From the NCBI GenBank assembly GCA_963820035.1, contig CAWFYK010000002.1, positions 724,524-788,523 of the forward strand: a stretch of DNA of 64,000 nucleotides. Direction: 5' to 3'. The notes beneath the pieces were generated by a model. The model saw nothing but the letters and a program-made list of their open reading frames with translations, was not told the DNA's origin and did not search any database. Within the stretch, counting starts at the first letter, position 1. Each line of letters opens with the position of its first letter. The position numbers were made by a program, and so were the translations under genes. Shown here piece by piece: positions 1 to 64,000 of the stretch. This DNA comes from an uncultured Actinomycetota bacterium. Lineage in GTDB: Bacteria; Actinomycetota; Actinomycetes; Propionibacteriales; Nocardioidaceae.

Positions 1-649
1 CTGGGCGGAGTTCTGCGGGTTGCGGGTCGCGGTGGACCCAGGGGTGTTCGTGCCTCGTCGCCGCACCGAGCTCCTCGTGCGGGAGTCAGTCGCGCGCCTC
101 AAGCAAGCGACGCCTCGGGGCGCTCGCGCAGTGGTGGTCGACCTGTGCTGCGGGTCGGGTGCAGTTGCGGTGGCCATCGCCGCGGCCTGTGGTCGCGTCG
201 ACCTCTACGCGGTCGACATCGAACCCGCGTCGGTGGCCTGCGCGCGGCGAAACCTGCCGGCGGCCAGCAAGATCTACGAGGGTGACCTCTATGCGCCGCT
301 CCCCATCGAGCTGCGCGGCCGGGTGGATGTCGTGGTGGCCAACGCGCCCTACGTGCCGAGCGACGCCGTCAGGCTGCTGCCGCCCGAAGCGCGACTGCAC
401 GAACCCCGGCTGGCGCTCGACGGCGGTGCCGACGGACTTGAACTCATGCGCAGAGTGACGTCTGATGCGCCCCAATGGCTCGCGCGCAGCGGCTGCCTGC
501 TCGTGGAGACGAGTGAAGGTCAGGCGTCAGCAGCGCTAAAGGCGATGGCTCGCAGCGGACTGACCGGCCAGGTAACGGTCTGCGCCGACCTCGACGCCAC
601 GGTCGTCATCGGCACCGTGGCCGAAGACGTGGTCGGCCGACCCCGGTAG
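1..649 (+). CDS. PrmC/HemK-related N5-glutamine-type SAM methyltransferase; 5' end lies outside the window
   Basis: ORF 20..649, and the frame stays open back to base 2 (WAEFCG...). Has the SAM motif VVDLCCGSGAVA and the catalytic NAPYVP motif. Confidence 0.7.
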   Translation, partial: WAEFCGLRVAVDPGVFVPRRRTELLVRESVARLKQATPRGARAVVVDLCCGSGAVAVAIAAACGRVDLYAVDIEPASVACARRNLPAASKIYEGDLYAPLPIELRGRVDVVVANAPYVPSDAVRLLPPEARLHEPRLALDGGADGLELMRRVTSDAPQWLARSGCLLVETSEGQASAALKAMARSGLTGQVTVCADLDATVVIGTVAEDVVGRPR

Positions 650-852
650 GCACTCCCGGCCCAGCCGGCGAACACGACGTCACAGGATCGTCGGCATCGC
701 CGATGGATGGACAGACATCTCCCCCAGCAGCGCGATATTTCGCCATCGGGACAACACCGCGCGGAGCTCCTCGGCCAGTGCGCATGAGGTCCCCGGCTGG
801 CTGACTCGTTGCACGCCGTGCACGAACCCGATCGGCGTGACGTCGAAGCCCG

Positions 853-1278
853 TCATCCGTGGGAGCTGCTGGGAAGCGGCGTGCCCTGCGCTGACATGAG
901 ACGCCATCTCCCGTCGTCGCGTGAGTAGACATGGGTGTAGCGGCTGGGGGTCGTGGCCGGCTGCTGGCCCGCCACCTGCATGGTGAGCGCGGTGCGCCCG
1001 ACGGCGACGGCCACCCCGGGACGGAGTCGGACGGTCACGTCAGCGAGGTCCCGCTCGATCGCCGTGAAGGTCAACAGCTCGGAGCGCATGGCCTCGACCA
1101 GCGTGCTCCGATCGGCCACGTCACCGCTCCGCACATCGACGATGACGAAGTCGGCTGAGAGAACGGTTTCGAGGCTCTCGATGTCGCAGTTGAGCAGCGA
1201 CCCGAAGAACGTCTCCTCAGCCGCCAGCACCTCCTCCGTCAGCCCCTGCGCCTGCTCGTCTCTGCGAGTATCGGTCAT
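853..1278 (-). CDS. SnoaL-like / DUF4440 (NTF2-fold) protein
   Basis: 141-aa ORF. The pattern ...ADFVIVDVRSGDV...YTHVYSRDDGRWRLMSAQGTP is typical of DUF4440/NTF2-like proteins. Confidence 0.5.
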   Translation of the reverse strand: MTDTRRDEQAQGLTEEVLAAEETFFGSLLNCDIESLETVLSADFVIVDVRSGDVADRSTLVEAMRSELLTFTAIERDLADVTVRLRPGVAVAVGRTALTMQVAGQQPATTPSRYTHVYSRDDGRWRLMSAQGTPLPSSSHG

Positions 1279-1441
1279 GCCGTCGTCCCTTCGGTGAGGT
1301 CGACGGTCAGGCGGAGGGTGCGGACCACGGCGTCGTCCGGGCGGTGCGCGAGGGTACTGACTCTCGGAGGCTTCATCCTCACGACTCTACGATCCGTCCC
1401 CCATGACGGATCAAGCGCTTTGATCGTCGTACGGTGTCGGC

Positions 1442-2086
1442 ATGCTGCTCGTGTCGCACCGGACGCCCCGGACAGAGGCCGGCTGCGAGGAGTTGGCACG
1501 GGCCGGGGCCAGCCTCTTCGAGCTCGACGTTCAGCTCCACGGCGACCGGATGGTGGTGTCACACTTCCTACCGGTCTTCCGCCTGCCTGGCTGGCTGGAG
1601 AACGACAACTTCAGCCTGCGCTGGACGTCGAAGGCACACCGAGACCCCACCGTCCAGGACGTCGCGAAGCTGGTGCCCGCGCAATGCTTGGTTCTCCTCG
1701 ACCTCAAGGAGCATGACCCGGTACGACGGTCGGTGCTGAACCGGCGGATCGCGACGGAGCTGACCGACCCGACGCGATTCCGCATCTGCACGCGGGAGCA
1801 GACCGACCTGGACGAGCTTCGCGCCCACGGGTTCCGCACCTGGCGCACCATCGGCAATCGCCGCGACCTCGACCGCGTCGTCAGCGGCGGAGACCTGCCG
1901 GACGAGGCAGTCTCCCTACGGAAGTCGCTGGCGGACTCTGCCACGATCAGACGGCTCCATGGAGTGGTGCCGACCGTGGTGGCCTGGACGGTGAACAGCG
2001 TGGGAACCGCCCGCAAGCTCACCGACCTCGGGGTCGACGGCCTCACGACCGACAACGTGAACGTCATGACCCGGGCCTCCGCCTAG
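1442..2086 (+). CDS. Glycerophosphodiester phosphodiesterase family protein
   Basis: 214-aa ORF with FELDVQLHGDRMVVSH near the N-terminus and VVAWTVNS...LGVDGLTTDN at the C-terminus, both GDPD-like. Confidence 0.55.
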   Translation: MLLVSHRTPRTEAGCEELARAGASLFELDVQLHGDRMVVSHFLPVFRLPGWLENDNFSLRWTSKAHRDPTVQDVAKLVPAQCLVLLDLKEHDPVRRSVLNRRIATELTDPTRFRICTREQTDLDELRAHGFRTWRTIGNRRDLDRVVSGGDLPDEAVSLRKSLADSATIRRLHGVVPTVVAWTVNSVGTARKLTDLGVDGLTTDNVNVMTRASA

Positions 2087-2099
2087 GGTCGGCGTTGTG

Positions 2100-3960
2100 G
2101 CTCGACGGGGGGCGGGAGCGCCGTAGTCGGATGGACAGTCGCATATCGTTCGGGTCTGAGTTCCTTGGGTTCGAGATGATTGGGTATGCAGGGTCGTCCG
2201 CTTGATGAGCGTGAGTTGTTGGATGCCGAGTCGGTTGCTGGTCATTTGGTCGATGAGGGCAGCGTGTTCTGGTTGTTGGCCGAGCATCGCCGGGTGCTGT
2301 TCGCGGGGGCGATGTTCGCGGACCTGTTCCCTTCGGGTCGTGGTCGTCCCTCGGTACCGGTCGACATTGCCGCGTCGATCTTGGTCTTGCAGGCGTTGCA
2401 TGGGCTGTCGGACCGTGAAGCGATGGCCGCGTTACGGACTGATCTGCGGTGGAAGGTCGCGTGTGGTCTGCCGATCGGGCATGGCGGGTTCGACCCGTCG
2501 ACGTTGACGTATTGGCGCAAGCGCCTCGCGGCGAGCGCAGCGCCGAACCGGATCTTCGACGCGGTGAAGGCGGTGGTCGCGGAGACCGGGGTCCTCAATG
2601 GCAGGAACCGGCGGGCACTGGACTCGACCATCCTTGATGATGCGGTCGCGACCGAAGACACCGTGACGCAGCTGATCGCGGTGATCCGCAAGGTCCGTCG
2701 CGAGGTCCCCGGTGCTGCTGAGGTGGTGACCGAAAGGTGCAGTGCGCACGACTATGACAATCCGGGTAAGCCGCAGATCGCTTGGGACGACAGCGAAGCC
2801 CGCGCGGTCTTGGTCGATGCGTTGGTCCGCGACGCTCTCGCGCTGCTCGAGGTCCTCAGCACCTGGAGTCTGACGGGCCTGCGGCCGAGGCGGTCGCGTT
2901 GCTGGCGCTGATCGCGGGCCAAGACGTCGAGCCGGCGCCCGGGTCCGACGGCACCGACGGGCGCTGGCAGATCGCCCGCAGCGTCGCCCCGGACCGGGTG
3001 ATCAGCATCGTGGACCCCGAGGCGCGGCACGCCCATAAGACCGTGCATCGCCGCCAGGACGGGTTCAAGGCTCACCTCGCGGTCGAGCCCGAGACGGGGA
3101 TCACGACCGGGTGTGAGTTCACCAAGGCATCAGGCGTGGCGGCTGCGGACGGCACGACCGGGATCCGGCTCCTCGACCACGACACCACCCTGGCCGAGCT
3201 CGACCAGGACGAGGTCGCCGACGTGCTGGGTGACAGCGCCTACGGCACCGGTGACGCACTCGAGGCGATCATCGGAGCCGGGCACGTCCCCCTGGTCAAG
3301 CCGGGACCGCTCAAGGCGACCGTTCCGGGCGGGTTCACCCTGGACGACTTCACCATCGATGAGCAAGCCGGGACCGCGACCTGCCCCAACGGCTTGACCC
3401 GCCCGATCACCAAGACCCGAAAAGTGACCTTCGGGGCAGGCTGTCGAGAGTGCCCGCTCCGGGCGCTGTGCACGACCGCCAAGTCCGGCCGGATGCTGAA
3501 CCTGCACCAGCACCATGGGCTGCTGCGTGACCACCGCAAACGCGCGAAAGACCCTGCCTGGCAAGCCGCCTACCGCCAACACCGGCCGATGGTCGAGCGC
3601 TCGATCGCCTGGCTGGTCGCCGGCGGGAACGCAAGGTCCGCTACCGCGGCGTCACCAAAAACAACGCCTGGCTCCACAACCGCACCGCAGCCCTGAACCT
3701 GCGCCGACTGCTGAACCTCGGCCTCATCCGACAGCACGGGGCCGGGCCCTGGCCTGAGTCCAACAGCAGCCACCACAAGCCAGCATCCGAGGGCCCGCCA
3801 GGCCCCAGGACGCCCTACGCGGTCGACCATCGGCCACCTCGCGCACACCGAACGAGGCAGTCACAACCACGCCACGACACGTGACAAGTCCCCAGCCGAG
3901 CGAGCATCAGCTGACAACCCCCCGAAACAAGCCTTGTTCAGCAGTCTCCTAGTCAGGCGG
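2100..3960 (+). mobile_element. Decayed IS1182-family insertion sequence; ends not defined
   Basis: Contains the frameshifted transposase listed below. A C-terminal-like ...ALFSSLL coding remnant lies near 3930-3950. I could not verify terminal inverted repeats. Confidence 0.5.
2180..3882 (+). pseudogene. IS1182-family DDE transposase, disrupted by at least two frameshifts
   Basis: ORFs 2180..2911 and 2782..3696 plus a third frame (RKVRYRGVTKNNAWLHNRTAALNLRRLLNLGL...) together rebuild one transposase. Recognisable segments are LHGLSDREA...LRWKVACGL, RVISIVDPEARHAHKT, GDSAYGTGD and RPMVERSIAWLV. Frame switches fall near 2870-2910 and 3625. Confidence 0.75.
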
Positions 3961-3984
3961 CTCGAGTTGATCTAGACGTCAACA

Positions 3985-4192
3985 GCGCAGTGATGCGGCG
4001 GCTCTTCGGGGAAGCCGCGGTGACGTGGCGCCTCACCTCGGTCGAATGACATATCCACGCACCTGCGTTGATATGGCGGTTGGATCGGCAATCTGACCGC
4101 AACTTCCACGCACATGCGTGGATCCGTTCGCGAACGCCCGTGTGAGGCGCCAGGACAACGGATCGCGGCTCGAGAGCCGCTGCGTCACTGCG
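3985..4192. repeat. Head-to-head pair of an approximately 100-bp conserved module (P-module), each headed by an ATCCACGCA-NN-TGCGTGGAT-type palindrome
   Basis: Palindromes at 4051-4074 (ATATCCACGCACCTGCGTTGATAT) and 4105-4122 (TCCACGCACATGCGTGGA, perfect 8-bp arms). Each is followed outward by GTGAGGCGCCA(C/G)G...CAC and GAGCCGC(C/T)GC(A/G)TCACTGCGC blocks. A third copy lies at 22228-22318. Confidence 0.7.
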
Positions 4193-4517
4193 CCTTTTCA
4201 CCCCGAGGTCATCGCGAGTGACCTCTACTCCAGTGGCGGGACCACGGTGGGGTGGCTAGCATCGAAGTAATGGGTTGTGACGCTGCGGAGTTCCGCCAGT
4301 CAGGTGGGATCCGGAGGCTGGGCCAGTGAGGGCCCGCGCGCAACCCGACCCGATGGGCGGCCGACAGCTACACCTTCGGACGCGCCGACCGGGTCACTCT
4401 TCGGGCTACGCCGAGGGCTCCAGCAGACGACGAAGCAACTCGGCGCCCGACGATAAGACGGCCGCGGTGAGAGCCGGGTAGGTCGTCACGAAACCTGACC
4501 ATCGATTCGGCAACCAG

Positions 4518-5756
4518 TTGCCGAACAAGAAGGGAAGTGTCATGCCGGGAAACCGCGTAGTCGTATACAAGGGACCGGGCGAAGTGGCCGTCGAGAGCAC
4601 CGACTACCCCAAGCTCGAGCTGCCCGACGACGTAGCCAAGGGCATCGGGGTCAAGAAGAATGCTCCCCACGCCGCCATCCTCAAGCTCGTCACCACCAAC
4701 ATCTGTGGAAGCGACCAGCACATGGTCCGAGGGCGCACGACTGCGCCGGTCGGACAGACCCTCGGTCACGAGATCACCGGAGAGGTCGTCGAGGTCGGTG
4801 ACGACGTGCTGTTCGTGAAGGAAGGGGACATCTGCTCCGTCCCGTTCAACATCGCCTGCGGTCGATGCCGCATGTGCAACGAGGGTAAGACGGGGATCTG
4901 CCTGAACGTCAACCCTGCAAGGGCCGGGGCGGCGTACGGATATGTCGACATGGGCGGCTGGATCGGCGGCCAGGCGGAGTACGTCATGGTGCCCTACGCC
5001 GACTTCAACCTGCTCCGGTTCCCCGACCGGGACCAGGCCCTCGAGAAGATCCTGGACCTGACGATGCTCTCGGACATCTTCCCGACGGGCTATCACGGGG
5101 CCCACACGGCGGGCGTGACGAGCGGCTCCACCGTCTACGTCGCTGGGGCCGGACCGGTCGGCCTCGCCGCGGCATACTCCGCCCACCTCCTCGGTGCCGC
5201 AACCGTCATCGTCGGGGACATGAACCCGGAGCGGCTACGCCAGGCCGAGAGCTTCGGCTGCGAGACCGTCGACCTGAGCACGGGCGACGAGCTGGCCGAC
5301 CTCATCGCGAAGCTGCTCGGAGAACCGGAGGTCGACGCCGCCGTGGACGCTGTCGGCTTCGAGGCACGTGGCCACGGAGCCGACGCGGAGGAGGCGCCCG
5401 CGACCGTGCTCAACGACATCATGACGGTCGCTCGTGCCGGAGCCTCGCTCGGCATCCCCGGCCTGTATGTCACCGGTGACCCGGGCGGCATCGACGACAA
5501 CGCCAAAGTCGGCCAGATCGGTGTCAAGCTGGGTCTGGGCTGGGCAAAGTCGCACGCCTTCGTCACGGGCCAGTGCCCGGTGAAGCGCTACAACCGCCAG
5601 CTCATGAACATGATTCTGAGCGGCAAGGCCGAGATCGCGAAGGCGGTCAACGCGGTTGCAATCCCCTTGGACGACGCCCCGAAGGGCTACCGAGACTTCG
5701 ACAAGGGAGCAGCCAAGAAGTTCGTGCTCGACCCGCACGGGATGGTGCCTGCCTGA
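4518..5756 (+). CDS. fdhA: Glutathione-independent formaldehyde dehydrogenase (Zn-dependent MDR family)
   Basis: Near-colinear with Pseudomonas putida FdhA as I remember it (TNICGSDQHMVRGRTTA, VPFNIACGRCRMC, GYVDMGGWIGGQAEYV, VAGAGPVGLAAA). The start may instead be the second Met at 4542. Confidence 0.85.
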   Translation: MPNKKGSVMPGNRVVVYKGPGEVAVESTDYPKLELPDDVAKGIGVKKNAPHAAILKLVTTNICGSDQHMVRGRTTAPVGQTLGHEITGEVVEVGDDVLFVKEGDICSVPFNIACGRCRMCNEGKTGICLNVNPARAGAAYGYVDMGGWIGGQAEYVMVPYADFNLLRFPDRDQALEKILDLTMLSDIFPTGYHGAHTAGVTSGSTVYVAGAGPVGLAAAYSAHLLGAATVIVGDMNPERLRQAESFGCETVDLSTGDELADLIAKLLGEPEVDAAVDAVGFEARGHGADAEEAPATVLNDIMTVARAGASLGIPGLYVTGDPGGIDDNAKVGQIGVKLGLGWAKSHAFVTGQCPVKRYNRQLMNMILSGKAEIAKAVNAVAIPLDDAPKGYRDFDKGAAKKFVLDPHGMVPA

Positions 5757-5804
5757 CGGGCGGTCCGTCATACCGCGTGCCACGAGGACGACTGATGGGA
5801 CGCA

Positions 5805-5837
5805 CTGAGGGTCGGAGCAGGTCGCTCCGACCCTCAG
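5805..5837. terminator. Bidirectional intrinsic-terminator-like hairpin between convergent genes
   Basis: Perfect 14-bp stem CTGAGGGTCGGAGC / GCTCCGACCCTCAG with the 5-nt loop AGGTC, followed by GTTGTTT. It lies between the fdhA stop and the stop of the 5891 gene. Confidence 0.7.
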
Positions 5838-5890
5838 CCCGTTGTTTCGCCTGCCGACGACGAGCGTCCGCCGTCCTCTAAGGCAGATCT

Positions 5891-6541
5891 CTAGGACAGG
5901 GTCGCGATGAAGTCGCTGTTGAACCCGAAGCACTGGTCGAGCCCAGCCCAGGTCGTGCAGTTGTTGAAGGCGCCGCCGTAGTTCTGCCAGACGTCGATGG
6001 CGCCGAGCGGAGCGTTCGTGGTCTCCCAGTACCAGCCACCCACGACGCCGTAGTCCATCGACCCCTGGACTGATGCGAAGTACTTGCCCTTCGTCAGCAC
6101 GACCTTCCTGATGTCGAGGCTCAGCACTGGGCTCGGGAAGTCGCCCCTGATGGTCCGCTTGGCGATGACCTTGCCCGGCAGTCCCTTCCTCGCCTTGTAG
6201 AACTTCACAGTGAAGCTGTCCGAAGGACCGGAGCCTCCGGCATAGACACCGGTGGCAGCAACGTTCGTAATGACGCACCTCCTCTTGACGGCGAAGTCGA
6301 AGGCGCCGATCGAGCTGTAGCCCGCGGGGTCCGCCGTCTTCGTCGAAAGGATGCCCGTGCCGGAGTCGGCGCCCGTCTGGCTGTAACAGGCCCCCTTCGC
6401 CGGGACGGCCGCCTGGTGTGAGACCGCATGCCGGGCGACGGCCGCGTCGGTCGAATGAGCGCTCGCCTGGCCGGCGAATGCGGTGGCGGCGATGAGCGCG
6501 GCGGCACTGACCCCCGCGAGGGACATGAAGCTGGGACGCAT
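5891..6541 (-). CDS. Secreted hypothetical protein
   Basis: Start chosen at MRPSFMSLAGVSAAALIAATAFAGQASA (signal peptide) with GGAG upstream. No family recognised. Confidence 0.55.
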   Translation of the reverse strand: MRPSFMSLAGVSAAALIAATAFAGQASAHSTDAAVARHAVSHQAAVPAKGACYSQTGADSGTGILSTKTADPAGYSSIGAFDFAVKRRCVITNVAATGVYAGGSGPSDSFTVKFYKARKGLPGKVIAKRTIRGDFPSPVLSLDIRKVVLTKGKYFASVQGSMDYGVVGGWYWETTNAPLGAIDVWQNYGGAFNNCTTWAGLDQCFGFNSDFIATLS

Positions 6542-6853
6542 GTTCGGGTACTCCACTCTCTTAGACCTGGTGCCGATCTCTGGGGAGAAAAGACTCCCGC
6601 GGGCGATTGGCGGGACGGTCAAAGAGTACGGACGGATGTCCGTGTCTCCTATAGATACAAGGGATCACCCACAATGATGCGAAGGGTCCGTTGTGCGCAG
6701 GGCTCGGCCTGTGCTACCGCGGGGGCGAGCTCATGCCGGTGTCGCGAGCGAACTGCTGGGTTCCGCCGAGGCTGGGTCGCGCCAAGCCTTAGGCTGGGTT
6801 CGCCGGTCGCGTCGACGACCGCACCCGCGACCGCCGAAGGAGCAGTCACGCTG

Positions 6854-8053
6854 ATGGTGAGGAAGACGCCGTTCCACGACCGGCTGAGCGAGCTCAACGA
6901 CACAGGTCTCTACACGCACTGGCAGGGCTACCTGTCGGCGCAACGCTACAGCCACTCAGCCAAGCACGAGTATTTCGCGGTGCGCAACAGCGTCGGCATC
7001 TTCGACACCTCACCCCTCTACAAATACTGGATCCGTGGCCGCGACGCCGAGCGGTTCCTGGCCGGGGTGCTGCTGCGCGACATCCGCGGCTGCCGGCCCG
7101 GGCACGCGCACTACACGATCTGGTGCGACGACGGCGGTTTCGTGATGGAGGACGGGGTCGTGTTCCGGCACTCCCCGACGGAGTTCCTGATGACGGCGGC
7201 GCGCCCGAACGTGGGCTACCTCGATGGGCTGGTGGGCAGACTCGACGTGGCGATCGAGGATGTCACGGAGGCGTTCGGAGTACTCGCCGTGCAAGGCCCG
7301 CGCTCACGAGAGGTGCTCTCGATGCTGACAGGCGGCGAGGCAGAGCGCCTGCGCTTCTTCGAGCTGACGAACACCAAGATCGCCTCCGCCCCTGTCACCG
7401 TCTCCCGGACCGGTTACACCGGTGACCTCGGATACGAGATCGCGGTGCCGTCGGACCGGGCGCTCGACGTGCTCGATGCCGTGCTCGATGCCGGTGAGGG
7501 GCGCGGACTACGACCCTTCGGCGAGGAGGCCCTGATGATGCTGCGCATCGAGGCCGGCCTGCCTCTGATCGACGTGGAGTTCCGCAACAGCCGACTCGCC
7601 TTCACCGACCACGACCGCGTCACGCCGAAGGAGCTCGGCATGGGTTGGATGCTCCGCGGTCTCGACGGCGACAGGGCCTTCGTCGGCCGGGACGCCATCC
7701 GCCGCGAGCTTGCTGACAGCACCTCGCGCTGGGCCACGGTCGGCATCGTCGTCGACTGGCAGGACTGGGACCGGCTCTACCGGGATGGCGGGCTCCTCCC
7801 ACCGAAGAACGAGACCCCGCTCCCCTACGAGTCCATGCTCTACGACGATGACCGCGTCCAGATCGGCTACGCCACCAGCTTCATGTACTCCCCTGTGCTG
7901 CAACGGCACATCGGCATCGCTCGGGTGCGACCGGACCACGCGGCAACGGGGAGCCAGGTCCGCCTCGAGCTCAGCATCAACCACCACAACACGACAGTCC
8001 TCGCGACTACCGCGCGACTCCCTCTGTTCAACCCCGGACGAAAGACGGCATGA
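6854..8053 (+). CDS. Aminomethyltransferase (GcvT) family folate-binding protein
   Basis: Motifs: MVRKTPFHDRL..., VGIFDTSPLYKYWIRG, VLAVQGPRSREVL, SRTGYTGDLGYEI. Start set at ATG 6854 after AAGGAG; the long upstream part of ORF 6428.. is not protein-like. Confidence 0.8.
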   Translation: MVRKTPFHDRLSELNDTGLYTHWQGYLSAQRYSHSAKHEYFAVRNSVGIFDTSPLYKYWIRGRDAERFLAGVLLRDIRGCRPGHAHYTIWCDDGGFVMEDGVVFRHSPTEFLMTAARPNVGYLDGLVGRLDVAIEDVTEAFGVLAVQGPRSREVLSMLTGGEAERLRFFELTNTKIASAPVTVSRTGYTGDLGYEIAVPSDRALDVLDAVLDAGEGRGLRPFGEEALMMLRIEAGLPLIDVEFRNSRLAFTDHDRVTPKELGMGWMLRGLDGDRAFVGRDAIRRELADSTSRWATVGIVVDWQDWDRLYRDGGLLPPKNETPLPYESMLYDDDRVQIGYATSFMYSPVLQRHIGIARVRPDHAATGSQVRLELSINHHNTTVLATTARLPLFNPGRKTA

Positions 8054-9681
8054 CCTCTATGACTGCTCCGACCACGCCAGCTGCCGCATCGTCGTACGAC
8101 GCCATCGTCGTCGGCGGCGGGCACAACGGTCTCGTCAACGGCGCCTATCTCGCCAAGTCGGGGCTTCGAACCCTCATCCTGGAGCGTCGCCACCTCGTCG
8201 GCGGAGCGGCCATCACGGAGGAGCTGGTCCCTGGCTTTCAGTTCACCACGTTCTCGTATGCGCTGAGTCTGCTGCGGCCGGAGATCATCCAGGAGCTCGA
8301 GCTGGTCAAGAACGGCTTCCTGCCGTTGCTCATGCCGTCGTCCTTCCACCCCACCGAGGACGGTGGCTATCTCTACCTGGGCGACGACCATGACCTCAAC
8401 ATCCAGGAGATCAAGCGGCACTCGCCCCACGACGCCGACGCCTACGACCGCTACCACCACGACCTCGACCGCGTCGTACAGGCCATCCGCCCGCTTTTCG
8501 ACAACCCGCCACCGAACATCTTCGGCAAGGACCCCGAGGACCTCGCCGACGTCTCCTGGCTGCTGACGCAGCTCGGCAGCGTCGAGAAGAAGGTGCTGCA
8601 CGACACGGTACGGTTGCTGACCGGCAGCGCGTCGGACTGGCTCGACGACTACTTCGAGAACGACGCGGTCAAGGCCTACCACGCCTCCTCGAGCATCATC
8701 GGCTCGAAGGTCGGGCCGATGTCACAGGGCTCCGGGCTGGTGCTGCTTTTCCACAAGATGGGCGAGCACGATGGACATCTCGGCTCCTGGGCGTTCCACA
8801 AGGGCGGCAACGGCGGGTTCACGCAGGTACTGGCCCGCGCCGCCCAGTCCTATGGCGCCGAGATCCGGCTCGAGTCGGCCGTGACCGCCGTGATCACGAA
8901 GGAGGGCCGCGTGACGGGAGTCGCCCTCGAGGACGGCACGGAGTTTCATGCGCCGGTCGTCGTGTCGGCGCTCGACCCGCGCCGGACGTTCCTCGAGCTG
9001 GTGGAGCCGCGCGAGCTCCCCGGCGACCTCGTCGACAGCATCGAGCGCTTCCGGTTCCAGGGAACGTCGGCGAAGGTGAACTTCGCGCTCGACGGCCTCC
9101 CGACCTACCCGGCACTGCCCGACACGTCTGACCACTACGGCGGGTTCGTCAACATCGGCCCCACCATCGAGTACGTCGAGCGGGCGTTCGACGACGCGAA
9201 GTACGGCTGGTACAGCAAGCGGCCCTTCATCGACGGGGCGATCCAGTCCGTCGTCGACCCTGACATGGCACCCCCCGGGAAGCATGTGATGTCGTGCTTC
9301 GTCCAGTACGCGCCGTACCACCTCAAGAACGGCGACTGGGACAGCGAGCGGGACCGGTTCGGCGACACCGTGCAGGCGGTGCTGGAGTCGCATTTCCCGG
9401 GCTTCGGAGATCTCGTCCTGCATCGCGAGGTCGTGACCCCGCTCGACATCGAGCGGGTCACCGGGCTCAGCGAAGGCAACATCTTCGCAGGCGAGTTCCT
9501 GGCACCCCAGATGTACTTCTTCCGGCCGGCACCGGGCTGGAGCCAGTACCGCACCCCGATCGACGGCTACTACCAGTGCGGGTCCGGGACGCATCCCGGT
9601 GGCTGCGTCATCGGGTCACCGGGCAGGCTTGCCAGCATGCGCATCCTGCAGGACCTGGCTCAGAGCGACAGCAGAGGCTGA
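8050..9681 (+). CDS. Phytoene-desaturase-family (CrtI/PYROXD2-like) NAD(P)/FAD-dependent oxidoreductase
   Basis: N-terminal YDAIVVGGGHNGLVNGAYLAKSGL dinucleotide fold and C-terminal YQCGSGTHPGGCVIGSPG. The start overlaps the upstream stop (ATGA at 8050-8053). Confidence 0.75.
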   Translation: MTSMTAPTTPAAASSYDAIVVGGGHNGLVNGAYLAKSGLRTLILERRHLVGGAAITEELVPGFQFTTFSYALSLLRPEIIQELELVKNGFLPLLMPSSFHPTEDGGYLYLGDDHDLNIQEIKRHSPHDADAYDRYHHDLDRVVQAIRPLFDNPPPNIFGKDPEDLADVSWLLTQLGSVEKKVLHDTVRLLTGSASDWLDDYFENDAVKAYHASSSIIGSKVGPMSQGSGLVLLFHKMGEHDGHLGSWAFHKGGNGGFTQVLARAAQSYGAEIRLESAVTAVITKEGRVTGVALEDGTEFHAPVVVSALDPRRTFLELVEPRELPGDLVDSIERFRFQGTSAKVNFALDGLPTYPALPDTSDHYGGFVNIGPTIEYVERAFDDAKYGWYSKRPFIDGAIQSVVDPDMAPPGKHVMSCFVQYAPYHLKNGDWDSERDRFGDTVQAVLESHFPGFGDLVLHREVVTPLDIERVTGLSEGNIFAGEFLAPQMYFFRPAPGWSQYRTPIDGYYQCGSGTHPGGCVIGSPGRLASMRILQDLAQSDSRG

Positions 9682-9812
9682 CCGAGTCTGCGGGCCCCTT
9701 GGCTCGAGGACGGCGGAAACTTGGGTCGTCACCGGGGAGTGTTCGACGCCCCGCCGACGTTGACCTCCGATGCCGGGGTCGTCCGGCGTCCGCGATCAGT
9801 GAGGAGCCCAGC

Positions 9813-10721
9813 ATGAAGGCAGTGCAGTTCGCAAGGTATGGCGGTCCGGAGGTCCTCGAGGTGGTCGACGTCGAAGAGCCGCACGCCGGTCCAGGGCAGG
9901 TCCGCATCGCGGTGAAGGCCGCCGGAATCAACCCCATCGACTGGAAGCTGCGAAGCGGTGCGTTGGCCGAGGCGATGCCGCTCACCCTGCCGGCCGGCAC
10001 GGGGCTGGATGCCGCCGGTGTCGTCGATGAGGTTGGCGAGGGAGTCACGGGCGTGGCCGTGGGGGACCCCGTCTTCGGGACGGCGGCACGTGGGGCGGTC
10101 GCGGAGTACACCGTCCTGAGGGAGTGGGTGCACAAGCCCGAAGGGATGTCGTTCGAAGAGGCGTCCGGTCTGCCCGTCGCCACCGAGACGGCCCGCCGAG
10201 CACTGAACCTGCTGGGCGTGCGCGCGGGTGACACGTTGCTCATCAACGGCGCCTCCGGTGGGGTCGGCCTGGCGACCATCCAGTTCGCGCGTGCCGCTGG
10301 AGCGAACGTCATCGCCATCGCGAGCGAGCCCAACCACGACTACCTTCGATCGCTCGGTGCCGTGCCGACGACGTACGGCGACGGCCTGGTCGAGCGGGTC
10401 AGGGCACTCGCCCCGGACGGGGTCGACCAGGCTTTCGATGTCGCCGGGTCCGGCGTACTCCCAGAGCTCGTCGAGATCACCGGTGATGCGAGCAAGGTGC
10501 TCACCATCGCCGACTACAGCGCCGAGCAGTACGGCGTGCGGATCACCGGAGGAGGCTCGGAAAGCGCGCCAGAAGGACGGCAGGAGGCCGCCGACCTCTT
10601 CGAACGCGGCCTGTTCACCCTTCCGGTCGCCGAGACGTTCGGCTTCGAGGATGTGGCAACGGCGCACGAGAAGAGCCAAGCCGGCCACGTCCGCGGCAAG
10701 TTCGTCATCACCGTTCCCTAG
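9813..10721 (+). CDS. NADPH:quinone oxidoreductase / zinc-type alcohol dehydrogenase superfamily protein
   Basis: MKAVQFARYGGPEVLEVVDVEEPHAGPGQVRIAVKAAGINPIDWK and LINGASGGVGLATIQFA. GAGGAG lies 6 nt upstream of ATG 9813. Confidence 0.8.
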   Translation: MKAVQFARYGGPEVLEVVDVEEPHAGPGQVRIAVKAAGINPIDWKLRSGALAEAMPLTLPAGTGLDAAGVVDEVGEGVTGVAVGDPVFGTAARGAVAEYTVLREWVHKPEGMSFEEASGLPVATETARRALNLLGVRAGDTLLINGASGGVGLATIQFARAAGANVIAIASEPNHDYLRSLGAVPTTYGDGLVERVRALAPDGVDQAFDVAGSGVLPELVEITGDASKVLTIADYSAEQYGVRITGGGSESAPEGRQEAADLFERGLFTLPVAETFGFEDVATAHEKSQAGHVRGKFVITVP

Positions 10722-10725
10722 CAGC

Positions 10726-10857
10726 CCGCCGAACCGTCACCTTCTTACCGCCGAACCGTCACCTTCTTACCGCCGAACCGTCACGTTCTTACCGCCGAAC
10801 CGTCACCTGCTTACCGCCGAACCGTCACGTTCTTACCGCCGAACCGTCAAGAAGTTC
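10726..10857. repeat. R22-A left arm, locus 1: 6 tandem 22-bp units CCGCCGAACCGTCACCTTCTTA
   Basis: Units start at 10726 + 22n. The last unit is the variant CCGCCGAACCGTCAAGAAGTTC. The array begins 4 bp after the qor-like stop codon. Confidence 0.95.
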
Positions 10858-10915
10858 CCGGCATGACGCCTCCGCGAGCAGCTCAAACAGCCGAGAGAAG
10901 AGATGGCGGCTGGAC

Positions 10916-11047
10916 TGCAAGAACCTGACGGCTCGACCGGAACAACCTGACGGCTCGACCGCAACAACCTGACGGCTCGACCGGAAGAACATGACGGCTC
11001 GACCGGAAGAACATGACGGCTCGAGGGTAATTACCTGACGGCTCGGC
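10916..11047. repeat. R22-A right arm, locus 1: 6 tandem 22-bp units GGAAGAACATGACGGCTCGACC (diverged inverse of the left arm)
   Basis: TGACGG anchor at 10926, 10948, 10970, 10992, 11014 and 11036. The last unit overlaps the 3' codons (RRAVR-stop) of the 11031..12317 ORF. Confidence 0.95.
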
Positions 11048-12317
11048 GAAGGCGAGCGACCGTCCGGCGTACGACCGGGTTGCGGCCGAGCCGCGCACGG
11101 ACCCCGGTCTGCCAGGAACGCGCGGTGGCCGGCCGGGCCCGCTCGTCCGCCACCAGCCCGTCGATCCGCTTCTGCTGACGCTCGACGCGTCGCAGCAGCT
11201 TGTCGCGCTCGGTCGTCAGTGCCTCGACCTGGTGACCGAGCTCGTCACCTTCCTGCCGAAGCTCGACCGCGTTGAGGACCATGCCGATGAGTCCCCCCGA
11301 CGCCGCCTGGAGCAGCTCCCGCTCGGTGGCCTCCGCCGGGTCGACGACATCGGACGGAGGATGCTCGGCTGGCACCAGCTCGGCCAGATCGCCTTCCACT
11401 CGGACGCCCGAAGTCTCGATCCCGGCGATCATCATGCGAGCGCGGTTGCGCACCCAGCCCTGCTGCTCGGGCGAGAGCGCGAAGCGCGGCTCCAGGCCGG
11501 CTCTGGTCGCGATGAGCGCTCCGCCCAGAGCGCCCCGGTAGCCATAAGGCTTCTCTGTTGCCATCCCCGGGTACTCGAGATTGAGCTGTCTCATCAGCTC
11601 GGCCGAGTGGGCGCCGAGCGACGAGTTGACCAGCGTCTCGGGTTGCTCGAGGCCCGTCATCGGAATCCCGAGCACCGAGCCGATGCGCCCGACGACGATC
11701 TCGGGAGTGGTTCCGGTGGGCGGCACCGTCACCACGGTGATCCGGTCGAGGGGGACCACCTGCTGCCATTGAGCGAAAATCGTCGTCACGTCGTGGACCT
11801 TCCAGAACCAGTCGCGCAGTCGAGTGGCGTCGCTCGCGGCCGCATCGCCGGATGGGGCATCCTCGTCGCCTGCCGGGGTGCCGTCAGAGCAGACGGCCGC
11901 CGCGAAGTCGTTCCAGCCGACGGTCTTGCCGCCCTTGATCGTCGTCTGCCAATGCGAGGGGATCAACTGGGCCGGATCCCGCACCGTGATGACGACGTTG
12001 AGCTCGACGTGCCTGAACCCATGCACGATGGTCCGGACCGAACGGGTTCCGCCACCGGCGATGAGCTCGTTGACGATCATCACGTCACCGTCGTGCTGGT
12101 TGACCTGGCGCACCAGCCGACGCCAGGTGTTGCCCCCCGGAGCGTCCGCCTTGGACATGCGCCCCAGCAGGTCCCGCACCGCGTCGTAACGGATGGTGCC
12201 GGCCACCCACAGCAACCCTTCCTCGGCAAGGCGTTGCGCGTTGAGCTCACCAACCTGTTGGACGTATGACGTCCCGGTCTTCATCTCGCCGATGTGCAGG
12301 AAGACCCGTCGCGCCAT
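11031..12317 (-). CDS. Hypothetical protein with a sulfotransferase-like N-terminal P-loop motif and a C-terminal coiled-coil-like region
   Basis: 428-aa ORF. HIGEMKTGTSYVQ resembles the 5'-PSB loop of sulfotransferases. The family call is tentative. Confidence 0.45.
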   Translation of the reverse strand: MARRVFLHIGEMKTGTSYVQQVGELNAQRLAEEGLLWVAGTIRYDAVRDLLGRMSKADAPGGNTWRRLVRQVNQHDGDVMIVNELIAGGGTRSVRTIVHGFRHVELNVVITVRDPAQLIPSHWQTTIKGGKTVGWNDFAAAVCSDGTPAGDEDAPSGDAAASDATRLRDWFWKVHDVTTIFAQWQQVVPLDRITVVTVPPTGTTPEIVVGRIGSVLGIPMTGLEQPETLVNSSLGAHSAELMRQLNLEYPGMATEKPYGYRGALGGALIATRAGLEPRFALSPEQQGWVRNRARMMIAGIETSGVRVEGDLAELVPAEHPPSDVVDPAEATERELLQAASGGLIGMVLNAVELRQEGDELGHQVEALTTERDKLLRRVERQQKRIDGLVADERARPATARSWQTGVRARLGRNPVVRRTVARLRRAVR

Positions 12318-12364
12318 AGACGCAGGTTAGTCGCAGCGGGGCCTCCCGCAGGTTCAGCCAGCCG

Positions 12365-13456
12365 ATGACAACCTGGGTGGGAGATCGCGACAGAGATACG
12401 GCGGTGGGTCATGATGTCCCGATGGATGTCCGAGTCGAGGTCGCGGAGGGAACGGCATTCGAGGTGCTGGTCGCCGCCGCTGCGGTCGCCGACGCCGACT
12501 GGCGAGACGCTTTCACGACCGGTGCCGCCCGCTACGCCGAGGCACTCGCGATGGCAGGACCGGAGTTCGTCCGACGAGTAGCAGGCTTCGGACGCTTCGG
12601 TTGGCTCAACCTCGTGGGACTGCTGACGAGGCACCCTCAGCCATGGGATCTCGGTGCGCTGATCTCCGCCGTACGCGAGTCGGATCCCGTTGCCCTGCAC
12701 CTCATCGCGGTGGGTGGTGACCGGCAGCAGCTTGTCGCCGTGGTGGACGAGCAGACGATCCTGGCCGCAGTTGCAGGTGACCAGGCGGCGCGACGCGAGC
12801 TGACTGCCGCGCTCGCGTCCGACGACCTGGTCATCGATGGCACCCCGTGGCTGGTCACGGGTGAAAGCGCCGAGCTGCAACGGGCCTACGTCGAGGTGCT
12901 GGAGACCTGGCGAGAGCTGCTGCTGGCGACCTCCGATGAGAAGGCACTGGCCGATGACCTGCACCGGATGGCGGACTCGGCCCGCATGCGGCTGGCCACC
13001 GCCCATGGCCAGGACTACCTCAGGGAGACCATCGGTGGAGTGCACTACTCCCCCGCCGGCCTGGACCGGGTCCTGGCTGTCGCGTCGCCCGAGGTGACGC
13101 CCGTCATCGTCGTCGTCGACGGGCGCGACGAGACGGTGATCCTGCATCCTCCTCGGGAGGAGAGGCAGTCCGCGGGGCAGTCCTCCCAGCGGTTGCTGGC
13201 GCTCAGCCGGGCAGTGGGCGACAAGACCCGGATGCGCCTCGTGACAGAGCTCCGAGACGGTGAGCGCGGGGCCATCGAGCTGGCTCAGGCACTCGGTGCC
13301 CCGCGTACGACGCTGCTCCACCACCTCGCGATCCTGCGTGCCGCCGGCCTCATCCATGTCGCCGTCACCCCGGGCGACGCGACCATCTACCGACTGCGCC
13401 CCGAGGGCTTCGCCGAGCTGTCCCGCTCGGCCGCCGAGTTCATACCAACCGAGTAA
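12365..13456 (+). CDS. ArsR/SmtB-family winged-helix regulator with a long N-terminal domain (DUF5937-like)
   Basis: C-terminal LSRAVGDKTRMRLVTELRDGERGAIELAQALGAPRTTLLHHLAILRAAGLI is an ArsR-type HTH. The start is uncertain; MDVRVEV at 12422 is possible. Confidence 0.65.
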   Translation: MTTWVGDRDRDTAVGHDVPMDVRVEVAEGTAFEVLVAAAAVADADWRDAFTTGAARYAEALAMAGPEFVRRVAGFGRFGWLNLVGLLTRHPQPWDLGALISAVRESDPVALHLIAVGGDRQQLVAVVDEQTILAAVAGDQAARRELTAALASDDLVIDGTPWLVTGESAELQRAYVEVLETWRELLLATSDEKALADDLHRMADSARMRLATAHGQDYLRETIGGVHYSPAGLDRVLAVASPEVTPVIVVVDGRDETVILHPPREERQSAGQSSQRLLALSRAVGDKTRMRLVTELRDGERGAIELAQALGAPRTTLLHHLAILRAAGLIHVAVTPGDATIYRLRPEGFAELSRSAAEFIPTE

Positions 13457-13507
13457 CGGTGTCGAAGAATCTCGACAACACCGGGTCGGACCCCTTACGG
13501 TCATCAC

Positions 13508-14506
13508 ATGCGAGCCCGGACGCTCCTCCTCGTCGCCGCCCTGCTAGCTATCGGCGCGTGCAGCAAGAGCCCCGCGGCCAGCGAGACCAGCCGCACCGGC
13601 GGCGGTGACCCGGCCACACCAGCCGGCAGCAGCGACCCAGCCGCGTCGATCGGCAGCCTGGTCAAGACCGGGCAAGGTCCCGTGGGGCTGACCATCGACA
13701 CCCAGGGACGGGTATGGGTCGCGAACGCCGACGCAGGAACGGTCAGCCGGATCAACGCCGCCGGTGACGGTGTCGACCTCACCAAGCGGGTCGGCGCCGC
13801 ACCCTTGCGGCTGGCAGCGACCCACGGAAGCGTGTGGGTGACCGTCTTCACCGACGGACGCCTGCTGCGGCTCGACGACGCGACAGGCCGCATCGTCGAC
13901 ACCGTCAAGATCGGCGCAGAACCCGAAGGTGTCGCCGCTGCCGGCGGATCCGTCTGGGTGGTCCTGCAGACCGCCGCCCAGCTGGTGCGCGTCGACCCGA
14001 GCGACGGGCACATCATCCGCCGCTATGACGTCGGCGTCGCCCCTCGACTCGTCACGGCGGGCCACGGGGCGTTATGGGTAAGCGACTTCGGCTCCGGGCG
14101 CATCTTGCGGGTCGATCCGGACACCGGACAGGTGACTCGGTCCGCGGCGCTCTGCTTCGGCCCGCAAGGCATGCTGGTCGGGGCAAGCGCCGTCTGGGTG
14201 GCCTGCACCACCGACAACCGGCTGGTGGCGGTGGACCCGCACACCCTCAAGAAGGCCGGTGAGATCCCGCTTCCGGGCGCACCCGACGCCGTCACGACCG
14301 GTCCGCACGGCCGGTTGTTGGTGGCTCTTCAGACCGGCCCGACCCTCGCGGTCGTCGACCCCGGGACACGCACCGTCGTACGACGCGACCGGCTCGGCCA
14401 TCAGGACCAACTCCACGACCGAGCCAATATCGACGTCGTCTATGGGGGCGGCCACGCTTTCGTGTCGTCGTACCTCGAAGGCGGCATCTACCACGTCAAG
14501 CCATGA
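13508..14506 (+). CDS. Lipoprotein with beta-propeller-type repeats (YncE/Vgb-like)
   Basis: Lipobox LLAIGAC. Repeated G..WV....G.V.R(I/V)D modules occur 6-7 times. Confidence 0.6.
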   Translation: MRARTLLLVAALLAIGACSKSPAASETSRTGGGDPATPAGSSDPAASIGSLVKTGQGPVGLTIDTQGRVWVANADAGTVSRINAAGDGVDLTKRVGAAPLRLAATHGSVWVTVFTDGRLLRLDDATGRIVDTVKIGAEPEGVAAAGGSVWVVLQTAAQLVRVDPSDGHIIRRYDVGVAPRLVTAGHGALWVSDFGSGRILRVDPDTGQVTRSAALCFGPQGMLVGASAVWVACTTDNRLVAVDPHTLKKAGEIPLPGAPDAVTTGPHGRLLVALQTGPTLAVVDPGTRTVVRRDRLGHQDQLHDRANIDVVYGGGHAFVSSYLEGGIYHVKP

Positions 14507-14573
14507 GCGCTCCCCCGGACTCAGCCGATGGTCCGGGGCCGGAATCCGCCCGTCCGGGAGGCGATCCGTGAGC

Positions 14574-15515
14574 TCAGGTGCCGATCGCGGGCTCGTCGAC
14601 GGTGGAGACCGTCAGCACCGCCTCGGTGATCCCGTCGAGGGCCTCGAGCCGATGCTCGAGAGTGCGGAGGGTGTGAGCGACGCTCGACTCGGCGTTGTCG
14701 CCGATGATGTCGACGCTGCCGACGACGTACATCTGGTTGGGCCCGATGAACACCATCCGTAGGAAGGTGACGTGGTCGACCTCGTCGTAGGAGTTGAGGG
14801 TGGCGATCGTGGCCGCCCGAGTGGCGTCGTTGACCGACTGCCCCACCAGGAACCGGCGGTTGCGGTCGATCAGCACGATCCCGATGACACCCAGCAGGAT
14901 GCCGACGAGGATCGAGCCGATCGCATCCGGGATCGGCGACCCGGTCAGCTGATGGGCCGCCACGCCAACGGCCGCGATCACCAAGCCGATGAGCGCCGCT
15001 GCGTCCTCGGCGAACACGGCCCGCAACGTGGGGTCCGACGTGGTGAGGGCGTGTTCCAGGATCTCCCGGTCGAGGTGGCTGGCCTCCTTCCGGGTCCGCC
15101 AGTACGCCTGCGCAAACGAGATCCCTTCGAGGATGAACGCGCAGCCGAGCACGACGTACGCGACCAGGAAGTGACCGCCCGGCTCCTGCCGGACCAGCTC
15201 CTGGATGCCGCGCATCACGGAGACGACGGCCCCCGCGGTGAAGAGGCCGAGGGCGGCGAACATCGACCAGACGTAGGCTTCGCGGCCGTAGCCGAGGGGG
15301 TGGGAGTCCGTCGGTCGGCCACGCCCGCGCCGGTCGGCGACGAGCAGGAACGACTCGTTGCCGACGTCCGCCCACGAGTGCGCGGCCTCCGCGGCCATCG
15401 AGGCGGAGCCGGTGATCAGCGCCGCGGCCGTCTTGGCGATCCCCACCAGGACGTTGGCCAGGAAGGCGACGACAACCGTGAGGCTGCTCTTGTCCAACCG
15501 CGGCTTGGGCGTCAT
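14574..15515 (-). CDS. Cation diffusion facilitator (CDF) family metal efflux transporter
   Basis: SASMAAEAAHSWADVGN and HPLGYGREAY motifs, with six predicted TM segments by eye. Confidence 0.8.
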   Translation of the reverse strand: MTPKPRLDKSSLTVVVAFLANVLVGIAKTAAALITGSASMAAEAAHSWADVGNESFLLVADRRGRGRPTDSHPLGYGREAYVWSMFAALGLFTAGAVVSVMRGIQELVRQEPGGHFLVAYVVLGCAFILEGISFAQAYWRTRKEASHLDREILEHALTTSDPTLRAVFAEDAAALIGLVIAAVGVAAHQLTGSPIPDAIGSILVGILLGVIGIVLIDRNRRFLVGQSVNDATRAATIATLNSYDEVDHVTFLRMVFIGPNQMYVVGSVDIIGDNAESSVAHTLRTLEHRLEALDGITEAVLTVSTVDEPAIGT

Positions 15516-15572
15516 GACCGCCCATCATGCCTTGCCAAGCATCAGCCATGACACTCCAGGTCAGGAGGTGGA

Positions 15573-16811
15573 TCAGGGCACGATCTGACCGCTCACCCAC
15601 AGCCCCAGCGTCCCGACCAGCAGGCAGGCGGGGACGGTGAGGATCCCGAGCAAGGTGAAGCGACGCAACGACGGCACCAGGTCGTGCTCGCGCAGCACCC
15701 GCCGCCACAGCAGAGTCGCCAGCGACCCAGGGTAGGCCAGGTTCGGTCCGACGTTGACGCCGATGAGCACGGCGAGCACGGCGAGGGATCCGATCGCGCC
15801 CGCGGCCGGCAGCAGGATCAGCAGCGCCGGAAGGTTGTTGACGAGGTTGGCCAGCACTGCCCCGGTCACCGCCATCGCAAGCAACGCGATGAACGACTGG
15901 TTCGTCGGGAGCATCCGGTCGAAGGCGTCGCCGAGGCCGTTCTCCACCGCAGAGCGTACGACGACCGCGAGGCCCATCACGAAGAGCAGGAACGGCATGT
16001 GCACGGCCCGGGCGACGGTCCACACGGAGGCCTTGCGGGTCGCCACCACCCGACCGGCCAGGACGACGGCGCCTGCGATGGCGGCCCAGTACGCCTGAAC
16101 TCCCACCAGAGATGTCACGATGAAACCCACCAGGGTGAGGGCGAGGACCACCAGGGCGAACCAGGGCGTCGCAACGGATTCGGCCGGCTCGGGGCGGGCG
16201 GGCTCGACGAGGTCGCGCTTGAAGTAGACCGCGTGGGCGACGAACTCCACGGCCAGCACCAGCAGCCACGGCAATAACATCAGCGCGGCGAAGTGCACGA
16301 GCGTCAAGCCGGTGGCCGCCAGGGCCAGCAGGTTCGTCAGGTTCCCCATGGGCAGGAGCAGCGACCCCGAGTTGGCGACGTGACCGGTGGCATAGACGTA
16401 GGGTCGCGGCGAGATGTTCAGCCGGGCGGACGCCGAGAGCACGACTGGTGTCAGGAGCACCACCGTGGCGTCCAGGCTGAGCACGCTCGTGACCGCGGCC
16501 GCGACGACGAACACGAAGAACAACAGTCGGCGCCCACCGCCATGCGACCGCGCCAGCCACGACCCGACCGCCACGAAGACACCCTCGCGGGCGCAGCACA
16601 AACCGAGCACCAGGACCCCCACGAGGAAGATCAGCACGGGCGCCAACTGGTCGAGCTCATCGACCGCTTCGGACCAGGTGACCACGCCGAGCGCGAGTGC
16701 CACCGCCGCCGCGACGACGGCGACCACCGACTCCGGCGGACGCCTCGGCTTGCCTACGGCGACCGCCAGCACGCAGGCCAGCAGCAGGAGGGAGGCGACC
16801 AGGCCGAGCAC
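15573..16811 (-). CDS. ArsB/NhaD-superfamily (SLC13-like) permease
   Basis: 412-aa polytopic membrane ORF with MGNLTNLLA and NVGPNLAYPGSLATLLW motifs typical of ArsB/NhaD permeases. Confidence 0.65.
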   Translation of the reverse strand: MLGLVASLLLLACVLAVAVGKPRRPPESVVAVVAAAVALALGVVTWSEAVDELDQLAPVLIFLVGVLVLGLCCAREGVFVAVGSWLARSHGGGRRLLFFVFVVAAAVTSVLSLDATVVLLTPVVLSASARLNISPRPYVYATGHVANSGSLLLPMGNLTNLLALAATGLTLVHFAALMLLPWLLVLAVEFVAHAVYFKRDLVEPARPEPAESVATPWFALVVLALTLVGFIVTSLVGVQAYWAAIAGAVVLAGRVVATRKASVWTVARAVHMPFLLFVMGLAVVVRSAVENGLGDAFDRMLPTNQSFIALLAMAVTGAVLANLVNNLPALLILLPAAGAIGSLAVLAVLIGVNVGPNLAYPGSLATLLWRRVLREHDLVPSLRRFTLLGILTVPACLLVGTLGLWVSGQIVP

Positions 16812-16883
16812 GAGGCCCGAACCTACACCCGGGACCTACAGGCCCTTTGTCTCCGCAGCGAACGGTCTGCCACAGTTTTCCTC

Positions 16884-18191
16884 ATGCCCACCACCTTTGA
16901 CTCCGACGCGGAGGCAGCGGGACTGTGCGCCTTCGTCGATGCGTCCCCTTCGCCGTTCCATGCCTGCACTGAGGCGGCCGCAGTCCTCGAGGCCAGCGGC
17001 TTCACGGCGCTCGACGAGACGGCCGGCTGGCCGCGCGAACCTGGCCGCTACTACACGACTCGCGGCGGCTCACTCGTCGCCTGGAGCACGGAGTACGCCG
17101 ATGGCCGCGCGACGCCGTTCCGCGTCGTCGGAGCCCACACGGACAGCCCCAACCTGCGGATCAAGCCACGCCCCGACGTCTCCCGCGCCGGCTGGCGGCT
17201 GCTCGGCGTCGAGGTCTACGGCGGTCCGCTGCTGAACTCCTGGCTCGACCGCGATCTCGGGCTCTCGGGGCGCGTCACTGTCCGGGGAGCGAGCGGCGTG
17301 GAGGAGCGGCTGGTCGCGATCAACGACCCGATCCTGCGGGTCGCGCAGCTCGCGGTGCATCTCGACCGCGAGGTCAACGAAGCCGGAGTGAAGCTCAACC
17401 CGCAGCAGCACCTCGCACCGATCTGGGGCGTTGGCACGGAGCCGGGCGACTTCCGCGCCATGGTCGCCGACACCGTGGGGTCCGAGCGTGACGACGTCCT
17501 GGGCTGGGACCTGATGACCCACGACCTCACCCCCTCGCGCCGCATCGGTCAGGACCGGGAGCTCATCGCGGCGCCTCGCCTCGACAACCTCGCCACGACG
17601 TACGCCGGGGTGAGGGCGATGGTCACGGCCGTCGAGACGGCTCCCGCGTCGCCCCAGGTGCTGGTGCTCGTCTTGTTCGACCACGAGGAGAACGGCAGCA
17701 TGTCCGAGCGCGGCGCCTTCTCGACGCTGCTGCCCGCCACGTTGGAGCGAATCGTGATCACCCGCGGCGGTGATCGGGAGGACTACCTGAGGGCCCTTGC
17801 CGGATCCGTCATCGCGTCCGGCGACATGGGTCACGCGACCCACCCCAACTACGCCGAGCGACACGAGCCACAGCACCAGATCGCCGTCAACGGCGGCCCG
17901 GTGCTGAAGGTCAACAACCGGCTGCGCTATGCGACCGACGCGCGGGGGACGGCGGCGTTCTCGCTCGCGTGCGCGCAGGCCGGCGTACCTGTCCAGCAGT
18001 TCGTCGGGCGCTCCGACATCCCGTGTGGCTCGACGGTCGGCCCGATGACGGCCGCCCTCACCGGAGCGACGACCGTGGACTTCGGGGCGGCTGCCCTGTC
18101 GATGCACTCGGCGCGAGAGCTGTGCGGCGCGGATGACCCCGCGATGTACGCCGCCGCCCTGGCCGCCTTCCTGTCCCCCGCCGCCCCTTGA
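16884..18191 (+). CDS. apeB: M18-family aspartyl aminopeptidase
   Basis: MPTTFDSDAEA..., SPSPFHA, VGAHTDSPNLRIKP, LFDHEENGS, SMHSARE. The ORF upstream of ATG 16884 is antisense to the permease and not protein-like. Confidence 0.8.
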   Translation: MPTTFDSDAEAAGLCAFVDASPSPFHACTEAAAVLEASGFTALDETAGWPREPGRYYTTRGGSLVAWSTEYADGRATPFRVVGAHTDSPNLRIKPRPDVSRAGWRLLGVEVYGGPLLNSWLDRDLGLSGRVTVRGASGVEERLVAINDPILRVAQLAVHLDREVNEAGVKLNPQQHLAPIWGVGTEPGDFRAMVADTVGSERDDVLGWDLMTHDLTPSRRIGQDRELIAAPRLDNLATTYAGVRAMVTAVETAPASPQVLVLVLFDHEENGSMSERGAFSTLLPATLERIVITRGGDREDYLRALAGSVIASGDMGHATHPNYAERHEPQHQIAVNGGPVLKVNNRLRYATDARGTAAFSLACAQAGVPVQQFVGRSDIPCGSTVGPMTAALTGATTVDFGAAALSMHSARELCGADDPAMYAAALAAFLSPAAP

Positions 18192-18244
18192 CCATCCGAG
18201 ACGTCCGGAAGTCTCGGATGGTGGTGCCGGAAGTCTCGGATGGT
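18191..18244. repeat. Minimal R22-B element: one inverted unit plus two direct units that form a perfect hairpin between convergent genes
   Basis: ACCATCCGAGAC (18191-18202), loop GTCCGGAA, GTCTCGGATGGT (18211-18222), then a second direct unit to 18244. It fills the whole gap between the apeB stop (18189-18191) and the marR-like stop (18253-18255). Confidence 0.85.
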
Positions 18245-18252
18245 TGGGGGGG

Positions 18253-18837
18253 TCAGGGGTCGAGGTTCTCCAGGCCACGGATCGCGACCTCGAGGAGCTC
18301 CGCCAGCTGGGCACGCTGGCGCTTGGTGAGACAGGCGAGTACGTCGGACTCGAGCATGTCCGACTCCCGGATCGCGCTACGGAAGAGCTCCCAGCCGAGG
18401 TCGGACAGCACGACCCGCACGCGGACCCGGTTCTCCGGGTCGGTCGAGCGGGTGACCAGTCCGCGGGCGGTCATCCGGTCCAGCCGATGCGTCATCGACG
18501 ACGGCGCGACGTTGGCAGCGTCCGCGAGCTCGCTCGGCGTACATCCTCGGCCGCCCTGATCGCGCACCAGAGTGCTCATCACGGACCACTCCCCCGCGGA
18601 GATGTCGAGGTCCGCTAGCTGCCGGTCGTACCACTGGTTGAGGCGCCTGGCGAGGCCGTGTACGGCGGTGATCACGCGCTGCACCGACTCGTCGCCGCCG
18701 GCGGCGACATAGACCGCCACATCCTGACGGTGCGCCTCGGAGAGGGAGGTCGCCGTGGACGGGGAGCCGGCCGGCCCGGGCGAGCCGCCCGACAACGGCG
18801 CGGGTGAGCGCCGAAGAGCCGTCCGCTTGCGCGCCAT
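18253..18837 (-). CDS. MarR-family transcriptional regulator
   Basis: ...LARRLNQWYDRQLADLDISAGEWSVMSTLVRD...PSELADAANVAPSSMTHRLDRMTARGLVTR. Start set at MARKRT (18837) because the longer N-terminus is encoded by an AT-rich stretch. Confidence 0.8.
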   Translation of the reverse strand: MARKRTALRRSPAPLSGGSPGPAGSPSTATSLSEAHRQDVAVYVAAGGDESVQRVITAVHGLARRLNQWYDRQLADLDISAGEWSVMSTLVRDQGGRGCTPSELADAANVAPSSMTHRLDRMTARGLVTRSTDPENRVRVRVVLSDLGWELFRSAIRESDMLESDVLACLTKRQRAQLAELLEVAIRGLENLDP

Positions 18838-18862
18838 CAAGCCAGTGTGGCACATCACAGAC

Positions 18863-18874
18863 TTCGATATCGAA
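18863..18874. promoter_or_regulatory. Candidate MarR operator: perfect palindrome TTCGATATCGAA in an AT-rich divergent promoter region
   Basis: 12-bp perfect palindrome 26 bp upstream of the marR-like start, in the marR/MFS divergent intergenic region (18838-19061). Neighbouring CATCGAAGAG/CTTCGAT half-site-like repeats are present. Confidence 0.45.
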
Positions 18875-19061
18875 ATCTCTTGCATCGAAGAGTATGATAT
18901 CTAACAGAGCTGCTCGACGCATGCCCGCGTGCCCAAAGGCCGCCCTCGACGCGCTCCACACTCACACGCATCACTCGCACCACTCACAACACCCCGCACC
19001 CCACCCTCGACGCCACACCGGCGCCGCGACGCGGTGCCCTCACGACCCTGAGGAGGACGCC

Positions 19062-20333
19062 ATGACCCGCGCGCGCCTGATCACGGCAGCCGCCTTCGCC
19101 GGAAACCTCGGCTGGGGGGCGATCCTGCCCTACCAGTACGCCTACGTGGTCGACGCCCGCCACTGGGGCCCGACGACCGGCGTCCTCACCGGCACCTTGT
19201 TCTGCATCGGGGCCGTCATCGCCGCGCCGCTGGCGGGCCGGCTCGCCGACCGCTACTCCGCCGGGCGCCTCGCCGTCGGGTTCGAGCTGCTCGCCGCCGT
19301 CGCCTGCCTCGCGATGGGCGCCGCGGGCACGGCCACCCTCTTCCTCGCCGGGATGCTGGTGTTCGGCGCGGCCGTCACGGCCTCGCAACCCGCCACCCAG
19401 GTGCTCGTGCTCGAGTGCGTCGAGCCGCAGAACCGCCGGGCGATCTTCGCCTACCAGTTCACCGCGATGGCTCTGGGGATGGCCGTGGGCTCCTTCACGG
19501 CCGGTTGGCTGATCGACTTCAGCGAGCCGAACGGGATGTGGCCGGCGTTCGCCGCTGCCGCGCTCGGATTCGCCGTCTCGGCGGGGTTCATCAAGGCCGC
19601 CGCACGTACGACGACGTACCCCGCCTGCGACTCCCTGGTCACCACGACCGAGTCGATCGACAACGAGCACGTCGGGCTAGCCGCCTACAAGAAGCTGGCG
19701 CACAACCGGCCCGTGCGGCTGTTCGCCATCGTGTCCATGCTGCTGGCGGCGGGCTTCTATGCCCAGTTCGAGACCGGGCTGCCGGCGTTCGCGCTCAAGT
19801 CGCTCGACGTGGCACCCAGCACTGTCGGCACCGCCGCCGCGGTGAACTGCGTGGTCATCGTCGCGCTGCAGTGGCTCGTCGTGAAGATCACCGGCAAGAA
19901 CCCTGGGGCCGTCCTCCTCGCCGTGGTCGGGTCCATCTGGGTGCTGAGCTGGCTGCTCCTCGAGCTCGCTCTCTTCACCGGACCGGCGAGCGCGAACGTC
20001 ATCTTCGTCGTCGCCTTCGGCATCTTCGCGGTCGGCGAGACGATGTATGCACCCGTGCTGAGCCCGCTCGCCGCGGCAGTTGCCCCGGATGGGATGGTCG
20101 GCACCACGCTCGGCGCCCTCGCGGGTCTGCGGACCGGCATCAGCGCCGCGGGCCCGCTGGTCGCCGGCCTGCTGATCTCGGCGTCGCTCCCGCACGTCTT
20201 CGTGTTGCTGCACGTGGCGATCAACATCGCGGCGGTCACGGTGGCATTGCGCCTCTGGTCCGTCCAGCGCCGCGCCTCGGTCCCGGTTGAGGTGGATAAT
20301 GAACAGACCGACCTGAGGAGCGCCCGTGTCTGA
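19062..20333 (+). CDS. MFS transporter
   Basis: MTRARLITAAAFAGNLGWG..., about 12 TM segments by eye, GAGGAGGA RBS upstream of ATG 19062. Divergent from the MarR gene. Confidence 0.8.
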   Translation: MTRARLITAAAFAGNLGWGAILPYQYAYVVDARHWGPTTGVLTGTLFCIGAVIAAPLAGRLADRYSAGRLAVGFELLAAVACLAMGAAGTATLFLAGMLVFGAAVTASQPATQVLVLECVEPQNRRAIFAYQFTAMALGMAVGSFTAGWLIDFSEPNGMWPAFAAAALGFAVSAGFIKAAARTTTYPACDSLVTTTESIDNEHVGLAAYKKLAHNRPVRLFAIVSMLLAAGFYAQFETGLPAFALKSLDVAPSTVGTAAAVNCVVIVALQWLVVKITGKNPGAVLLAVVGSIWVLSWLLLELALFTGPASANVIFVVAFGIFAVGETMYAPVLSPLAAAVAPDGMVGTTLGALAGLRTGISAAGPLVAGLLISASLPHVFVLLHVAINIAAVTVALRLWSVQRRASVPVEVDNEQTDLRSARV

Positions 20334-21732
20334 CCGGTTCCACCCCGCGACGTATCCCGTTCCCGCGAGCGATGCCCTTGTGGCGTTCATGCGGGAGGGC
20401 TGGTCCGACGGCGACGACCCGGTCGACCGCCTTCCGGTGGCCGACCGGGCCGCTTGGCGTCGGAGCCGGCTGGCGCAGCGGTTTGCCGGCGAGCGGATCG
20501 TCGTACCCGCCGGGCCGCTGAAGCCGCGCGCAAACGACACCGACTACCGCTTCCGCGCCGAGTCGGCACACGTCTACCTCACCGGCAACCAGTCGTCCGA
20601 CGCCGTGCTCGTCCTCGACGACGGAGAGGCGACGCTCTTCTTCCGGCCCCGTCACGCCAAGGATGACGAGGCCTTCTGGCGCGACGGCCGCTACGGCGAG
20701 ACGTGGGCGGGTCGTCGACGGTCGCTCGCGGAGGCCGAGGAGCTCTACGGCGTCCGGTGCCGGCACATCTACGACCTCCCGGAGGCGCTCGAGGCTCTTG
20801 GACAGGCGCTCGTGCTCCGAGGGGTCGACGCCGATGTCGACGCGCTGGTGGCGCCGCACCCGGAGGCGAGAGCCGACGCGGAGCTTGCGACCTACCTTTC
20901 GGAGATGCGCCTGGTCAAAGATGACTGGGAGGTCGGCGAGCTGCAGGACGCCATCGACTGCACCACGCGCGGGTTCGAGGACGCCGTCCGCGCGTGGGCC
21001 GACGTACGACGCTGGGGCGAGCGCTGGATCGAAGGGACCTTCTGGCGGCGGGCTCGGGCGGAAGGCAACGACGTCGGCTACGAGAGCATCTGCGCCGGCG
21101 GGCCACACGCGACGACTCTCCACTGGATCGAGAACGACGGCCCGATATCCCCAGGCTCGCTCGTGCTCCTTGACATGGGAATCGAGAATCGGTCCCTCTA
21201 CACGGCCGACATCACCCGTACGCTCCCGGTCGACGGAGTCTTCACGAGCGAGCAGCGGGACCTCTATGCTCTCGTCTTCGCAGCGCAGGAGGCCGGGATC
21301 GCCGCAGTCCGCCCAGGTGCCGGGTTCCGTGACTTCCACGTGGCCGCCCAAACGGTACTGGCGCACGGGCTCTCCGACATGGGTCTGCTGCCCTGCTCTG
21401 CCGAGGAGTCCCTGGAGAAGGACAGCAAGCTGCACACCCGCTGGACGCTCCACGGCACCGGGCACATGCTCGGTCTTGACGTGCACGACTGCGCGGCCGC
21501 TCGCGAGGAGAACTACCTCGAGGGCAAGCTCGAGGCCGGGATGGTGCTCACCGTGGAGCCGGGCATCTACTTCCAGGCATCGGACCTGCTCGCGCCGGAG
21601 GCGCTGCGGGGGGTAGGGATCCGGATCGAGGACGACGTGCTCGTCACCGATGACGGCTGCCGTAATCTCTCGGCTGGGCTGCCCCGAACCGCCGAGGCCG
21701 TCGAGTCGTGGATGGCAGACCTGCTGCCGTAA
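20326..21732 (+). CDS. Aminopeptidase P family (M24B Xaa-Pro aminopeptidase)
   Basis: HWIENDG, LVLLDMGIE..YTADITRT, HGTGHMLGLDVHD, VEPGIY, GIRIEDDV. GTG start overlaps the MFS stop. Confidence 0.85.
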   Translation: MSDRFHPATYPVPASDALVAFMREGWSDGDDPVDRLPVADRAAWRRSRLAQRFAGERIVVPAGPLKPRANDTDYRFRAESAHVYLTGNQSSDAVLVLDDGEATLFFRPRHAKDDEAFWRDGRYGETWAGRRRSLAEAEELYGVRCRHIYDLPEALEALGQALVLRGVDADVDALVAPHPEARADAELATYLSEMRLVKDDWEVGELQDAIDCTTRGFEDAVRAWADVRRWGERWIEGTFWRRARAEGNDVGYESICAGGPHATTLHWIENDGPISPGSLVLLDMGIENRSLYTADITRTLPVDGVFTSEQRDLYALVFAAQEAGIAAVRPGAGFRDFHVAAQTVLAHGLSDMGLLPCSAEESLEKDSKLHTRWTLHGTGHMLGLDVHDCAAAREENYLEGKLEAGMVLTVEPGIYFQASDLLAPEALRGVGIRIEDDVLVTDDGCRNLSAGLPRTAEAVESWMADLLP

Positions 21733-22196
21733 AGGCGAATACCGTGCAGCTGACCATCCGCCCGGCCCGGCCCGACGAGGCTTCCGCCATTGCGGCCCTC
21801 GTCGAGGAGAGCTACCAGCACTACGTGCCACGCATCGGGCTGCGTCCCGCGCCGATGGACGCCGACTACGACGCCGACGTGATGAGCCAACGCGTGTGGG
21901 TGGCTGAGCACGACGGTGCAGTGAGCGGCGTCATCGTCATCGGCGTCGAGGACGGCCATCTGCTCGTTGACAACGTGGCGGTGTCGCCGCCGTACCAAGG
22001 GCAGGGGATCGGCTCGCGACTGCTCGACCTTGCCGAGGACCAGGCCCGCTCGGCCGGCATCACCGAGATCCGGCTGTTCACCCACGAGAAGATGCACGAG
22101 AACATCGCGTACTACGGCCGGCGCGGTTACGTCGAGACCCACCGGCAGCAGGAGAACGGCTTCAGCCGGGTGTTCTTCAGCAAGTACCTCACCTGA
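21708..22196 (+). CDS. GNAT-family N-acetyltransferase
   Basis: LLVDNVAVSPPYQGQGIGSRLLDLAE (acetyl-CoA motif A). The start could be the GTG at 21744. Confidence 0.8.
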   Translation: MDGRPAAVKANTVQLTIRPARPDEASAIAALVEESYQHYVPRIGLRPAPMDADYDADVMSQRVWVAEHDGAVSGVIVIGVEDGHLLVDNVAVSPPYQGQGIGSRLLDLAEDQARSAGITEIRLFTHEKMHENIAYYGRRGYVETHRQQENGFSRVFFSKYLT

Positions 22197-22227
22197 CTTT
22201 GGCCCGGTTTCCCTGGTCAGCTCGGCA

Positions 22228-22318
22228 ATATCAACGCAGGTGCGTGGATGTGTTCCGCAGCCCAGCGTGAGCCGCCACGTCACACGAGTATCGCGGGAGC
22301 CGCTGCGGTCACGGCGCC
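22228..22318 (+). repeat. Third copy of the P-module (palindrome ATATCAACGCAGGTGCGTGGAT plus two conserved blocks)
   Basis: 22228-22249 matches the reverse complement of 4051-4074 at 22 of 24 positions. GTGAGCCGCCACGTCAC (22267-22283) and GGGAGCCGCTGCGGTCACGGCGCC (22295-22318) match the blocks at 4019-4035, 4142-4159 and 4171-4192. Confidence 0.7.
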
Positions 22319-22381
22319 CTTGTGCCGCCGACGCGAGAGAAGATCCCGGCGGACCCTTGCGCCGTCGTACCCCAGGTCGTC

Positions 22382-22572
22382 AAAACTCTCGGATCGTCGT
22401 ACCGAAACTCTCGGATCGTCGTGCCGAAACTCTCGGATCGTCGTGCCGAAACTCTCGGATCGTCGTACCGAAACTCTCGGATCGTCGTACCGAAACTCTC
22501 GGATCGTCGTGCCAAAACTCTCGGATCGTGGTGCCGAAACTCCCGGATCGTGGTGCCGAAACTCTCGGATCG
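22382..22572 (+). repeat. R22-B single-arm array: 9 tandem 22-bp units (GAAACTCTCGGATCGTCGTACC / ..GTGGTGCC)
   Basis: TCGGATCG anchor at 22389 + 22n (n=0..8; unit 8 carries TCCCGG). The last unit runs straight into the stop codon of the GroES-like gene (22573-22575). Confidence 0.95.
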
Positions 22573-22914
22573 TCAGAGGTAGAGGCCGGTGGCGCCTTCT
22601 TCGACGCGTTCGGAGGCGACGGCGTGCAGGTCGCGCTCGCGGAGCAGGATGTACATGTCGCCGCGCACCTCGACCTCGGCCTTGTCCTCGGGGTCGAAGA
22701 GCACCCGATCGCCCGCCTCCACGGTGCGGACGTTGGCCCCGACACCGGCCACCCGCGCCCAGGCGAGCCGGCGGCCCATCATCGCAGTCGCCGGGATGAC
22801 GATCCCGGCCGAGGACTTGCGCTCACCGGCCTCGGCGTCGAGCTGGACGAGCACCCGGTCGTGGAGCATCCGGATCGGCAGCTTCTCGACCGGAGTTGGT
22901 GTGTTCTTCGTCAC
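22573..22914 (-). CDS. GroES-like co-chaperonin family protein (non-canonical)
   Basis: IRMLHDRVLVQ..., SAGIVIP, GDRVLF, GDMYILLRERDLHAV follow the GroES pattern. It is not adjacent to a groEL. Confidence 0.55.
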   Translation of the reverse strand: MTKNTPTPVEKLPIRMLHDRVLVQLDAEAGERKSSAGIVIPATAMMGRRLAWARVAGVGANVRTVEAGDRVLFDPEDKAEVEVRGDMYILLRERDLHAVASERVEEGATGLYL

Positions 22915-23177
22915 CCGGCGATCCTGCGGATCACGACCACCAGGACGACGAAACCGACGACACCGCCGGCGACCTTGCCGATCGTCGCGGTGTTGGCGGA
23001 GCCGTCCTCGTTGACGAACTTCGACTTGAGGCTGTCGAGCTGGCGGGCGACGATGGTCTGAGGCTTCACGCGATAGACGAGCTGGTCGATCGTCGACGCC
23101 AGCCGCTCCCGAGTGTCGGAGATCTCGGCGGTGATCTGGTCGGGCGTCCTCGAGTCCGGGCTCGCGCTCGCGCTCAC
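22911..23177 (-). CDS. DUF3618-domain membrane-anchored protein
   Basis: TPDQITAEISDTRERLASTIDQLVYRVKP plus a C-terminal TM segment. GTG 23177 is preceded by AGGAGG. Confidence 0.6.
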   Translation of the reverse strand: MSASASPDSRTPDQITAEISDTRERLASTIDQLVYRVKPQTIVARQLDSLKSKFVNEDGSANTATIGKVAGGVVGFVVLVVVIRRIAG

Positions 23178-23276
23178 TGGTTCCTCCTGCGTTCGTATGC
23201 GAGGGGCAAGTCTTACATGTCTCACGGTACGCTGCTGCCGCCCCCGCCTTTCAGTCGATGCAAAGAGGAAGCCGCC

Positions 23277-23741
23277 GTGACCCGACTCCAAACAGGTGAC
23301 CTGGCACCGGACTTCACCCTCTCAGACGACCACGGCAACCAGGTCAGTCTGCAGGACTTCCGCGGCCGCAAGGTTGTGCTCTACGTCTACCCGGCCGCCA
23401 TGACCCCCGGTTGCACCAGCCAGGCCTGCGACTTCCGCGACTCGCTCGACTCGCTCGCTGCTGCCGGTTTCGCCGTGCTCGGCCTCTCCCCCGACTCTCC
23501 CGGCAAGCTCGCGAAGTTCCGCGAGCGTGACAGCCTGACGTTCCCCTTGCTGTCAGACGCTGACAAGCAGGTGCTCGGGGCCTACGACGCCTATGGCGAG
23601 AAGAAGCTCTATGGCAAGACCGTCATGGGGGTGCTCCGCTCGACGTTCGTCATCGCGGAGGATGGCACGATCGAGCAGGCGATGTACAACGTACGCGCGA
23701 AGGGTCACGTCGCCAAGCTGCGCAAGGAGCTCGGCGTCTGA
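23277..23741 (+). CDS. bcp: Thioredoxin-dependent thiol peroxidase (peroxiredoxin Bcp)
   Basis: GDLAPDFTL.D..G, KVVLYVYPAAMTPGCTSQACDFRD, FPLLSDADKQV. Confidence 0.85.
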   Translation: MTRLQTGDLAPDFTLSDDHGNQVSLQDFRGRKVVLYVYPAAMTPGCTSQACDFRDSLDSLAAAGFAVLGLSPDSPGKLAKFRERDSLTFPLLSDADKQVLGAYDAYGEKKLYGKTVMGVLRSTFVIAEDGTIEQAMYNVRAKGHVAKLRKELGV

Positions 23742-23778
23742 ACCCACAACACCTCCCCGCCTAGACTCGGGGAGTCTG

Positions 23779-23861
23779 GCCAGAGTGGTGGAATTGGCAG
23801 ACACGCGGGCTTTAGGTGCCCGTGCCCTTTGGGCGTGAGGGTTCGAGTCCCTTCTCTGGTA
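23779..23861 (+). tRNA. tRNA-Leu (anticodon UAG), class II with a long variable arm; no encoded CCA
   Basis: Acceptor GCCAGAG/CTCTGGT, anticodon stem CGGGC/GCCCG with loop TTTAGGT, variable arm GCCCTTTGGGCG, T-arm GAGGGTTCGAGTCCCTT. Confidence 0.9.
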
Positions 23862-23884
23862 CGACGAGAGCGTGTGCTCCGTGG

Positions 23885-24979
23885 CTATCCGGCTGACAGC
23901 AGGGCACGCGCCTCACGAGCGATCTGCAGGTCCTCCCGCGCAGCCACCACCACGATGCGCACGGCACTCCCGACGGCCGTCACGTCGCAGTCGTCGGAGG
24001 CGCTGTCGTTGCGAGTCGCGTCGACCTTCACGCCGAGGTAGTCAAGCCGGGCGGCCGCGCGCCGGCGTACCCGGGGTGAGTGCTCGCCCACCCCGCCGGT
24101 GAACGCGAGGACGTCGAGGCCGCCGATGGCCGCCGTCATGGCGGCGATGCCGGCGACCAACCGGTGAACATAGACATCGAGGGCGAGCGCGGCCGTCGCG
24201 TCGCCGGCGTCGACCGCAGCCTCGACCTCTCGCATGTCGCCCGTCCCCGCGAGCGCCAGCAGACCGGAACGCTCCTCCAGCGCAGTCGCCACGCTGCGCG
24301 ACGTGAGGCCCTCATGCTCCTCGAGCCATAGCACCAGTCCGGGGTCGACGGACCCCGAGCGAGTTGCCATCACCAGCCCCTCCAGCGGCGTGAATCCCAT
24401 CGTGGTGTCCACGCTGCGACCGCCGGCCACCGCCGCGAGCGAGGCGCCCGCGCCGAGATGACACGTGACCACGCGAAGCTCCTCAAGAGGTCGCCCGACG
24501 ATCTCAGCGACCCGGTGCGCGCAGTATGCGTGGGAGAGCCCGTGGAAGCCGTAGCGGCGGATGCCATAGCGTTCGCGCCACTCGAGCGGAACCGCGTAGG
24601 TCGCCGCAGCTGCCGGGATCGACGTATGAAACGCCGTGTCGAAGCAGGCCACGGCCTCGATATCGGGCAGCACGGCGGTCACCGCGTCGAGCGCGGCGAG
24701 TGACTTCGGCTGGTGCAGCGGAGCCAGGTCAGTCAGCTCTCGAAGCCGAGCCCGCACCTCGTCGTCGACCCTCACAGGTCCCGTGAACGTCGTACCGCCG
24801 TGCACGACCCGATGCCCGACCACGTCGGGCCGTTCCCAGGACGCGAGGATCTTGGTCAACCGTGTCGTGTCGAGCCCTTCGCTGCCCGCGGGAAGGTCGT
24901 TGCTCGCTTCGACGACGTCCTCACGGAGAAGCCGGAGCTTCAGGCTCGACGATCCCGCGTTGACGACGAGAGTCCGCAC
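23885..24979 (-). CDS. ackA: Acetate kinase
   Basis: MRTLVVNAGSSSLKLRLL, GHRVVHGG, FDTAFH, YGFHGLSH, HLGAGAS, FTGGVGEH. Confidence 0.9.
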   Translation of the reverse strand: MRTLVVNAGSSSLKLRLLREDVVEASNDLPAGSEGLDTTRLTKILASWERPDVVGHRVVHGGTTFTGPVRVDDEVRARLRELTDLAPLHQPKSLAALDAVTAVLPDIEAVACFDTAFHTSIPAAAATYAVPLEWRERYGIRRYGFHGLSHAYCAHRVAEIVGRPLEELRVVTCHLGAGASLAAVAGGRSVDTTMGFTPLEGLVMATRSGSVDPGLVLWLEEHEGLTSRSVATALEERSGLLALAGTGDMREVEAAVDAGDATAALALDVYVHRLVAGIAAMTAAIGGLDVLAFTGGVGEHSPRVRRRAAARLDYLGVKVDATRNDSASDDCDVTAVGSAVRIVVVAAREDLQIAREARALLSAG

Positions 24980-24982
24980 CGC

Positions 24983-27400
24983 TCAGTCCCGTCCGGGCCA
25001 GGTCCAGTTCGCGATGACCGGATCGTCCTCGCCGTGCTCGCGGGTGTAGGCCCGGGCGGCTAGCCGTGCGTCCGACATCTGCTGACGGAGGTTCGCTGCC
25101 CGGCTACCGAGTGTTGGCACCCGGTCGATGACGTCCATGACGATGTGGAAGCGGTCGAGGTCGTTCAACATCACCATGTCGAACGGCGTCGTCGTGGTGC
25201 CTTCTTCCTTGTAGCCGCGCACGTGCATGTTGTGGTGGTTCGTACGACGGTAGGTCAGCCGGTGGATCAGCATCGGGTAGCCGTGATAGCCGAAGATGAC
25301 CGGCTTGTCCTTCGTGAACAGCGCGTCGTAGTCCCGATCGGAGAGCCCGTGCGGGTGCTCGGCCTCCGGTTGCAGCCGCATCAGGTCGACGACGTTGATC
25401 ACTCTGACCTTCAGCTCGGGCAGGTGGATGCGCAGCAGGTCGGCGGCCGCCACGATCTCCAGCGTGGGGGTGTCGCCGGCGCATGCGAGGACGACATCGG
25501 GCTCGCCGTCGGTATTGCCCGCCCAGGGCCAGATGCCCAGCCCGCGCGTGCAATGGGCGATCGCCTCGTCCATCGACAGGTAGGTGAGCGCCCGCTGCTT
25601 GCCCGCGACGATGACGTTGACGTAGTGCCGGCTGCGCAGGCAGTGGTCGGCGACCGACAGCAGCGTGTTGGCGTCCGGGGGCAGGTAGACCCGGACGATC
25701 TCGGCCTTCTTGTTGACGACGTGGTCGATGAAGCCTGGGTCCTGGTGGGAGAGTCCGTTGTGGTCCTGCCGCCAGACGTGGGAGGAGAGCAGGTAGTTCA
25801 GCGACGCGATCGGCGCCCGCCAGGGGATCCGATTCGTCGTCTTGAGCCACTTCGCGTGCTGGTTGAACATCGAGTCGACGATGTGGATGAATGCCTCGTA
25901 GCAGTTGAAAAGCCCGTGGCGACCCGTGAGCAGATAGCCCTCCAGCCAGCCCTGGCACAGATGCTCCGACAGCACCTCCATCACCCGGCCGTCCGGTGAG
26001 AGATGGTCGTCCCCTGCGAGGGTCACGGCGTCCCAGGCGCGGTCGGTCTCCTCGAACACCGCCGAGAGCCGGTTGGACGCCGTCTCGTCTGGACCCATGA
26101 TGCGGAAGCGGTCGGGGTTGGCGGCGATCACGTCACGCAACATCCCACCGAGCACGCGGGTCGCTTCGCTGGACTCGACGGCCGGTCTTTCGACGTCGAC
26201 GGCGTAGTCCCTGAAGTCCGGCATGGCAAGGTCGCGCAGCAGCGTTCCCCCGTTCGTGTGCGGGTTCGCGCTCATGCGGCGCTGACCTCGGGGGGCGAGC
26301 GCCCGCAGCTCGGGGACCAGCCGGCCGGCCTTGTCGAACAGCTCCTCCGGCCGGTAGCTGGTCATCCACTCCTCGAGCAGCTTGCGGTGCTCCGCATTGG
26401 TGCGCGTCTCGGCGAGCGGGACCTGGTGGGACCGGAACGTCCCCTCGACCGGGAGACCGTCGACCACCTTGGGGCCGGTCCAGCCCTTCGGCGTCCGGAG
26501 CACGATCATCGGCCACGGCGGCCGGGTGCCCGGAGCCACCGAGCCGCCGGACGCCGCTGCCTCCCGAGCCTCCTGCTGGAAGCCGGCGATGTCGTTGAGC
26601 ACGCCGTCGAGGGTCGACGCGAGCTGCTGGTGCACCGCCATCGGGTCGTCTCCGACGACGAAGTGAGGCGTGTATCCGTAGCCGCGCATCAGGGCCGCCA
26701 GCTCGTCGTCCGGGATGCGGGCGAGCACCGTCGGGTTGGCGATCTTGTAACCGTTGAGATGCAGCACCGGAAGGACTGCGCCGTCCGACACCGGGTTGAG
26801 GAACTTGTTGGAATGCCAGCTCGCCGCCAGCGGGCCGGTCTCCGCCTCGCCGTCCCCGACGACGCAGCACACCAGGAGGTCGGGGTTGTCGAACGCCGCG
26901 CCGTAGGCATGCACGAGGGCGTAGCCCAGCTCGCCGCCCTCGTGGATGGAACCCGGCGTCTCGGGTGCCACGTGGCTCGGGATGCCACCAGGGAACGAGA
27001 ACTGCCGGAACAGCCGCCGTAGGCCGTCCTCGTCCTCCGCGATGGAGGAGTAGATCTCCGAGTAGGTGCCTTCGAGGTAGGCGTTGGCCACCAGACCGGG
27101 ACCGCCGTGGCCGGGTCCGGTCACGAACATCGCGTTGAGGTCCCGTTGCCGGATCGCCCGGTTCAGGTGAACGTAGAGGAGGTTGAGACCCGGCGTGGTG
27201 CCCCAGTGACCGAGCAGTCGCGGCTTCACATGCTCGGGCAGGAGCGGCTGGCGCAGCAAGGGGTTGTCCATCAGATAGATCTGCCCCACGGAGAGGTAGT
27301 TCGCCGCGCGCCAGTAGGCGTCGATGAGCTCCAGCTCATAACGGCTGTACGGGCGGCCGGTCGGCTCAGGAACCTCGTGGGATGTGGTCACAGGCCACAT
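24983..27400 (-). CDS. xfp: Xylulose-5-phosphate/fructose-6-phosphate phosphoketolase
   Basis: [59 protein letters not shown]. Start set at Met41 (27400) so that it does not overlap the upstream kinase gene. Confidence 0.9.
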
Positions 27401-27441
27401 TGTGCAGAGCGCCGCCGACGACTCGGTCGGGGCCCCCCGTC

Positions 27442-29235
<1,794 letters not shown>

Positions 29236-29397
29236 CTACCGCAGCCCGGGATGACGGCTGACGATGGGCTGGTGCTGCCACCAGCGTTCGGCCTGGTGGT
29301 AGCGGCCGGCCGCGTAGAGGCCGAGGAGGAACGCGACGAACGCTGCCACGGAACCCCCCGCAAGATAGAGCTTGCTCCGATCGTTGCCTGTGGTCAT
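29236..29397 (-). CDS. Small single-TM protein resembling the C-terminal tail of the adjacent DoxX protein
   Basis: MTTGNDRSKLYLAGGSVAAFVAFLLGLYAAGRYHQAERWWQHQ... compared with the DoxX C-terminus ...VCILLGLYSAGRYIGLGRWWERL. AGGAGAG RBS upstream. Confidence 0.45.
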   Translation of the reverse strand: MTTGNDRSKLYLAGGSVAAFVAFLLGLYAAGRYHQAERWWQHQPIVSRHPGLR

Positions 29398-29548
29398 GGG
29401 TTCTCTCCTGGCGGATGGTGACGGGGCTGCTGGGGCCAAGCCTATGATGCCGTGCCCCACGGGAACAGGTACTCGGTTTCGTCAACCACGGCCAGACGAC
29501 GAGGGTATGGCGCACCAGTCCCGCCGACACACCGGACCTTTTCCGCGG

Positions 29549-30142
29549 CTACTTCAGGATGGGGGACCGCTGCGTGAAGGACAGGCGCTCCCACCAGCGA
29601 CCCAGCCCGATGTAGCGGCCGGCGCTGTAGAGGCCTAGCAGGATGCAGACCAGCATGCCGATCGTGTGCTCGTCGAACAGCGGGTTGTTGGCCGGCGTCA
29701 GGACGACACTCCACATCATCAGGAAGAGCAGCGCACCCGCGGCACTCCCGATGCGCATGAAGATGCCGAAGGTCAGCGCAGTGCCGATACAGAACAGAGC
29801 GCCCATGAACATCACGTCGGCGAACCAGGTGCCGGCGAGCGTGTGGTAGACGCCCTCGAAGGGGCCCTTGGCGGCATAGGCGAGGAAGCCGTTCGTGGGG
29901 CTGCCACCATGGATCCACGCATCGGTGCCGAACCTGGTGGTGACACCGGTGTCGGCGTTCACTCCGGTCGACCAGCCGAGGCCGAGAAGCTTGTCGAAGA
30001 AGGCCCACAGGAACGAGAAGCCTACGACGATTCGCAGTGCGCCGAACACGTAGTGGCCGATGGCGTTCACGGGCTGTTCGGTCGTGGTGACGTCGACGTG
30101 ACCGGCCACCAGCGGTTGCTCGGGATTATGGGTCGTGGTCAT
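29549..30142 (-). CDS. DoxX-family membrane protein
   Basis: ALRIVVGFSFLWAFFDKLLGLG... with four TM segments. AGGAG lies 5 nt upstream of ATG 30142. Confidence 0.7.
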   Translation of the reverse strand: MTTTHNPEQPLVAGHVDVTTTEQPVNAIGHYVFGALRIVVGFSFLWAFFDKLLGLGWSTGVNADTGVTTRFGTDAWIHGGSPTNGFLAYAAKGPFEGVYHTLAGTWFADVMFMGALFCIGTALTFGIFMRIGSAAGALLFLMMWSVVLTPANNPLFDEHTIGMLVCILLGLYSAGRYIGLGRWWERLSFTQRSPILK

Positions 30143-30241
30143 GGCATCTCCTGATGGGCATGTTAGGGAAGGCTGTCTTACCTGGACCCAACCTGGCCTG
30201 CCGAGTCGACTTCGCGCATCAGGACGAGGACCCCACTTCAG

Positions 30242-30255
30242 GGGGCTTAGGTCCC
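30242..30255. promoter_or_regulatory. Candidate DosR-type box (GGGGCTTAGGTCCC)
   Basis: Matches the mycobacterial DosR core GGGACTWWAGTCCC at 12 of 14 positions. Lies in the divergent DoxX/USP intergenic region. Confidence 0.3.
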
Positions 30256-30325
30256 AGGCCCGCTGGACCTCTGGCACTGACCGACCACGTGCACCACGCC
30301 CACGATGGACCCAGGAGGTCACACC

Positions 30326-30805
30326 ATGAACGAGAGCCGTGCGCCCATCGTCGTCGGGGTGGACGAAACCCCAGCGGCACAGACCGCCTTACGCTTCGCA
30401 CTCCACGAAGCCAGTCGACGCGGGAGTGCCCTCGATGTCGTGACCGCCTGGCGCTGGCAGCCGACGACGCAGGACCCGAGCCCGCAAGACTCGCGGGAGG
30501 TGGCCCGCGCGGAGGCCCAGGGCATTCAGGACCGAGCCGTGGCCCTGGCTCTCGAAGGAATGGACGGCTCGCCCGTGCTGTCCCGTCAGGTGGTCGAAGG
30601 TGATCCCGCCGACGTGCTGCTGCGGGTGTCACGCGCTGCCGACTATCTCGTCGTCGGCAGCGGCCGGAAGGGGCCGGTCAAGCGGATGCTGCTCGGCTCC
30701 GTCAGTGCCGACTGCGTCCGGAAGGCCATCTGCCCCGTCCTGGTGGTGCCGGCACCTCTCGCCCAGGACAGACACGGCGACCTGGTGATGAGCGCTCAGG
30801 AGTGA
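30326..30805 (+). CDS. Universal stress protein (UspA family)
   Basis: IVVGVDETPAAQTALRFA..., YLVVGSGRKGPVKRMLLGSVSADCVRKAICPVLVVP. AGGAGG RBS upstream. Confidence 0.85.
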   Translation: MNESRAPIVVGVDETPAAQTALRFALHEASRRGSALDVVTAWRWQPTTQDPSPQDSREVARAEAQGIQDRAVALALEGMDGSPVLSRQVVEGDPADVLLRVSRAADYLVVGSGRKGPVKRMLLGSVSADCVRKAICPVLVVPAPLAQDRHGDLVMSAQE

Positions 30806-30902
30806 CGTTCATCCCAGGCCAGTGGTGGATCGATCGGCGTGGTGACGGTCCGCTGCGTGGCGATCCGGATCGGGACGATCCGCGGCGGCGGACAATCGGC
30901 GG

Positions 30903-31565
30903 CTAGTGTTCCTGGCCGGTCGCCGGGTGCAGCTTGGCCGCCAGGACCGCCGCCTGGGTACGCCGCTCGAGGCCTAGCTTGGCGAGGATGCTGGATACGT
31001 AGTTCTTCACGGTCTTCTCCGCGAGGAACATCGTCTCGGCGATCTGCCGGTTGGTCATCCCCTCCGCGATGTGTCCGAGGATCTTGCGCTCCTGCTCGGT
31101 CAGCGACCGGAGCTCGTCCGGCTGGTCACTCCCTCTGCGGAGCCTCTCGAGGACGCGGTGCGTCACGGCAGGGTCCAGCAGTGACTGGCCGCTGGCCACC
31201 TGGCGAACCGCCTCGACGAGGTCGTTGCCCCTGATCTGCTTGAGGACGTAACCGGCCGCGCCGGCCATGATGGCGGCGAACAGCGCGTCGTCGTCGTCGT
31301 ACGACGTCAGGATCAGGGCATGGATCGAGGGGTCGATCGAACGGATGTCGCGGCAGACGTCGATGCCGGAGCCATCCGGGAGTCGGCCGTCGAGCACCGC
31401 GACGTGCGGGTGCAGTGCCGGGATGCGGGCGGCGGCCTCGCGCGCGAGCCCCGCCTCCCCCACCACGACGATGTCGGGCTCGGCCTCGAGCAGCTCACGG
31501 AGTCCGCGGCGGACCACCTCATGATCGTCGAGCAGGAACACGCGGATGACGTCAGGGTCTGGCAT
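30903..31565 (-). CDS. DosR/DevR-like NarL/LuxR-family response regulator
   Basis: IRVFLLDDHEVVRRGL...VAVLDGRLPDGSGIDVC (receiver domain) and LTEQERKILGHIAEGMTNRQIAETMFLAEKTVKNYVSSILAKLG (LuxR HTH). Confidence 0.85.
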   Translation of the reverse strand: MPDPDVIRVFLLDDHEVVRRGLRELLEAEPDIVVVGEAGLAREAAARIPALHPHVAVLDGRLPDGSGIDVCRDIRSIDPSIHALILTSYDDDDALFAAIMAGAAGYVLKQIRGNDLVEAVRQVASGQSLLDPAVTHRVLERLRRGSDQPDELRSLTEQERKILGHIAEGMTNRQIAETMFLAEKTVKNYVSSILAKLGLERRTQAAVLAAKLHPATGQEH

Positions 31566-31652
31566 AGCATCCTTCATACCCGCCGCTCCGCGGACGTGCC
31601 AGCGACGAACGGGACTGTTGGACGGGACCTTCGGCCCTATACCGGAGGGCGA

Positions 31653-32270
31653 CTACCGCACCGGGCCTTGACTCGCCCACCGGGCGACCACCGGCGCGAT
31701 CGCCCGGAGCGCCTTGCCACGATGGCTGATCGCGTCCTTCTCGGCGTCGGGAAGCTCGGCCGTCGTGCGGCTGCCACCGTCGGGTACGAACAGCACGTCG
31801 TAGCCGAAACCACCCGTCCCACGGAGCTCGCGGATGACCTGGCCGGGCATCTCCCCCAACGCGATCTCCTCGACCCCGCCTGGTGCACAGAAGGCGACGG
31901 CGCACCTGAACTGGGCGCCACGCCGGACATCAGGAGTGTCCTCGAGCTGCTCGAGGAGGAGGGCGTTGTTGGCGGCGTCGACCTTCGCCCGCCCGGCCCA
32001 GCGGGCCGACAGCACCCCAGGCATCCCCCGCAGGGCGTCGACGCAGAGGCCACTGTCGTCCGCCAGCGACGGCAGCCCCGTCGCCTGCAGACCCGCACGG
32101 GCCTTGATGAGGGCGTTGCCCTCGAAGCTGGGTTCGGTCTCGGCCGGCTCGTCGTACGACGGAACGTCCGCGAGCCCGAGCACCTCGATGCCCGGGACGG
32201 CGCTGTTCAGGATCCGGCGCAGCTCCTCGAGCTTCTTCGAGTTGCGCGACGCCAGGAAGACCCGGGTCAC
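31653..32270 (-). CDS. rdgB: Non-canonical purine NTP pyrophosphatase (RdgB/HAM1)
   Basis: [60 protein letters not shown] 32270 overlaps the rph stop (GTGA). Confidence 0.85.
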
Positions 32271-32986
32271 GACGCGAGCGCCTCCTGCTGCATCCGAGTC
32301 AGATCGGCGCATCCCTTGACGGCGAGCTCGAGAAGCGCGTCGAGCTCCGCGCGGCCGAACGGGTCGGCCTCCGCCGTGCCCTGCACCTCGACGTAGCGCC
32401 CGTCGCCGGTCATCACGACGTTCATGTCGGTCTCCGCCCGCACGTCCTCCTCGTATGGCAGGTCGAGACGCGGCTCGCCGTCGACCAGCCCCACGGAGAC
32501 CGCGGCCACGGAGCCACGCAACGGCTCGCCCTTGAGCGCGCCTCGGCCGCGGAGGTGCTGCACCGCGTCGGCGAGGGCGACGTAGGCACCGGTGATGGAT
32601 GCGGTGCGGGTGCCGCCGTCGGCCTGGAGGACGTCGCAGTCGAGCACGATCGTGTTCTCACCGAGCGCCCGGTAGTCGATGACGGCGCGGAGCGACCGGC
32701 CGATGAGCCGTGAGATCTCGTGGGTACGGCCCCCGATGCGGCCTTTGACGGACTCACGGTCGGACCGGGTGTGGGTCGAGCTCGGCAGCATCGCGTACTC
32801 GGCGGTCACCCAACCGAGCCCGCTGTCCTTGCGCCACCGAGGGACGCCGGTGGTGGCGCTGGCGACACACAGCACCCGGGTGCGGCCGAACTCGACGAGC
32901 ACAGAGCCGGCTGCGTGGTCGAGCCAGTTCCGGTTGAGGGTGATGGGGCGCAGTTCGTCGGCCGCACGGCCGTCAGCTCGGGTCAT
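32267..32986 (-). CDS. rph: Ribonuclease PH
   Basis: [56 protein letters not shown]. Confidence 0.9.
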
Positions 32987-33054
32987 GGCGCCGACCCTAT
33001 CGCCGGGCTCGAGACGGGCCGGACCCGATCGGCCGCGCCCATCAGGGGCCCCTG

Positions 33055-33100
33055 CCCGGTGGCCAGCCCGGTGGCCAGCCCGGTGGCCAGCCCGGTGGCC
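33055..33100. repeat. 12-bp tandem repeat CCCGGTGGCCAG, about 3.8 copies
   Basis: Units at 33055, 33067 and 33079, with a partial unit at 33091. Lies in the rph / ECF-sigma divergent intergenic region. Confidence 0.9.
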
Positions 33101-33149
33101 ATATCCGGTCGCCGCGCATCGCCGGCTCGGCGGCCCCGGACGAACTGCC

Positions 33150-33191
33150 GTGACGGGTTTGGCGTGACGGGTTTGGCGTGACGGGTTTGGC
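33150..33191. repeat. 14-bp tandem repeat GTGACGGGTTTGGC x3, immediately upstream of a -10-like GATAAT
   Basis: Units at 33150, 33164 and 33178. GATAAT at 33203-33208 sits 6 nt before the GTG start of the sigma factor (33215), suggesting a leaderless mRNA. Confidence 0.85.
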
Positions 33192-33214
33192 CGACTCGGG
33201 ACGATAATCAGAAT

Positions 33215-33751
33215 GTGAGCGAATCCGTGTCTGCCGTCCCCGATGCGGACGCGCTGCTCACGCTTTACGACGAGGCACTGCCCGTCGTCTACGGATACCT
33301 GCTCACCCGCTGTGGACAACGCGAAGAGGCGGAGGATCTGACGACGGAGACGTTCATGGCCGCGGTCGACGCCGTACGACGTCAGACCGTCCCTGACCTC
33401 ACCACCCGCTGGCTCATCGGCGTCGCTCGACACAAGCTGGCCGACCACTGGCGACGATCCGCACGCGACCAGGCTCGGCTGAGCGCCATCCGAGGCAGCC
33501 TAGGGGACCAGCTGGTCGACCCGTGGGACGTGGAGCTCGACCGGGTGGTCGCCGAGGAGACGCTCGCCGGGCTCACCCCGCTGCACCGGCTCGTCCTCAC
33601 GCTCCGCTACGTGGACGACCTGCCCGTTGCGGAGACGGCCGAGGTGATCGGCCGCAGTCTGGCAGCGACGGAGTCGCTCCTGACGAGGGCGAAGGCCGCT
33701 TTCCGCGAGGCCTACCCCTCCGAGGACACGACGGAAGGAGGGGCGACATGA
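33215..33751 (+). CDS. ECF-type sigma-70 family RNA polymerase sigma factor
   Basis: Region 2: [14 protein letters not shown]...[16 protein letters not shown]. Region 4: [41 protein letters not shown]. Confidence 0.85.
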
Positions 33752-34386
33752 GCGACCCGCTGGACATCCTGCGACGTGAACCGAGCGCCGTCTTCCCCGA
33801 CCCGGAGTTCGCCGACCGGCTGCGCGCACGGCTCACGCGCGCCCTCGACCCCCAGGAAGCCGACTATCACCTAGGAGCAGACATGAGTCCCACCCCCGCG
33901 TCCTCGACCGCCAGTCAACCTGCCGAGACGGCAAGGCCGGCCGAGAGGGACGCGGCCGAGGCGGCAACGCCGGCCGAGGCGGCAACGCCGGCCGAGGCGG
34001 CAACGCCGGCGATGGTGCCCTACCTCGCCGCCCAGGGCGCTCGAGAGGCCATCGACTGGTACACCGACGTGTTCGGCGCCACCCTCGCCGGCGACCCGAT
34101 CGTGATGCCCGACGGCCGCATCGGCCACAGCGAGCTGCACATCGGACGAGCCGTCATCTACCTCTCCGATGCACACCCCGAGATCGGTGTTGTCGCGCCG
34201 ACGGCGGGCGAGGCCTCGGTCAGCCTGATGCTGACAGTCGACGACGCGGACGCCGTACTCGCTCGTGCACAGCGAGCCGGTGGCCGAAGCGACCGAGAGC
34301 CCTACGACGCCTACGGGCGGCGCAACGCGTGGATGATCGACCCGTTCGGGCATCGCTGGGGACTGAACAGCCCGATTCGAGGCTGA
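33748..34386 (+). CDS. VOC (glyoxalase/PhnB-like) domain protein with an N-terminal extension, translationally coupled to the sigma factor
   Basis: ATGA overlap with the sigma stop. The C-terminal half (MVPYLAAQGAREAIDWYTDVFGA...HSELHIG...IYLSDA...WMIDPFGHRWGL) is PhnB/VOC-like. Confidence 0.7.
   Translation: MSDPLDILRREPSAVFPDPEFADRLRARLTRALDPQEADYHLGADMSPTPASSTASQPAETARPAERDAAEAATPAEAATPAEAATPAMVPYLAAQGAREAIDWYTDVFGATLAGDPIVMPDGRIGHSELHIGRAVIYLSDAHPEIGVVAPTAGEASVSLMLTVDDADAVLARAQRAGGRSDREPYDAYGRRNAWMIDPFGHRWGLNSPIRG
33955..34008 (+). repeat. In-frame 18-bp tandem repeat x3 (AEAATP) in the linker of the VOC protein
   Basis: GCCGAGGCGGCAACGCCG at 33955, 33973 and 33991. Confidence 0.9.
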
Positions 34387-34434
34387 CGGTACGACGGCCC
34401 CAGGCCCTGCGGATTCGTCCGGTCACGACGCAAC

Positions 34435-34660
34435 GCAACCATCCGAGAGTTTCGGCACCACCATCCGAGACTTCCGGCACCACCATCCGAGAGTTCCGGT
34501 ACGACGATCCGAGACTTCCGGCACCACCATCCGAGAGTTCCGGCACCACCATCCGAGAGTTCCGGCACGACGATCCGAGACTTCCGGCACCACCATCCGA
34601 GAGTTCCGGCACCACCATCCGAGAGTTCCGGTACGACGATCCGAGACTCCCGGCATCGGC
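34435..34660. repeat. R22-B composite copy 1, left arm: 10 tandem 22-bp units (ACCACCATCCGAGAGTTCCGGC type)
   Basis: ATCCGAG anchor at 34441 + 22n (n=0..9) with no phase slips. Two sub-types are interleaved (ACCACCATCC / ACGACGATCC). Confidence 0.95.
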
Positions 34661-34924
34661 ATGGCCGGCTGCGGGGTCCCCTCTGTCAAGCGGCGTGCGT
34701 TGGTCGGGACGTGAAGAACAGCGGTGACGGCGGCTTTCGAGCTGCTCGTGTTGGTATGGCGCCGCGCGTCTGGGCCGGTGAACACAATCACGTTCGCAAA
34801 CAAAGAAGTTCGGCGCCAGTGCGACGGAACCACCTCGAGGGCCGTTGCGTCACTGCCGTTGTTCACGTCCCGAGCAACGCACGCCGCCTGAAGGAAGCGA
34901 CCCGCAATCGGGCTGTGCCGCAGG
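34661..34924. other. R22-B 264-bp core, copy 1 (internally palindromic, non-coding)
   Basis: Identical by eye to 41403-41666. Contains 43-nt imperfect inverted arms around a 118-nt, less GC-rich centre. Confidence 0.85.
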
Positions 34925-34925
34925 G

Positions 34926-35227
34926 TCGGATCGTGGTGCCGGAACTCTCGGATCGTCGTACCAAAACTCTCGGATCGTCCTACCAAAACTCTCGGATCGT
35001 GGTGCCGGAACTCTCGGATGGTCCTGCCAAAACTCTCGGATCGTACGTACCAAAACTCTCGGATCGACGTGCCAAAACTCTCGGATCGTCCTACCAAAAC
35101 TCTCGGATCGTCGTACCAAAACTCTCGGATCGTCGTACCAAAACTCTCGGATCGTGGTGCCAGAACTCTCGGATCGTGGTGCCAGAACTCTCGGATCGTG
35201 GTGCCAGAACTCTCGGATGGTCGGGAG
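34926..35227. repeat. R22-B composite copy 1, right arm: one partial plus 13 tandem units (GGAACTCTCGGATCGTGGTGCC type)
   Basis: TCGGATCG anchor at 34948 + 22n. A single 23-bp unit shifts the phase by +1 from 35059. The array ends 18 bp before the MBL stop codon. Confidence 0.95.
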
Positions 35228-35245
35228 GTAGCAGAGCAGGCTGGG

Positions 35246-36004
35246 TCAGAGGTGGTAGGACAGGCCGGGGCGCGCCACCGACAGCGCGCCGGTGAAGTGC
35301 GGCTCGGCGTCGGCAAGCACCCGGTCGCGGTCGACCCAGGGCTGGACGTGGGTCAGCAGCAGCTGACCGGCGCCGGCGCGCGTGGCGATTTCGGCCGCCT
35401 CCCGCCCCGACATGTGCAGGTGCTCGGGCTTCTCCCCGTTCTCGAGGAACGTCGCCTCCGCGAGCAGCAGGTCGCAGCCGACGGCGATCGACTCCAACGC
35501 GTCGCACGGTCCGGTGTCACCGGAGTAGACCAACGTCCGCTCGTCGGCGGTGACGCGGATCGCGTAGGCGTCCACCGGGTGGTCGACGTTGGTGGTGTCG
35601 ATGCGGAACGGGCCGATGTCGACGGGCTTGCCGTCGTACTCGCGGAAGTCGAACTCGGCGGTCATGCCCGGCTCGGGGGCGATGTCGTAGGCACGCGCCA
35701 TCCGGCCGGCCACCCCCGGTGGACCGAAGACCGGGATCGAGCCCAGGTGGCCGCTCGGGTGGTATTTCCGCACCACATAGAAGCCGCAGAGATCGAGGCA
35801 GTGGTCGGCGTGCAGGTGAGTGAAGGCCACCGCGTCGATGGTGCGGAGGTCGACGTAGTTCTGCAGCGCGCCGAGGGCGCCGCTGCCGAGGTCGAGCAGC
35901 AACCGGAAGTCGCGACCGTGATACGCCGTCTCGACCAGGTAGCACGAGGCCGGCGAGTCCGGGCCGGGAAAGGAGCCGGAGCAGCCGACGACGGTGAGCT
36001 TCAT
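35246..36004 (-). CDS. MBL-fold metallo-hydrolase (Rv1339-like)
   Basis: [38 protein letters not shown]. The start ATG overlaps the murI stop (ATGA). Confidence 0.8.
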
Positions 36005-36807
36005 ACGCCGACCCACGCGAACTGGTCGACGAGCTCGAGCTCCGGGCCGAGGAACCGCCGCCCGATCTCCCGGAACTCCCCCGGCTGCCCGGTCGTCAGG
36101 AACCGGTGGGTCGGCTCCGGCAGCCCTGCAGGTCGCTGCAGACCTTCGCGGAGAAGCAGCGCGTAGACGTCCTTGGCGGTCTCCTCCGCGCTCGAGACGA
36201 GCGTCACGTCGGTGCCGAGGACGTAGGAGATCACCCCCGTGAGCAGTGGGTAGTGCGTGCAGCCAAGGATCAGCGTGTCGATCTGCGCGCCGAGCAGCGG
36301 ATCGAGGTAGCCGTGGGCGACCGCCAGCAGGTCGGCCCCGCTGGTGACGCCGCGCTCCACGAACTCCACGAACTGCCCGCACGCCTGGGTGGTGAGGATG
36401 ACCTGGGGCGCGGCCGCGAACGCGTCGTCGTAGGCCCTCGAGGCCCGCGTCGCCGGCGTGCAGATGACCCCCACCCGGTTGTTGCGGGTGGCGGCGACGG
36501 CGCGCCGCGTTGCGGGGAAGATCACCTCGACGACCGGCACCGGGTAGCGCTCTCGAGCGTCCCGCAACATCGCGGCGCTCGCGGAGTTGCACGCGATCAC
36601 CAGCGCCTTGACCCCCTTGTCAACGAGGTGGTCGAGACATTCCAACGCGTATTCGCGCACCTCGCCGATCGGCTTCGACCCGTAGGGCTGCCGTGCCGTG
36701 TCGCCGAGATAGAGGACCGGCTCGTGGGGCAGCTGGTCGAGGACGGCGCGCACCACGGTGAGACCCCCGAAACCGGAGTCGAAGATGCCGATGGGCGCGT
36801 CCGTCAT
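36001..36807 (-). CDS. murI: Glutamate racemase
   Basis: [41 protein letters not shown]. Confidence 0.9.
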
Positions 36808-36951
36808 CTGACCACCGTACGACGGGGAGCCCGCCATTTTGCGATTGTGCGACACACACCACACCGGCATGGACCCAACGACGGCGAGGGCCGGCCGAAC
36901 GTCGCGCCGTGGTCGACACCTCGCCGGATCGGCGAGCGCGGCGGGACGGTC

Positions 36952-37464
36952 CTACTCGTCGAGCTGGCTGCCGCCGAAGTACATCAGGGGGTCGCTGAGC
37001 AGCTCGAGCTGAATGCCGTCGGGGTCCTTGAAGTACATCGACTCCTCGATGCCGCGGTCGGGTCCGGCATAGGTCACCCCGGCCTCGTCGAGCCGCACCT
37101 GGATCTGCTCCCACCGGTCCCGCGGCGCCGAGATCGCGATGTGCTGGACGGTGCCGAACGCCTCCACTCCAGGCTCGAGACCCAGGCCTGGGAAGTCGAA
37201 GAAACCCAGCAGAGTCTTGTTGCCGAGGTCGAAGAAGAAATGCGACGACCCGGGATAGTCGCGGTTCTCCACCAGCTCGACGAGCGGGAACCCGAGCAGG
37301 CCCTGGTAGAACTCGATCGTCTGCTCGACATCGGAGCAGATCAGCGCGAGATGGTGGATCCCGCGGCCTGGCGTCGAGGGACGCTCAGCCGTTGGCGACA
37401 GGTAGCGCTTGCGCAGCTCTGCTCGCCGGGCCTCCAGCTCGGCCAGCTCGGAATCGTTCGGCAT
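36952..37464 (-). CDS. VOC-family (glyoxalase/dioxygenase-fold) protein
   Basis: IHHLALICSDVEQTIEFYQGLLGFPLV...VQHIAISA...YFKDPDGIQLEL. Confidence 0.75.
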   Translation of the reverse strand: MPNDSELAELEARRAELRKRYLSPTAERPSTPGRGIHHLALICSDVEQTIEFYQGLLGFPLVELVENRDYPGSSHFFFDLGNKTLLGFFDFPGLGLEPGVEAFGTVQHIAISAPRDRWEQIQVRLDEAGVTYAGPDRGIEESMYFKDPDGIQLELLSDPLMYFGGSQLDE

Positions 37465-37536
37465 GGTCCCGCACCTCTCTCACGACCGCTCGCGCCCCGC
37501 AAGAGCGACTGTATCCCCCGGGCGTCGTACGTCGGG

Positions 37537-38520
37537 TCAGTCTTCGAACGGAAGGGTCGGGTGAGGCGGCCCGTGGGCGGGGTCGACACCGTCGAAGAGG
37601 CTGCTCACCGACTCGCCGGCATGGACCCGGGAGATCGCCTCGGCGAACAGCTCCGCGACCGACCTGACCTGGAGCTCTGGCCAGTGTGTGGTCGCCGGCA
37701 CCGTGTCGGTGGTGACGACCTCGCTGATCGACGGATGCCCGCGGAGCCGCTCGACGGCCTTGCCGACGAACAACCCGTGGGTGCACGCAACTGCCGCCTC
37801 GACGCAGCCGAGGTCCTTGAGCTTGTCGAGCAGCTCCACGATCGAGCCGCCGGTGGCGATCTCGTCGTCGAGGACGATGGCCCGCTTCCCGGCCACGTCC
37901 CCGACGATCGCGTCGATCACCACCGAGTCGTCTGCCAGCCGCTGCTTGCTGCCGGCGGCGACGGGAAGGCCCAGCAGCCGGGCGAACTGCGTTGCCGTCT
38001 TGGCGTTGCCGAGGTCGGGCGAGACGACCACCGTGTCGGACAGGTCGCGGTCGCGGAAGTGCTCCGCGAGTACGCCGAGCGCCGTCAGGTGATCGACCGG
38101 CACCGAGAAGAAGCCGTGCACCTGGGGCGCGTGCAACGTCATCGTCAGGATCCGATCGGTGCCCGCCGCGAGCAGCATGTCCGCGACGAGACGTCCGCCG
38201 AGGGAGATCCGCGAGGCGTCCTTCTTGTCCGACCGGGCGTAGGCATAGTGCGGGATCACGGCCGTGATCTGCGCCGCCGAGGCCCCTCGAGCCGCGTCGA
38301 TCATCAGCAGCAGCTCCATCAGGTGCTCCTGGGTGGGCGGCACGAGCGGCTGCACGATGTAGACGTCACGCTGCCGGCAGTTCGCCTGCAGCTGCGCCTG
38401 CAGGCAGTCGTTGCTGAAGCGCTTGATCTCGACCGGGGAAAGCCGCACGCCGAGGTGCGAGCAGATCGCCTGCGCGAGGGCCCGGTGCGCACTGCCGCTG
38501 AAGACGACGATCTCACGCAC
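37537..38520 (-). CDS. prs: Ribose-phosphate diphosphokinase family protein
   Basis: IVVFSGSAH..LA..I, FSNDC, DVYIVQ, IPHYAYARSDKK, VVSPDLGNAK, AIVLDDEIATGGS. Confidence 0.8.
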   Translation of the reverse strand: MREIVVFSGSAHRALAQAICSHLGVRLSPVEIKRFSNDCLQAQLQANCRQRDVYIVQPLVPPTQEHLMELLLMIDAARGASAAQITAVIPHYAYARSDKKDASRISLGGRLVADMLLAAGTDRILTMTLHAPQVHGFFSVPVDHLTALGVLAEHFRDRDLSDTVVVSPDLGNAKTATQFARLLGLPVAAGSKQRLADDSVVIDAIVGDVAGKRAIVLDDEIATGGSIVELLDKLKDLGCVEAAVACTHGLFVGKAVERLRGHPSISEVVTTDTVPATTHWPELQVRSVAELFAEAISRVHAGESVSSLFDGVDPAHGPPHPTLPFED

Positions 38521-38640
38521 GACCCCACCCCCAACGGGTATCCACCGGACGGTCTGCGGTCACTCTAGCCACCGCAGGGGGACGGCGACATACCGCGTCG
38601 AGGACCGGACGGCCGACACACCTGCGGCGTCGGCCACCGC

Positions 38641-39213
38641 TCATCGCTGCGCCGCGTCGAGCAGCGTCTCCAGCTGGTAGCCGAGCCAGCCGTAGATGCG
38701 GTAGAGGGAGCTGGCCGGGTCGTCCTCCGGGAGCGAGAGCCAGGCCAGCTCGTCGTCGTCGGCCGTCACCTCAAGCCGGGCGGCCAACGTGAGGCGGAGG
38801 TCGGTGAGGCAGCGCAGCCAGGACCGTACCTCGTCGGGACCCAGCTCGAAGTCGATCACGGCCTCCTCGTCGTCCGGGTCGACCTCTCCGATGGACCGTA
38901 CGACGACGTGAGCCGCGTCGACCTTCGACCTCCGCAGTCCCTGCTCGGTGAAGCGCCGGAACTCGGCCGCCACCTCGGAGTCGTCGATGTAGGCGTCGGG
39001 CAGCAGCCGCAGCAGCGCAGGGTCGGTCGGCGGCTCCCGCGGGGAGTCCATCACGACGAGCTCCTCGAGCGGGTCGACGTCGGCGTCACCGGTGGGCTCG
39101 CCGTCGCTGAGGAGCTCGATGAGCTGCCGCGCCAGGTCGGACAGCAGCAGTCCGATGAGAGCGGGCATCTCGACGTAGACCCGGCCCTTGCGTCGCGAAC
39201 GGAAGTAGCTCAC
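38641..39213 (-). CDS. DUF2017-domain protein (usual clpS neighbour in Actinobacteria)
   Basis: ...[12 protein letters not shown]...A..V......[16 protein letters not shown].... GTG 39213 overlaps the clpS stop (GTGA). Confidence 0.65.
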
Positions 39214-39509
39214 TGGTCGGCCTTCTGCAGGGTCGCCCACAGACCGTAGGTATGCATCGCTTGGACGTCGCGCTCCATCTCCTCACGGCTCCCGGTCGAC
39301 ACGACTGCCTTGCCCTCGGTGTGCACCTGCATCATCAGCCGCTTCGCCTTGGCTTTCGAGTAGTGGAAGTACTCCACGAACACGAACGCCACGTAGGACA
39401 TCAGGTTGACCGGGTCGTCCCACACGATCGTGACCCAGGGGACGTCGGGCAGCACGAACTGGTCGGTGTCGGGCCGCTCCAGCGTGGAGGACTCAGGAGT
39501 AGCGGTCAT
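39210..39509 (-). CDS. clpS: ATP-dependent Clp protease adaptor ClpS
   Basis: [47 protein letters not shown]. Start chosen at MTATPES. Confidence 0.85.
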
Positions 39510-39626
39510 CGCCCTCATTGTCACCCATCGGCTGAGCATCGGCTGGTCACCGGTCACCGGTCACCGGGTATCGGCTGGTCACCCATCAGGTGAAGCTCGG
39601 CCCACCGCTGCCATACGCTGATCCCC

Positions 39627-40952
39627 GTGCACACGACGGGTCTGCTGACCGACCACTACGAGCTCACGATGGTGCAAGCGGCGCTTCGATCGGGCACCGC
39701 CGAGCGGTCGAGCGTCTTCGAGGTGTTCGCCCGCCGGCTGCCGGACGGCCGTCGTTACGGTGTCGTCGCCGGGACCGGCCGGATCCTCGATGCGCTCTCG
39801 TCGTTCCGCTTCGACTCCTCCCAGCTCGGCTGGCTCGCCGACAACGGCATCGTCGACGAGCCGACGCTGGAATGGCTGTCCCGCTACCACTTCAGTGGCA
39901 CGATCTCCGGCTACGGCGAGGGCGACGCCTACTTCCCGGGCAGCCCGATCCTGGTGGTCGAGGCCAGCTTCGCCGAGGGAGTGCTGCTCGAGACGCTGAT
40001 CCTGTCGATCCTCAACCACGACTCGGCCGTGGCATCAGCGGCATCTCGGATGAGCCGGGCTGCTGAGGGGCGGCCGTGCATCGAGATGGGCTCCCGCCGT
40101 ACCCACGAGCGGGGAGCGGTCGCGGCCGCCCGAGCCGCCTACATCACGGGCTTCTCGGCGACCTCGAACCTGCAGGCCGGTCTCGACTACGGCGTCCCGA
40201 CGGCCGGCACCGCCGCCCACTCGTTCACGCTGCTGCACGACAGTGAGCGCGACGCCTTCACGACCCAGGTCGAGACGCTCGGGCGGGGTACGACGCTGCT
40301 CGTCGACACCTACGACGTCGGGGAGGCGGTGAAGACGGCCATCGACGTCGCGGGACCCGAGCTGGGCGCGGTGCGGATCGACTCAGGCGACCTGAGCCTG
40401 CTCGCCAAGCAGGTACGCCGCCAGCTCGACGAGCTCGGTGCGACGGCGACCCGCATCATCGTGACGAGCGACTTGGACGAGTTCTCGATCGCCGGGCTCT
40501 CCGGCGCCCCCGTGGACGGCTACGGCGTGGGGACCTCCCTCGTCACCGGCTCCGGCTCCCCCACGTGCGGGTTCGTCTACAAGCTCGTCGCGCGGGCGCT
40601 GTCCGGCGAGCCAGGCGGCACGCTGCTCCCGGTCGCGAAGAAGAGCAGCCACAAGATGAGCGTGGGCGGCCGCAAATGGGCGGTCCGGCGATGTGACGCT
40701 CGCGGCAACGCCGTCGCCGAGGTGCTCGGGGTGGGCGAGCTGCCCGCCCTCGACTCGAACGAACGGCCGCTGCTCGTCCCGCTCGTGAGCGGCGGCGAGG
40801 TCGTCGGTCGGGAGACGCTCGACGACGCCCGGGCACGCCATGAACGCGCGATGGCGGAGCTGCCGGTCGAGGCCGGCAAGCTGTCGCACGGCGAGCCGGC
40901 GATCGACACCGAGTTCGTCATCCCCGACCCAGCCGCCGCCGCCCGCTCGTAG
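39627..40952 (+). CDS. pncB: Nicotinate phosphoribosyltransferase
   Basis: LLTDHYELTMVQAAL, FEVFARRLP, EMGSRRTH, GTAAHSF, VRIDSGDL. Confidence 0.9.
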   Translation: MHTTGLLTDHYELTMVQAALRSGTAERSSVFEVFARRLPDGRRYGVVAGTGRILDALSSFRFDSSQLGWLADNGIVDEPTLEWLSRYHFSGTISGYGEGDAYFPGSPILVVEASFAEGVLLETLILSILNHDSAVASAASRMSRAAEGRPCIEMGSRRTHERGAVAAARAAYITGFSATSNLQAGLDYGVPTAGTAAHSFTLLHDSERDAFTTQVETLGRGTTLLVDTYDVGEAVKTAIDVAGPELGAVRIDSGDLSLLAKQVRRQLDELGATATRIIVTSDLDEFSIAGLSGAPVDGYGVGTSLVTGSGSPTCGFVYKLVARALSGEPGGTLLPVAKKSSHKMSVGGRKWAVRRCDARGNAVAEVLGVGELPALDSNERPLLVPLVSGGEVVGRETLDDARARHERAMAELPVEAGKLSHGEPAIDTEFVIPDPAAAARS

Positions 40953-40956
40953 TACC

Positions 40957-41402
40957 CCGACGATCCGAGACTTTCGGCACCACCATCCGAGAGTTTTGGT
41001 ACGACCATCCGAGAGTTTCGGCACCACCATCCGAGAGTTTCGGTACGACGATCCGAGAGTTCCGGCACCACCATCCGAGAGTTCTGGCACCACCATCCGA
41101 GAGTTCTGGTACGACGATCCGAGAGTTCCGGCACCACGATCCGAGAGTTCCGGCACCACCATCCGAGAGTTCCGGCACCACCATCCGAGAGTTCCGGCAC
41201 CACCATCCGAGAGTTCCGGCACCACCATCCGAGAGTTCCGGCACCACCATCCGAGAGTTCCGGCACCACCATCCGAGAGTTCCGGCACCACCATCCGAGA
41301 GTTCCGGCACCACCATCCGAGAGTTCCGGCACCACCATCCGAGAGTTCTGGCACCACCATCCGAGAGTTCTGGCACGACGATCCGAGACTTCCGGCACCA
41401 CC
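40957..41402. repeat. R22-B composite copy 2, left arm: 20 tandem 22-bp units
   Basis: ATCCGAG anchor at 40963 + 22n (n=0..19) with no phase slips. Eight consecutive units (41161-41336) are identical. The array starts 4 bp after the pncB stop. Confidence 0.95.
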
Positions 41403-41666
41403 ATGGCCGGCTGCGGGGTCCCCTCTGTCAAGCGGCGTGCGTTGGTCGGGACGTGAAGAACAGCGGTGACGGCGGCTTTCGAGCTGCTCGTGTTGGTATG
41501 GCGCCGCGCGTCTGGGCCGGTGAACACAATCACGTTCGCAAACAAAGAAGTTCGGCGCCAGTGCGACGGAACCACCTCGAGGGCCGTTGCGTCACTGCCG
41601 TTGTTCACGTCCCGAGCAACGCACGCCGCCTGAAGGAAGCGACCCGCAATCGGGCTGTGCCGCAGG
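41403..41666. other. R22-B 264-bp core, copy 2
   Basis: Base-for-base equal (by eye) to 34661-34924 at a constant offset of 6,742. Inverted arms at 41429-41471 and 41590-41632 are 38/43 complementary. Confidence 0.85.
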
Positions 41667-41828
41667 GTCGGATCGTGGTGCCGGAACTCTCGGATCGTGG
41701 TGCCGGAACTCTCGGATCGTGGTGCCGGAACTCTCGGATCGTACCAAAACTCTCGGATCGCCTACCGAACTCTGGATCGCTACAAAACTCTCGGATCGTA
41801 TCGTCGTACCAAAACTCTCGGATCGTCG
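41667..41828. repeat. R22-B composite copy 2, right arm: about 7 units, progressively degenerate
   Basis: TCGGATCG at 41668, 41690, 41712 and 41734 is in phase. After that come irregular units at 41753, 41771 (TCTGGATCG), 41791 and 41818. Confidence 0.85.
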
Positions 41829-41829
41829 A

Positions 41830-41850
41830 GGGAGGGGAGGGAGGGGAGGG
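41830..41850 (+). other. G-quadruplex-type motif GGGAGGGGAGGGAGGGGAGGG
   Basis: Five G3-4 runs separated by single A residues, between the right arm and the DUF1697 stop codon (41851-41853). Confidence 0.6.
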
Positions 41851-42402
41851 TCAGGTGAGGGTGGGGGACGGCGCGGCCCACTTGTCGGCGAGGGCGGTGA
41901 CGACCTTCCAGTCGCGGCTCGTCGCGGCGAGCCCGGCTAGCTTCTCGATCCGCGCGTTGTTGGCCTTGGCCTCGTGGGAGGGCTTGGCGAGCCACATGTG
42001 GAGGTCGCGGCCGACCAGCTGCAGCCGCTCGCCGTCGACGTCCCAGCCGTTCAGTCGCTTCGTCGCCTCCGCTGCAGGCTCAGACCGCAGGAAGCTCAGA
42101 TAGTGCCGGGCGTCGTCGCCCAGCGGGTTGTCCGGGGCGGACTCGACGATGGCCCGGAGCTGCTTCGGCGTCCGCACCAGGGCCGGCACGGCGAACCCGA
42201 GCTGCTCCTCCAGCGCCGTCTCCATCATCGTCTCCACCTTCGCGGTGGACCTGGCCCGCGAGACGACGCACACGTTGCCGCTCTGGATGTGCGTCTCCAC
42301 CTCCGTGAAGCCGGCGTCGACGAGATGACCACGGAGCGCCTCCATCTTCACGAAACGGCCGCCCACGTTGACCGCTCGGAGGAACGCGATGTACGTCGCC
42401 AT
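41851..42402 (-). CDS. DUF1697-domain protein
   Basis: MATYIAFLRAVNVGGRFVKMEALR...VETHIQSGNV. The part of ORF 41851..42600 upstream of this Met is not needed. Confidence 0.7.
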   Translation of the reverse strand: MATYIAFLRAVNVGGRFVKMEALRGHLVDAGFTEVETHIQSGNVCVVSRARSTAKVETMMETALEEQLGFAVPALVRTPKQLRAIVESAPDNPLGDDARHYLSFLRSEPAAEATKRLNGWDVDGERLQLVGRDLHMWLAKPSHEAKANNARIEKLAGLAATSRDWKVVTALADKWAAPSPTLT

Positions 42403-42589
42403 GGCGGCCAAGCCTACCCAGACACGGCCCGGCCCGCCGTCGGCGTCAGCCTCCCCCGAGCATCGCCTTGAGGAAGCCGACGACGTCTCACGGATGCCTC
42501 CTGGGTGCCGTGAGTGACCGTCTCTGATCTTCTGCCCGACCCCACGCCTGGTCAAGACATCGTTCCGAGACCCTTCTCTGATCGCGCGG

Positions 42590-43438
42590 TCAGGTGACAT
42601 CGCGTCTCCGCGCTACCAGGATCGTCAGCGCCCAGCAGCCCACGACATAGCAGACCAACGTGATCAGAGAGCGGCCCTCCGTGACGCTGTCGTTGACGCC
42701 CGGTGGCGGGTCGAGCACCCGGGCCGGCATCACCGACGTCACGAGGGAGCCGGCGTTCACCCCAGGGAGTACGTCGCGAATGGGACTGAGCGCCGTCAGC
42801 ACCGAGGACGCCATGCCCGAGACCAGGTTCTCGATGCCGAGCACCCAGACCACGCCCAGCCCGATCGGCAGCGCCACTCCTCGCAGGATGACACCCATGA
42901 CGGCGCCCAAAGACGCCCAGACGACCAGCACGAGCCAGCCGGCGCCGATCCCGGAGACCAGGTCGCCGAGCGCGGGGAAGTTCAGCGGCTTCGTCTCGCC
43001 GAGAGCGATGGTGGTCGAGGTGACCGCACCGAACGTGAGCTGCGCCAGCACGGCCACCAGAGTTGCCGCCGCAATCGCCAGCAGCTGCCCGACCATCACG
43101 GCTGACCGCGCCGGACGCTGGGTGAGCTGGGTCTTGACCGTCCCCCAGCCGTATTCGCTCCCCGAGATCAGCGCGCCCAGCACGAGCGCCAGCGCTCCGG
43201 CGAACACGGGGAACCCGCTGAGCGTGTTGCCGACCAGCTGGGCCGGCAGCGTGGACGCCAACAGATCGGCCGGGGTGGCGCCCTCATCGAGCTTGTTTCC
43301 CCCGGTGTAGGAGAGGAACGGGATCAGGTAGCTGAAGATCTGGTTGAGCACGATGGCAGCGACCAGCAGCACCCAGGCGGCCGGCCGGCGTACCAGCTTG
43401 AACAGCTCTGCCCTGCTCACAGCGACGATGTCAGACAT
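42590..43438 (-). CDS. ABC-2 type transporter permease
   Basis: MSDIVAVSRAELFKLVRRPAAWVLL..., six TM segments by eye. The start overlaps the ATPase stop. Confidence 0.7.
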   Translation of the reverse strand: MSDIVAVSRAELFKLVRRPAAWVLLVAAIVLNQIFSYLIPFLSYTGGNKLDEGATPADLLASTLPAQLVGNTLSGFPVFAGALALVLGALISGSEYGWGTVKTQLTQRPARSAVMVGQLLAIAAATLVAVLAQLTFGAVTSTTIALGETKPLNFPALGDLVSGIGAGWLVLVVWASLGAVMGVILRGVALPIGLGVVWVLGIENLVSGMASSVLTALSPIRDVLPGVNAGSLVTSVMPARVLDPPPGVNDSVTEGRSLITLVCYVVGCWALTILVARRRDVT

Positions 43439-44432
43439 GGTGCACCTCGCGATCTGTCCCGATGTCCGTCGACGTCGCCGTCGACGTGGCCTCGTCATGG
43501 TGTCCGGTCATCTCCATGAAGACGTCCTCGAGCTCGCGCTCCTCGCGCCTCAGCTCGGTGACGGCGATTCCGGCGGTGACGAGACAGCGCGCCAGCTCGG
43601 CCGTATGTCGGCTGTCCATCTCGACCCGGAGGGTGCCGTCCACGACCCGCACGGACCGCACCTCGGGCCTGGCCTCGACCAGCTCGCGAGCCCGATCGGA
43701 CGGCGCCGCGGACACGACGAGCTCGCCGTGTCCGCGCAACTCGTCGACGGAGCTCTCCGCGATGATCCGGCCGCGATCGATGACGGCGACGCGGTCGCAG
43801 ATCTGCTGCACCTCGCCCATCAGGTGGCTCGAGAGCAGCACGGTCCGACCCTCCGCTCCCAGGCGGCGGATCAGTCCCCTCATGTCGCGCATGCCGGCCG
43901 GGTCCAGCCCGTTGGTCGGCTCGTCAAGCACGACGACCTGCGGGTCCTTCAGGAGTGCCGCGGCGACTCCGAGCCGCTGCTTCATCCCGAGGGAGTACGT
44001 CGCATAGCGGTCATCGCCTCGCTCGGTCAGCGACACCAGGCTCAACGCCTCCTCTATCGCAGCGGACGGGAGGCCGCCGTAGCGGGCCAGCACCCGCAGG
44101 TTGTCCCGGCCGGACAGGAAGGGGTAGAACGCGGGCCCCTCAATGAGGGCACCGACTCTCGCCAGCGCCTCCGATGTCCCCGGGTTCTGACCGAGCACGG
44201 AGACGGTGCCGCCTGTTGGCCTGATCAGCCCGAGCAGCATCCGCAGTGTCGTGGTCTTCCCTGCGCCGTTCGGGCCGAGGAAGCCGTAGATCTCGCCGCT
44301 TCGCACGGTGAGGCTGATCGAGTCCACTGCGCGGATCTCACCGCGACGGCGGGCTCCTTGATTGCCTCGACGGCGTTTCCGTGAAGCGCCATAGGTCTTC
44401 GACAGGTCGTGCGCGACAACGGTGTCGGTCAT
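43431..44432 (-). CDS. ABC transporter ATP-binding protein
   Basis: Walker A GPNGAGKTT, signature YSLGMKQRL, Walker B VVVLDEPTNGLD. Confidence 0.9.
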   Translation of the reverse strand: MTDTVVAHDLSKTYGASRKRRRGNQGARRRGEIRAVDSISLTVRSGEIYGFLGPNGAGKTTTLRMLLGLIRPTGGTVSVLGQNPGTSEALARVGALIEGPAFYPFLSGRDNLRVLARYGGLPSAAIEEALSLVSLTERGDDRYATYSLGMKQRLGVAAALLKDPQVVVLDEPTNGLDPAGMRDMRGLIRRLGAEGRTVLLSSHLMGEVQQICDRVAVIDRGRIIAESSVDELRGHGELVVSAAPSDRARELVEARPEVRSVRVVDGTLRVEMDSRHTAELARCLVTAGIAVTELRREERELEDVFMEMTGHHDEATSTATSTDIGTDREVHHV

Positions 44433-44686
44433 CGCTGCTCCTTCAGCACGGCAAGACGTTCGCGGTACTCCTGCTCGTCGATCTCACCGGCGGCATAGCG
44501 CTCGGCCAGCCGTGCCTGGCCAGCCTGGCTGCCGGCCATCCGGAAGCGCCGACGACCGCCGACCACAAAGAACCAGATGACGGCACCGAGGAAGAGCAAC
44601 CACAGCAGCGGGAACACCGGCCACCAGGCCGGTCCGTTCCACTGGTCGGAGTGGGCGAGCAGGGTCGGGTTCGCAAGAAGCAGCAT
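44429..44686 (-). CDS. SHOCT-domain small membrane protein
   Basis: One TM segment plus C-terminal LAERYAAGEIDEQEYRERLAVLK (SHOCT). The stop overlaps the ABC ATPase start. Confidence 0.7.
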   Translation of the reverse strand: MLLLANPTLLAHSDQWNGPAWWPVFPLLWLLFLGAVIWFFVVGGRRRFRMAGSQAGQARLAERYAAGEIDEQEYRERLAVLKEQR

Positions 44687-44865
44687 CGAAGACTCCAGAA
44701 GTGAGGGAAAGGAACGCCTCCAAGCCTGTCCAGCAAGGCCCCTGCCGTCGTCGCCCCTCGGACGCGACCAAGGCTGCCGCGGTGGGCGCAGGTGCGCGTC
44801 GGCCGACTACGCCGATGGGAGTAGTCGGCAGTGCCAGCCCGGCCGGACGACGTACGACGGGGTGG

Positions 44866-45531
44866 TCAGCCCGACCAGCCGGGCCGGACAAGCCCGCTCT
44901 CGTAGGCCATCACGACGAGCTGGGCCCGGTCGCGCGCCTGCAGCTTCGTCATCGCGCGGCTCACGTGGGTCTTGGCGGTCGCCGGGCTGAGCACCAGACG
45001 CATCGCGATCTCGTGGTTGCTCAAGCCCTCCCCGACCAACGCTACGACCTCCCGCTCGCGGTCGGTGAGCGGGTCGAGGAGCTCGGGCGCGACGCTTCGC
45101 CGGCTGCGGTTGGCGAACTCCGAGATCAGCCGTCGGGTGACCCCGGGCGACAGCAGAGCATCGCCGGCTGCGACCGCGCGTACCCCCGCGAGCATCTCAG
45201 CGGGCTCGGTGTCCTTCACCAAGAAGCCGCTGGCACCGATTCGGACCGCTTCGAACACGTACTCGTCGAGGTCGAACGTGGTCAGGATGACGACGCGGGT
45301 GTCGCCGAGGGCCGGGTCCGCGACGATCTGCCTGGTCGCCTCCAGGCCATCCATGCCAGGCATCCGGATGTCCATCAGGACGACGTCCGGGCGGGTCGCG
45401 CTCACGACGTCGACCGCCTCCTGGCCGGTCGACGCCTCCCCCACGACGTCGATGTCGTGCTCGGCGTCGATCAGGGCGCGCAGCCCGGCCCGCAGCAGTG
45501 CTTGGTCGTCGGCCAGCACGACCCGGATCAC
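44866..45531 (-). CDS. NarL/LuxR-family response regulator
   Basis: IRVVLADDQALLRAGL, DVVLMDIRMPGMDG, LTDREREVVALVGEGLSNHEIAMRLVLSPATAKTHVSRAM. Confidence 0.9.
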   Translation of the reverse strand: MIRVVLADDQALLRAGLRALIDAEHDIDVVGEASTGQEAVDVVSATRPDVVLMDIRMPGMDGLEATRQIVADPALGDTRVVILTTFDLDEYVFEAVRIGASGFLVKDTEPAEMLAGVRAVAAGDALLSPGVTRRLISEFANRSRRSVAPELLDPLTDREREVVALVGEGLSNHEIAMRLVLSPATAKTHVSRAMTKLQARDRAQLVVMAYESGLVRPGWSG

Positions 45532-46814
45532 GGCGGATCCTCGCGAGAGAGCGGCAGCGTCGCGCGGATCAGCACGCCCCCAGTCGTGGCACGGCCGACG
45601 GTCAAGGTGCCGCCCAAGGCAGCGGCGCGCTCGTGCATCCCGCGAAGCCCGCTTCCCGTCGGCTCCGGCCAGCCGGGTTCGGCGCCGCCGGCCACGACGC
45701 CTGCGCCGTCTCCGTCGTCGTCGATCTCGACCACGAGTACGTCGGGGCGGTAGTCGAGCCGGACCTCCGCCCGGGCGGCTCCCGCATGTCGGATCACGTT
45801 GGTGACCGCCTCCTGGATGATCCGAAACGCAGCCAGCTCGACGGCCGTCGGCAGCGGTTGAACGTCCCCGTCGACCCTGGTGCGAAGATCCAGGCCGGCG
45901 AGCGCGCTGCGCTCGACGAGGTCGGGCAGCGAACCGAGCATCGCGGTGGGGCTGCGGGGCGCCCCTTCAGCCTCGTCGCGCAGAACCCCCACGAGGCTGC
46001 GGAGCTCCACGAGTGCCTCTTTGCTCGCCTCCTTGATGACGCCGAGGGCGGTCTCGACCTGGTCCGGACGGCGTTCCACCAGATGCAGCGCCACGCCTGC
46101 CTGCACGTTGATGAGCGACATGTGGTGGGCGACGACGTCGTGCAGCTCGCGAGCGATGCGCAGTCGCTCCTCGTTTGCCTGCCGACGCCCCGTCTCCCGG
46201 CGTGCCGCGCTGGCCGCGACCCACCGCTCGCGTCTGATCCGAACCGCCTCCGCAGCGGTGAGGATCACCAGTCCCCACGCCGCGACGCCGAGCGCCTCCC
46301 CCCAGGTGACCTGCTCGTCCAGCAGCCAAGAACGAGCGACGAGATGGCCGGCGTACAGCACGACGAAGCCCGACCAAGCGGCGAGCCGGTGGCCCGACAC
46401 GAGCGCAGCGAACAAGGCGATGGCCGCGCTCACGACGACCGGACCGTAGGGATAGCCGCGCAGCAGGTAGGCCAGGGTCGCCGCGAGGACGACCCACATG
46501 ACGGCGACCGGCTGGCGTCGTACCCACAGCAGCGCAACAGGACCAACCAGGGCGAGCAGCCAGGCGAGCGCGTCCAGGCTCCTTGCGCCGGTCTGGTGCC
46601 GGGAGGCGCCTATCGTCCCGACGACGACGAAGACCGCGAGCACGAGCGGACCCACGAACCCGATCCGCGGCGGCCGTCCCGGCCGGTCGGACCGGGCTCG
46701 CCAGTCCGCCCGCCACCGCTCGTCGGGCCGACCGGGCCCGGCAGCCCGCCAGGCCACGTCCGATCGCCCCGCTCCGTCGGGCTGGTCGGGGGATCGGCCC
46801 GCGGTCGTGGTCAC
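45528..46814 (-). CDS. Sensor histidine kinase (HisKA_3 / DesK-LiaS type)
   Basis: N-terminal TM segments, H-box ERLRIARELHDVVAHHMS, HATPase motifs QEAVTNVIRHAG...DDGDG...GSGLRGMHERA. Confidence 0.85.
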   Translation of the reverse strand: MTTTAGRSPDQPDGAGRSDVAWRAAGPGRPDERWRADWRARSDRPGRPPRIGFVGPLVLAVFVVVGTIGASRHQTGARSLDALAWLLALVGPVALLWVRRQPVAVMWVVLAATLAYLLRGYPYGPVVVSAAIALFAALVSGHRLAAWSGFVVLYAGHLVARSWLLDEQVTWGEALGVAAWGLVILTAAEAVRIRRERWVAASAARRETGRRQANEERLRIARELHDVVAHHMSLINVQAGVALHLVERRPDQVETALGVIKEASKEALVELRSLVGVLRDEAEGAPRSPTAMLGSLPDLVERSALAGLDLRTRVDGDVQPLPTAVELAAFRIIQEAVTNVIRHAGAARAEVRLDYRPDVLVVEIDDDGDGAGVVAGGAEPGWPEPTGSGLRGMHERAAALGGTLTVGRATTGGVLIRATLPLSREDPP

Positions 46815-46893
46815 CCTTGCACGCTAAGCGAGAACGTGGCGAGTGTCATCGCCTCCCCGGCCGAGTGCCTGCTACTCCCCCGGGAGTACCGCC

Positions 46894-47047
46894 CCGTCGA
46901 GCCGTCACCTTCTTACCGCCGAACCGTCACCTTCTTACCGCCGAACCGTCACCTTCTTACCGCCGAACCGTCACCTTCTTACCGCCGAACCGTCACCTTC
47001 TTACCGCCGAACCGTCACCTTCTTACCGCCGAACCGTCAAGAAGTTC
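46894..47047. repeat. R22-A left arm, locus 2: 7 units (1 degenerate, 5 perfect CCGCCGAACCGTCACCTTCTTA, 1 terminal variant)
   Basis: Perfect units start at 46916 + 22n (n=0..4). The terminal variant CCGCCGAACCGTCAAGAAGTTC (47026-47047) is the same as at locus 1. Confidence 0.95.
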
Positions 47048-47090
47048 CCAGTACGACGCCCCGCGCGGGAGCGTCATATCGTTGGCCGAC

Positions 47091-47288
47091 GGAACAAACC
47101 TGACGGCTCGACCGGAAGAACATGACGGCTCGACCGGAACAACCTGACGGCTCGACCGCAACAACCTGACGGCTCGACCGGAACAACCTGACGGCTCGAC
47201 CGGAAGAACATGACGGCTCGACCGGAAGAACCTGACGGCTCGACCGGAACAACCTGACGGCTCGACCGGAAGAACATGACGGCTCGCC
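47091..47288. repeat. R22-A right arm, locus 2: 9 units GGAAGAACATGACGGCTCGACC / GGAACAACCTGACGGCTCGACC
   Basis: TGACGG anchor at 47101 + 22n (n=0..8). The array ends 5 bp before the hppD stop codon (47294-47296). Confidence 0.95.
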
Positions 47289-47293
47289 GGAGG

Positions 47294-49192
<1,899 letters not shown>

Positions 49193-49205
49193 CTAGAGTC
49201 CTCGG

Positions 49206-50225
49206 ATGCATGTTCTCGTCTCCGGCGGTGCCGGCTACATCGGGTCGCACACCGTCATCCAGCTGATCGCTGCCGGCCACGACGTCCTCATCGTCGACAA
49301 CTTCGCCAACTCCAAGCCCACCGTCGTCAACCGGCTCGAGGCGATCACCGGCCGACCAGTGCAGCTGATGTCGTTCGACCTCTGCGATGCAGACAAGACC
49401 GAGCACCTCTTCGCCAACGAGCCCATCGACGCGGTCGTGCACTTCGCCGGCTTCAAGGCGGTCGGCGAGAGTGTCGAGAAGCCTTTGGAGTACTACGAGA
49501 ACAACCTCGGCACGACGTTCTCCCTGGTGCGGGCCATGCAGCGCCACGGCGTTGACAAGCTGGTGTTCTCGTCGTCGGCGACCGTCTACGGACCCGACGC
49601 TCCGGTGCCGATGGACGAGAGCCTGCCGACCTCGGCGACCAACCCCTACGGCTGGACGAAGGTGATGATCGAGCAGGTGCTGCGGGACGTCGCGGTCGCC
49701 CGGCCCGACTGGCGGATCGGGCTGCTGCGCTACTTCAACCCGGTCGGCGCTCACTCGTCCGGGACGATCGGCGAGGACCCGTCCGACATCCCCAACAACC
49801 TGATGCCCTTCATCGCCCAGGTCGCCGTGGGCCGGCGGGAGAAGCTGCTCGTGTTCGGCGACGACTACGACACGGTCGACGGCACCGGGGTGCGTGACTA
49901 CATCCACGTCGAGGATCTGGCGGCCGGCCACGTCGCGGCCCTGACGAAGCTGACCCGGACCGACCAGTCGGTCAGCACCTGGAACCTCGGCAGCGGCCAC
50001 GGCACCAGCGTCCTCGAGCTGCTGCATGCGTTCGAGCGGGCGGTCGGACGCGAGCTGCCCTACGAGGTGGTCGGCCGTCGCGCGGGCGACATCGCCGCGT
50101 CGTACGCCGATCCGTCACTCGCCGAGGCGGAGCTCGGTTGGACTGCGACCAGGTCCGTCGACGACATGTGCGCGGACGTGTGGCGGTGGCAGTCGCAGAA
50201 CCCGATGGGCTACCCGGACGCCTGA
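49206..50225 (+). CDS. galE: UDP-glucose 4-epimerase
   Basis: VLVSGGAGYIGSH, SSSATVYG, YGWTK, YFNPVGAH, DYIHVEDLA. Confidence 0.9.
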   Translation: MHVLVSGGAGYIGSHTVIQLIAAGHDVLIVDNFANSKPTVVNRLEAITGRPVQLMSFDLCDADKTEHLFANEPIDAVVHFAGFKAVGESVEKPLEYYENNLGTTFSLVRAMQRHGVDKLVFSSSATVYGPDAPVPMDESLPTSATNPYGWTKVMIEQVLRDVAVARPDWRIGLLRYFNPVGAHSSGTIGEDPSDIPNNLMPFIAQVAVGRREKLLVFGDDYDTVDGTGVRDYIHVEDLAAGHVAALTKLTRTDQSVSTWNLGSGHGTSVLELLHAFERAVGRELPYEVVGRRAGDIAASYADPSLAEAELGWTATRSVDDMCADVWRWQSQNPMGYPDA

Positions 50226-50252
50226 CACCGATCCGAGACGACGCGTCGCGGC

Positions 50253-50825
50253 CTACTCCGAGAGGGCAGCCGCCGAGCGGCGCGCTCGGTCGACGCTCCG
50301 CTCGGCCCGGTCGACGAGATCAGCTCCGGATCCCGCGGCAGCGACGTTGATCGAGACCAGCCGCGCCGCAGCGCGGGTTGCCGCCTCCGCCAGCAGGAGC
50401 CCAGTCGCGCAGTCGCCACGCAACCTGCGGTTGCCCTCGACCAGCAGCCTGCCTGCGAGCTCGGCTGCCTGCGCGCCGAGCTCGGCCGTCTCAGTCGGCA
50501 CCTCCGAGGCTTCCCGAAGGGCGTCCTGAAGACCGACTGCCTCGCACTCGCGCGAGGTCGGCCGATCTCCTCGGGCTGCGACGCCCGCCGCGATCACCTT
50601 CCCGTAGGCCCGGCTGTCCGCATCCGCGAGCTGGACGGCCCGGAGCCGGAGTGCGTCGGCGCGGTTAGCCAGCAGCTCGGAGTCGGCCACCGAGTCGGCG
50701 GAATAGCGTGCCGTCATCGCGACCAACCCGGCGGCGAGTGACACGGCGATCGCGGCGACCGCTCCACCGCCCGGAGCCGGCGTCCGCTCGGCGACCTCGT
50801 CGATGAAGCGGCTGAGGTCCGTCAA
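50253..50825 (-). CDS. Cyclodeaminase/cyclohydrolase family protein (FTCD C-terminal-like)
   Basis: FIDEVAERTPAPGGGAVAAIAVSLAAGLVAMTARY. No in-frame ATG nearby. TTG at 50825-50823 overlaps the fhs stop, so the start is uncertain. Confidence 0.6.
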   Translation of the reverse strand: MTDLSRFIDEVAERTPAPGGGAVAAIAVSLAAGLVAMTARYSADSVADSELLANRADALRLRAVQLADADSRAYGKVIAAGVAARGDRPTSRECEAVGLQDALREASEVPTETAELGAQAAELAGRLLVEGNRRLRGDCATGLLLAEAATRAAARLVSINVAAAGSGADLVDRAERSVDRARRSAAALSE

Positions 50826-52516
50826 AACAGCCCGACCGTCTCGCCGTTCTCGTCGATGTCGATGTGGGCGGCGGCCGGGTCGGAGCCAAGGCCCGGCATG
50901 GTGCGCATGTCGCCGCAGATCGGGTAGATATAGCCGGCACCGACCGATGCGCGCACCTCGCGGACCGGCAGCGTCCATCCGGTCGGGGCGCCCTTGAGCT
51001 TCGGGTCCGACGAGAGCGACAGGTGCGTCTTCGCGATGCAGATCGGCAGGTTGCCGAAGCCGGCCTTCTCGTACTGGTCGAGCTGCCGGCGCGCGGCCAC
51101 CGAGTAGTCGACGTCGGCGGCGCCGTAGATCTCGGTGGCGATGGTCTCGATCTTCTGACGCAGGGGAACGTCGTCGGGGTAGAGCAGCTCGAACCGACTG
51201 GGCTCCTCGGCGGCCTCGGCGACAGCCTCGGCGAGCTCGATCGCTCCTCGCCCTCCGTCGGCGAAGTGGTTCGACACCGCACATCGGGCACCCGCCTGCT
51301 CGGCGATCTCCCGCACCGCCGCGACCTCGCTCGGGTGGTCGTCGGTGAAGGAGTTGAGGGCTACGACGGGCGAGACGCCGTGCCGGCGTACGTTCTCGAT
51401 CTGCTTGATGAGGTTCGCGGCGCCCGCCTGCACGTCGTCGACGTTCTCGGCGAAGAGGTCGTCGGGCAGCGGGCGGCCGGCGACGATGCGGTAGTTGCCG
51501 GAGTGCGCCTTGAGCGCGCGCACGGTCGCCACGACCACCGCCGCATCGGGGGCCTCACCGGCGACCCGGCACTTGATGTTGAAGAAGCGCTCGGCGCCCA
51601 TGTCGGCCCCGAACCCCGCCTCGGTGACCACGTAGTCCCCACATCGCAAGGCGATCAGGTCGGCCAGCACCGAGGAGGTGCCGGTCGCGATGTTGCCGAA
51701 CGGGCCGCCATGGACCAGGACGGGTGTGTTCTCGATCGTCTGCAGCAGGTTGGGTTTGATGGCCTGCCGCATCAACACCGTCATCGCGCCGGCGGTGTTG
51801 AGCTGCTCCGCTGTCACTGGTGCGCCGTCCTTCGTGTAGCCCACGACGATCCGGCCGAACCGCTCGCGGAGATCGCGGAACGATGTCGCCAGCCCCAGTG
51901 TCGACATCACCTCCGACGCCGCGGTGATGTCGAAGCCGGTCTCCCTGGGTACGCCGTCCAACCGGCCGCCGAGGCCTGTCACGATGCCGCGAAGCGCGCG
52001 GTCGTTGATGTCGAGGACTCGGCGCCACGTGATGCTGTAGGGGTCGATCCCCAACGCGTTGCCCTGGTAGATGTGGTTGTCGAGCATCGCACTCAGCAGG
52101 TTGTGTGCTGTGGTGATGGCGTGGATGTCACCCGTGAGGTGGAGGTTCAGCTTCTCCATCGGGACGACCTGGCTGTATCCCCCACCCGCTGCGCCGCCCT
52201 TGATGCCCAGCGTCGGACCCATAGACGCCTGGCGCAGCACGGCGACGGCTCGACGGCCGATATGGCTCATCCCTTGGGAGAGTCCCACCGCGGTCGTCGT
52301 CTTGCCCTCGCCGAGCGGGGTGGGGGTGATGGCGGTGACGACGACGTACTTCGCCCGGGGCCGGTCGGCGAGCTCCTCGATGGCATCGAGACTGACCTTC
52401 ATCACGTCGCGGCCATAGGGCTCCAGCAGGTGGCTGCCGAGGCCCATGTCGCCTGCGATGTCCTCGATGGGCTTGAGGGTGGCGGCGCGGGCGATCTCCA
52501 GGTTTCCGAGGGCCAT
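50822..52516 (-). CDS. fhs: Formate--tetrahydrofolate ligase
   Basis: VVTAITPTPLGEGKTTT, PSMGP.LGIKGGAAGGGY, EAGFGADMGAE.FFNIKCR, PICIAKTHLSLS. Confidence 0.9.
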   Translation of the reverse strand: MALGNLEIARAATLKPIEDIAGDMGLGSHLLEPYGRDVMKVSLDAIEELADRPRAKYVVVTAITPTPLGEGKTTTAVGLSQGMSHIGRRAVAVLRQASMGPTLGIKGGAAGGGYSQVVPMEKLNLHLTGDIHAITTAHNLLSAMLDNHIYQGNALGIDPYSITWRRVLDINDRALRGIVTGLGGRLDGVPRETGFDITAASEVMSTLGLATSFRDLRERFGRIVVGYTKDGAPVTAEQLNTAGAMTVLMRQAIKPNLLQTIENTPVLVHGGPFGNIATGTSSVLADLIALRCGDYVVTEAGFGADMGAERFFNIKCRVAGEAPDAAVVVATVRALKAHSGNYRIVAGRPLPDDLFAENVDDVQAGAANLIKQIENVRRHGVSPVVALNSFTDDHPSEVAAVREIAEQAGARCAVSNHFADGGRGAIELAEAVAEAAEEPSRFELLYPDDVPLRQKIETIATEIYGAADVDYSVAARRQLDQYEKAGFGNLPICIAKTHLSLSSDPKLKGAPTGWTLPVREVRASVGAGYIYPICGDMRTMPGLGSDPAAAHIDIDENGETVGLF

Positions 52517-52776
52517 GCGGGGCTGTCCTTTCGGTCGTGGGTCGTACGTCGGCCGGGCCGCCGGGTGTGTCTCTCACCGGGTCACCGCGGCCACGCGCGC
52601 CGATCGTACGCTCATCGCGGCTCGTGCGGGGGTACGACGAGGTGACACGCTCGATTGCGGAGAACGCAGGTTCTCGAGCACCAGAATCCTGCGCGTCCCG
52701 CCTAGACTCGATCGCGACGGGGCAGGCAGGCGCCAATCGGCGAGCAGCCGCGAGCAGCCGTGACGACACGGGAGGG

Positions 52777-53763
52777 ATGCCGGACGTGAACGAGCCGGAG
52801 GTGACGACGCCTTCGTGCTGCACGCCCGCCCCGCCCGACCGGGCACGGTCCCAAGCGGCACCTGGTGAAGCCGTCGCGAGCAGTCCCCACGGCGCCCGGA
52901 ATCCCCGGAGCACGCGAGGACAGGTCCGGCTTCCCGGCGGCACGTTCGCGATGGGCGACCCGTTCGACGAGGGCTACCCTTCCGACGGCGAGACTCCGGT
53001 CCATGAGGTCACGCTCGACTCCTTCCTGATGGACGCGACGGCGGTGACCAACGCCCAGTTCGCCACGTTCGTCAAGGCGACGGGCTACCGCACCGAGGCC
53101 GAGGACTTCGGCTCGTCCGCGGTCTTCCACCTCGTCGTACCTGCTGAGAACGCGGAGGTGCTCGGGATCGCCACCGGCGTGCCCTGGTGGCTCAACGTCG
53201 AAGGCGCCTGCTGGCGTCATCCCGAGGGACCCACCTCGACGATCGCCGACCGGCAGAACCACCCCGCCGTCCACCTCTCGTGGAACGACGCCAACGCCTA
53301 CTGCGCCTGGGCCGGCAAGCGACTGCCCACCGAGGCCGAGTGGGAGTACGCCGCCCGCGGCGGTCTCGAGTCGAGGCGCTTCGCGTGGGGTGACGAGCTC
53401 ACCCCCAACGGTCGCTGGAACTGCAATATCTGGCAGGGCCGGTTCCCGCAGGTCAACACGCTCGACGACGGCTTCCTCACCACGGCCCCGGTCAAGAGCT
53501 TCCGGCCCAACGGCTTCGGGCTCTGGAACATGGCCGGGAACGTCTGGGAGTGGTGCTCCGACTGGTTCTCGCCCGACTACTACCGCGAGTCGCCCGCGTC
53601 CTCGCCCGCGGGTCCCGAATCCGGGGAGCAGCGCGTCATGCGCGGCGGCTCCTATCTCTGCCACGACTCGTACTGCAACCGCTACCGGGTCGCCGCCCGC
53701 TCGTCGAACACCCCCGAGTCCTTCTCTGGCAACCTGGGGTTCCGCTGCGCCAACGACGACTGA
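52777..53763 (+). CDS. Formylglycine-generating enzyme (SUMF1/FGE) family protein
   Basis: GGTFAMGD, HPAVHLSWNDANAYCAWAGKRLPTEAEWEYAARGG, GNVWEWCSDWF, RVMRGGSYLCH.SYCNRYRVAAR. GGAGGG lies before ATG 52777. Confidence 0.85.
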   Translation: MPDVNEPEVTTPSCCTPAPPDRARSQAAPGEAVASSPHGARNPRSTRGQVRLPGGTFAMGDPFDEGYPSDGETPVHEVTLDSFLMDATAVTNAQFATFVKATGYRTEAEDFGSSAVFHLVVPAENAEVLGIATGVPWWLNVEGACWRHPEGPTSTIADRQNHPAVHLSWNDANAYCAWAGKRLPTEAEWEYAARGGLESRRFAWGDELTPNGRWNCNIWQGRFPQVNTLDDGFLTTAPVKSFRPNGFGLWNMAGNVWEWCSDWFSPDYYRESPASSPAGPESGEQRVMRGGSYLCHDSYCNRYRVAARSSNTPESFSGNLGFRCANDD

Positions 53764-53773
53764 CCCGGATCCG

Positions 53774-54139
53774 TCACCAGAGCAGGCCGCCGAGGGCGTA
53801 GCCAGCGACCACGAAGGACAGGCCGACCACCACACTGGCCACGACGTTGACACCGGCGGCCAGCATCGAGCCGTCCTCGACGAGCCGGAACGTCTCGAAG
53901 TTGAACGTCGAGAACGTCGTGAGCGCTCCGCAGAAGCCGGTGCCGATGAGCAGGAGCAGCCAGTGGGATGACGAACCGGCGGCACCGGCCACCAGACCGA
54001 GGATGGCTGATCCCACCATGTTGACCGTGAAGGTCCCCCACGGGAAGACCATGTCGTGGCGGGCGGAGATGACCCGGTCGGTGGAGTAGCGGCCCACGGC
54101 ACCCACGCACCCGCCAAGGAACACCAGGAGGATCGCCAC
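53774..54139 (-). CDS. crcB: Fluoride efflux channel CrcB (FEX/Fluc)
   Basis: GGCVGAVGRY, GTFTVNMVGS, TGFCGALTTFSTF. Confidence 0.85.
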   Translation of the reverse strand: MAILLVFLGGCVGAVGRYSTDRVISARHDMVFPWGTFTVNMVGSAILGLVAGAAGSSSHWLLLLIGTGFCGALTTFSTFNFETFRLVEDGSMLAAGVNVVASVVVGLSFVVAGYALGGLLW

Positions 54140-54143
54140 GACG

Positions 54144-54488
54144 CTAGCCTCCGCTCTCGTCCTCGAGGAAGCGCACGACCTCCACCGGCTCGATCACACA
54201 GGTAGCCCGGCTGACGAGCCCTTCGAGCGCATCGACGAAGTCGCGCACCCGCTGCTCGCTGTCGATGACCACCACCATGATCGGCAGGTCGTCGCCGAGC
54301 GACAGGATCCGGGTGGTGTGGATCGTTCCTGCGGAACCGTAGCCCTCGATGCCGCGAAAGACGGCCGCGCCCGCGAGCTTGGCCCGATGTGCCCGGTGCA
54401 CGATCTCCGTGTAAAGCGGATGGTGGTGGTATTGGTGCGACTCGCCGACGAAGATCGTCAGCCGGGTGGCTTGCCCCTCGACTCTCAT
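54144..54488 (-). CDS. DUF190-domain protein (frequent crcB partner)
   Basis: RLTIFVGESHQYHHHPLYTEIVHRAHRAKLAGAAVFRGIEGYG. Confidence 0.7.
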   Translation of the reverse strand: MRVEGQATRLTIFVGESHQYHHHPLYTEIVHRAHRAKLAGAAVFRGIEGYGSAGTIHTTRILSLGDDLPIMVVVIDSEQRVRDFVDALEGLVSRATCVIEPVEVVRFLEDESGG

Positions 54489-54501
54489 CTCGCCCCTCTC
54501 A

Positions 54502-55038
54502 TCAGCTGATCTCTCGATCCTGACGCGTCCGCGTTCTGGTGGCCACACGGGTCACCGCCACACCGAGCCACACCCCGACGAGCCCGGTGACGAGCGAGCC
54601 GACGAGATAGGCCGCCGCGAGCAGCCATTCATCGCCTGCTCCGAGCATCCGCACATCGAGCATGGCAGTTGAGTACGTCGTGAGCCCGCCCAGCACGCCG
54701 ACGCCGAGGAACGGCCGCAGGTAGCGCCCGGGTCGCCAGACATCGGTGACGAAGACCATCAGCACCCCGATCAGCACGCAGCCGACGGCATTGACGACGT
54801 ACGTCGACCACGGGAACCCGGGTGCCCCCGTCGGCACGACCTGAGCGACCGCATAGCGGAGGATGCTGCCGAGGCCCCCGCCCACGGCGATCACCGCCAG
54901 CACGTCGCCGTCGCGACGGAACGCGCCAGGCGCTCGGGACAGCCAGCTGCCGACCGGTTCGGGCCGGCGGCGGAAGAGGTCAGGCCGGTCGCGCGTCCCG
55001 ACCACGTCGGGGTCGACCGGCAGCCGCTCGCTATCCAT
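54502..55038 (-). CDS. crcB: Fluoride efflux channel CrcB, second paralog with an N-terminal extension
   Basis: IAVGGGLGSILRY, STYVVNAVGC, GVLGGLTTYST. Start at MDSERL (55038), with GGAGG 9 nt upstream. Confidence 0.8.
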   Translation of the reverse strand: MDSERLPVDPDVVGTRDRPDLFRRRPEPVGSWLSRAPGAFRRDGDVLAVIAVGGGLGSILRYAVAQVVPTGAPGFPWSTYVVNAVGCVLIGVLMVFVTDVWRPGRYLRPFLGVGVLGGLTTYSTAMLDVRMLGAGDEWLLAAAYLVGSLVTGLVGVWLGVAVTRVATRTRTRQDREIS

Positions 55039-55097
55039 GCGCACCATCCTCCACCGACCGTCTCGAAGGCACGGACCTGCTGGACCATGCTGGACTG

Positions 55098-55154
55098 CGG
55101 TAGAGGCCATCAGCGAAGTGCACGTCGCGGGTCAAGGCGAGCCTCATCGCCTGT
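55098..55154 (-). promoter_or_regulatory. Fluoride riboswitch (crcB RNA motif)
   Basis: Minus-strand RNA: ACAGGCGAUGAGGCUCGCCUUGACCCGCGACGUGCACUUCGCUGAUGGCCUCUACCG. It shares GGCGAUGAGGC.CGCC and CUGAUGGCCUCUAC with the Thermotoga petrophila fluoride riboswitch as I recall it. Located about 60 nt upstream of the crcB-DUF190-crcB operon. Confidence 0.85.
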
Positions 55155-55196
55155 GCAACGAGTCTGCCCCAGACCACGGGGCTAGGCAAGCGAGAG

Positions 55197-56960
55197 TCAG
55201 TCCCGCCGCCGCTTGGCTGCCCACGAGCGGATCGTGCTGATCCGCTGCTCCAGCTCGCTCGCCGTCGCGGCTGCGGCGGGTGGCCCACCGCAGGCTTTTC
55301 GGAGCTCGGCGTGGATCACCCCGTGGGGCGAGCCGGACCGATGGTGCCAGGCGGCCACGAGCGTGTTGAGCTCCTTGCGGAGCCCGGCCAGCAGTTCGTG
55401 CGTGGTCGGCTCCGCCGGCGAGGCGCCACCGGTCCGATGTCGCTTCCGCCCGCTGGCGGCCTGACGGGTCCGCAACAGCTGCCTGACCTGGTCGGGCTCG
55501 AGGAGACCGGGGATGCCGAGGAAGTCCAGCTCCTCGTCGCTGCCCGGCGTCACGTCCCCCTGGGGTCCGAACTCGCCGCCATCGAAGACCACCCGGTCGA
55601 AGGACGCCGCGCTCGACAACGCGGCGTAGCCAGGGCCGTCCTCGGGGACAGTGGAGTCGGCAGCGGCCCGGCTGAGCAGGTCGTCCTCCGCCGCGAAGAT
55701 GTCGTCGTCGGTGCTCACCGGCCGCCGCAGGGCATGGTCGCGCTGCACCTCCATCTCCGCGGCAAGGGCGAGCAGCGGGCCGACCGAGGGCACGAACACG
55801 GTGGCTGTCTCACCCCGCCGACGCGCCCGGACGAATCGCCCGACCGCCTGGGCGAAGTACAGCGGTGTCGCCGCCGTCGTGGCGTAGACGCCGACCGCGA
55901 GCCTCGGGATGTCCACCCCTTCGCTGACCATCCGGACCGCCACCATCCAGCGTCTGTCACTGGCCGCGAAGTCGGCGATCTTCCGGGAGGCGGCCCGCTC
56001 GTCCGACAGCACGAGGGTGGCACGCTCCCCGGTGACGTCGGCGACCAGCTTCGCGTAGCCCCTCGCGGCATCCTGGTCCGTCGCGATCACCAGCCCGGCC
56101 GCGTCGGGGACGTGCTGGCGAACCTCCGTGAGCCGCCGATCGGCAGCCGAGAGCACCGCAGGCACCCAAGCCCCCTCCACGTGGAGCGCGGTGCGCAGTG
56201 CCTGGGCTGCCTGGTCCTTCGTCAGCGGCTGGCCGAGCCGCGCCGACATCTCGTCGCCGACGCGGCTGCGCCATTGCACGTCACCCGAGTAGGCCATGAA
56301 AAGCACCGGCCGGACCACCCGGTCGGCGAGCGCCTCCGCGTAGCCGTAGGTGTAGTCGGCGATGCTGCGCTTGACCCCTTCGGGATCGGGGGCATAGGTG
56401 ACGAAGGGGATCGGGTTGACGTCGGACCGGAACGGGGTGCCGGTCAGCGCCAACCGCCTGGTCGCCGGCTCGAACGCCTCCTGCACAGCCTCCCCCCAGC
56501 TCAGGGCGTCGCCCGCGTGATGCACCTCGTCGAGGATGACAAGGGTCCGATAGCGCTCGGTGCGCACCCGGAAGGCCAGCGGCTTGGCTGCGACTCCGGC
56601 ATAGGTGACGACGACGCCGACGTAGTCCTTGCTCGGCCTGCCTTGCGTCGGTGAGTACGTCGGGTCGACCGCCAGCCCGGCGCGGGCGGCCGCCTGCGCC
56701 CACTGGGTCTTGAGATGCTCGGTGGGGGCGACGATCGTGACCCGGTCGATGACCCGCCGTTCGAGCAGCGTCGACGCGACGGTGAGGGCGAACGTGGTCT
56801 TGCCGGAGCCTGGGGTGGCCACGGCCAGGAAGTCGCGGCTCCCCGCCTCGAGGTATTGCCCGAGCGCGGCGTCCTGCCAGGCTCGGAGCCGGGGCGCCGT
56901 ACCCCAGGCGGCTCGCTCGGGGTAGGCGGCGCCGAGGAGGTGGGGTGCGTGGTCGGTCAC
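55197..56960 (-). CDS. DEAD/DEAH-box (SF2, Res-subunit-like) helicase
   Basis: Motif I ATPGSGKT, motif II ILDEVHH, motif III LTGTP, and a C-terminal helicase lobe (VSEGVDIPRL, QAVGRFVR). Confidence 0.75.
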   Translation of the reverse strand: MTDHAPHLLGAAYPERAAWGTAPRLRAWQDAALGQYLEAGSRDFLAVATPGSGKTTFALTVASTLLERRVIDRVTIVAPTEHLKTQWAQAAARAGLAVDPTYSPTQGRPSKDYVGVVVTYAGVAAKPLAFRVRTERYRTLVILDEVHHAGDALSWGEAVQEAFEPATRRLALTGTPFRSDVNPIPFVTYAPDPEGVKRSIADYTYGYAEALADRVVRPVLFMAYSGDVQWRSRVGDEMSARLGQPLTKDQAAQALRTALHVEGAWVPAVLSAADRRLTEVRQHVPDAAGLVIATDQDAARGYAKLVADVTGERATLVLSDERAASRKIADFAASDRRWMVAVRMVSEGVDIPRLAVGVYATTAATPLYFAQAVGRFVRARRRGETATVFVPSVGPLLALAAEMEVQRDHALRRPVSTDDDIFAAEDDLLSRAAADSTVPEDGPGYAALSSAASFDRVVFDGGEFGPQGDVTPGSDEELDFLGIPGLLEPDQVRQLLRTRQAASGRKRHRTGGASPAEPTTHELLAGLRKELNTLVAAWHHRSGSPHGVIHAELRKACGGPPAAAATASELEQRISTIRSWAAKRRRD

Positions 56961-57023
56961 GGAGTCCTTTCACGGCGCGGCCGGGCATGGGGACGCGTCG
57001 GTGCGACAGCGGAACGGCCCAGC

Positions 57024-58439
57024 CTACGTGGGGTTCGCGGCGCCTGTCGGGCGCACCCGGAACGCCACCACGACCGCCAGCAGCATGACCGCGAAGCACA
57101 GCCCGAAGATGACCTCGAAGACCTCGGTGGCCGGCAGGGAGCCGCGCCACAGGGCGAAGACAACGCCAGCGGCTCCCACCACCACGAGACCGCCGAGCGA
57201 GTCGCTCATCTGCAGCGCCGCGGAGTTCGCGCCCTGCTCCGAGGGCCGGGAGAGCTCGAACAGCAGCACCGAGTTGCTCGACATCGACAATCCCATCCCG
57301 AGCCCTCCGATCGCCAGCCCGACCCCGGCCAGCCAGGCGGGCACGACGACTGCCGCCGTGACCACACTGGCCGACCCGGTGACCAGGACGCCCACCATGG
57401 TCACCGCGGCGCCAATGCGGACCAGCCCGCTGCGCCGGGTTCGCAGACTGGAGCGACCCTGCCACCAGGAGCCGGAGGCCCAGCCGATGGCGGTGCAGGC
57501 GACCGCCAGCCCGGCAAGGGTCGGCGAGGCTCCGCGATGCTCGACGAGCATCAGCGGAACGTATGCCTCGCAGCCGAAGAAGCCGCCCGCGATGACACCA
57601 CGAAACGCCACGACGGACGGGAGTCCTCGTCGCAGCCGCAGGGTGCCGGCAGGAAAAAGCCGCCAGGCGCTGACCGACACCAGACCCAGCCCGACGACGG
57701 CCGCGAAGATGGCGACGGTCCAATTGCGGTTCCCGGCCTCCAGTCCGGCCCATTGCAGCACCCCGGCGCCGACCGCCATCGCGAGTGCCATCGGGATGCG
57801 CCCGGTCTGTGCCACCGCCTCGCGCGGCCGGTCACCACTGATGCGCGGGATGACGAAGGCCAAGGGCAGCGGAACGAGCGGGACGAGCGACAGGAAGGCC
57901 CACCGCCAGGAGACGTACTGGGTCAGGCTGCCGGCGACGAACGGACCGACGACGGAGGGCACCACCCACGCCGTCGCGATCAGCGACATCACCTTGGGCC
58001 GCAAGGATTCGGGATAGCACTGCCCGATCACGACGTAGACCGCGACGATGGTGAGTCCGGCTCCGAGGCCCTGTACGACGCGGCCTGCGATCAGCATCGG
58101 CATCGACGTGCTGAGACCGGACACCACCAGCCCCAGCCCGAAACACAGTCCGCCGACGAGCAGCGGCACCCTCGGACCGATCCGGTCACACACCCCGCCA
58201 CCGACTCCGGTCGAGAACATCACCGCCCCGAGAAAGCCGGTGAGCGCCCAGGCATAGAGGCTCAGACCGCCGAGGTCGCGGGCGGCCACCGGCAGCGCGG
58301 TGGCGACGGCCATGAACTCGAAGGCGATCACCACGATCATCGCGAAGATGCCGCACGAGAGGGCGCGGTAGGCAGGGTGGAACGGGCTGGTCTCGAGCGG
58401 GGGACGGCTCGTCAGCGACCCCGCCGCGCCCGGAGCCAT
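57024..58439 (-). CDS. MFS transporter (DHA2/EmrB-like, 14-TM type)
   Basis: Start at MAPGAAGS. Motifs GGGVCDRIGPR and RVVQGLGAG, with many TM segments. Confidence 0.8.
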   Translation of the reverse strand: MAPGAAGSLTSRPPLETSPFHPAYRALSCGIFAMIVVIAFEFMAVATALPVAARDLGGLSLYAWALTGFLGAVMFSTGVGGGVCDRIGPRVPLLVGGLCFGLGLVVSGLSTSMPMLIAGRVVQGLGAGLTIVAVYVVIGQCYPESLRPKVMSLIATAWVVPSVVGPFVAGSLTQYVSWRWAFLSLVPLVPLPLAFVIPRISGDRPREAVAQTGRIPMALAMAVGAGVLQWAGLEAGNRNWTVAIFAAVVGLGLVSVSAWRLFPAGTLRLRRGLPSVVAFRGVIAGGFFGCEAYVPLMLVEHRGASPTLAGLAVACTAIGWASGSWWQGRSSLRTRRSGLVRIGAAVTMVGVLVTGSASVVTAAVVVPAWLAGVGLAIGGLGMGLSMSSNSVLLFELSRPSEQGANSAALQMSDSLGGLVVVGAAGVVFALWRGSLPATEVFEVIFGLCFAVMLLAVVVAFRVRPTGAANPT

Positions 58440-58474
58440 CAGGCGATCTCCTCGTCGTCGCGGACGGACGGACC

Positions 58475-58738
58475 TCAGTCCTGGTTCTCGTCGTCGCCGT
58501 GCTTCAACGACTCCCAGATCTCCTTGCAGGTGGGACAGATGGGGTACTTCTGGGGGTCCCGGCTCGGGACCCACACCTTGCCGCAGAGCGCGACCACCGG
58601 AGTACCCATCACCATGGCCTCCGTCAGCTTGTCCTTGCGGGCGTAGTGGCTGAACCGGTCATGGCCGCCGTCGTCGAGATCTTCCTCGGTACGGCGGTCC
58701 TCGATCGTCTCGACGCCTGGACTCAGCTGGGTGCTCAC
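58475..58738 (-). CDS. DUF3039-domain protein
   Basis: DRFSHYARKDKLTEAMVMGTPVVALCGKVWVPSRDPQKYPICPTCKEIW. GTG start at 58738. Confidence 0.7.
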   Translation of the reverse strand: MSTQLSPGVETIEDRRTEEDLDDGGHDRFSHYARKDKLTEAMVMGTPVVALCGKVWVPSRDPQKYPICPTCKEIWESLKHGDDENQD

Positions 58739-58767
58739 GCCGACAGTGTAGTGAGGCCAGGTCTGGC

Positions 58768-59316
58768 TCAGTTCATGCTGGGCTCGTCGGGGAACGTGGC
58801 GACGTAGGCGAGCTCCCCCGGCTGGCGCCGCAGGACCTGCCGCCACAGGTTCTCCGGGTCGTGGCTGAGCAGGTCGCCCGGGGCGGCGCCGACGACGTAC
58901 CAGGAGCCTTCCTCGATCTCGGCCTCCAACTGGCCGGCGCCCCATCCGGCGTACCCCGAGAAGATCCGCACACCCACCAGGTCGGGCAGCACGTCGCCAG
59001 GCTCCTTGTCGAGGTCGACGAGGCCATAGGCGCCGGCCACACGGTGGAAACCGTCCGCCGGGCCGCGCCCGAGAGCCACCGCGACGGCAAGGGCGGAGTC
59101 CTGGGCCACCGGTCCGCCGGCGAAGATCGTCCGCGGACCGACGACGGCGTCTGACCAGGTCGGGAGCACCTCGGCGAGCGGCAGCACGGAGGGCCGGTTG
59201 ATCACCACCCCCAGCGCCCCGTCGTCGTCGTGGTTGAGCACCAGGATGACCGCGCGGCTGAAGTTGGGGTCCCTCAGCCGCGGGGTGGCGACCAGCAGCT
59301 GGCATTCGAGGTTCAT
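58768..59316 (-). CDS. YqgE/AlgH-family protein (UPF0301)
   Basis: LLVATPRLRDPNFSRAVILVLNHDDDGALGVVINRP...GGPV. Confidence 0.8.
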   Translation of the reverse strand: MNLECQLLVATPRLRDPNFSRAVILVLNHDDDGALGVVINRPSVLPLAEVLPTWSDAVVGPRTIFAGGPVAQDSALAVAVALGRGPADGFHRVAGAYGLVDLDKEPGDVLPDLVGVRIFSGYAGWGAGQLEAEIEEGSWYVVGAAPGDLLSHDPENLWRQVLRRQPGELAYVATFPDEPSMN

Positions 59317-60710
59317 CAGCCGTCGCCGCCTCCCACCGCCGCTTTGACGGCGGTCGCGACTGCCTTGTGCACCTGCTCGTGGAAGACGCTCGGGATCACG
59401 TAGTTGGCATTGAGCTCGGCGTCGGTCACGCTGGACGCGATGGCCTTGGCGGCGGCGACCAGGAGGGGCTCGTCGATGGCCGTGGCGGACGCGTCGAGCA
59501 GCCCTCGGAACACGCCGGGGAAGGCCAGCACGTTATTGATCTGGTTGGGGTAGTCGGAGCGACCGGTGGCGACGACGGCCGCATGGGCACGAGCCGCGGC
59601 CGGGTCGACCTCGGGGTCGGGGTTCGCGAGCGCGAAGACGATCGACCTCGGCGCCATGGCGGCGATGTCGTCCCCGGTGAGCAGGTTGGGGGCGGACACG
59701 CCGATGAACACGTCGGCGCCCTTGATGATGTCCGGCAGACTGCCACCGACACGGTCGGCGTTCGTGTGCTCGGCGATCCATGCGAGCGACGGGTCCATAT
59801 CGGCCCGATCGGCGCTGATGACGCCGGCGACATCGGTGACGACGACGTGGCGGGCGCCAGCGGCGAGGACCAGCTTGACGATCGCCGAGCCGGCGGCACC
59901 GGCCCCAGACATCACGACCCGGACGTCGCGGATGTCCTTGTCCACCACCCGGAGGGCGTTGGTCAGAGCGGCCAGGACGACGATCGCCGTACCGTGCTGG
60001 TCGTCGTGGAACACCGGGATGTCCAGCAGCTCTCGCAGCCGGGCCTCGATCTCGAAACACCGCGGCGCGGAGATGTCCTCCAGGTTGATCCCGGCGAACA
60101 CCGGAGCCACGATCTGGACCGTTCGAACGATCTCGTCGACGTCCTGGGTGTCGAGACACAGCGGCCAGGCGTCGATCCCGGCGAACCGCTTGAACAGCGC
60201 AGCCTTGCCCTCCATCACCGGCAGGGCTGCGGCCGGACCGATGTTGCCGAGCCCCAGCACCGCCGAGCCGTCGGTGATGACAGCGATGGCGTTGCGCTTG
60301 ACGGTGAGCCTGCGGGCATCCTCCGGGTTCCGGGCGATGGCCAGCGAGACTCGTGCGACGCCTGGTGTGTAGACCATCGACAGGTCGTCGCGGTTGCGGA
60401 TGGGGTGCTTCGAGGCCATCTCGATCGTGCCGCCGAGGTGCATCAGAAAGGTACGGTCCGAGACCTTGTGGACATCGACTCCCGCGAGTGCGCGCAAGGC
60501 CCCGACGATGACGTCTGCGTGGTCGGTGTCGCGTGCCGCGCAGGTCACGTCGATCCGCAGCCGGTCGACCTCGGACGACGTCACGTCGAGCGCCGTGACG
60601 ACGCCTCCTGAGGCCTCGACTGCCTGGGTCAGGTGGCTCATCTCGGTGCCGACCGCCGGAACCTCGAGGCGGACCGTGATCGAGTAGGAGACGCTCGGTG
60701 TGGTCGTCAT
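59316..60710 (-). CDS. NAD(P)-dependent malic enzyme with an N-terminal ACT-like domain
   Basis: LSMVYTPGVA, VITDGSAVLGLGNIG, FAGINLEDISAPRCFEIE, FHDDQHGTAIV, GAGAAG. Confidence 0.85.
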   Translation of the reverse strand: MTTTPSVSYSITVRLEVPAVGTEMSHLTQAVEASGGVVTALDVTSSEVDRLRIDVTCAARDTDHADVIVGALRALAGVDVHKVSDRTFLMHLGGTIEMASKHPIRNRDDLSMVYTPGVARVSLAIARNPEDARRLTVKRNAIAVITDGSAVLGLGNIGPAAALPVMEGKAALFKRFAGIDAWPLCLDTQDVDEIVRTVQIVAPVFAGINLEDISAPRCFEIEARLRELLDIPVFHDDQHGTAIVVLAALTNALRVVDKDIRDVRVVMSGAGAAGSAIVKLVLAAGARHVVVTDVAGVISADRADMDPSLAWIAEHTNADRVGGSLPDIIKGADVFIGVSAPNLLTGDDIAAMAPRSIVFALANPDPEVDPAAARAHAAVVATGRSDYPNQINNVLAFPGVFRGLLDASATAIDEPLLVAAAKAIASSVTDAELNANYVIPSVFHEQVHKAVATAVKAAVGGGDG

Positions 60711-60893
60711 ACCCCCATCATCGCAAGGAACCCGGCGCGCGCCCGAGAGTGTGCTCGTCCCGGCGTCGTCGGTTCCACCGCAAAGCGGAGCGATCTGGGG
60801 CCGGACAGCGGCGCGGATCCCCGAGTTGCTCCATTCTGGGCAGCGGGTCGCTCCGGCCCGCAGGGCCGCGGAGCTCCGCCCCTCACCTGGGCA

Positions 60894-61946
60894 CTAATGC
60901 TTCAGCGTGACGCTGCCGCCCTGAGCCGGCACCAGCTCGATGAAGGTGTGCCCGGGCGGCACCGAGAGCGGCTTGCCGTTCGACGCGTGCAGCTGGACGG
61001 CTCCATGGGTGCCGACCTTGTGCCAGGTGCCGTTCACCGCCTTGTCACCGTGGACGAGGGTCGCGTCGCCGGTGCCGTAGAAGAAGGTCTCCGGCACCGG
61101 GTTGCCCGCCGGGTCGACGTACCCGGCGTCGCCGACCCTGACCCGCAGGATCAAGACGTTGGTGGCCTTGAAGTCGTGGCCGGTCTGGGCGTAGGAGTTG
61201 GTGCGAACCCACGTCTTGCCTTCGAGCCGCCAGCTATCGGTGTGAGCACCCGAAAGCGTCGCCGTGATCGCGGTGACCGGGACGGTGCCGTGGAACGCAG
61301 GCCCACCGAACGGGAGGTATGGCGCGGCGGGCGGCTTCCATGGGCGGTCGACGTGCTTGGCGAGGACGGGAAGCTTCATCATCAGGTTGTAGGGCGACGG
61401 GCGGGCGCTCGACCGATAGAACCCGACGGCGCCCTCCGTGACGCGGTCGACCCCCGCCTGGTTGAGCAGCATCATCGTCTTCGGCGCGGCTCCGGACGCC
61501 ACGATGAACGCGTTGGCGGGCTCGGTGATCCCGATGTCCGACGCTCGCATCGAACGGACCGGCCCGACCTGCGGGGGGATCGCCGAGTAATAGAAGGCCG
61601 CGAGCCTGGTGAGGCCGCCTTCGACGAGCTCCTCGACGATCATGTCGGCCTCATTGAGGCCGAGCTGCGGGTCGGCGCTTGACGTGTTGTCGACCTTCAC
61701 GACGTAAACCGGATGGTGGGGGAGCTTGCCGGTGAGAGGTTCCCCCGTGAGCGGCCAGATCTTCTTCTGAGGCGGTGGCGGCGGCTTCGTCGTCGTGGAC
61801 CCGGAGCTGTGCGTTGGTGACGTTGGCGTGGTGGGCGGCGCGCTGCTCGAGTCGCTCCCGCCGCTACAGGACGAAAGCGATGCGCAGAGGACGAGAACCG
61901 CGAGGGCGGCCATGGTGGTGGTACGTCGAGATCGGTGCGAGCTCAC
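60894..61946 (-). CDS. DUF3048-domain lipoprotein
   Basis: Lipobox LSSC, then PLTGEPL...PVYVVKVDNTSSADPQLGLNEADMIVEELVEGGLTRLAAFY. The start may be Met12 (61913). Confidence 0.7.
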   Translation of the reverse strand: MSSHRSRRTTTMAALAVLVLCASLSSCSGGSDSSSAPPTTPTSPTHSSGSTTTKPPPPPQKKIWPLTGEPLTGKLPHHPVYVVKVDNTSSADPQLGLNEADMIVEELVEGGLTRLAAFYYSAIPPQVGPVRSMRASDIGITEPANAFIVASGAAPKTMMLLNQAGVDRVTEGAVGFYRSSARPSPYNLMMKLPVLAKHVDRPWKPPAAPYLPFGGPAFHGTVPVTAITATLSGAHTDSWRLEGKTWVRTNSYAQTGHDFKATNVLILRVRVGDAGYVDPAGNPVPETFFYGTGDATLVHGDKAVNGTWHKVGTHGAVQLHASNGKPLSVPPGHTFIELVPAQGGSVTLKH

Positions 61947-62066
61947 GTGCCTAGTGTGCAGCAGTTCGTGGTCCGCGGCGCACGGCGCGCGCCCGGCGAG
62001 TGTCGTCCTGACGCGCCTCGACGCCCAGCGGGAAGGGGGCCGCTGGGCGTCGGGCTCGTGGGTGCG

Positions 62067-62561
62067 TCAGGGGCGACGTGTACCGGCGTACCAGGACGAC
62101 GTCCACACAGGTGCGCGGTGGACGCGCTGGCCCGGGTGGGGGGCGTGGATGATGACTGCGCGGTGCTCCCTGTTCCAGTAGAGGAACATGCCGACGTGGT
62201 AGACGTGTCCGCTACCGTCGTGGAAGAAGACCAGGTCACCGCGGATCATGTGCTTCTTGATGATGTGGTGGACCGAGGCGTACTGCGAAGCGGCCGTCCG
62301 GGGCAGGCTCAGCGCCGAGTGGTCGTAGGAGTACATCGAGAGACCGGAGCAGTCGAAGGCGTTCGGACCGGCAGCGCCATAGACGTAGGGGTCCCCGATG
62401 CGGGAGATCGCGACGTCGGCGGCGTGGTCGATCTTCTTGTCGATCGGCGACGTCGCGGCGGCTGAGGCGCCGGGTGCAGCAACCAGAGTCAGTCCGACCA
62501 GAACGGCGAAGACGAGGGGGATGAGCGCGCCGAGGCGGCGCAACGAACCTGATGCAGGCAT
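62067..62561 (-). CDS. Secreted NlpC/P60 (C40) cell-wall peptidase
   Basis: Signal peptide, YVYGAAGPNAFDCSGL (catalytic Cys) and GDLVFF...HVGMF (catalytic His). Confidence 0.85.
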   Translation of the reverse strand: MPASGSLRRLGALIPLVFAVLVGLTLVAAPGASAAATSPIDKKIDHAADVAISRIGDPYVYGAAGPNAFDCSGLSMYSYDHSALSLPRTAASQYASVHHIIKKHMIRGDLVFFHDGSGHVYHVGMFLYWNREHRAVIIHAPHPGQRVHRAPVWTSSWYAGTRRP

Positions 62562-62571
62562 GAAGATATCT

Positions 62572-62810
62572 CCTTCTCACGCCTGTGAGGTGAGCTGTCG
62601 GGTTCGAGCGAGAAGGTGCCCGGCCGTCAAAGGACGACTTAACCCCAAGCATGCCTACGGAAGACCGTTTCGATGCAGAAGAGTGGTTCCCCCACTTCTA
62701 CCCCTGAATGAGAGTTTCTGTGATTGGCGATTGGGTCGTAGTCGACACGGGGTAGAACTCGGCGTCCGTCGACCACGCTCTTCAGTTTTGGGTCCCGAGG
62801 ATCTAACCAC
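62572..62810 (-). promoter_or_regulatory. Probable cyclic-di-AMP riboswitch (ydaO/yuaA motif) in the 5' leader of the NlpC/P60 gene
   Basis: The minus-strand RNA contains CGGGACCCAA, GGGGUAGAAG, GGGGGAACC, UGGGGUUAAGUC and AACCCGACAGCUCACCUCACAGGCGUGAGAAGGAG. Compare Bacillus subtilis ydaO: GGGGGACCCA, GGGGUGAAUC, ACCCGAAUCCGUCAGCUAACCUCGUAAGCG. Boundaries are approximate. Confidence 0.6.
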
Positions 62811-62903
62811 ACAACGGGCGGAAACCCAACCCTGGTGGGCGATTTCCCTGAGTGTGTCACCGCCTCGGCGCGGCTCGCTCGGCCGCGAGGCCCAGAGATC
62901 CAC

Positions 62904-63200
62904 TCACGGATGACTCGGGCTCGGCGGCTGGTCCGCCAGCTCGAACATGACGTCGTCGACGTAGCAGTAGAACCATTCCTCACCAGGCTCGAAAGACTGG
63001 ATGAGCGGGTGTTTCGTCGAACCGAAGTGAGCCGTCGCGTGCCGGTTCGGGGAGCTGTCGCAACAGCCCACGTGTCCGCATTCGGCACACCGCCGAAGGT
63101 GCACCCAGCGGGCACCCATCGCAAGGCATTCGACGCATCCGTCTCCGCTCGGAGGGACATCGGCGACCGTGTCGAGATGGGTGCAGGTCTCGGGCATCAT
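62904..63200 (-). CDS. UBP-type zinc-finger domain protein
   Basis: CTHL...CVEC...WVHLRRCAECGHVGCCDSSPNRHATAHF..TKHP. Confidence 0.7.
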   Translation of the reverse strand: MMPETCTHLDTVADVPPSGDGCVECLAMGARWVHLRRCAECGHVGCCDSSPNRHATAHFGSTKHPLIQSFEPGEEWFYCYVDDVMFELADQPPSPSHP

Positions 63201-63390
63201 GGCTCCTTCTGCGCTGTCCTGGTCGAACGCAGCATATGCCAGACCGCCCGGTCGCATCCGCTGTCGACAGCGGCCCGACCCCGCCCATCACATCCCTGGA
63301 AAGAGTCCCTTGCTTTGTAGCAGTACGTATGGCACAGTGCTTGGTACAAACCTGATGACAGGTTCCACTCGACACGACATGGGAGGGCAC

Positions 63391-63795
63391 ATGCGCCAGC
63401 TCGCGCTCGTCCCCCTTGCGCTCGTGCTGGTCGCAGGCTGTGGGCTCTTCGGCTACCTCCTGTTGCGAAGCCTTGCCCCTCGGGGGGACCGTGAGCTGAA
63501 CAGGATGCTGGTCGCCAGCAATCTCGAGGTCGGTGCCACATCAGCGGCCTTTCTGAGGCCCACGTTCTCCCGACGGAGCCGCTGGGGCGCCATCGGCGGC
63601 GGAGTCGGGTTTGCCATCAGCGTCTTGGTCAGTCTTTCGTTGCCACCAGGCGACTACCTGGGGGCCTTCAGTGCTGGTGGCCTTCTTGTCGGAGCCACGT
63701 TCGGCAGCGCCCTGAGCGCTCGCCGCAGCGACGAACCTATGACGGGTGACGTGCGAGTGGCCCTGTCCAACCGCACGGCATGTCGGAGTACCTGA
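63391..63795 (+). CDS. Hypothetical membrane protein
   Basis: MRQLALVPLALVLVAGCGLFGY... plus further TM segments. GGGAGGG RBS upstream. No family recognised. Confidence 0.45.
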   Translation: MRQLALVPLALVLVAGCGLFGYLLLRSLAPRGDRELNRMLVASNLEVGATSAAFLRPTFSRRSRWGAIGGGVGFAISVLVSLSLPPGDYLGAFSAGGLLVGATFGSALSARRSDEPMTGDVRVALSNRTACRST

Positions 63796-64000
63796 CTCGC
63801 CGCCAGGTCGTGACGGAGCTAGTCATCGCGGGCTCGGCCTGGCCGTACGGTCTACGGGGTGTGGGCTCCGGTCCTACCCGACTCCGACAGCGGCTTCGTG
63901 GATGTGGATCGGCGCCGGAGGGTCGTCCTCGGTGCCGCAACTGGCGGTGCTTCTGCTGCAGCGCTGGCTGCTGCGCGAACCGCGTTCCGCCGACGGTGAG

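Follow-up and report, generated by a model that had tools for sequence, protein, structure and literature searches.

The 264-bp segment at positions 41403-41666 of the window (the whole 64-kb stretch of DNA that was analysed) is an imperfect palindrome that forms the core of a larger intergenic element, in which two arrays of a 22-bp repeat face each other. The reading favoured here, which is given roughly an even chance of being correct, is that the core is the middle module of a new REP/BIME-like family of composite, non-coding, hairpin-forming intergenic repeats. The host lineage is a Nocardioidaceae-like soil actinobacterium of the order Propionibacteriales. The elements share one architecture and their cores are related to one another; they sit at gene ends, their arrays vary between strains, the pairing of the core arms is conserved, and they carry neither coding potential nor an Rfam or promoter signal. 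By analogy with known repeats, this position suggests that the hairpins may function at gene ends.

The palindrome extends further than had been described. In the preliminary description the segment 41429-41471 was complementary to 41590-41632 at 38 of 43 positions, a figure that a recount reproduced. An inverted-repeat search lengthened these arms to 56 nt at 84% (41416-41471 and 41590-41645, with 118 nt between them), and when a 2-nt indel is allowed the pairing reaches ~41483 and ~41578, giving arms of ~68 nt (~41416-41483 and ~41578-41645) around a centre (~41484-41577) without significant structure. The arms reach a local score of 29, whereas 500 shuffled sequences average 7.4 and never exceed 13. 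Folding of both strands, which had been proposed as a check, places the core far beyond shuffled sequence, with z about -10: the + strand RNA folds at -163.1 kcal/mol (z = -9.7), the - strand at -150.7 kcal/mol (z = -8.5), and DNA parameters give z = -7.0, with 0 of 200 shuffles as good in each case. The centre had fairly been called unpaired, because the 118 nt between the arms fold on their own no better than shuffles (z = -0.29), with the exception of the outer ~12 nt, which prolong the arms. It had also been said to include the least GC-rich stretch of the locus; the stretch in question is the GC minimum of the core (44%, against 65.5% for the core overall), but it is not that of the whole locus, the right array having 45% at 41780-41819.

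A second copy of the core, at 34661-34924, is 100% identical to the first, and the two belong to a family of imperfect palindromes of ~180-310 bp with conserved inverted arms of ~60-70 nt and a variable centre, none of which is assigned to a strand within the window. The family comprises these two copies (CB), a divergent copy (C1) at 3953-4245, a half core (C2) at 22197-22382, and three copies outside the window in the same species, namely L086:10363-10672, a fragment in L092, and the divergent P0004. C1 is without flanking arrays and contains a nested central palindrome at 4053-4123. It matches the other cores by BLAST with E values of 6e-5 to 4e-8 and is also found by nhmmer; its inverted repeats have a common centre near 4089, and its fold has a z of -6.9. 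C2 matches C1 in turn (BLAST 81% over 59 nt, E 2e-8; nhmmer E 7.5e-4). Most copies are placed at, or close to, the point about which inverted 22-bp arrays are symmetrical, and copies occur with two arrays, one array or none; the L086 core lies beside an apex-like palindrome and not exactly at its apex. The centre is the least conserved part of the family, varying widely in length and sequence and being absent or replaced in paralogues. Conserved boxes, with CAGTGACGCGGCGGCT as the arm box, persist in copies that are otherwise 25-40% different. A search with an nhmmer core profile against 80 loci of other actinobacteria (1.5 Mb) found no copy outside this species.

The repeat that flanks the cores, R22-B, is a 22-bp unit made up of ATCCGAGAGTT and 11 variable bases. 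Units run head-to-tail within each arm and orientation flips once per element, giving n units, the core, and m inverted units. The arrays, which occupy the space between gene 3' ends, reach 20 units and lengths of up to 440 bp. Inspection of the unit sequences shows that a single unit is complementary to itself over at most 3 bp (CCG...CGG), which are missing in some variants, and that a hairpin requires two units in opposite orientation. Many units contain CGTCG (GATCGTCGT...), which falls inside the paired part of inverted arrays, and many others carry CGTGG; the GTAG tag is absent from the units. No similarity is detectable between the core and the array units. A second family, R22-A, is unrelated in sequence to R22-B and agrees with it in its 22-bp period (two helical turns) and in the layout of its inverted arrays. 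The kinship of the two families that had earlier been hinted at was not supported, since units of one match units of the other at 10-12 of 22 positions against a shuffle mean of 10.6, and the resemblance noted between the core arm and the R22-A unit proved weak, being beaten by 14 of 500 shuffles for the B core and absent from the three divergent core copies.

At the locus of the core at 41403-41666 (B2), the left array (40963-41404, + strand) has 20 head-to-tail sense units (TRF period 22, 20.1 copies, 93% matches) and begins 10 nt past the stop codon of a nicotinate phosphoribosyltransferase (NAPRT) gene (39627-40952). The right array (41667-41828, - strand) consists of ~6-7 inverted, partly degenerate units and stops 22 nt short of the stop codon of a convergent DUF1697 gene (41851-42600, - strand). 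The identical core (B1) is flanked by a left array of 10 units (34438-34660, + strand), downstream of a glyoxalase-family gene (33523-34386), and by a right array of 13 inverted units (34925-35223, - strand), with 22 nt between the end of the latter and the stop codon, at 35246, of a convergent gene for a metallo-beta-lactamase-fold protein. C2 lies directly 3' of the stop codon of a GNAT acetyltransferase gene (21708-22196) and has a right-arm array only, a solo array of 8.7 inverted units (22383-22574, - strand) whose last unit overlaps the stop codon of a Cpn10-like gene (22573-22914, - strand). A minimal coreless element at 18192-18250, again assigned to neither strand, combines one sense and two antisense units in a hairpin with an 11-bp stem, and sits between the convergent stop codons of M18 aminopeptidase and MarR genes. 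All six repeat loci in the window, a density of 6 per 64 kb, are found at gene 3' ends, five of them between convergent genes and one (A2) between co-directional genes. In every element the units start at most ~55 nt from stop codons, often 2-10 nt away, or overlap them. The flanking genes are ordinary, mutually unrelated chromosomal housekeeping genes; the window also encodes a 214-aa protein at 1442-2086 and a 543-aa protein at 8050-9681.

Variation within the species was followed in ~150 kb of DNA, comprising the 64-kb window and ~90 kb of a sister strain. In this second strain, which is 98-99.9% identical, the loci are kept and the unit numbers differ: the B2 left array has 15 units in place of 20, the B1 right array 11 in place of 13, a third array shows 6 versus 5, and the minimal element at 18192-18250 is 53 bp longer, corresponding to two extra antisense units. 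Beyond the species, coreless mini versions with 1-4 units per arm, as in the window, were found in another Nocardioidaceae genome, a metagenome-assembled genome (MAG; L053) in which the 11-mer reads ATCCGYGRGTT, and, exactly between convergent stop codons, in the metagenome contigs L081 and L082. Across these different genomes the 11-mer ATCCGAGAGTT is kept, and the rest of the unit, another 11 bp, is not. When metagenome contigs were scanned with a looser unit pattern, four were picked out, two of them with genuine short relatives and two with unrelated plasmid iterons; the L083/L084 iterons contain the 11-mer, but their surroundings are unrelated and low in GC, and the long ORF downstream of them is read as Rep-like. 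The exact two-unit pattern gave 0 matches in 185,579 representative genomes, a set from which both the repeat family and the species are absent. Plasmid iterons or a replication origin were rejected as an identity for the window's own repeats in view of their chromosomal housekeeping context and of a blastn search with the core and its junction units that found no match in plasmid and phage collections, and a CRISPR array was rejected on the grounds that the 22-bp units are contiguous, without spacers.

The ORFs that cross the two full elements (34711-35295 and 41453-42103) exist and, as had been stated, are not protein-like: they are mechanical, and their homologues are just spurious ORFs over the same repeats, four of which have entered public protein collections. 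The idea of a conserved small ORF within the core was likewise rejected, the 17-codon ORF at the left edge not being kept in other copies and the indels not being multiples of three. Rfam covariance models returned nothing over 40900-41900 at E <= 5 and, at the gathering threshold across the whole window, no match for these repeat loci; at E <= 5, C1 gave chance miRNA-like matches (E 0.4-2.8) and nothing relevant. No sigma-70-like site was found at the B2 element. A terminator scan of 40700-42100 identified one weak site, where 0.7 are expected from shuffles, and because no T-run follows the arms or arrays, the hairpins are not canonical intrinsic terminators.

These results bear on several other explanations. 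The one to which the preliminary description had leaned, a structured small-RNA gene or a promoter flanked by insulating hairpins, is now highly improbable: the strong predicted fold on both strands, the ~12 kcal/mol by which the + strand is the more stable, and the lowest GC of the core falling in its centre would suit it, but there is neither an Rfam match nor a sigma-70-like site nor a terminator-like T-run, the left-edge ORF is not conserved, and the centre, where a promoter or the start of a transcript would be expected, is the part that paralogues conserve least or replace. Arm mismatches show no strand bias either, with G:T versus A:C counts of 10/10, 7/6 and 10/10; an RNA strand assigned from wobble bias was rejected, the G:U excess on RNAalifold pairs being a selection artefact and the unbiased count symmetric. 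The third suggestion made for the core was the conserved body of a non-autonomous mobile element, and this option, taken as a dispersed element that may be non-autonomous, comes closer to the evidence than the other two, in that the family is multi-copy with conserved inverted arms, a variable centre and varied array context; it falls short in that neither target duplications nor a matching IS were found. Taken as an explanation, a MITE- or foldback-like element, comprising the core or the whole array-core-array, with a transposase encoded elsewhere and a preference for gene-end hairpins, is nevertheless unlikely, as is recognition by such a transposase of the conserved inverted arms or the 22-bp units. 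Two identical cores that share their junction units, 6.7 kb apart and between unrelated genes, argue for mobility, as do the dispersal of divergent copies in different array contexts, the MITE-like combination of arms and centre, and the off-apex L086 core, which looks like an insertion. Yet gene conversion through homologous arrays can also yield identical copies, the junctions of core with array and of array with flank showed no direct target-site duplications (the flanks there are palindromic because they are parts of units), and the second strain shows no presence/absence polymorphism at the loci covered, namely the two full elements, C2 together with its array, and the minimal element at 18192-18250. 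The sole transposon in the window, an IS1182-family element whose terminal repeat occurs once there, ends at 3952, and C1 begins exactly at its right terminal inverted repeat; copies of this element adjoin C1 directly, a core-like fragment, and an R22-A array at 55 bp. A decayed IS end, raised earlier as a possible identity of the core, finds no backing here, nor does derivation from the adjacent IS1182-family end, to which the cores show no similarity (p = 0.4-0.9). Since IS ends and cores are unrelated, the core is not part of this element but its neighbour and probably its target. IS1272, of the same IS family, is reported to target inverted-repeat structures, some of them downstream of genes, without target duplication (PMC5678879), and the position of the IS1182-family element beside palindromes in several of its copies gives indirect support to the hairpin-repeat reading.

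In another view, which is rather improbable, the core has no function and is what neutral decay has left of an old perfect palindrome, for example of an inverted duplication of ancient date or of an inner array portion that has degenerated, and array recombination carries it along and homogenises it. Neutral decay could explain much of the pattern, because complementarity of the arms within copies (64-75% Watson-Crick) is about equal to identity between copies and because the L086 copy folds at shuffle level (z = -0.35); the unstructured and highly variable centre points the same way. Better conservation of the core than of its surroundings between strains was rejected as divergence is patchy, and the identity of the cores between strains is uninformative because, over the region compared, 51-69% of randomly placed 264-bp windows match perfectly as well. 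Against decay stand the retention of pairing in all three divergent full copies, where 94% of cells pair and 38-49% do so with partners slid (the structure being derived from these same sequences), the seven pairs changed on both sides (from just three independent sequences, which are also the source of the structure), the survival of the conserved boxes in divergent copies, and the dissimilarity of core and units. Of 46 pairs in the main helix, 21 are invariant in these three copies, and such retention of arm blocks as sequence and not just as pairs would suit a platform for phased protein binding at the DNA level, with the units and inverted arm boxes as binding sites and the palindrome reflecting cruciform extrusion or the binding of dimers. 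Such a platform could be a recombination site, or a nucleoid, topology or gyrase-type site where supercoils from convergent transcription accumulate; this too is improbable, both as a kind of site and in its details. The lack of strand bias in the cores is expected of a duplex-level feature, and the 11-mer conserved between genomes and the common 22-bp period and architecture of two unrelated unit families are in keeping with it, but no candidate binding protein was found, the neighbours are unrelated housekeeping genes, unit numbers vary too freely between strains for a precisely dosed site, and a common 11-mer could reflect descent of a young repeat family. More speculative, and quite improbable, is that the array-core-array is a bacterial foldback counterpart or a dedicated chromosomal device, in which a lineage-specific protein would recognise phased 22-bp sites and the arm boxes would be the site of action of that protein, a recombinase or a topoisomerase, with mobilisation, or management of topology and transcription collisions between convergent genes, as the outcome; two unrelated unit families with one architecture would then imply two specificities.

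Under the preferred reading of a REP/BIME-like repeat, the building block would be the 22-bp unit placed immediately after stop codons, where a sense and an inverted unit would together form a hairpin, the minimal form having 1-4 units per arm and no core. Slippage or unequal exchange may have expanded the units in this species into long, strain-variable arrays facing each other, and the core would be a separate small palindrome family mostly lodged at or near the array symmetry centres. Transcripts reading out of either flanking gene could fold the arms, and the arrays as well if transcribed through, into a long hairpin that may limit read-through and attack by 3'-exonucleases in REP/BIME fashion. 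At the DNA level, the non-palindromic centre might act as a spacer that lets very long inverted arrays persist, and the identity of the two cores would most simply be due to recent copying, or to gene conversion via the homologous arrays on both sides. The hairpin reading is weakened in that an RNA-level role would more likely leave a wobble bias, yet the cores show none, and conservation of the 11-mer across taxa is more in keeping with recognition by a protein than with a role in structure alone.

Canonical intrinsic terminators are scarce in high-GC Actinobacteria, and hairpin units that start at stop codons could help to mark or insulate gene ends in these genomes. To our knowledge, interspersed palindromic repeats are well described in Proteobacteria and hardly so in high-GC Actinobacteria. 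Arrays that are hypervariable between strains 98-99.9% identical might be used to type strains, and they probably give rise to assembly errors and to spurious ORF calls. The repeat loci may also be preferred landing sites of an apparently active IS1182-family element, which would link repeat structure to genome plasticity.

The closest comparison is with REP, BIME and REPIN sequences, including the Stenotrophomonas SMAG repeats and the GTAG/CGTC-tagged REP superfamilies. These are short and non-coding, lie downstream of ORFs, mainly between convergent or co-directional genes, fold with opposite partners into larger hairpins, form head-to-tail clusters that change copy number between strains, and have proposed roles in termination, mRNA stabilisation and supercoiling (PMC3733652, PMC2613905, PMC2817692). 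An unpaired GTAG or CGTC tag at the terminus is characteristic of REPs, and REP and REPIN sequences of more than 100 copies per genome together with an associated RAYT (Y1) transposase. The present repeats share with REP/BIME sequences their extragenic location 3' of ORFs, their inverted-partner hairpins and their strain-variable head-to-tail copies. In contrast, the REP unit is itself a stem-loop (20-40 bp, with a stem of 8-9 bp or longer), which the 22-bp unit is not, and BIMEs alternate in orientation with regular spacing and conserved linkers, whereas orientation here switches a single time per element. Arrays of up to 20 units with a palindromic core of ~260-310 bp in the middle are a further difference, and Actinobacteria go unmentioned in the REP survey consulted (PMC3733652), whereas the present host is an actinobacterium. 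The cores also resemble the ERIC/IRU, Correia and RUP palindromes and MITEs (PMC3184786) in being a few hundred bp long, intergenic and multi-copy, with inverted ends and a variable interior. In contrast to ERIC sequences and MITEs, neither a target-site duplication nor a parent IS with matching ends was found for them, and they are usually nested in arrays of an unrelated tandem repeat. Drosophila FB foldback transposons have long inverted ends of tandem short units around a unique middle. The array-core-array layout is similar, although here the host is bacterial, the position at gene 3' ends is fixed, and neither evidence of transposition nor an associated transposase is seen. Like the targets of IS1272 (PMC5678879), finally, the palindromes described here adjoin copies of an IS1182-family element.

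The 264-bp core at 41403-41666 is classed here as the middle part of a composite palindromic repeat that is intergenic and non-coding. The window around it is a chromosome segment of 68% GC from a member of the Propionibacteriales that has no near relative in the genome collection: the NAPRT-like protein (nicotinate phosphoribosyltransferase) that it encodes shares no more than 72-74% identity with proteins of Nocardioidaceae/Propionibacteriales MAGs and of Kribbella. Tandem Repeats Finder delineates two families of 22-bp repeats. The unit of family B (R22-B) is ATCCGAGAGTT plus 11 variable bases, with arrays at 22383-22574, 34438-35223 (element B1) and 40963-41828 (element B2), and a short element recovered by pattern search at 18192-18250. 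The unit of family A (R22-A) is CCGCCGAACCGTCACCTTCTTA plus its imperfect inverse, at 10726-11045 and 46894-47291 (elements A1 and A2). The full elements consist of a head-to-tail run of units opposite an inverted run, separated by a middle segment of 264 bp (B1, B2) or ~60 bp (A1, A2); outside elements built of 22-bp units, long inverted repeats are nearly absent from the window.

All elements in the window adjoin the 3′ ends of genes, the gap between stop codon and unit being at most ~55 nt, often 2-10 nt, or replaced by an overlap. Convergent gene pairs surround five loci and a same-strand pair surrounds A2. The flanking genes are ordinary, encoding a glyoxalase, a metallo-beta-lactamase fold, NAPRT, DUF1697, an HPPD-like dioxygenase, a histidine kinase, an M18 aminopeptidase, MarR, a GNAT acetyltransferase and Cpn10. 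Features scoring above Rfam gathering thresholds in the window are a c-di-AMP (ydaO-type) riboswitch (62565-62739, − strand), a fluoride riboswitch (55094-55160, − strand) and a tRNA-Leu (23779-23862, + strand).

The palindromic arms reported in the preliminary description are borne out: the two 43-mers singled out there pair at 38 of 43 positions, and a repeat finder extends the B2 core arms to 56 nt (84% complementary, 118 nt apart), with pairing continuing to ~41483/41578 across a 2-nt indel. The arms score 29, whereas 500 shuffles average 7.4 and none exceeds 13. The core is predicted to be far more stable than its dinucleotide shuffles: RNA folding gives −163.1 kcal/mol for the + strand (z = −9.7) and −150.7 kcal/mol for the − strand (z = −8.5), and DNA parameters give z = −7.0. 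The centre was fairly described as unpaired, its 118 nt folding alone at shuffle level (z = −0.29). Its low GC content, also remarked on, holds within the core, where a 36-nt stretch of 44% GC is the minimum (65.5% overall), but the right array includes a stretch just as low. The B1 core (34661-34924) is 100% identical to that of B2.

Further copies are more divergent. At a third locus, in a sister genome (L086), B-type arrays flank a 310-bp middle segment that is a divergent core homologue (E = 4e-13). Another divergent copy, together with a B-type array, underlies a spurious 266-aa ORF (P0004) on a 352,873-bp NCBI/ENA contig, and through this protein a core copy without any arrays (C1) was located in the window at 3953-4245. 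A half core (C2, 22197-22382) follows a stop codon and precedes a solo array, and L092, also of the sister genome, carries a core fragment. No copies turned up in a profile search that covered 1.5 Mb of 80 other actinobacterial genomes. The alignment reveals conserved arms, with CAGTGAYGCGGCGGCT and CTCGAGRGCCGYTGCGTCACTGC among the recurring blocks; variation is greatest in the centre, which is much shorter in L086 and much longer in C1, there forming its own nested palindrome.

A mechanical ORF running through B1, used to query a protein collection, matched only four proteins, none with a Pfam domain. Three of the four derive from contigs of a single ENA metagenome assembly, one of which is 98-99.9% identical to the window across 39 kb and carries the same loci. 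Between the window and this second, sister strain, unit numbers differ in the B2 left array (20 versus 15), the B1 right array (13 versus 11), the B2 right array (6 versus 5) and the antisense part of the short element (2 versus 4, making it 53 bp longer in the second strain), with unit variants shuffled as well, so that the arrays are hypervariable. Core sequences match in full or at all but 1-2 positions, an agreement that carries no weight because divergence between the strains is patchy and, of 264-bp windows drawn at random, 51-69% are identical too. Divergence amounts to ~16-24 substitutions/kb at 37-41 kb, where the NAPRT gene lies, and once more past 51 kb, and to 0-5 substitutions/kb across most other parts (24000-36000, 42000-50000), a pattern that suggests recombination tracts. 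Three short tandem repeats just upstream of B1, at 33054-33101 (12 bp x4), 33149-33191 (14 bp x3) and 33922-34010 (18 bp x5), are also present in the sister strain, the last with 4.1 copies versus 5.1 in the window. A G-quadruplex-type run, GGGAGGGGAGGGAGGGGAGGG (41829-41851), separates the B2 right array from the DUF1697 stop codon, with G-runs whose lengths differ in the sister strain; shorter G-runs occupy the equivalent position beside the short element (18243-18252).

Whether the arm pairing is maintained bears on the nature of the core. RNAalifold derives 63 pairs from the full copies, three in number, that diverge from one another. Standard pairs fill 94% of cells, whereas sliding the partners by 1-3 columns leaves 38-49%, and two-sided changes occur at 7 pairs versus 0-4 in the slid controls. 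This comparison, of three independent sequences from which the structure was itself derived, favours a palindrome that is maintained. The core may instead be an old palindrome in neutral decay: arm complementarity within a copy (64-75% Watson-Crick) is near the identity between copies, as expected if an ancestral perfect palindrome decays neutrally, and the whole L086 copy folds at shuffle level (z = −0.35). Since an RNA hairpin tolerates G:U and not A:C, mismatches were also examined for strand asymmetry. An excess of G:T on pairs chosen by RNAalifold proved to be a selection artefact; on symmetric pairs from DNA alignment, G:T and A:C mismatches number 10/10, 7/6 and 10/10, and the cores therefore point to no functional RNA strand. 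A small-RNA gene or promoter, as also proposed in the preliminary description, is the least supported reading: the core has no Rfam match even at E <= 5, no sigma-70-like promoter or hairpin-plus-T-run terminator was found at it, and no small ORF is conserved across its copies. No relative occurs in plasmid or phage collections, and protein homologues are limited to spurious ORFs over repeats. The earlier interpretation is thus supported in part, the dispersed-element option fitting a multi-copy family whose members have two arrays, one or none.

Nor is the core a decayed IS end. An IS1182-family element (2146-3952; transposase ORFs 2180-2911 and 2782-3696) ends in the right terminal repeat TTGTTCAGCAGTCTCCTAG at 3934-3952, and C1 begins at the very next base; this end is similar to no core (p = 0.4-0.9), and the core is therefore not its remnant. 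In the window copy the first 25 nt, left terminal repeat included, are missing and three single bases are deleted; otherwise its identity to the intact copies of the sister genome (1,835 bp; 2858-4692 in L092-L094) is 99.6%. Among the three intact copies retrieved, that in L092 lies 84 nt from a core-like fragment (2697-2774; nhmmer, E = 0.003), that in L093 has an A-type array of five units 55 bp away (4748-4869), and the remaining one has no recognisable repeat close by. IS1272, of the same family, is reported to insert, without duplicating its target, at inverted-repeat structures, some of them downstream of genes (PMC5678879). Palindromic repeats as preferred landing sites are the simplest reading, offered as a lead from four IS copies.

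R22-A elements share the 22-bp period and inverted-array layout of R22-B. Their arm mismatches (1 versus 17-18) are strongly biased towards G:U on the − strand, which folds to −194 versus −129 and −248 versus −174 kcal/mol on the + strand, a bias that boils down to ~3 independent unit differences copied repeatedly within arrays. Both genes beside A2 lie on the − strand, the one that folds better. The suggested kinship of the two families did not hold up: no relationship between A and B units was detected, and the resemblance of a core arm to the R22-A unit is marginal in the B core, where 14 of 500 shuffles score as high, and absent from other core copies.

An exact two-unit pattern has no match in 185,579 representative genomes. 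A looser pattern recovers coreless versions in two metagenome contigs (2 sense + 4 antisense units, or 1 + 2), precisely between convergent stop codons. A Nocardioidaceae MAG (L053) holds a two-plus-two version with conserved halves ATCCGTGAGTT and ATCCGCGGGTT, another (L007) a short A-like array, and the short element at 18192-18250 is itself a hairpin with an 11-bp stem between two stop codons. The pair of units that forms a hairpin is therefore the older, more widespread form, and the long arrays and core are its elaborations, so far found in this species alone. The 11-mer ATCCGAGAGTT also occurs in plasmid-type iterons at ~22-bp spacing in metagenome contigs (L083, 240-330; L084, 1452-1484). 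The surroundings are lower in GC, and the long ORF downstream of the iterons was read as Rep-like; the context being unrelated, this match was judged a coincidence.

The most likely function is a hairpin that limits read-through and 3′ decay: transcripts of flanking genes would fold into long hairpins restricting both, and the unstructured core centre could serve as a spacer making very long inverted arrays tolerable in DNA. The element may also be a MITE-like or foldback-like mobile element, as its identical copies between unrelated genes suggest, although neither target duplications nor a parent element were found. A phased protein-binding platform may account for an 11-mer conserved across taxa, for two unrelated unit families with the same 22-bp period and for cores without strand bias.

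Among known systems, the hairpin-forming elements resemble REP/BIME/REPIN and SMAG repeats, as described in PMC3733652, PMC2613905 and PMC2817692, in their position, in the hairpins formed by oppositely oriented partners and in head-to-tail clusters that vary by strain. They fall outside these families because the 22-bp unit forms no stem-loop by itself, each element has a single orientation switch, and a large palindromic core is present. The family appears to be an undescribed variant of a bacterial repeat type already known.

Follow-up and report, generated by a model that had tools for sequence, protein, structure and literature searches.

On balance, we read the composite repeat lying just downstream of hppD in an uncultured soil actinobacterium as one of the dispersed copies of a non-coding palindromic element of the foldback type in this Nocardioidaceae bacterium. 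We refer to this repeat as R22-A locus 2, and to the whole stretch of DNA that was analysed (64,000 nucleotides) as the window. The copy would consist of two inverted arms, each a head-to-tail array of 22-bp units, around a short family-specific core, and would have been inserted immediately past the hppD stop codon. The two arms are unlike each other in sequence, which, as judged by comparison of the copies, is best explained by whole-element copying from a common ancestor rather than by side-specific function. The element and its setting are as follows:

45528-46814, minus strand: HisKA_3 histidine kinase, the downstream gene (GTG start at 46814 in the longest open reading frame)
46894-47291: R22-A locus 2, whole element (7 left units, spacer of 42-43 nt, 9 right units)
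46894-47047, plus strand: left arm, 7 head-to-tail 22-bp units
47034-47065, plus strand: conserved junction/core CCGTCAAGAAGTTCCCAGTACGACGCCCCGCG, homologous to 10844-10876 at locus 1
47048-47089, plus strand: spacer of 42-43 nt, starting CCAGTACGACGCC (as compared to CCGGCATGACGCC at locus 1)
47090-47291, plus strand: right arm, 9 inverted units, with the minus-strand reading CGAGCCGTCA[T/G]GTT[C/G]TT[C/G]CGGT
47294-48490, minus strand: hppD (4-hydroxyphenylpyruvate dioxygenase), the upstream gene (stop codon at 47294-47296)

The initial annotation described a left arm of seven units, five of them perfect, and both Tandem Repeats Finder (46894-47039, 22-bp period, 6.6 copies, 98% matches, score 278) and the layout in register bear this out. 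The outermost unit (46894-46915) is the variant CCGTCGAGCCGTCACCTTCTTA, with a G at position 4; it is followed by five perfect CCGCCGAACCGTCACCTTCTTA units (46916-47025) and by the junction, or terminal, unit CCGCCGAACCGTCAAGAAGTTC (47026-47047), which is indeed identical to the last left unit of locus 1 (10836-10857). The right arm has the nine units ascribed to it (47090-47291, 9.2 copies by Tandem Repeats Finder, 92% matches, score 332); its units occur as the variants GGAAGAACATGA, GGAACAACCTGA, GCAACAACCTGA and GGAAGAACCTGA, with CGGCTCGACC after each, and the innermost one carries a 1-nt insertion. Inside the spacer there is a small apex palindrome, GACGC...GCGTC, at 47055-47075. The estimate that the arms are about 73% complementary was accurate: we find 71-76% in every register. 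R22-A elements are 320-400 bp long with inverted arms of 132-202 bp and contain no credible open reading frame. Their units abut, with no unique spacers between them, which distinguishes the arms from CRISPR arrays.

The element lies between the histidine-kinase start and the hppD stop, as annotated. In the minus-strand reading the right array begins 2 nt past the hppD stop codon, and, since the hppD C-terminus (ERRGNL, then the stop) is the same as in relatives, we place the insertion after the stop. On the other side, about 80 bp separate the left arm from the GTG start of the histidine kinase; in a relative, the start of this gene is called at the corresponding GTG. The hppD product is 100% identical to a protein on two long metagenome contigs (ENA/NCBI), and its closest named relatives are Nocardioidaceae MAGs.

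To compare units we used the register CGA[4]CCGTCA[11][12]TT[15]TT[18]C[20]G[22]. All left units have C11, A18, C20 and C22, and A4 is present in every left unit except the outermost one at locus 2, which, both in the window and in the sister strain, has the right-type G4. Right units, in the minus-strand reading, all have G4, T/G11, G12, C/G18, G20 and T22. Outermost-left G4 aside, the types are unmixed at the diagnostic positions in 6/6 arms (locus 1, locus 2 and sister-strain locus 2, that is, two R22-A copies and one orthologous copy), and the claim that arm types are kept by side at both loci holds for this set. The premise that came with it, namely that hairpin symmetry should homogenise the arms, is weak. 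By direct reading, no identical run between left units and reverse-complemented right units exceeds 6 nt, which is far below what homologous exchange needs, and the arms are therefore not expected to exchange or homogenise. The units of any one arm are near-identical direct repeats, so slippage and unequal exchange are expected within it. Type by side is what descent combined with within-arm concerted evolution predicts, and thus has an ordinary explanation: descent.

The two R22-A loci share a common ancestor. Locus 1 is made up as follows:

10726-11046: R22-A locus 1, whole element (6 left and 6 right units)
10726-10857, plus strand: left arm, 6 units, beginning 4 nt past the stop of a NADPH:quinone-oxidoreductase-type gene
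10858-10914, plus strand: spacer
10915-11046, plus strand: right arm, 6 units; the outermost one forms the 3' end (final five codons, RRAVR, and TAA stop) of a minus-strand 428-aa gene at 11031-12317

The claim that the spacer of locus 2, put at 43 bp, begins like that of locus 1 was upheld: the local alignment of the 33-nt junction/core of the two loci has a score of 44, as compared to 14.4 ± 2.3 for shuffles. The left arms of the two loci have identical runs of at least 44 nt in common. Furthermore, the inner right arms of locus 1, locus 2 and the sister-strain copy all have a rare GCAACAAC unit immediately following a GGAACAAC unit. The junction unit, the 33-nt core and the position of the rare right unit, all common to both loci, argue for copying of the whole element; beyond about 19 nt the two spacers diverge, and the copying was therefore not recent. 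Gene conversion between the loci could also keep the left arms alike. What was annotated as a terminal variant unit is better read as a half unit fused to the conserved core; the homology between the loci extends 19 nt beyond it.

The element is real and varies between strains. A sister contig (ERZ25039495 contig_87978, our L060 and L024) matches the window at 99.5-100% identity over 1-20661 and at about 97-98.4% over 37121-58509; this contrast between the first and last thirds of the window could reflect strain mosaicism or uneven assembly quality. The sister contig carries locus 1 unchanged. Its locus 2 has 6 left units (as compared to 7) and 9 right units, with the right-unit variants in a different order, although these counts and single-base variants need care, since several genes are frameshifted in the stretch holding locus 2, which is thus error-prone. 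An independent short-read contig from another data set (L061) is 100% identical to the window across the oxidoreductase gene and into the locus 1 array, where it stops after the first 33 nt. With the element present in a second long-read contig and the locus 1 junction covered by short reads, we do not regard it as an assembly artefact. The sister contig differs from the window in one further respect: an IS5/IS1182-type insertion sequence at 2143-3941 of the window (DUF772 and DDE_Tnp_1, in a split frame) is absent from the otherwise 100% identical L060, an insertion polymorphism unrelated to the 22-mers.

A relative (ERZ25039552 contig_67094) lacks R22-A at both sites. Its hppD is 90% identical, the gene order is the same, and 98 bp without an array separate hppD from the histidine kinase. 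At the site of locus 1, the two flanking convergent genes overlap by 17 nt, leaving zero intergenic DNA. R22-A is therefore an insertion. The site of an element of a second family (B3, 40963-41828, see below) is empty in this relative as well. By direct reading we found no direct repeat at the edges of locus 1 or locus 2, and hence no sign of the target-site duplication that the initial annotation had proposed to look for, while the divergence of the empty sites (about 90% protein identity) is too great for the exact edges to be placed.

R22-A is one of at least three related families in this clade whose palindromes have two arms built of 22-bp arrays and were inserted only a few bases from stop codons. 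Families A, B and C have the same 22-bp period and the same layout. The elements of the two other families are:

34438-35223 and 40963-41828: R22-B composites (B2 and B3; unit ATCCGAGAGTTCCGGCACCACC), foldback layout like that of R22-A
22383-22574: R22-B solo array, abutting the stop of a Cpn10-like gene
18190-18245: R22-B mini copy, a one-hairpin minimum between two convergent stop codons, with two more units in the sister contig
685-1171 of contig L027, from a relative: R22-C element (unit CCCGACGATCCGCCGGTTGTGT), two inverted arrays separated by a spacer of about 200 bp

The cleanest change in unit number is seen in the mini B copy, which has 2 versus 4 units in contigs that are 99.95% identical there. 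The B core, about 265 bp long, contains an inverted repeat of 73 nt; the two loci and the sister strain have it at 100% identity, although the surrounding genome differs by 1.6% there. It contains an inverted pair of an A-unit-like motif (GAAGAACAGCGGTGACGG; CGTGAAGAACAGCGGTGACGG / CGTCACTGCCGTTGTTCACG) at 34715-34735 and 34858-34880. Stretches of the A spacers gave only marginal matches to the B core (p about 0.03 and 0.007), and no homology was found between the A spacers and the C spacer. The C element sits between convergent CRCB and FGE-sulfatase genes, a junction that in the sister contig (L024) is only 10 bp long and empty. Unit variants are common to both sides in families B and C, and the right arm of C mixes two unit types; strict type by side thus characterises the two A copies rather than the architecture. 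This bears on the alternatives that the initial annotation had left standing against random local slippage: copying of the whole element gains from the junction, the core, the rare unit and the empty sites, while side-specific function, which type by side does not require, loses ground because B and C share variants between sides and unit types in other genomes vary by locus. Near B2 and upstream of the RNase PH gene we also noted perfect short tandem repeats (33054-33101 and 33149-33191; 12 bp x 4 and 14 bp x 3.1) and an array of five 18-bp repeats (33922-34010), and between the right arm of B3 and the stop of a DUF1697 gene there is a purine-rich run, GAGGGAGGGGAGGGAGGGGAGGG (41828-41862).

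Scanning with a degenerate two-unit pattern detected related 22-bp arrays in several Nocardioidaceae and Propionibacteriales MAGs. Their linkers vary between loci while the core CGARCCGTCA..TTCTT recurs, a recurrence that is partly imposed by the search pattern, and in other genomes the unit types differ by locus. Most of these arrays are solo, with 2-8 units, and inverted pairs occur in L013 and L019; with so many solo arrays, the hairpin is not needed for persistence. Arrays tend to follow genes: 20/30 start between -28 and +51 nt from the stop of a same-sense upstream gene, mostly at 0-10 nt, and the ORF filter behind this count missed further cases visible by eye. In metagenomes the strict R22-A pattern had no match, and most matches to a looser pattern were low-GC arrays of no relation to R22-A, but two were relatives (L054 and L059). 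With the loose pattern we also saw unrelated 22-bp arrays with a GTGACG-N-CGTCAC palindrome in Prevotella/Bacteroidales and gut or rumen contigs (L008, L009, L028, L038, L040, L044, L047 and L050). No further R22-A locus is present in the about 2 kb of the sister contig that extend beyond the start of the window.

The differences between the R22-A arms have a consistent strand polarity. Single A units and unit dimers have predicted folding energies of 0 to -0.9 kcal/mol, which do not surpass those of shuffles, and the left arm alone is predicted to be unstructured. The whole of locus 2 has a predicted folding energy of -252 to -254 kcal/mol on the minus strand versus -178 to -180 kcal/mol on the plus strand (z scores of -12.8 and -8.5, respectively). 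The mismatched arm positions have C or A on the plus strand of the window in both arms of both A loci; RNA of the plus strand would therefore have A.C, C.A and C.C mismatches where RNA of the minus strand would have G.U and G.G, and the predicted G.U pairs at the two A loci number 19-23 on the minus strand versus 0-1 on the plus strand. The better-folding strand is the same chromosomal strand in A1, A2, B2, B3 and, by synteny, the C element of the relative (-280 versus -213 kcal/mol, 21 versus 4 G.U pairs). In these five composites from three families the arm mismatches are C/A on the other strand, and a near-continuous hairpin is predicted for the better-folding strand alone. L013 agrees weakly with this polarity, and L019 and L054 have no asymmetry. 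As for composition, the plus-strand skew of the elements (GC -0.14 to -0.21, AT +0.25) is about five times the replication-type skew at the four-fold sites of 41 genes (about -0.03 for GC and +0.06 for AT).

The polarity itself is real, and pure descent and drift do not predict it; its recurrence in five composites, all from one chromosomal region, is no more than suggestive. Mutational skew as the sole cause is insufficient, the skew at four-fold sites being about five times too weak. The polarity may go back to a small number of strand-biased substitutions that concerted evolution then amplified; it may also reflect selection for an RNA hairpin of the minus strand, or a built-in active strand combined with orientation-biased insertion. 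We also considered Rho loading: the left arm, with 45% C, 14% G and no predicted structure, fits the C-rich, G-poor pattern. As a general rule for sense arrays this was rejected, since composition bias follows the strand and not the sense direction, and the A right and B right arms, when in sense, do not fit.

According to the reading that we favour, locus 2 would be the sister copy of locus 1: one composite ancestor, its arms already unlike, would have been copied whole to a new site. Afterwards each arm would have evolved alone by slippage and unequal exchange, with units gained, lost and homogenised within the arm, and arm type would follow side by descent, the arms sharing no run longer than 6 nt and being unable to exchange. 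Most probably the element is DNA of a selfish or neutral kind, which the host tolerates at the 3' ends of genes and in between convergent ones. Transcription would run into it from the upstream gene, and the minus-strand transcript is predicted to form a hairpin of about 160 base pairs, including about 20 G.U pairs, that could serve as a 3'-end barrier or processing site. How the copying took place is suggested by no gene in the neighbourhood: we found neither defined termini nor a candidate transposase for R22-A, and the only transposases in the window belong to the IS5/IS1182-type element, whose ends are unrelated to the 22-mer.

The polarity could instead mean that R22-A is a strand-specific mobile element that, like IS200/IS605 or REPIN-RAYT elements, moves or is processed in the form of a single-stranded hairpin. 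The unlike arms would then be a built-in asymmetry between the top and bottom strands, and orientation would be tied to the replication fork, so that the G/T-rich strand, which folds well, would always coincide with one and the same chromosomal strand. We consider this unlikely. It would account for A1, A2, B2, B3 and C folding better on the same strand (19-40 versus 0-26 G.U pairs) and for the excess of the element skew over that of four-fold sites; cumulative GC skew and gene orientation suggest that this strand has the leading-strand sequence and would be exposed as the lagging-strand template, and the absence of a target-site duplication fits single-strand transposons. Set against this, the composites number only five and come from one chromosomal region, L019 and L054 are symmetric, no HUH/Y1 transposase gene is found in the 64 kb of the window or the about 2 kb of additional sister contig, the units are not individual hairpins, and solo arrays exist. 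Somewhat more doubtful still is the generalisation that the A, B and C elements constitute a class of bacterial foldback transposons handled as single-stranded hairpins, in which the 22-mers would be sites for a strand-specific enzyme, the arms would mark the active strand, and insertion just after stop codons would be oriented by the fork. Quite improbable, in our view, is that the arms are protein-binding arrays, each 22-bp unit (about two helical turns) being the putative site of a DNA- or RNA-binding protein and the left and right types being distinct or oriented sites. A conserved CGA-N-CCGTCA..TTCTT core beside a variable 8-nt linker across genomes, a 22-bp period kept by three families with different units, and the A-unit-like motif standing as an inverted pair inside the B core would all suit such sites; however, the conservation of the core comes in part from the search pattern, no partner gene is linked and no promoter lies nearby, copy number varies freely between close strains, and the sites are absent in relatives that have the same flanking genes.

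Growth in situ, by local slippage from a native terminator hairpin, with the loci made alike by ectopic gene conversion of same-type arms, is largely refuted as an origin of the copies, and we give it little credence. The minimal B copy at 18190-18245, which is little beyond one hairpin and has gained units in the sister strain, is the kind of starting point that this would need, and the identical runs of at least 44 nt between left arms would suffice for gene conversion. However, one and the same unit, junction and core cannot arise independently at unrelated sites, the empty sites of the relative have no related hairpin (the locus 1 site having no intergenic DNA at all), and two loci share about 265 bp of B core at 100% identity. 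It is more improbable again that two independent arrays, each a solo arm at the 3' end of one of two convergent genes, make up a composite by coincidence. Most arrays do follow a stop codon in sense and most composites do lie between convergent genes, but locus 2 is flanked by two minus-strand genes and its left arm does not come after any gene, which refutes this reading there, and the junction and core are common to both loci. We see next to no chance that long-read metagenome assembly created the element: the source is of the nanopore type, and the frameshifted genes of the sister contig warn of errors in its unit counts, but the element is present in two assemblies, a short-read contig covers the gene-array junction of locus 1, and short-read MAGs contain related arrays as well.

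Strain typing makes use of bacterial intergenic repeats (REPs, MITEs and MIRUs, for example), which also shape the 3' ends of transcripts, and the manner in which several of them spread has yet to be settled. Of the features of the present element, only the strand polarity could set it apart from ordinary selfish DNA. If the polarity reflects mechanism, R22-A and its relatives would offer a tractable system in which to study how actinobacteria mobilise non-coding DNA in a strand-specific way; otherwise, they remain useful as markers and as a source of 3' ends with long hairpins, and pose a trap for short-read assembly.

Foldback (FB) elements of Drosophila and other eukaryotes have long inverted arms of short tandem subrepeats, unequal or variable in length, around a central loop. 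They are dispersed, most copies are non-coding, and they have MULE- or P-type transposases, target-site duplications and closely complementary arms. R22-A likewise has inverted arms of tandem subrepeats and variable arm lengths (7+9 and 6+6 units, and 6+9 for the sister-strain copy). It resembles the FB elements in architecture alone: its host is a bacterium, its arms are about 73% complementary with a strand polarity, and no duplication was seen at either locus. The MIRU minisatellites of mycobacteria are head-to-tail units of 46-101 bp at many intergenic loci, with ends that touch or overlap stop codons and with strain-variable numbers; their dispersal mechanism is unknown. R22-A shares with them the dispersed head-to-tail arrays at the gene ends of an actinobacterium and a unit number that varies between strains, but its unit is 22 bp long and its arms are paired in inverted orientation around a core. 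Small MITE-like insertions such as Correia/NEMIS and ERIC are non-coding and palindromic, are co-transcribed with their neighbours and form orientation-dependent RNA hairpins; they have defined terminal inverted repeats, target duplications and a body of unique sequence. R22-A has inverted arms and a small non-coding body as MITEs do, whereas its arms are tandem arrays and no target-site duplication was seen.

Like REP, BIME and REPIN sequences, R22-A is extragenic and mostly just downstream of genes, between convergent or co-directional ones, forms inverted pairs with the potential for a larger hairpin, and shows no target-site duplication; in its location and its unlike partners it recalls REP dimers. 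A REP unit, in contrast, is a stem-loop of its own, of 20-40 bp, with a GTAG/CGTC tag, whereas single R22-A units do not fold and are thus not REPs; they stand head to tail, CGTC occurs in them inside CCGTCA rather than as the terminal tag of a stem-loop, and no RAYT gene is present in the 64-kb window or the about 2 kb of additional sister contig. In a survey of REPs, pairs of unlike partners are common, with no agreed explanation, and head-to-tail arrangement is reported to be negligible; by term search, its main text makes no mention of Actinobacteria (PMC3733652). Rfam 15 has no match at E <= 1 in 46820-47320 or 34400-35250, and its gathering-level matches elsewhere in the window are a c-di-AMP riboswitch (62565-62739, minus strand), a fluoride riboswitch adjoining crcB genes (55094-55160, minus strand) and a tRNA (23779-23861, plus strand). 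We found no promoter consensus or U-tract terminator in 46600-47500, the predicted long hairpin having no U-tract, and no similar DNA in plasmids, phages or viral contigs. An iteron- or centromere-like array was rejected, the flanks being chromosomal housekeeping genes with no plasmid or phage similarity. In the part of the literature that we covered, we found no description of a bacterial element with tandem-array inverted arms, and R22-A is apparently an undescribed variant of the bacterial dispersed palindromic repeats. Its architecture is closest to that of the eukaryotic foldback elements, and its genomic habit to that of mycobacterial MIRUs and REP/BIME clusters.
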